DNA from: Zygophlyctis sp. KS116
Lineage: Eukaryota; Fungi; Chytridiomycota
Length of the DNA stretch: 32,000 nucleotides
Direction of reading: 5' to 3'
Assembly: GCA_054661495.1 (NCBI GenBank)
Contig: BAAFSQ010000097.1
Span: 1-32,000, forward strand
In this document: positions 1 to 32,000 of the stretch, piece by piece
Layout: each line of letters starts with the position of its first letter
How positions within the stretch are numbered: the first letter of the stretch is position 1
Notes under the pieces: model-generated
Seen by the model: the letters and a program-made list of their open reading frames with translations, nothing else
What the model was told of the DNA's origin: nothing
Database searches by the model: none
Program-made: the position numbers and the translations under genes

Positions 1-331
1 GTAGCCTTTGATTTGGTAACACCGTTAGTCTTAGTAGACTTGGACTTAACAGTAGCCTTTGATTTGGTAACACCGTTAGTCTTAGTAGACTTGGACTTAA
101 CAGTAGCCTTTGATTTGGTAACACCGTTAGTCTTAGTAGACTTTGACTTAACTGTAGCCTTTGATTTGGTTACACCGTTAGTCTTAGTAGACTTGGACTT
201 AACAGTAGCCTTTGATTTGGTAACACCGTTAGTCTTAGTAGACTTGGACTTAACAGTAGCCTTTGATTTGGTAACACCGTTAGTCTTAGTAGACTTTGAC
301 TTAACTGTAGCCTTTGATTTGGTTACACCGT
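1..331. repeat. 51-bp coding tandem repeat (about 6.5 copies in window) with 153-bp higher-order period
   Basis: Unit gtagcctttgatttggtaacaccgttagtcttagtagacttggacttaaca. Variants tttgacttaact and ggttacacc recur every third unit (units 3/6 and 4/7). Confidence 0.95.
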
Positions 332-983
332 TATTTTTGGTTGCTGAATACTTGGACTTTGTTTTGGTTTTTACCGCTGCGGTTGTCTTTGGTGTATAAG
401 TCTTCTTTGGTGTAGAAGTCTTCTTTGGAGGAGAAGTTTTCTTTGGTATAGAAGTCTTCTTTGTTTTCTTCGGAGGAGAAGTCTTCTTTGGTATAGAAGT
501 CTTCTTTGTTTTCTTTGGAGGAGAAGTCTTCTTTGGTATAGAAGTCTTCTTTGTTTTCTTTGGAGGAGAAGTTTTCTTTGGTATAGAAGTCTTCTTTGTT
601 TTCTTTGGAGGAGAAGTTTTCTTTGGTATAGAAGTCTTCTTTGTTTTCTTTGGAGGAGAAGTCTTCTTTGGTATAGAAGTCTTTTTTGTTTTCTTTGGAG
701 GAGAAGTCTTCTTTGTCGGAGCAGGCTTCTTGGTCGGATCATCCTTCTTTGTCGGAGCAGGCTTCTTGTTCGGATCATCCTTCTTTGTCGGAGCAGGCTT
801 CTTGGTCGGATCATCCTTCTCAGGTTTCTTGGTTTGAGCAGGCTTCTCAGGTTTCTTGTTTTGAGCAGGTTGCTGAGGACTATTTACATCGCCTTGCTTG
901 TTTACACCACCATTATCACCTGGAGGTACTGGCAGTGCTGATAGCACTGCAATAAATATGAGCAGAAGAGTTTTGTACAACAT
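1..983 (-). CDS. Secreted Lys/Thr/Pro-rich tandem-repeat protein (3' end outside window)
   Basis: ATG at 983 (minus). Translation MLYKTLLLIFIAVLSALPVPPGDNGG (signal peptide-like), then KPAQTKKPE, KKDDPTKKPAPT, KKTSPPKKTKKTSIP and KATVKSKSTKTNGVTKS repeats. The frame stays open to position 1, which is probably why it is missing from the ORF track. Confidence 0.85.
   Translation of the reverse strand, partial: MLYKTLLLIFIAVLSALPVPPGDNGGVNKQGDVNSPQQPAQNKKPEKPAQTKKPEKDDPTKKPAPTKKDDPNKKPAPTKKDDPTKKPAPTKKTSPPKKTKKTSIPKKTSPPKKTKKTSIPKKTSPPKKTKKTSIPKKTSPPKKTKKTSIPKKTSPPKKTKKTSIPKKTSPPKKTKKTSIPKKTSPPKKTSTPKKTYTPKTTAAVKTKTKSKYSATKNNGVTKSKATVKSKSTKTNGVTKSKATVKSKSTKTNGVTKSKATVKSKSTKTNGVTKSKATVKSKSTKTNGVTKSKATVKSKSTKTNGVTKSKATVKSKSTKTNGVTKSKA
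398..868. repeat. Adjacent coding minisatellites: 45-bp (about 398-712), 36-bp (about 710-818), 27-bp (about 818-868)
   Basis: Units gaagtcttctttggtatagaagtcttctttgttttctttggagga and ttctttgtcggagcaggcttcttggtcggatcatcc; the 27-bp unit encodes KPAQTKKPE on the minus strand. Confidence 0.9.
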
Positions 984-998
984 TTTTAAGAAGTTCCT

Positions 999-1142
999 TG
1001 CGGCAGTTCTGCTATAAATAGAATCTAGGCGGCATGAAGTACGCAGAATTCCATATGTATACAGTTATTAACAGCATATTTGAACATGTGTATAAGGCTT
1101 CATAGATTTTTCGAAGAAATCATTCCAGCTTTTAAAGCGGCA
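999..1142. promoter_or_regulatory. Candidate GCGGCA cis-element cluster upstream of secreted repeat protein
   Basis: GCGGCA at 1000, 1029 and 1137; also at 3532, 3710 and 20489 upstream of the other two secreted genes. Confidence 0.45.
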
Positions 1143-1649
1143 CTGAATTTACAAACTGTGTTATACTGTTATACGTAATCACAGTTAGTGTTAGCATTCC
1201 AATATTTGAAATAAACATAACCTCCAAAGATAAATTAAAAATGGAGGAATCTTTTCCTATAATACTACTTTGGTAGTTTTTTGACTGATATTTTTCATGA
1301 TGGTTTCATAAAATTATACTTTACTATCCATCTTATTTCTGCATGAATACACAATGACTATCATTTTGAAACTCAAGTCCTCTTTGCTAGAATAATGATA
1401 AAAGTGAATCTTACGGGAAGAATTAAGAGCACACATAAATCTCTTTGCGGGAATTAAACTTGGACAAGGCGAGTTTTAGTTAGATGGCTGAATTCTGTAA
1501 ACGGAGACATGGACCAAATAGAATAGGATGTTTTAATTGTTGCAAAATTAGTCAATTCAAAGTTTATCCGGACATTGATGGTTTGTTAATTTCGGACAAG
1601 TTAACGCCAACCAATCTAAGTAATACTCAATTCGACTATTAATACATAG

Positions 1650-2758
1650 CTAATGATTCTTCTTCACAAATTGAAAAATCTATAATAGACCTAAGGAATA
1701 CATTCGCATCTATATTCTCAAAACTTCCTCCAAAATTGACAATTTTCATTGGAAGCTGGAACATGAATGGACGTGTACTTGTAAAGATTCTAAAATATAG
1801 ATCCCAGATACAGATCCTCATGCGTTTTTAGATCATTTCAATGTTAAGAATGAACATCCAGATTTATTAATAATTGGAACCCAGGAATGCGAAAGACCCC
1901 TTGAAATATCAATATTCTTCCCATCAAAGGACGAATGGGAAAGAATACTTCATTCGCATTATTCAAAATCTTATCATTTAGTTTCAAATCAATCGTTTGG
2001 TATTTTTTCTAAATTTCAAAGATTTAGGTGGATTACATCTCTCTATTTATGCCAAAAAACAAATTATGACTGCAATTTCACGTACTTTTAGATTGTTCAT
2101 ATTAGATGTTAGCATTGGAAAAGTACCAACTGGAGACGGAGGACTCTCAAACAAAGGGGGAATAGGAATCTCTTTTCGGTTTCATGAATATCACTTTTTA
2201 ATAATCAATTCTCATTTATGCGGTAACAAGTCAAATCTTACATTAGCACATCAATCAAAAATCAGGGAAAGAAATCATGATTTTGAAAAAATTGAAAAAG
2301 GACTAAATAGCCTGAAAGGAAAATATAATCGTAAAATACAATTTCCAAATCATGCATCAGATCGCTATGATTATTGTTTCTGGCTTGGTGATTTAAATTA
2401 TAGAGTGGATGGAACTCATAAAATCATCTCTAAGTGTATTCAAGAAAACAGATTGGAAGTTTTATTAAATAATGACCAACTCTTGAAAGAAATGAAGAGC
2501 TCTAAAGGTGTTTTTAAAGGGTTCAAAGAGGAAACAATATCGTTTCTTCCAACTTACAAATTCATTAAATCAGAGTATAGCATAGGAAGAAATTCATCAT
2601 GGAGTAAGATTTTAGTATTTAAGAGTATAGCTGATCGAATACTATTCAAACAATTTAATGAGCATGCAATTGTCAAATGTATGTATTATACGAGCATACT
2701 AAATACATTTGGATCAGATCATCAGCCAGTTGTATCATCATTCACATTAGAATTTTAG
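1650..2758 (+). CDS. Inositol polyphosphate 5-phosphatase (single catalytic domain, possibly INPP5E-like); start not resolved
   Basis: Motifs IFIGSWNMNG, IIGTQEC, NKGG, INSHLCAH, FWLGDLNYR, FLPTYKF, SWTDRIL, SDHQPV are restored by introns 1775-1800, 2000-2027, 2082-2105, 2223-2246, 2604-2630. A further tentative intron lies at 1620-1649. Confidence 0.9.
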
Positions 2759-3040
2759 TCCGCAGTTTGGACAATATTTGAAGCTGGGATCACTTCTAAT
2801 ACCACAACCAGAACATATAGAACCAGCGGATCCTAATCTTCTCAGCTGATATATGGGATTTCCATAATGACAGGAATCGCAAACAGTTATAGTCTTTGAT
2901 GAGATTGTGAGTAAAGGAAATATAAAGATGTAAAGGATACTTTCAATCCGCTCTTCCCTTGCATTGATTGAATTGCAAATGGGGCATGTAATGTTTTTAA
3001 TGGATTTAGTTTTTGGCAGAATCCCACCAAAGAAAAACAT
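2747..3040 (-). CDS. Small double zinc-ribbon protein (zinc_ribbon_15-like)
   Basis: MFFFGG start, CPIC..CDSC with a hydrophobic FIFPL segment, and a C-terminal CSGC..FKYCPNCG ribbon. Confidence 0.75.
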   Translation of the reverse strand: MFFFGGILPKTKSIKNITCPICNSINAREERIESILYIFIFPLLTISSKTITVCDSCHYGNPIYQLRRLGSAGSICSGCGIRSDPSFKYCPNCGLKF

Positions 3041-3233
3041 TTAAAGAGCTTATTATTGACCTGAGCCATTCTCCCCATATCCAGTGCAATCTTTCAAGTG
3101 GAAGTTGTGCATTCAAACATTTTAAATGCCAGATTTACAATGGCATAATTCATCTCAAATATCAGTCAAAGAATTCTTGATAAGAAAAAGTTATTCTTCA
3201 AAACAACTAGAAAACATGTGAGTTTCGGACATT

Positions 3234-3509
3234 TCACATAAACAACATTGCCATAAGCATTGTAATGAATGAAGGAATCGTCTCTGAGACCATATATCCA
3301 GCTGCAGACAGAGTTTCACTTACAGCTGAATCGTCAGTTCCTCTTGTAGCAACATCAGTAACTGGGAAATAATGTTTCTCAGTAGCAGTAGCAGGACTGG
3401 TACCCCCTTTTAAAACAGGTCTGGTACCCCCTTGTAAAGGATGAAAAGCTTGAGCAGTAGAAATGGCAGCGATAGCAAATAATGACAAGAATAGAGTTTT
3501 GGAGTTCAT
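3234..3509 (-). CDS. Small secreted, possibly GPI-anchored hypothetical protein
   Basis: N-terminal hydrophobic signal (MNSKTLFLSLFAIAAISTAQA), S/T-rich middle with a 9-aa duplication (LQGGTRPV/LKGGTSPA), hydrophobic C-terminus. Confidence 0.7.
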   Translation of the reverse strand: MNSKTLFLSLFAIAAISTAQAFHPLQGGTRPVLKGGTSPATATEKHYFPVTDVATRGTDDSAVSETLSAAGYMVSETIPSFITMLMAMLFM

Positions 3510-3908
3510 TTTTTATTTTTAAAGAATTCATGCGGCAATCGGACGCCAAAAGCATCAATTTCTATTTATAGAACAAAACCGTAGAAACTGATCTTGTTTA
3601 GAAAATACCAAATAAAACCATGTTTAACCTTGCATTTTAATAGAAATCTCAATTTTGCCATCAAAATCAGATCTGTTAATTCTAAAGCACACTGTGAAAA
3701 CTATAAATTGCGGCATACGACAATCTACCGTTTATGAATTGATTAGAATGAGAACTCTAGGGAAACCTGAGAATTGATCACTTGAAAAATATAATAAAAT
3801 CTATAATAATCTAAAAACCATACAATGCATACAATGATCAGCAAGAGAGTTTAGAGAATAACTATCGCCTAGAACTAGATCTAAGACTACAACTTGTAGA
3901 ATCTCAAA

Positions 3909-4559
3909 ATGAACAAGTATCAAAAAGAATTATTATACATGTACTCTATTCTAATTTTTGTAGGATGTCTATTGGGAGAAAGTATTAATTTCCCATCATT
4001 TTACTTTTCCGAAAAAAAAAACTTTTTAAACCAAATCTTTGTAAAGAATGGATGGGCATGGACTATATCATTACTCTTATCATTGATTTATTTAAGATCT
4101 TTTAACCGACTTAAGACCCTAAAATCACTAAAGTCCTTAATCGGAGCAACTTTATATTGGTTTTTGATCACTCAATGGACCTTTGGACCTTCCATTCTTG
4201 AAAGAGTTTATAAAAGAATTGGATCTTGTTCATTATTACATTTAAAAGAATTTCATTTATGTTATGAAGGCGGTGGAGAATGGGATGGACTAGATATTTC
4301 CGGACATTGTTTTTTACTATTGCATTCTTCATTGTTAATCTGGGAAGAGATTAGAAATACTTTTTCAATGAATTTATACAATTTAAAAAACTTTAATAGT
4401 ACAATGGCGATTGGAATGGCATTAATGATTTTATTAGGATTATGGAGTATAATGCTTCTAATTACAGTCTTGTATTTTCATTCAATAGTTGAAAAGGCTT
4501 TAGGAACTCTTTTTGGTTTTGGATTTTGGACTTTTGAATTTCTCCGCAAAAGTAGATGA
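3909..4559 (+). CDS. SCS3: FIT (fat storage-inducing transmembrane) / Scs3-family protein
   Basis: NFLNQIFVKNGWAWT, DISGHCFLL and YFHS..EK motifs; several hydrophobic segments; intronless. Confidence 0.88.
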   Translation: MNKYQKELLYMYSILIFVGCLLGESINFPSFYFSEKKNFLNQIFVKNGWAWTISLLLSLIYLRSFNRLKTLKSLKSLIGATLYWFLITQWTFGPSILERVYKRIGSCSLLHLKEFHLCYEGGGEWDGLDISGHCFLLLHSSLLIWEEIRNTFSMNLYNLKNFNSTMAIGMALMILLGLWSIMLLITVLYFHSIVEKALGTLFGFGFWTFEFLRKSR

Positions 4560-7217
4560 ATCCATTCATTCAAATTGATAAAAAGAATCCATTCTTATCA
4601 GAGTCTGATGAAGATAGTCCTCCAAGACTTCCTCCAAGACCAAGTTCAATTAACTTGTTGTCCGAAAAGAGTTCAAATAACTCTGGGCCACCGCTTCCAC
4701 AACGTCCATCAGCATTAAATTTACATTCGTTTGGCTCGGAACCAACTTTAAGGACAGATAGACATCTATCTCATATGTCATCTGTTGATAGATTGGTTGC
4801 TCTCTCACTCAAAGAGCCAGTATCTCATCCAGACTGTTTAAAATCAACTAGAAATCTTCCTAGAGCCTCTGGTCATTCAAGCCATAAGGGATATGTAAAA
4901 TGTTGGGATATATCTTCGAATTGTATTGTTACTGGATCTACAAATATTAGAGTCTTTAATATTTATTCTGGTGAAAATAGTAAAACGATTCCTCTGGGGG
5001 AGTCAAAGCCGTCTAGCGTCGCGTTTGTACCAACGAGGCCTTTTCAGGAGGAAGATGTAGTATGGGTTGGTTGTGAAAAAGGGGAATTATTGGAAATTTC
5101 TATCGGACAAGGTAAAATAATCTCAAAAAGAAGTTTACATTCTACAAATGTGACTAGTATAATCAAATTTAGAAAAAGATTCTTGATTACTATAGATGAA
5201 CAAGGGGCATTGAAAATATGGACAGAATTAGACTCTAGAGGACTTATAAATTTACATGCTAGGCCTAGAGGTTTAAGGATTCATTCTAAATTAGGGCAAT
5301 TGGTAGATACTGTAAGTAAAAAAAATTAAATACTCTAGTATAGGGATTTACTTTGGGTTGGTAGTGGGAAATTATTGCAAGTTTATAATTTGGCTCCTGA
5401 TGTTCCTTCTGTTCTTTTAAAGAAATCTGAATTAAGTTTACAGTTTGGGAATATATCTTCAATGACGCATTTAGTAGTTGAAGAATCTATTTTTTTATTA
5501 ACAGGTCATGATGGTAAAGTTATTGAATCTTTAAAGATAAAGATGGAAAAATAGTTGAATGGAATACTCAAGATTATAGTAAAAATCGAATATTTCAAAC
5601 TGGGATTTACAGGGTCACTTGTTTACTAGCAGTTGGTCCGAGTCATCTTTGGACAGGAGTTTCTACAGGAAAAGTATCAATTTATGATTTGTCAAGTGAT
5701 CCCTTGAATCAAATAAAGGAATTTCAGGCTTATTCAAGTTCTCCAATCCAGGGTTTTAGCTTTAATGAAAAAGCAATGTTGCAGTCTTCAAATTATTCTA
5801 TTTTTAGTTTGTCTGAACATGGGGAATTTTTAGAATGGGATGGATATTTGGCAGATGATTATATAGGTAATTTTTTAATCTAAAAAATTAGACGCTCTGG
5901 TTAAAAGTAGACAAGATTCATATTGCCAGTATCAAAATGTCTTAATACAGATCTGTAGCTGGAATTTGGATTCTAGAAAACCACTAGATTTAGAAGCAAA
6001 TGATGGTTCATTCATTGAGAAATGGATTTCATTACAAGACGAACCAGATATCATTGTGTTTGGATTTCAGGAGCTTGTGGATTTAGAATCGGTGTGTTTA
6101 TTAAGATTTAATTATATAGACTTCTGTAAATGCTAAATCCTTTCTGAATATTAAATCTACAAAACCGTCGAGTAATGATCCAGAGCAAAGATGTGCTTTA
6201 TGGAGAGAATATCTACAAAGATGCATCTCCCGATCTCATCCCACACTTAGATATAAGCTTTTGGAATTTCATGCCATGGTTGGACTTTTTCAAGCAATTT
6301 TTATTAAAGAGTCTATAGCACATCGAATTGGACATTGTCAAGTCAATACAACCAAAACAGGTCTTGGAGGTATTCTTGTTTCTAATAATATAAGGCTTAC
6401 ATGGTAATAAAGGTAGCATTTCAATGCGTCTACTCATTGATGACTCTTCATTTTGCTTTATCAATTCTCATTTGGCTGCTCATCAATCAAATATTAGTGC
6501 GAGGAATAACGATATCTCTGCAGTTTTAAAGGAGACATCGTTTAAGGTAGATAGCTCGGGACACCATTATATTGGCGGCGGGGATGGCAGTTTGATACTT
6601 GACTGCGAGAATGTATTTTTTGTAGGCGATTTGAACTATCGAATTGATTTACCAAGGGCTAAAGTGATGGACCTGATTAACTCAGGCGATTGGGAGTCAT
6701 TACAGGTATTTTTTCTTGATATTCATAAGTTAAGGAGCATGATCAGCTATTAAATCAGTTACATAATAATGTTGGTTTTGGTTTACGGGGATTTCTCGAA
6801 GGCCCTTTGGAATTCGCCCCAACTTTCAAATATGATCGTGGTTCACAACTATATGATACGAGTGAAAAGCAGCGAGTCCCTGCTTGGTGCGACAGAGTAA
6901 ATATTTCAAACTTATGTTAGATATTGTGGCGCGGCTCTGATATCCAGCTTGTTTGGTATGGGAGGCTTGAATGTCAAATGAGTGATCATCGACCCATTCG
7001 AGGCACCTTCAGGATCAGGACTAAACTTATTGACAAACCTTCATTTGATCGTGTTCTTGACTCTGCGATCGAAACAGCAAATGCATATATGAAAACTCAG
7101 TCACGAGAGTATTGCATACAATGGACATCAGTTATGGCAAACTGTAATATTGAAGAGGCAATTACTTTACTGCAATCATCAAATTGGGACTTGTGTAATA
7201 TATTTAAAAAACTATAG
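4556..7217 (+). CDS. WD40-repeat inositol polyphosphate 5-phosphatase with N-terminal NPF/PxxP motifs (8 exons)
   Basis: WD-like repeats ([24 protein letters not shown]), then [66 protein letters not shown]. Introns 5312-5338, 5514-5542, 5867-5891, 6092-6119, 6370-6394, 6706-6734, 6897-6920. Confidence 0.92.
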
Positions 7218-7255
7218 ATGTGTAGATTTATGTTTGTTTACAGCGAGTGTTTACA

Positions 7256-8059
7256 ATGTCCAATATTGAGCATAATAAGAATTTGTACCTTTGTCAAATT
7301 TTACCAACTCTTATCAAAGATATAAGTTTCTCAGACAGGAAAAAGATCTTTAAAAGTTGTGATAAACAAGAGGGGAAAGATGTCCGAACACTAAACTACA
7401 AAAGGAAACTCCAACAATACCCCATTAGAACTTCTGATCATATTCGGCCTACATCGGCTTTATCTAGTCTCAAACCATGGGTAGACTATTCCTCTCACAA
7501 TCCTTCAGACACCTTGCGGCGAAATATACTTCAGCCAAGCCCGATTCTAGAGGCTGTCCAAGATTGTTCAACCAAACTTGATAAAGATCAGAGTCATGTC
7601 AAAAATATTAGTGAAGATTATCTACAAACTGAACATATAAATCATAATCATGCGCCAATCTCTCAAAAGATGAAGCCTCTAAAACAGAAAATACCTTCAA
7701 GGAAAAATCGTTTAGCAAAGGAAACTTTGAATTCTCCATCTAGGCCGCCTCTTCATTTTCCCAAACACATTGTCCAGAAAAGGTTTACTTCGGATAATGA
7801 ACTCCCATTTGCGTTTACAGGACCAGTTCCTGTTTCAACCATCAAGGAATTCAAAAAACCGACATTATCAGAAAAAAAAGTATTAGAATCAGTTATAGCA
7901 ATGCCTATTGATCTGTTAGAGAAGCTTTCATTGAAGTTGAAGAGGAATGAGATTCTTACAAATGATTATTCTAAAAAGGTCCATAAAGTATCGAAAGTCA
8001 AGACTGAAGCTGAATTAGGAAAATGGATTCTCTCACAAAACAAAAAATTCAACAAATAG
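7256..8059 (+). CDS. Hypothetical basic, low-complexity protein
   Basis: About 267-codon open frame from ATG 7256 in AT-rich DNA, filling the gap between two genes; no motif recognised. Confidence 0.65.
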   Translation: MSNIEHNKNLYLCQILPTLIKDISFSDRKKIFKSCDKQEGKDVRTLNYKRKLQQYPIRTSDHIRPTSALSSLKPWVDYSSHNPSDTLRRNILQPSPILEAVQDCSTKLDKDQSHVKNISEDYLQTEHINHNHAPISQKMKPLKQKIPSRKNRLAKETLNSPSRPPLHFPKHIVQKRFTSDNELPFAFTGPVPVSTIKEFKKPTLSEKKVLESVIAMPIDLLEKLSLKLKRNEILTNDYSKKVHKVSKVKTEAELGKWILSQNKKFNK

Positions 8060-8063
8060 ATTG

Positions 8064-8970
8064 CTAATAATTCCTTCCTCTTGGAGGCGGAGGAGATCTT
8101 TTGCGACCTTGATCATATCTCCTGCCACCTCTATAAGGTTCACGTTCCCTATAAGGTTCTCTTCTTCTAAAATGATCTTGAGATCCTCTCTCTGAAGAAG
8201 GTTTTGAAATTCCATATCCTGCAGCTTTAAGTTCTTCTAATTTCTCTCTAATTTTAACGAATCCTACATGCATTTTTCCAATAAAATGATCAGCCAATCT
8301 TCGATCAGAATCAAATATACTTAATGAAGCACTACATCTATAACATAATCTAAGTTTTTGAGTTTGTGTAGCACCTGCCCCAACTTCAATTAATTTCAAT
8401 TCATGCTAGACCATTAAAAAATTAAAAGTTTACTTTTACATGAGCCAATCTATCTTGTAGATACTGAAAGATATGCAATAATCTTATAGCTTCTTCAATA
8501 TTTCCTTCTTCTCCGACAGTTTGACATTGTTCCAGTACTACTAAAACTTCATATTCAATATCTGATTTTTCTCTAATGAGCTGAGTTGCTTTTGGATCTT
8601 CCAAAGTAACTTTATCCATTTTTTTAAGAGTCTGTTGAGATTTTCGATCACATTCATCAATAAAAGACAGTAAACTTAATGCCCAATCATTTTCATATCC
8701 TGGATGTTTTTCGGCTGCTTTTTCTGCTTCGTAATCTGCCTTTAGTCGATCTGAATGTGTTAATTTGCAACTTCCAATGTCCATTTTAGTATTTAAAAAC
8801 AAATCGTTCGGACAAAGTCCACACAAGAAATCTTTACAAACTGTGTTTTAATTGCCAAATTCATAATTACCTGATGGATCAGAAAAATGAACAGTCGGGA
8901 CTTTAGATCCATGCAATGCTTGTTTCCCCATCAGAGCTTCCAAAAGCCTTCGCTGTTCCTCTGCAGACAT
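8064..8970 (-). CDS. LUC7: U1 snRNP-associated splicing factor Luc7 (3 exons)
   Basis: MSAEEQRRLLEALMG, ZnF1 CKDFLCGLCPNDLFLNTKMDIGSCKLTH, ZnF2 C..C..LSIFDSDRRLADHF.GKMH, R-rich tail. Introns 8841-8870 and 8406-8433. Confidence 0.93.
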
Positions 8971-9102
8971 TTAAACCGATTTGCTGAAATTACTTTTCCA
9001 ACAATGCAAACCTGCAACTTGATCTACTCCTGAAACTTACTCAAAAGTCTTAACTCACCAATTGTTATCATTGCATATGATCATCAGTAATAACAGCATT
9101 TT

Positions 9103-12849
<3,747 letters not shown>

Positions 12850-12895
12850 TAGTTTTTTGTAAGGTTTACAGTCAGGATTTGGGTTTTAAGTGTTT

Positions 12896-14736
12896 TTATT
12901 CCATAAACTTAAACTCTGCAAACAAGAGTTTTTTGTTTTCTACTCTCTTTTCAAATGCTATCCATTCATCTCTACGCTTTTTATAGAGATCCCAATGTGA
13001 TTTAGATAAAATAAATTTCCCATAAAAATCATTAAGTAATTCTACTTCACATTCTAATAATTCCTTTAAGAATATTTCTTTAGTGGAAATATCACTAACA
13101 AGCCAAAGCTGATCCAAGACGCGTGATCCAATTTTATCTTTTGCTAAAGAAACTAGAGATCCACGAAAAGATAATAAAAGTTTCTTTTTTGATTTGAATT
13201 CAAATTTACTTTCTAGAAAACTTGATAAAATTCTTGATAAAATAGGATCCATTGACCATTTTTTTAATGAATTAGAGTCAAGTGAATAGATTCCATTCAA
13301 TATTGTTGTTAATAGACTAGGCTTGAATTTCATCAAATGTTGAATTAATAATGATCCTTGTAAATTTGGTTTTCTATACTCTAGAAAAGTATTTGAATTA
13401 AATAATACTAGAAATATTAATGACTGTTTAGGTGCATCAGGACTTAAACATGTTAAAAGTTGATTGATAAAGTATTCTTGAAGGTTTTCAAAAGGAATAC
13501 ATGCTTTTGCAATCATTGATAATAGTCCAATTCTGTTTTGATGTATAAATGATTGAAAACAAGGTGACAATTCTTTAATAATTTTTAAAAGAGTTTTTTC
13601 TCTAGGGACATTTTCAATCAGTCTTTGAACAACAAAGTTTGCAACGGCATGTTCAGAGAGTTCAATCAAATGGTTCTTGAATAATAGTCTGTATAAGCCC
13701 TTCCACAAATCTTTGGAAATTACAGCAAACACTTTTTCCATTAAATGCGATCCTACAGAATCATGAATTAATTGATTCAAGAATCCAAAATCTTCATCTT
13801 TGAAATTAAAACTTCAATTTTACCTTTTAAAAGTAATTTAACCAAAGACTGACTGAATTTTTCATTCAAAATTAAAATCTGAAGAACTGGATTTGCATTT
13901 TGATTAAACGCCAATTGTTTAATGCAATCATTATTTGATTTTAAAGTTTTCATGATTGATTTAGTGATTTGATTCAAAATTTCAAGAAATTTATCAGATA
14001 CTTTACGCGATCCAACAGAAATCCTACTAATCTTGTGATTAGAATTGTATTTTTTAGATTTTTTAGACTTGTTATCACTTAAATCAGATCCTGATAGTAA
14101 ACAAAGAAATGTTCTCAACACATGTGATGCATAAGTATCCGTCATGAATTCCACCCAGTCTCCATTCAAAGCCTTATAAAACCCTAAAATAAAATCATTC
14201 ATTGACTCCAACTCTTCTTCACCTTGTAATTCAACATGAGAGTCCCCTTTATCTTCCCTAGCAACTACATCAGCAGCAATGACCAATAGAGTCTGAAGAA
14301 CATGACTTCCATAAGCATCTCTAATTAGCTCCTTACACCTACACCTAATCTTGCTGGCAAAAGCTCTGAGTTGAAAATCATTTGAAACCATCAGTAATTT
14401 TTCTAGAATTCGACAAGCTTCGAAATCGCATGCAACTTCAAATTCACAGCCGTCAATTTCCCTATAAATATTTTGAATGATCATTTCCATCTCTTCCGCC
14501 TCCTTTTCGTCTGCAGAGTCTAGCAATTCTTCCATTGAGAGTAAATAAGCTTTTGTGTCCGATTCTAATTGTACTTGGGGCGAAGGGAATGCAACCTCAT
14601 TGATCTCATCCATCTCATCAAAACCAACATTTTTTCTTCCTCTTGCTCCTCTTCTTGTCTTTTTGATGATTGGCTCTACAGATTCCTTTTGGGCTGATCC
14701 GCCTCTTGATCCTCTCTTCCGCTTAACTTCCGACAT
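12896..14736 (-). CDS. NOP9: Nucleolar protein 9 (Pumilio-like repeat, 18S rRNA maturation)
   Basis: Repeats YGSHVLQTLL, YASHVLRTFL, VGSHLMEK, ANFVVQRL, GSRVLD. A 26-nt intron at 13798-13823 joins the two ORFs (K-DEDFGFLNQLIHD). Confidence 0.88.
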
Positions 14737-14769
14737 TCCAAAAAAATAAAAATTTTAGTCAAGAAAATT

Positions 14770-16440
14770 TTATGGTTCATCTGCTCTCAATCCACTCTCT
14801 GCTCTGCCTATTAAATAGTATCCAAGTGTTAATTTAAGTATTGTAACCCAGACAAATGCACCCAGAATTCTTAATAAGAACCATAGACTCTGATACGTAA
14901 CATCCATCATACCCAAGGTTTGAACGATGATTCGCGTACAGAGACATGCAAGAGGAATAGCAACGAATCCTATTCTTCTCGCTACATGAGGAGATCTGTC
15001 TATGACAACCTAAACAATATTAAAAAAAACAAAATACCAAATCACTGAGTGGATCAGAGATTGCTTCTGACCCAGCGTGTAATAGCCATTTTAACTCCCA
15101 TTTTGGTCTTTTACTATCTTGAATGATTGGTTTCCCAACTATATCTCTAAAAATAGTTTGTGTAAATTGATAGTAAATTGAAGCTGGTATATCATTAAAC
15201 TAATCTTTAGTCCAACGATCTTACTTTTGTGATGAATGCATGTTTTAAATTATCGACTAAAATTTCAACTCCAAAAACATATAAAGCCGGAAATAGAAGA
15301 GTAATAAAAAGTTTATAAGTAGACGAGCCTTGAATATTTTGAATAACTTGAACTATATCAGAAAGCATTTCACCAAAATAAGAACTTATAAATGACAAAC
15401 TCTGAAAATTAAGTGGTTTAGATGATGTGAATATTGTGATTGAAATGTCATGAAAATAAGACAAAACTTCATCCACTCCAGCGCCACCAGTCATTTCCAA
15501 AAAGTTTCTAATAATGATTAGAAATAAGTAAGCAAATAATTGAAATCTTTCCAGTGCATCTAAGCGTTAATGAAATAATGTACCAGCGCAAACAATGCTG
15601 AACAAATTCCTTTCTTCACATTTCTTAAACACCGAAGACTTTATTTCTATGAAATTGCTTGACAGCATAACTGGCAAAAGTGCAGAAGAGTAAGAATTAA
15701 TAGCAACATTTAAAGCAACCATTTGGTAAAATATTACCATTGTATGAGCAATTATAGTTACAAGTGCAGTAATAAAATATGTTTTTGTACTCGAGTATTG
15801 ATTTGACTGGCAAGAAACACTAGAATACAATGAGTCTAAAATATCATGTCCGAAAGCAGATCCCTTTAGATTATTATCTAATACTACTTACAAGTCTATT
15901 CAAGACATCTAGGACATTAAATATTACGTACAATTTGATGACTGCCTGTCCTCTTATAGAATGATATAACATTGAAGGATCCACGTATGAAATTATAATA
16001 CAAGTAATTAAAAATAATACCATTTTTATCAAATCACATTTTTGAGCTGGTTTAAGATCATTTTTCTTAAGAAAAGCAATTATCGCAATTAAAGATCTTA
16101 GAAATAATTTTAAAAAAGATCAATACCTTATGGGGAGAATAGAAAACACGTACAAAAATGAGTCTAAACAGACCAGAAAACCATACCATAAAAACCGTTC
16201 GCATTCTTTGGGAACTTTGAGAAAGTTTTGAATTCGTTTGTTGAGTTGTGGATTTACCATTGAGAGAAGATCATTGCTGCTGAATTCTGAGAATACATAA
16301 GACATAAACTTGCCCAGACCGCTTATTGTCTTTGGCTGCGCAAGAAATGATTTTGAGTCTGGAACAACTGCATCATCATCGTCACTGGAATTATCAAATG
16401 AACTTCTTGGCCGTTTTGGAGCTGGAAGAGGAGAATCCAT
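14770..16440 (-). CDS. TAPT1: TAPT1/Emp65 (DUF747) membrane protein (6 exons)
   Basis: GFLVCLDSFLYVFSILPIR, YHSIRGQAVIKLYVIFNVL, LNVAINS, SNFIEIKSSVFKK, EILVDNLKHAFITKFN, ARRIGF motifs. Introns 16097-16126, 15864-15891, 15560-15583, 15200-15224, 15010-15037. Confidence 0.9.
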
Positions 16441-16568
16441 AAAGATCCTAACCGTTAAACTCAGACTTTTAAATCTGCCATCTAGACATGCAGATAAACC
16501 GAAATCTAGATTAAAATTGAATTAATTCATATTGTTTTAATAGAAACTGTGAGTTAAAATTGCAGCGG

Positions 16569-18971
16569 TTATTGATCCATGGCTGAAAGCGTATAATCAA
16601 GTAAATATGACTGCTTGATAAGTTCCTTTGAATGATCAAAATGTCTTTCAGTATAAATTAGCAAAGCATCAAAGACTGATTTGGAATTGGGTACTTTCAT
16701 AAGTCTTGATGGTTCAAAAGATTTTAAAATTAGATTCAAAACAGATTGAGCAATAGGTGCAAATGTGGCCTTTGTGTTCCAATCCCGGACAAAAAGTAAT
16801 AATCTTTCCAGCTATTATTAAAATTTAAAATTAATCTTACTTGTTCATCATTTAAATTTCGAATAATATTATCCACACTATGCAAACCTAAAATACTATC
16901 TTCATCTTGTCTTTTCTGTCCCAATGAGGATAAGATTTTTAAAAGTCTAACAGGGTGTTTTAAATTTAAAGCAAGATGAATAGCATTTGAATAATCCTTT
17001 TTTGAAAGATAAAATTCAAGGTCTTGTTCTCTAGTTATAAGAATGTAATATATAATACTTTATCAACTTATTTTGTAACTCTCTCATTTCTTCTTCCTTT
17101 TCTTCAGTTGTAGTATCTCTCCAAATAGTTATTTTAGAATCTGCAGATCCAGATACAAGAAGAGATTCATCATTGTTTGTGCAAAGCCCCCAAATCTTAT
17201 ATTAAAATCATCATATAATTACCTTGTCTTCATGGTTATCAAGAGTTGTGACACATTCATTTTCTTTGATAGTCCATAACTTAACAAGTCCATCTGATCC
17301 ACTCGAAACCAGCTGTAGTCCATTAGTTAGGAATTCTACATGCAAAACAGAATTCAAATGGCCTTCAAAAGTTCTGATGCAGGAATAGTCTTTAAGACTC
17401 CACAGTTTAATTGTTTTATCAGTAGAAGATGTTGCGACGATTTGATCCGATGGAGAAAATCTAACACACCAAATTCCTCTTTTATGCCCCGTAAGAGTTC
17501 CAAGAAGAGTCCCGTCAGCTGCAGACCAGATCTTTGCTGTCTTATCAAGGGCTGCAGATGCATATATTCTGTCATTAGGAGCTACATCAACAGACTGAAT
17601 ATCCTTTGAGTGTGCTTTTATGGTGTAACGGGCCTTTACAGAGAAATTTTCATCCTCCATCAATTCCAAGTCCCACAGTTTCAAAGTACTATCATGCGAA
17701 GCTGTAATAACAAATGCAGTACTTTTGCGAGAAAATGCAGCAGCGCTAACAGTCTCTGTATGACCAATACACTTTCCAGCATTTTTGAATCTTGAAGTTT
17801 TTGAATCTAGCTTCCATATAATCGCAGAATTGTCTTTTGATCCCGATACAATCAATTTACCATCTACTGATTTATTCATTGACATAATCATATCAGAATG
17901 TCCACATAATATTTCACAAAATGCTGATCCTAATTCATAAATCCGAATATGTTCCGTATTAGTGGCAACAGCCAATTTTGAATTATCCTCTCCAACAAAA
18001 AAAGTTTCAGTAATTTCTTCGTTGAACCCAGCGATTTGCCTTGTAGGCTCAAAGTTATTTTCCAAGCTATAAAATAACAAATTCTGATCACTTGTGATCG
18101 CAACAATTTCCATGGTAGATGGACAGTATAAAAGACTTGCTATTGAATAATTAATTTGATAATTCTCATTTGTCTGAGAAATACAAGTCCCAGAGTCCAT
18201 ATCCCAGAGCTTAACCAACCCTGATTCACCACCGGCACAAACTGCAAAATCCACAGAATTTGATTCAACAACCTTGACATCTTCTATAGACTCAAAAACA
18301 GGAATTGTATTGATAAGTTCCCCATTAGATAAGTTCCATGAAATTAAAACCTTGTCTCTCCCACCAGAAACTAAAACTTGTCCATCTCTAGAAAAACCTA
18401 GACCTCGAACAGCACTGACATGTCCGTCCAAAGAAAACAATTCACTTTTTGAATGCAAATCCCAAACTTTTATTCTAGAATCCAGTGATCCTGAGCAAAG
18501 ATGCAAAAGATCCGGATCGGGATGAAATGCAAGAGCAGTAATGATTCCAGCATGACCTTTAAAATTATGAGTGCAATATCCTTTCCTAATATCCCATACT
18601 TTTACTGTGGAATCAGCAGATCCAGTTGCTACAAAAGTTTGAGTCGGATCAGTATCCATCACTAAAACTGGTGCTTCATGAGCTTTCCAAGAGGAAATAG
18701 TTGAATCAGTTAGTGAATAGACCCTCAAGAGAAGACTTGAGCTAGCGGTGATCAGAAAATCATCAGTTGATGCAAAGCAAGAGACTGCATCATCATCCGA
18801 TCCAAAAGTTCTTTTTTCTCCTGAACTTGTATGAATCAAATGCACCTTGTCCCCATCAGTACATAGTAATCTCTCTCCATCAGGTAAAAGCTGAATCTTT
18901 CCTCCTGTATAGACTGATTCTATAGTCTTTTGAATTCCAAAACTCTTTTTTAGATTGCTGACTGAAGGCAT
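16569..18971 (-). CDS. UTP13: U3 snoRNA-associated WD40 protein Utp13/TBL3 (4 exons)
   Basis: YTGG start motif, many WD40 repeats (GHKRGIWCVRFS, FEGHLNSVL), C-terminal YTERHF..L..SYLLDYTL. Introns 17196-17222, 17031-17058, 16812-16840. Confidence 0.92.
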
Positions 18972-19194
18972 AAATTTGAAGGTGAAATTTTAACGCTCAA
19001 GATCTTTTCGGATATTGTTTCAAATCATTCTAAAGCTAATGCAACTGAATGCATTGGATTTTAGGAATGGAATATTAATGTCATGAGAAATAGTAAAATG
19101 TGCAATCGCATATCCCATTCGATAGATTTATTTAATAAACTAAAGGATCAGTTGATTTTGGTTTTTGAGCTTTTCGGTAGAATCTTGGAAATGT

Positions 19195-20418
19195 TTAGTA
19201 GCATGAACATTGAGCACAGCAAATATAATCAAGCATATCAGTTAGTTTCTTGTATTGTTGTGCGATATATTCATATCCACTGACATAATTTTCGATATTC
19301 TCCTTATTTTCCTTTAGTTTTTTAAGCTTTTTGGCAGCCTTAATACGAGTTTTCTTGGAGAATCCGAATGTTTTTTTAGTCTTGAGATACCCAGAGTACG
19401 CTTTTAAACCATATTTCGCAGCTGCGACCGGACCGACTAGTTTTACCACAGGATGGTTTCTGTATTTCATGTGAATATCCACGGCTTTGATAACTTGTTT
19501 GTAAGGTTTTGTTATTTTCTTGCGGACAAATTCCTCCAGGGTATATTCCTTGTCTTGAGTAGGTTTTTTTGGGGTTTCCGAGGATGTATCAGACGCCTTT
19601 CGCAAATCTTCATTGTATTGAGATGGAGTTTTTCTAGTTCCTGGAATAGATGGTTCAGGGAATGTTGGTATTGATGGAATGTTTGGTCTTTGAGGAATCT
19701 GTATTGGCGGATGTTCAGCGTTTGCAATGTTTGGTAGGTCCACCGGATTTGAAGGAGGCGGAACCCCAGGAGAGACTGCATCATCAACTGATGTGATCGA
19801 ATTTTTTGATGGTTTTAGTAGGAAAGAAAATGAATATCGTCTCTTAGTAATAGTTTGGTCTGGGTTCAGAGTTTGGACAAGCTTGAAAAATGTGTTATCC
19901 AAGGTGTTCAATAGAAGATCTACATTTGAAATATCTGCCTCTGTATCATTGGTAATTGTGAGTCCTGAAGATTCATTCAGCCAAATGTGGTTGTTGGTTT
20001 CATTCAACATGAAAAAGTTTTGATTTGTATTTACAGCTGCATCTACTATATCATGATATGCCAGGAAATGCATGCACTCTTTGTAGTAGTTTTTGTAAAT
20101 ATCGGTAATTAGAAATGTTTCTTCCAAAGATACTGTTTCATTTGCTAAAGGTTGAGGAGATAGTGAAAACTGCGATTGGTAAGCTTTATGAGCAGAATCA
20201 TTGGCCATATTCTCGATCACTTCATCAAATGTCTTAATATATACATCATAAGTAGCATTTATGGCATGCTCCATTGCAGAAATATTTAAAGCATCCTCCA
20301 CCAAAGAATAATCAGGGTCTTCATTTATCACAGAAGTAGTCATTGGTAAAATAGCTTGTGAGATGGATGCATTGCCTGCTTGAACAAGTAAGATTATAGT
20401 TAGCAGTATAGATAACAT
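19195..20418 (-). CDS. Secreted hypothetical protein, 407 aa
   Basis: Signal peptide-like MLSILLTIILLVQAGNA, acidic N-half, KRR site, Pro-rich then Lys-rich C-half, ends CCAQCSCY; intronless. Confidence 0.75.
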   Translation of the reverse strand: MLSILLTIILLVQAGNASISQAILPMTTSVINEDPDYSLVEDALNISAMEHAINATYDVYIKTFDEVIENMANDSAHKAYQSQFSLSPQPLANETVSLEETFLITDIYKNYYKECMHFLAYHDIVDAAVNTNQNFFMLNETNNHIWLNESSGLTITNDTEADISNVDLLLNTLDNTFFKLVQTLNPDQTITKRRYSFSFLLKPSKNSITSVDDAVSPGVPPPSNPVDLPNIANAEHPPIQIPQRPNIPSIPTFPEPSIPGTRKTPSQYNEDLRKASDTSSETPKKPTQDKEYTLEEFVRKKITKPYKQVIKAVDIHMKYRNHPVVKLVGPVAAAKYGLKAYSGYLKTKKTFGFSKKTRIKAAKKLKKLKENKENIENYVSGYEYIAQQYKKLTDMLDYICCAQCSCY

Positions 20419-20774
20419 AGCACAACAGTTTTAAATATTAAGTTGGGCCGCACCGCAAGCCATGCAATAAATTAGTGGCGTTCAATTTGCGGCATATGAA
20501 CTTTTGTTCTCGTATTACTATTGATAATTGCTATATAATATTCTATGTACATAGATTAAAACCATTTAATGTCTTAAGAGAACATATATTTATAAATTAT
20601 AATTATTCCTCTTTTGCTAATGATTTCGGACATGCATTTGTACCATAACATCTATACATAAAAATATTTTTGGCACTACAAATACACAACTTTTTAACAT
20701 TCCTAATACTTAAATTTTCAAAAGTCCAAAATCGATTAAACATTCTAAAAATGATGATTTTATTACAACATCAG

Positions 20775-21538
20775 CTAAGCGAACTCGCTTATATTCCATT
20801 TAGGATATACAACCTTGGTTCAGTTCTAAAAGTTTTTACCTTTTTATCTTTTTCAGAATGTAAAACATCACGAACACAAACTAATTGTCTAGTAAGATTC
20901 TCTAATGGAGATAAATTAGACCATCCATCAAAAGTCAAAATGAGTCTATTTAGTTTCTCGGCGACTATTTCCCTTCTTCCAATAGTTAAATAATAAGCAA
21001 CTGGAGAATTATGTGGATTCATATACGCCAAAAGTGATACTAATTCTTCCAATTCAGCTTTATATTCCAGATTAGAGAATTTCCCTAATTCGACTGTTGC
21101 AAATTCCAATGCCTGATCTGAATTCTTGGAAACTAACTCTATAAATTCTTGACATGATAACAGAAATATAACGTCCTGAACTTGTTGTGAAGAGGTCTTT
21201 ACTATTTGAGGGAATTCTGAAAGAAATTTCTGTTTTGCTTTTGTAACGGAACCAGCCATTATTAAAGAAACTAGATTTTGTCTCTTGAGTAAGGACTCTA
21301 AAGGTTTACGAAGACTTTCAAAGTATAAATGTTCTGGAGTTGAACCAACCAGTCCCCCAGCTCCTCTGTCATCAGTCATTTGGACGTCTGGAATCGGTTC
21401 TATCCGCAGAGCAGAGCCTAAAGACTCGGCAGTTGAAGAATAGCAATTGTGAATCAGATAAGAGTACACTAATTTTGCTGTCGTGTCATGAGGAAGATTA
21501 GATGAACTGTAAAGCTCTTTTATTTGAGACTCGTCCAT
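20775..21538 (-). CDS. LisH-CTLH-CRA protein (GID/CTLH complex subunit, GID8/RanBPM-like)
   Basis: LisH (LVYSYLIHNCYSSTA), CTLH (LSCQEFIELV), CRA (SLLAY..P.NSP..YL...RRE.VA..LN). A probable 26-nt intron at 20814-20839 gives C-terminus VVYPKWNISEFA; without it the stop is at 20789. Confidence 0.8.
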
Positions 21539-21728
21539 GTGCGAATTAAAAAAATTGACACGAAACGAGAATTAGGGAATTATCAACAGTGATTCATTCA
21601 TTTAGATTTACTATATAATTATCCGCTGAATTTTTTACAATACAATATACAGGGGTTCCTAAAATATGATGGACAATATATGGCCACAAATTTATTTAAA
21701 AGGCAACTACGCTATCAAAAATTCACAT

Positions 21729-22409
21729 TTAAATCCATTGTCCAGTGTTCTTTTTGTGAATACTTATGATCCATAGAGAAAGTCCTTGACTCCAATTGAT
21801 TGCCTTTTTACGAATTCTAATCTTTGAAGGTACATTTTCAGTTTGAGGGTATTGTGAAACTCCAGTAGAATAATTATTAAGAGCTATATTCTGAGGTTTT
21901 CCTGAGTATTTTGTACAAATCGATATCTTTGCTATACTCATCAATTTTATTCGCTTTATGATTCGATAAGATGTAGTGTTTTATCTCTTTTTAATTTTAG
22001 CTGGTTTCGGATGTTTCCTTATAGCCGCATTACATCTCAGTTTCCATATATGTTCATAGATTATGGATAACAAACACTCCATTGTGAATTGAATCCATAA
22101 AATGGTATTCGTTGATGTTTTTCGTGCTGACTTTAAGCGTTGAATAATATTGTCGGTTATAATGCCTTGTGCTGTTGCTGTATGCATAAAATTCAACATG
22201 TTCCATTTTATACCTAAAAGATACTTCAAGGGATTGAAAGTTGGTCGATATTCTTGGCCTTTTAATTTTTCATATATTTTCTGATTGTTTAACCTTGTTG
22301 ACATGTGGATTGTTAGTTGATGGTAAATGGTTTTCACCTTCTGTTTTTTAGACGAACATATGAGTGGGCACTTTTTCGTAAATAATTGTAATCTAAAACT
22401 TTGTCGCAT
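21729..22409 (-). mobile_element. Degenerate non-LTR retrotransposon-like 3' fragment
   Basis: Broken ORFs containing YEHIWKLRCN, resembling the IWKxRC/N motif at the C-terminus of LINE-type ORF2 proteins; lies at the edge of the TE cluster. Confidence 0.4.
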
Positions 22410-22440
22410 CTAATGTATTTTCTTTGATTACACTAAGGGG

Positions 22441-23562
22441 ACTCATACAAAAAAATGAGTAGGTCGGACATTGTCCCACATAACCAGTTGCCAATAGGAG
22501 ATAATTTGTAGGCGTTGATCAGCGTGTTAGCATCTTGCTCTTATGATGATTCTCAGATTGCAGTTCATTTGCGGTTTCAGCTTGGACCATTGCGTCGCAG
22601 GCCACATTTATATCCCAAATTTGCCCTGCCTCTCACAGCGAGGAGCGCGCAGCGCTGCTCAAACTTTTCCGTGATTTGCAGATGAAACGTTTCCATACAG
22701 TATCTGATGAGGGTCTACAGCAAGCTATTGTCCAAAATGAAAATACTAAAAAGTCTCATAGATTGTGGGGAAACATGTTTTTACAGTATTTGAATGAGGT
22801 GGAGGAAAAAAAGTCTTTGAGTATTGTTTTTTAAATTGAGTATTAGATTTATTAGATGAAAGAGAAATTTCTAAACATCTTCAACAGTTTTTTCATCCAT
22901 TAAAACTAAAGAATGTAAAGCAGGAAGCGATTTTGATAAAAGATAAGGAGGAGTTTTCCTTCTGGCCTTAGTCTTAGAGCTAGCATATAGTAGGGCCAAG
23001 TTTTTCCGTTTCTTTACACATTTAGAACTTTCAACTCTCATTATAAAATAATGAAATTATACATAAACCTTCTCATACATTCAAGAGTCGTAAGCGGAGT
23101 CGGTCAATTAGTTAATTTCATAAACCTATAAGATACTATTTAATGATATAACAAATTATTTAATGAAATACATTTAAATACTTGCTATATTTATCACCTT
23201 GGTGAACTCCACAAAATATATATTTAATACTAACATATAAAATATATTTTAAATAGGTGGCTTAGCATTCCAAACATTTGAAAAACATTAAACAAACTTC
23301 ATTTTTCATTATACGCTTTCATTTATAAACATAATTCATAACATTTCTTCACATTTCAGTTGCATTATAATTATTCAATACTTATTTGTTTTTTTTCAAT
23401 GAATATATACAGCTATTCTCATAGAATCATAGCAATGTAACTATTTCAAATGATCAGTTCTCCAGTCATCGGCACTCTGTAAAGAGAGGTGATCTGTAAA
23501 TATGGGTGATACTCATACAAAGAATTGAGTAGGTCCACATAACCAGTTGCCAATAGGAGATA
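22441..23562. repeat. Dispersed 50-60-bp direct repeat (22441-22503 and 23511-23562)
   Basis: actcatacaaa..aatgagtaggtc..ccacataaccagttgccaataggagata is present in both; the first copy has a short insertion. Confidence 0.85.
22682..22920 (+). pseudogene. N-terminal fragment of Crypton/DUF3504-like tyrosine recombinase
   Basis: MKRFHTVSDEGL..NENTKKSHRLW...F..Y, intron 22821-22846, then LLDEREISKHLQQF, a 1-nt frameshift, then SSIKTKE. Pattern recalled from Crypton/KCTD1-ZMYM-type N-termini. Confidence 0.45.
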
Positions 23563-24160
23563 TTCTGTCCCTGCCAGTCCACTTTTGCCGATTGTTAAGC
23601 TGTATACGCGACTGCCTAAACCTTAATACATTATTAACTAATCCTCCAGTTATGTGTTCATGCTGTACAAGATCATCTAAATACTCAGCAAGTAACACTT
23701 CCTATATTACACACTAAATTAACGTTTCCTAATTTACAACTACTAGTTTGGACTGAACCCACTATCGTATTAGATCCGTCAGTTTCAAATAATTTTCAAC
23801 AAATAGATCATCCAGTTCAATTCATTTGCTTTTGCTATAATGGCGCGTTCTCAAATCACAAGAAAATTACGTCTTTATGAAGTGGGTGTTGATGTAGTTT
23901 CAACAATTTATGAAGCAACGGTTAGAGCGGTTAGATTCACACTGAATAATTGCAAAACTAATCAGTTTGAACTTGTGCTATCTGTTGGAGTAATGAGGTA
24001 AGGTCTTTCTTTTCTTATAATTAGACATAAAAATGTAGAGTTTTGCAGTATTAGTGCGTTAGCTATCCATTCTAACCCTAATATGGAGTGAGGGTGTTCT
24101 ATAATGTTTGGGTTAGGCCAGCCAGCAGCCACTGATCATTTGAAATAGTTACATTGCTAT
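23429..24160. mobile_element. 732-bp non-autonomous element bounded by perfect 30-bp inverted repeats, carrying a Crypton fragment
   Basis: atagcaatgtaactatttcaaatgatcagt (23429-23458) is the exact reverse complement of 24131-24160. Confidence 0.8.
23807..24075 (+). pseudogene. Fragment of CryptonF / Ndc10 domain II-like tyrosine recombinase
   Basis: FAIMARSQITRKLRL...KTNQF......MRHKNVEFCSISALAIH after removing 27-nt intron 23998-24024; matches the KTNQ..RH...C..ALA pattern. Confidence 0.65.
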
Positions 24161-24329
24161 TAATTGGCAGTCTTCTATACATGGCGAGACAAACAAGGCC
24201 AGACATAATATAATCTGTGAATTTACTAAGCAAATACGTAAATAATACTACTCCCAAATGTTGGAGAGCTGCAACGAGAATTCTGATCTACTATACTACT
24301 AAAGACTACTCACTAAGAATATGAAACCA

Positions 24330-25285
24330 CAAGTGATGAAGGACTAAAGACTTACTCTGATTCTACGTGGGAAGATGATAAAATGAATAGATTGTCAAGA
24401 AGTGGGGGTGTTATACTATATAATGGCTCATTTCTATCAGCTTATTCTCATCAGCAACGATCAGTCGCTCTATCTTCTTGTCAAGCAGAGTATCAAGCAC
24501 TTGCTAGTGCTGTACAAGAACTACTATACTTTAGGCAATTATTAGGGGAGATAGGATATGGTGAGAATATACCAACACAGTTACTCTGTGACAATCAAGG
24601 TGCCATGTGTTTAGCGATTACTACTAAGAATCACCCAAATGTGAAACACATCGCTATCAAATATCATTTTGTAAGAGAATTGGTGAAGGACAAAATAGTG
24701 AATTTACTCTACGTCAACACAAGAGAACAAGTTGCAGATATAATGACTAAACCGCTTGGCCGCACTCAATTTGAAAAATTTAGGACGATGATGGGTGTGA
24801 ACAACTATAATTTACAATAATCATTAAAATTCCTACACAATGCCATAGTAGAAGTACTATTGCAAATATACAGTAATGGGGGTTTGACAAATTACTGTGA
24901 TGTGGCGTATGGGGTGAAGAAAAATTAGGAATCCCTTGGTGATTACGAAGGTGCACTTTAAATAAGAAATAAATGATTCTAAAATCCTGTCATATTACTG
25001 AAATATAAAATCCTGTTAGATTAAGAGTCTCAAAGAAAGAAAGGAAAATTTATTTTATGGAAATAAAGATTACTGAATTAAGTTGATCAAATGCTCATCT
25101 ATGGACACAAAAAATTACTTCTGTTTTTCATAGAAGCAATACTAATGAAAGAAAGCGACTCCTACTTTGACTCCAGCAGCTGACGGAGAACAAATATCTG
25201 AAAAAGAACAAATTCAACTAGAAAAGTGGATAAGTGCAGATAATATAGCAAACTCTATCATACACGTCTCATTGACTCCATCAGA
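24330..25285 (+). mobile_element. Ty1/Copia remnant: RNase H, PPT, short LTR (about 24885-25018), then gag fragment
   Basis: YSDSTW, SVALSSCQAEY, CDNQGA, KHIAIKYHFVRE, QVADIMTKPL; ggggg before TGACA at 24885; downstream W...D.IANSII.SL gag-like frame. Confidence 0.8.
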
Positions 25286-25292
25286 AACAAAG

Positions 25293-25975
25293 CAGGGGCC
25301 TCAAGAAGAGACCAGATGTCTTGAATTTCTTTTGAAAATTGTAGGAGGAAGCGCTTTAGTCATAATATCAGCCTCATTTTGGTGTGTAGAGACATGAGAA
25401 ATATTGAGATTGCCGTTAGAGACATGATCCTGGATAAAGTGATAACGCACATCGATGTGTTTGGTGTGAGAATGATCCTTTGTACCTAGAGTTAATTTAA
25501 TAGCCCCTTGATTATCTTCATAAATAGGAATAGGACTATTATGAGGTTACCCAAAATCAGAGAGTACATAGCGCCTCTTGAGCTGCAGTTGAAAGTGCCA
25601 TATATTCGGCTTCTGTGAAAGAAAGTGCAACTGTTCTTTGAAATTTACTAGCCCATGAAACATGACTTTCACCTAAAAAATAGACATACCTTGTGGTTGA
25701 TCTCCTACTATCTACATCACTTGCCCAATCTGCATCAGTAAAACCCTAGAGTTTTAATTTAGATGTACCACCCAAAACTACTCCATGATTAATCGTTCCT
25801 TTTAAGTATTTAAGAATTTGTTTGACAGTTGTCCAGTGAGATTGTCCAGGATTTTGCATATAACGACAGACTTGACCAACAGCATTTCCAATATCTGGAC
25901 GAGAACCAGATACAAGATATAATAGACTGCCAACGGTTTCACGAAAGGGAATCTTGGCCATTATTTGGGGCATAT
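25293..25975 (-). mobile_element. Ty1/Copia RT-end/RNase H fragment (degenerate)
   Basis: [51 protein letters not shown] with frameshifts. Confidence 0.9.
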
Positions 25976-25979
25976 GTCT

Positions 25980-27580
25980 ACAAGTTCAATAGTTACACCA
26001 ATTTTAAGATATTATTGGTGGCCAACTGTGGAACGGGAATTAAGAATTTTTACACAACGGTGTCCTAAATGCCAGTTAAACTAAAGTCATAAAGCTAGTA
26101 CAGCCAATCATTCTCCATTAAAACCCATTCCGCCAGTTGGTCTACCTTTCGAACGTTGGGGGGTGGATTTTATTGGGCGATTACCTGAAACTAAATTAGG
26201 CAATAAGTACATTATAACAGCAATAGACTATGCTACTCGATGGGTTGTAGCAAAGGCGGTGAAAGATATGACTTCTACAACTGTTGTTGATTTTCTTTAT
26301 AATGATATAATTATGCATTATGGCGTACCTATTGAATTATTTACTGATCGCGGCAAGTCATTTCTGTCAGAAGGAATTCAAGAATATTATTCAAGAACAG
26401 GAATTCATCATATAGCTACTACAACTCACCATCCTCAAACCAATGGCATGGTTGAGAGGATGCATTCAATAGTAAATCATTTAATAACGACTTTGGCAGA
26501 TGCTCAAAAAACAAGATGGGATGAATTTCTCAACATGACTTTATTCGCTTTAAGAGTTAGACAGCATACTACCACGAAGTACTCACCTTTCTGTTTGTTG
26601 TATGGTGTCAACCCAAGATTGCCAATTGACCCAAGACCCCCTCCGGATACAGTACAAGCTTTAGATGATGTGGAATTACTTGAATTTCAAGGTTTATTCA
26701 CTGCTGGGGAACTTGAAGACTTGGGACATGATCATGCTGCAGCTTACAAGCACACGTTGGTTCAGGCCGAACAAATGAAAAAACGGCATAACATTGATGA
26801 TAATCAACCAGATTACTAAGCTCAAACATTGGGATAAATTAAAGTTCGAATTCAAATGGAAAGGTCCTTTCCATATTGCTAAACTAGGAAAGCCAGGGAC
26901 TTATTGGTTAATTACCCTCGCGGAGACTTCTTGGAATCAACAGTTAATCAAAGTGATCTAGCACAGTGGTTGGCAACGACGCCTGATAATGAATCTTATT
27001 TCTATGATGGTACAATTCAACATTCTTCTGCAGCTTCCCTTAGTTTGAAATCTTCAACTGTCAATGGTGACACAGATCCTGCTCTTCAATCCATTGGCTC
27101 TGGTCTTAGAAGGGAGGATATTGTTATAGCGTAAGTCCTACACACGTGCAAGGGTCTTGTGACATAGTTTGCGTTTGTGTTTCAGATACATGCAAATTTG
27201 CTTGAAGGGCTAACCCTTCTTTTCTTTTTTTTAGTTGGATTATCAATCAGAATCTTTTATTTTCGAAAGAGATTTACATTGCATTTGAGTTATACTTACT
27301 TAAATTTGCAATCGTTATAGCAAAGTTTGTTACACTTCACTCCACATACTACTCAATATCTGAAAGTGGACCTCAGCGGCTTCTCACGGCTGATTTTCTT
27401 TATTGTTTGGACACGTGTTTGGGATGCATATTTTATCTAAAGTGTCTAGGATTTAGTTGTACATTTAACAAAGTTCATATCTATCTTGTTCCTTGTTAAT
27501 CTTGTGTGCTGAGTTCTGATTCTTGTTGAACTCTTATATTTTCCAGTCTTGTATTGTTATCTCGCACTTGTCTCGTAACA
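25980..27580 (+). mobile_element. Ty3/Gypsy 3' part: integrase, PPT and 3' LTR (27122-27580)
   Basis: CPKCQL zinc finger, WGVDFIG, TDRGKSF, HPQTNGMVER, KWKGPF; purine tract agaagggaggata then TGTTA...TAACA. Confidence 0.88.
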
Positions 27581-27863
27581 TCTTTACACGTTATGTGAAT
27601 TTAGGAACTGATTTGGGTCTGGATGAAGGCTAATGCCTAGGAGCCATGTACTAACCTTTTTACTCCCTGTAGCAGAGTTTTTACGGGTGGTACTTAACGT
27701 GGCGTATTTTACCTCTTTTGGGAGGTTTATCTTAAAAAGTCATCTCAGTGAACTAATCAGTCGAATCGAATTGAGAACTCTTGTCTGAACTTAATTTTAT
27801 TCATTCTTTACCTTGAAGAATTGCTATCTCTAGTTCGTAAGAAGGTGCGATTTTCCAAAGTTA

Positions 27864-28239
27864 TGTTACGATTGGATGTCTTTGATGGGAAAGGTCAAAG
27901 ATAACTAGCATCGTAAACTAACTAAACAAGTTGGAAGTGGAATATGATTTAATTAAGCAATGGGAATAATAAAAAAAAAAGAATAATGATCAGATAATGC
28001 TTAATTGCAAGAAGAAATAGAATACTGAAGCTTAACTAGTTAATTCGACTATGAGAGTCATGAAACAAGGGTTACGCCTATTTATCATCATTATGTTTCA
28101 TAAAATCAAATTATACGTTTCAAGAATAATCCTTCGTAGATCAGCTACATACTTTGAGCATTGACAATAAAACTCTAGTTTAAGATTTAGGTCTGAGGCA
28201 AGTTCAGAATTAAGGGTGTACGATCCTGAGATCGTAACA
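27864..28239. mobile_element. Probable solo LTR (376 bp)
   Basis: Perfect 9-bp terminal inverted repeat TGTTACGAT...ATCGTAACA; flanks gtta/atta (4-bp TSD with 1 mismatch). Confidence 0.65.
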
Positions 28240-28344
28240 ATTATGTTACACTCTCTCGCGCTTCACATGGTTTAGAGGCTAGTTTGCTTAGATGCTGGAT
28301 TGATCGTGATAAGAGTTAAAAGTAAATCTCAGTAAGTCTTATAA

Positions 28345-28403
28345 CTAGGAAATATAAGATTATATTTTGCCTTACCTAGGAAATATAAGATTATATTTTG
28401 CCT
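28345..28403. repeat. 28-bp direct duplication (period 31) in the Copia 3' LTR region
   Basis: ctaggaaatataagattatattttgcct at 28345-28372 and 28376-28403. Confidence 0.9.
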
Positions 28404-31162
28404 AGGACGCGAAGCGCCTTTCAAATCAATACACTCCCACAGTTTCACAATGCCTGGCATGGAGAAACTGATACAATCATAATCCTATTAGGAGCCTCCC
28501 TGAGAGACAAGTAATTGTGAATGACGATTAAAAATAGTGGGTGGAAGTGCTTTTGTCATAAGATCAGCCACGTTTTGATGGGTATAGATATGAGAAACAT
28601 TAGTAGTACCAGTAGCCACATGATCCTGAATAAAATGATATCTTACATCGATATGCTTAGTTCTAGAATTATGGGTTTTAAGTTTTACTGCAGTCCAATG
28701 AGTATGTCCGGGATTGTGCATATATTTGCAAACTTGGCCAACAGCATTGGCGATATCAGGGCGAGAACCATATACTAAATACAACAAACTGCCAACCGTT
28801 TCACTATATGGCACATTTTGAATTTTACGCATATCTTCAGCATTATTAGGAGACATAGCAGAAGATAACTTGACTGACGGATTCATAGGAGTTGTCACGG
28901 TATTACAGTCAACCATTCCCGTCCTTTTAAGCAGGGTTGTAATATAGCGTTCTTGAAAGATTCTAATAACTCCTTTAGCCTGATTATAATCAAATTGTAA
29001 ACCCAAATAATGTTTGAGGCAGCCTAAATCTTTGACTGGAAGTAAATTTTTAATTGCAGATTTTAATTTGTCCATATTAGCTGCCCCAGAGATGGCTAGA
29101 GCGAGATCATCGACATACAGGGTGACATAGGCCTTGGTGCCATTAAAAATACCAGTATAAAGACATTGATCTTTGCGATTTGCTTTAAAACCTAAAGAAG
29201 AAAGTATATCATGTGCTTTAGAATACCATGCACGTGGTGCTTGTTTAAGGCCATATAATGCACGGTGCAATTTAACAATGGTCCCTGATAGATGACCAAA
29301 ACCATCTGGTAATCGCAGATAAACCTCTTCTTCCAATGGAGCTAAAAGAAAAGCTGTATCAACATCCATATTGTGGATTTCCATGTGCTTTGAGGCAGTC
29401 GTAGCTAGCATAACAAGAAAACTCACAAATTTAGCAACAGGAGCAAAGGTATTACCACAATCGACGCCATCAATTTGAGTAAAACCTTGGGCAACAAGGC
29501 GTGCCTTTTCTAAAATAGATCCATCAGCCAAAATTTTTTCAGTAAACACCCAACGCGATCCTACAGCTTTACGACCAGTAGGTAATGAACAAGGAGAGAA
29601 AACATTATTTTTGTGCAATGATTCAATTTATATATCCATAGCGATTTGCCATAGAGTGGGCTAATCGGACATTTGAGCTTGATTATAATTATTTGGAATA
29701 TTATCATGGGTTATATCAGCGAGAAAAGAACCAGCAGTAAAAGAAGCAGCAAGTAACGAAATTTGTGGAGGAGTTGTATCGCTACAAGATGGTGAATTGA
29801 TTTGATCCCGAGAACGAGTCCGAGTACTTATAGGTGGATCTTCAGGAGGAGAATGATCACGCTCTGGTTCACTGCATTCATAGCTATCAGAAGAAATTAA
29901 AGTAGAGGAGTTACTAGACGAAACATCAGAAGATAAATGAGATTCAATGGCACTTAATGAAGACATACTTGGTAGCTACATCGACAAATTTGACATTGCC
30001 ATTCCTAGAATCAGAAGAGATCGTAGAAAAGGGGCCTTGATAATCGGCTTCAAATAATTCACCAGAACAAACATTGAGATTATTTTGACTTATCCTAGGT
30101 ATATTTTTACGTATCATTTTGCCTTCTGCACAAGCTTAAAAGTTTATATAACCTAAAATTAAAAAGTTTATATAGTCGTGGCAGATCATCAAAAAATCGA
30201 TGACCCAATATCTCATGAGCTTCTGTCCAGGTTTTAGATATCAGAGAAGTAGCACTAGGAGAGCCAGGTTTAAGGCTAGTACAATGTGCAGTGCCCCCTG
30301 TCATATGTTGTGTACAACCAGAGTCGAGATACCACTCAGAATCCGGAGAAAGACACGAGTAACTTTAAGTGGTTTATTTTGCGAGCATCTGTAAGAGCCA
30401 GCTTGATGATAAAAATCTTTAAATCCCGCATCCCTACAGGAAGTGCACACAGGTTTAAGATGTGGATGACAACCAAAACATCGATCAATGGGATACTGCT
30501 TACCTGCTCTAGTTTTTTGCTTATTACAAAGTTTGACTTGTGTCAGGAGAGCAGAAGTAGTATCGTTTTCTTTGGATTTAAAGAGTCTGAGTTCTTGTAG
30601 AACTCGTAATTTTGCAGAGTCAAAAGAAGTAGACTTATTGTGCATTAATTCAGATCGAACTGAAAGAAGTTCATTAGGTAGTTTGACGAAAAGTAACATT
30701 AGAGAGATGTTGCTACCAGATAACCCATCAGAGGAATTAAAAGACGACATCAATTTAGTTAAGGTAAGAAGACTCTCTTCAACGTTTGCGTCCATTAGAA
30801 GAGTAAAATTAACAATATCTGTGAGCAATTGAGTTTTTAACAGCAGTGAGTTAGGTTCCAAATTACTTATAAGAGCATCCCACATAGAAAGAGAGGTAAG
30901 AGGTCTTGGGATATTCTTCAAGTAGGAATTTTCACAGAGTACACAACAATTAAACTTAAAATTTGAAAACTACAGAAGAAAGTTTTGGACGACTCGCATC
31001 CAAATCCCATTCATCATGATTTTGCAACAAGTCAATCGTATGATTTTTCCAACGAATAAAATTATTGGGCCCCTCTAGTTTTTCAAAGTCAGAGGGTATT
31101 AAAATTGTCTTTTTGTTTTCTTCAGTCATTTGAGGCAGTTTAAGAGCTTGGTGCTTATAACA
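28346..31162 (-). mobile_element. Internally deleted Ty1/Copia element (gag-PR-[INT deleted]-RT-partial RNase H)
   Basis: gag ATG 31129 (KLEGPNNFIRWK), protease WYLDSGCTQHMTG near 30300, RT KARLVAQGF, MDVDTAFL, ALYGLKQAPRAW, LYVDD, terminal ADLMTKAL; PBS-like TGTTATAAGC near 31153-31162. Confidence 0.9.
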
Positions 31163-31348
31163 GTGGTGTAGTTTTAATTTGTCTTTTCAACAAAGTTCTT
31201 TTGTCTTGTTCTTTGTGGTTGTTCTCTGAGTCCTATTTTAATTAGAGAATTATTGATACTACTATACTGTCCTTTTGATCCCTGTCCTTGCAACAGTTTG
31301 AAAAGACCTTTTTCTCCCGTTTGTGAAATACATCTCTGCTCTAGAAAA

Positions 31349-32000
31349 ATGAATGCAGATAATAATACTTCTCGTCCTCAAACTCCTATGGCTGCTCAGG
31401 ATATGGACCCTCAGCTACTGCAGAATATTTTGGTGGCTCTTACTAATCTACAGATCCAGTTTTCCCGAGACCCCAGAGTCCCTGATGTACCAGTCTTTAA
31501 TGGAAACAAGGCCCAGTATTCTACATTCTTAGCCCGTTTGAAAAATTTCTTTGCAATGCAACCTACTGTTTATGATTCGGATAGAAAAAAGTTGGCTATG
31601 TAGTTTCACGTTTGGAAGGTGCCGCTGCGGATTGGGCAGTAGTGACATTGTTAGAAAATCCTGACTATAAATGTCATGTAGGTTTGATGGATAATTGGCA
31701 ATTATTTTTGGACTCCTTCTCTAAATTCTCGGACCCATTTGCAAAAAGAAATGCGACTGATGCACTTCTATCGCTCAGTCACGGTAAATCCCAATCCGTC
31801 CTTAGATATTGGACAAAATTCTCGGAACTGTTGTATCGTTCTAATATATCCGCTGATTCAGCTGAACCTCTCTTTGAAAGAGGTTTGAAATATGAAATTA
31901 GAGATCGCTTGGTAGATAAAGATCTCCCTGAAGATTTGGATTCTTATGTTAGAGCAGTTGTGGATTTGGATAATCGATTATATCGGTTAAAACAGGATAA
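31349..32000 (+). mobile_element. Ty3/Gypsy gag (retrotransposon capsid), frameshifted near 31598, runs off window
   Basis: PDVPVFNGNK...FL, SRLEGAAADWA, FSDP..A..LL.L..G..SV..Y..F, FERGLKYEIRDRL, A.DLDNRL. Confidence 0.85.

Follow-up and report, generated by a model that had tools for sequence, protein, structure and literature searches.

U2-type introns of 24–30 nt in seven genes of a chytrid placed near or in Rhizophydiales

We identified 43 GT-AG introns, each 24–30 nt long, across seven genes between positions ~1,484 and 18,971 of the window, the whole 32,000-nt stretch of DNA analysed. The most probable reading (about 0.8) is that these are ordinary U2-type introns of a compact, AT-rich chytrid genome that have shrunk to the shortest length the spliceosome accepts, ~23–24 nt. 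The 42 introns of an earlier note, described there as GT-AG and 24–30 nt throughout, were all recovered, and the 43rd (1620–1649, 30 nt) sits immediately before the start noted there. The lengths were 24 nt (5 introns), 25 nt (9), 26 nt (3), 27 nt (7), 28 nt (11), 29 nt (4), and 30 nt (4). TAG, AAG, and CAG acceptors are all in use, as that note had stated (29, 12, and 1, respectively, among its 42 introns). Excision of all introns in silico gave an uninterrupted reading frame for each of the seven genes, the exons of which tiled Pfam models in order. Only 7.5% of the frame-equivalent GT..AG pairs of 15–150 nt around the same sites fall in the 24–30 nt class, which indicates that finding 43 of 43 introns there is not due to chance.

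Two genes lie on the forward strand. The inositol polyphosphate 5-phosphatase gene (1484..2758, 371 aa) has an open frame after removal of six introns: 1620–1649 (30 nt), 1775–1800 (26 nt), 2000–2027 (28 nt), 2082–2105 (24 nt), 2223–2246 (24 nt), and 2604–2630 (27 nt). Its start codon and first intron come from ab initio prediction; PF22669 was tiled, and four introns occur at the same positions in the relative L045 (26, 29, 27, and 26 nt). The WD40 and inositol 5-phosphatase gene (4556..7217, 824 aa), predicted ab initio with an open frame, has seven introns: 5312–5338 (27 nt), 5514–5542 (29 nt), 5867–5891 (25 nt), 6092–6119 (28 nt), 6370–6394 (25 nt), 6706–6734 (29 nt), and 6897–6920 (24 nt). 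The first two are predicted introns consistent with the open frame, and PF22669 was tiled at 1–41, 39–108, 112–200, and 202–253.

The other five genes lie on the reverse strand. The gene for the U1 snRNP-associated protein LUC7 (8064..8970, 282 aa; ab initio, open frame) has introns at 8870–8841 (30 nt) and 8433–8406 (28 nt), with PF03194 matches on exons 2 and 3. USP7 (9103..12849, 1079 aa) and UTP13/TBL3 (16569..18971, 772 aa) were modelled by spliced alignment guided by profiles, in which introns had to be at least 12 nt but no length prior was set. This alignment recovered the 19 introns already reported in USP7, all of 24–30 nt; all 19 positions are common to L005, ~15 to Globomyces, and 9 to L042. 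Where USP7 is poorly conserved, GC-donor introns of 33–48 nt were rejected, as nearby GT donors fit instead. The UTP13 introns, 17222–17196 (27 nt), 17058–17031 (28 nt), and 16840–16812 (29 nt), have positional counterparts in L005, L006, and Globomyces, and two are common to Batrachochytrium at 100 and 81 nt. NOP9 (12896..14736, 604 aa, open frame) has one intron, 13823–13798 (26 nt); its homologue in L005 measures 25 nt and that in L042 54 nt. TAPT1/EMP65 (DUF747; 14770..16440, 511 aa), supported by PF05346 tiling, has five: 16126–16097 (30 nt), 15891–15864 (28 nt), 15583–15560 (24 nt), 15224–15200 (25 nt), and 15037–15010 (28 nt). The same five positions carry introns of 61, 26, 25, 28, and 31 nt in L005, and intron 1 is 61–66 nt in two close relatives. 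Database searches of the gene models were run exon by exon rather than on joined spliced models.

We examined a wider sample of 200 kb from other contigs, the five largest, representing 1.6% of the assembly (12.73 Mb, 1175 contigs). The 428 introns predicted there by an ab initio model, which learns its own length prior, had a median of 27 nt, below the 30 nt that bounds ultra-short introns, and 96% were ≤33 nt. Their main spread was 23–33 nt followed by a longer tail, which is wider than a strict uniformity of 1–2 nt; ~4% exceeded 33 nt, including a few at 44–82 nt with the same 3′ architecture. Rfam detected no snoRNA in the loci with these longer predicted introns. The model-free spectrum of donor-acceptor distances over the 200 kb peaked only at 25–28 nt, and intron density was 2.6 per kb of coding sequence. 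The description of the short introns as genome-wide therefore holds for this sample, apart from the ~4% of predicted introns above 33 nt.

Two introns were missing from RNA contigs. USP7 intron 12 (10753..10777, reverse strand, 25 nt) was missing from a contig of run X2, with 25 letters left out at 10753, and USP7 intron 2 (12445..12469, reverse strand, 25 nt) from a contig of run X1, with 23+2 letters left out at 12444/12468; neither contig had any other differing letter. These junctions cover 2 of the 43 introns and come from low-depth contigs of environmental metatranscriptome runs without a matched DNA control. Intron positions and phases were the same in up to five independent assemblies, although sequences and lengths differed. 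Between USP7 of the window and of L005, the proteins are 82% identical and the intron cores ~55%, and in 13 of the 19 introns the length differs by a number not divisible by 3. A stop was present in 28 of 37 introns with a length of 3n versus 41 of 79 others (p = 0.016), an excess expected if selection favours mis-splicing that is visible to NMD.

These observations bear on the proposal that pseudogenes, assembly indels, or retained segments were forced into GT-AG borders. AT-rich DNA offers many GT/AG pairs, the assembly is fragmented, and 4 of the 43 introns neither shift the frame nor contain a stop. However, two stop-free 3n introns have counterparts of 29 and 26 nt in a relative, and the conserved positions and phases, the two exact RNA junctions, and the model-free distance peak make such an artefact extremely improbable.

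In regards to intron architecture, the 5′ site is weak, GTA(A/T), and there is no separate pyrimidine tract, in agreement with the earlier note. In every length class with a good number of introns, the A of the putative branch motif (C/T)T(A/G)A lies 7–10 nt before the 3′ end; the YTAA noted a few to ~15 nt before the AG is present but much more tightly spaced. The motif occurred at −9..−7 in 69% of introns versus 22% of shuffles, and in 67% when the branch weights were removed from the model. This YTRA motif, enriched at −10..−7, is complementary to the canonical GUAGUA of U2. The distance from the 5′ end to the predicted branch A is ~17–22 nt, with a sharp floor at 17 and a mode at 19.

The U1, U2, U5, and U6 snRNAs are present with canonical motifs, and U1-70K, LUC7, U2AF65, SF1, SAP30BP, and Isy1 were found in the assembly. 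U1-70K, U2AF65, SF1, and Isy1 appear conventional, the last with a conserved N-terminus. The suggested inventory of snRNAs, U1, U2AF, and SF1 thus revealed no loss or divergence among those tested; no loss of U1 snRNP or core factors that would mark a reduced spliceosome was seen among the factors searched, of which RED alone had no match, and no change accounting for the short distance was found among these snRNAs and factors. The GT-AG ends (43/43) and the positions common to long-intron orthologues identify the introns, at the sequence level, as U2-type (major), and the branch motif, the snRNA set, and the two RNA junctions bear out their spliceosomal nature.

The human B complex needs ~52 nt from the 5′ site to the branch (PMC6692369), against ~19 nt here and ~14 nt in Boothiomyces. 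Assembly would have to follow another geometry or another sequence of steps, with short or absent extended U6/5′-site and U2/branch helices and early U1 release as candidates, and a conventional spliceosome with modest alterations probably suffices for this. Crowding of U1 and U2, as the earlier note had proposed, is reasonable and would be clearest for the B complex. Each intron may be recognised as one unit (intron definition), with a fixed branch-to-AG spacing selecting the 3′ site, a minimum 5′-to-branch distance setting the length floor, and deletion bias or selection for compactness producing a soft upper side.

A hard minimum combined with deletion pressure fits better than a new spliceosome. 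A specialised machinery with a two-sided ruler tuned to 24–30 nt, in which bridging or activation factors such as RED/Smu1 were lost or remodelled and longer introns are poorly handled, would account for the narrow length mode and the species-specific modes, and RED_N (PF07808) had no match in the assembly. That search, however, lacked a positive control in an assembly of uncertain completeness, and the Isy1 N-terminus is conserved, unlike in Stentor. Predicted introns of 44–82 nt with the same 3′ spacing, TAPT1 intron 1 at 61–66 nt in close relatives, and a Globomyces gene that mixes 26–33 and 65–99 nt also render such a ruler unlikely. The tight length ruler claimed previously is consequently retained as a sharp lower edge and not on the upper side.

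The UTP13 tree placed the window organism inside Rhizophydiales+Spizellomycetales+Rhizophlyctidales (98/98) and, on a long branch, as sister to the sampled Rhizophydiales (87/87). This phylogeny makes the organism, noted previously as fungus-like, a chytrid that probably belongs near or in Rhizophydiales. Each chytrid species compared has its own intron-length mode: 20–21 nt in Boothiomyces sp. JEL0866 (~14 nt from 5′ end to branch), 19–20 nt in the intron-poor Gorgonomyces haynaldii, ~28 nt in Globomyces pollinis-pini, ~60 nt in the close relative L042 (ERZ19566193), and 80–100 nt in Batrachochytrium. Public gene models of Boothiomyces, Globomyces, and Gorgonomyces hold introns of 19–34 nt at homologous positions. 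The comparison with relatives recommended earlier therefore shows the same positions carrying introns of ~20 to 100 nt in chytrids. The length floor is lineage-specific and shifting: ~20 nt in Boothiomyces, 24 nt in the window organism and Globomyces, and at least 50–60 nt in L042 and Batrachochytrium. The statement that introns were shrunk rather than lost does not hold as worded: USP7 positions are ancestral, being common to a relative with introns of 59–97 nt, but introns have been lost as well, since UTP13 has 3 where Globomyces has 11 and NOP9 retains 1 versus ~8.

That introns shrank once, at the base of Rhizophydiales, and re-expanded in Batrachochytrium and L042, as opposed to shrinking several times independently, is somewhat doubtful. 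Both tiny-intron groups are alike in architecture (branch A at −6 to −9), and in USP7 a group that unites the window organism with the tiny-intron L046 and leaves out L042 is not rejected (AU p = 0.072). With UTP13, however, placing the tiny-intron taxa in a single clade is rejected (AU p = 0.026), and USP7 nests L042 among them (96/96). Both trees are single-gene with long branches, neither topology separates repeated shrinkage from re-expansion, and together they hint at repeated shifts in intron length. We tentatively propose, at less than even odds, that chytrids in or near Rhizophydiales are an unreported radiation, including free-living culturable species, in which the spliceosome minimum was reset several times (~20, 24, 60, and 80 nt), possibly with reversal to longer introns, via changes that can be identified in factors of the B complex or of activation, for example loss of RED/Smu1. 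If so, the mechanism of tiny-intron splicing would be approachable by comparing close relatives. No literature report of tiny introns in chytrids was found, and Amses et al. 2022 (PMC9457484) is silent on introns in its main text.

Most known tiny-intron cases are ciliates or reduced parasites and endosymbionts that lack close relatives with long introns. In the present fungal group, cultured species included, intron lengths span 20–100 nt at the same positions, which opens the causes to comparison and test and loosens the association of tiny introns with extreme reduction in parasites. Boothiomyces and Globomyces are culturable saprotrophs. Alignment and gene-finding software that uses default minimum intron sizes or yeast models will fragment the genes of these aquatic fungi.

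Tiny introns are known in ciliates, nucleomorphs, microsporidia, mikrocytids, and myxozoans. Paramecium has introns of ~25 nt and is intron-rich and AT-rich, with GT-AG ends, a narrow mode, no pyrimidine tract, and few stop-free 3n introns; apart from the exact length, the window organism resembles it in all these respects. The notion of a unique undescribed system is not upheld, given conventional snRNAs and tested core factors and named chytrids with equally short or shorter introns. Unlike ciliates, the window organism belongs to a fungal lineage, has a clear YTRA branch motif, and has close relatives with normal-length introns. Microsporidia are fungus-related with short introns, but have few of them and reduced spliceosomes, whereas the window organism has the density given above and keeps U1 components. 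Stentor has introns of 15–16 nt and a full snRNA set (PMC9505925), and its Isy1 N-terminus is reported to be non-conserved. Myxobolid myxozoans and Dicyema (median introns 22–27 nt; PMC13644364) are similar in size range, the conserved branch-pairing region of U2, retention of U2AF65, and a branch A near the AG; they are reduced animal parasites, whereas among chytrids Boothiomyces and Globomyces share the trait. Introns are 18–21 nt in the chlorarachniophyte nucleomorph and 16–17 nt in mikrocytids (PMC10245619). Both have tiny introns in number, and the 20–21 nt of Boothiomyces equals the nucleomorph size; in contrast, the window genome is not extremely reduced, and its introns show a wider length spread with a tail of longer introns.

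For USP7, a profile of 16 full-length proteins was matched to the DNA by spliced alignment, without a length prior and with a minimum intron of 12 nt. This alignment gave 19 introns, and because one initial GC-donor call (33 nt) resolved to a GT donor (27 nt), all of them were 24–30 nt long. UTP13 contained three introns of 27–29 nt. The remaining introns in the window were recovered by a self-trained gene finder, except for one stop-free 24-nt intron, which was supplied by homologue alignments. These results bear out the 42 introns of 24–30 nt claimed in the earlier note, and an extra intron at 1620–1649 brought the total to 43. After removal of the introns, the reading frames were open in 7/7 genes and the exons tiled the Pfam models in order; among alternative frame-equivalent GT..AG pairs of 15–150 nt, only 7.5% fell at 24–30 nt. 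Single exons or open frames were the queries in database searches, and joined gene models were used for frame checks, local alignment and trees.

All 19 USP7 introns occurred at identical positions and phases in L005, a close environmental relative with a syntenic locus; the intron cores were ~55% identical, and 13 of the 19 length differences were not divisible by three. In two RNA contigs that otherwise matched perfectly, 25 letters were missing exactly at the introns 10753–10777 and 12445–12469. No intron retention was observed in the matching RNA contigs from two sparsely covering freshwater metatranscriptomes.

We sampled 200 kb from five other contigs of the same assembly. Model-free distances from GTA(A/T) to (A/T)(A/T)TAG gave a single excess at 25–28 nt (counts of 47–56 against a background of 24 ± 5), and the 24–30 nt peak was also present in the gene finder under a flat length prior. 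After the length distribution had been learned, the gene finder predicted 428 introns across 94 genes, or 2.6 for each kb of coding sequence, with a median of 27 nt, 91% at ≤30 nt and 96% at ≤33 nt. The intron GC was 22%, and the median intergenic distance was 105 nt. In this sample, the genome-wide claim of the earlier note is supported for the peak but not for every intron: about a dozen predictions were longer, and several of these, at 44–82 nt and sharing the 3′ architecture of the short ones, appear genuine.

Of the donors, 94% began with GTA, and positions +4 to +6 were weak; the acceptors were TAG (68%), AAG (23%) and CAG (9%). In 69% of introns, versus 22% in shuffles, there was a T(A/G)A whose final A fell between −9 and −7; the value was 67% once the branch weights were taken out of the model and 74–77% in homology-only intron sets. 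Because the predicted branch A kept within −7 to −10 across length classes and in longer introns, it is chiefly the stretch from the 5′ end to the branch that varies in length. Counted from the intron start, the predicted branch A was at position 17–25, most often 19 and hardly ever below 17. An in-frame stop was commoner in introns of 3n length, with p = 0.016 across six assemblies and p = 0.056 for the window by itself.

The human B complex needs ~52 nt from the 5′ site to the branch (PMC6692369), so the canonical B-complex geometry cannot hold on 17–22 nt, and we infer the manner in which it is relaxed. Four snRNAs were present with canonical motifs: U1 in two tandem copies ending in ACUUACCU, U2 with GUAGUA, U5 with canonical loop 1, and U6 with ACAGAGA and AGC (snRNA loci L029, G000:C436:156-268; L054/L055, C456 and C51; L027, C548). 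U6 also carried a variant internal stem-loop and an additional UUCG-capped hairpin ahead of the 3′ U-run, and U5 had tandem variant copies with five full matches. In regards to proteins, U1-70K, SF1, SAP30BP, Isy1 and LUC7 were present, as was U2AF65 with all three RRM/UHM regions, RRM2 being very close to human. The Isy1 N-terminus was conserved, whereas that of Stentor is reported as non-conserved (PMC9505925). RED was not found in the organism's own assembly in a search run without a positive control.

The source assembly totals 12.7 Mb in 1175 contigs, of which number 97 is the window. For UTP13, the long first exon best matched two environmental relatives (83% and 81%), followed by named chytrids at about 53%. 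In the full-length UTP13 tree, the window organism and these two relatives fell inside a Rhizophydiales+Spizellomycetales+Rhizophlyctidales clade (98/98) as a long-branched sister to the sampled Rhizophydiales (87/87). Near-identical sequence occurred in two freshwater metatranscriptomes; the organism is an aquatic chytrid.

Public protein models of the relatives were mapped back onto their genes, giving introns from 19 nt (a single one in Gorgonomyces) to 81–159 nt (Batrachochytrium), with 20–23 nt and one annotated at 34 in Boothiomyces UTP13 and 24–36 nt and a few at 65–99 in Globomyces. Ab initio prediction over 22–37 kb gave modes of 20–21 nt in Boothiomyces (predicted branch A at −6/−7), about 28 nt in Globomyces and about 80–100 nt in Batrachochytrium. 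The cultured chytrid Boothiomyces sp. JEL0866 (GCA_027604345.1) had mostly 19–23 nt introns over 22 kb, as short as those of nucleomorphs. Introns were 24–28 nt in the relative L046. Ultra-short introns are not confined to the window organism: Boothiomyces, Gorgonomyces, Globomyces and L046 have similar or shorter ones. In the USP7 tree, another close relative, L042 (ENA ERZ19566193; 42% GC; introns of 50–97 nt, and 59–97 nt at shared positions), fell within the tiny-intron taxa, nearer to the window organism than L046 (96/96); the alternative was not rejected (AU p = 0.072). Because of this nesting, and because UTP13 rejected a single tiny-intron clade (p = 0.026), intron size has probably changed more than once, as far as two long-branched single-gene trees indicate. 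L042 is a candidate for intron re-expansion.

The view that introns were shrunk rather than lost is not supported as worded, and sequence comparison indicates that loss went along with shrinkage: UTP13 has 3 introns versus 11 in Globomyces, and one USP7 intron is gone. The latter was precisely lost between 10105 and 9509 and is kept in L005 (9622–9649), L046 and Globomyces. TAPT1 intron 1 was 30 nt in the window (16126–16097, minus strand), 61 nt in L005 (3308–3368) and 66 nt in L006, the second close relative (5999–6064); the latter two have short stretches in common near both ends, and this intron may once have hosted an element since lost in the window.

Introns <30 nt are reported from ciliates, microsporidia, dicyemids and myxozoans (PMC13644364, 2026), with Microsporidia the only fungi named among the exceptions, and also from nucleomorphs and mikrocytids (PMC10245619). 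The parts consulted of a 644-fungal-genome survey (PMC8476143) do not mention them, and we found no report of tiny introns in chytrids in a literature search that covered few subscription papers. Genome curators may know of them, since public annotations already include them. The window genome adds to these an example from the true fungi that is rich in introns and whose close relatives form a graded series. A Rhizophydium megarrhizum MAG had a BUSCO score of 76.9% for the genome versus 40.5% for proteins from yeast-model prediction (PMC13391722); unrecognised tiny introns could lie behind this gap.

Outside the reach of the earlier note, a 26-nt intron was predicted in a CTLH gene (20839–20814, minus strand), whose orthologue in L006 has a predicted 25-nt intron. 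The window genes are very tightly packed; the FIT stop overlaps the following start codon (ATGA, 4556–4559), and the TAPT1–NOP9 gap is only 33 nt (14736–14770). The UTP13–NOP9–USP7 neighbourhood (9103–18971) is conserved in distant chytrids, namely Batrachochytrium, an ENA chytrid and Chytriomyces (adjacent locus tags), with L049 among the loci. Three putative secreted proteins are encoded on the minus strand: at 1–983, running past the contig end, with tandem repeats of 17, 15 and 12 residues; at 3234–3509; and at 19195–20418 (407 aa, no Pfam match). Broken LTR-retrotransposon remnants occupy 24383–31603 and include an integrase with an rve match (26163–26816); a reverse transcriptase at 28488–29618 is copia-like by appearance.
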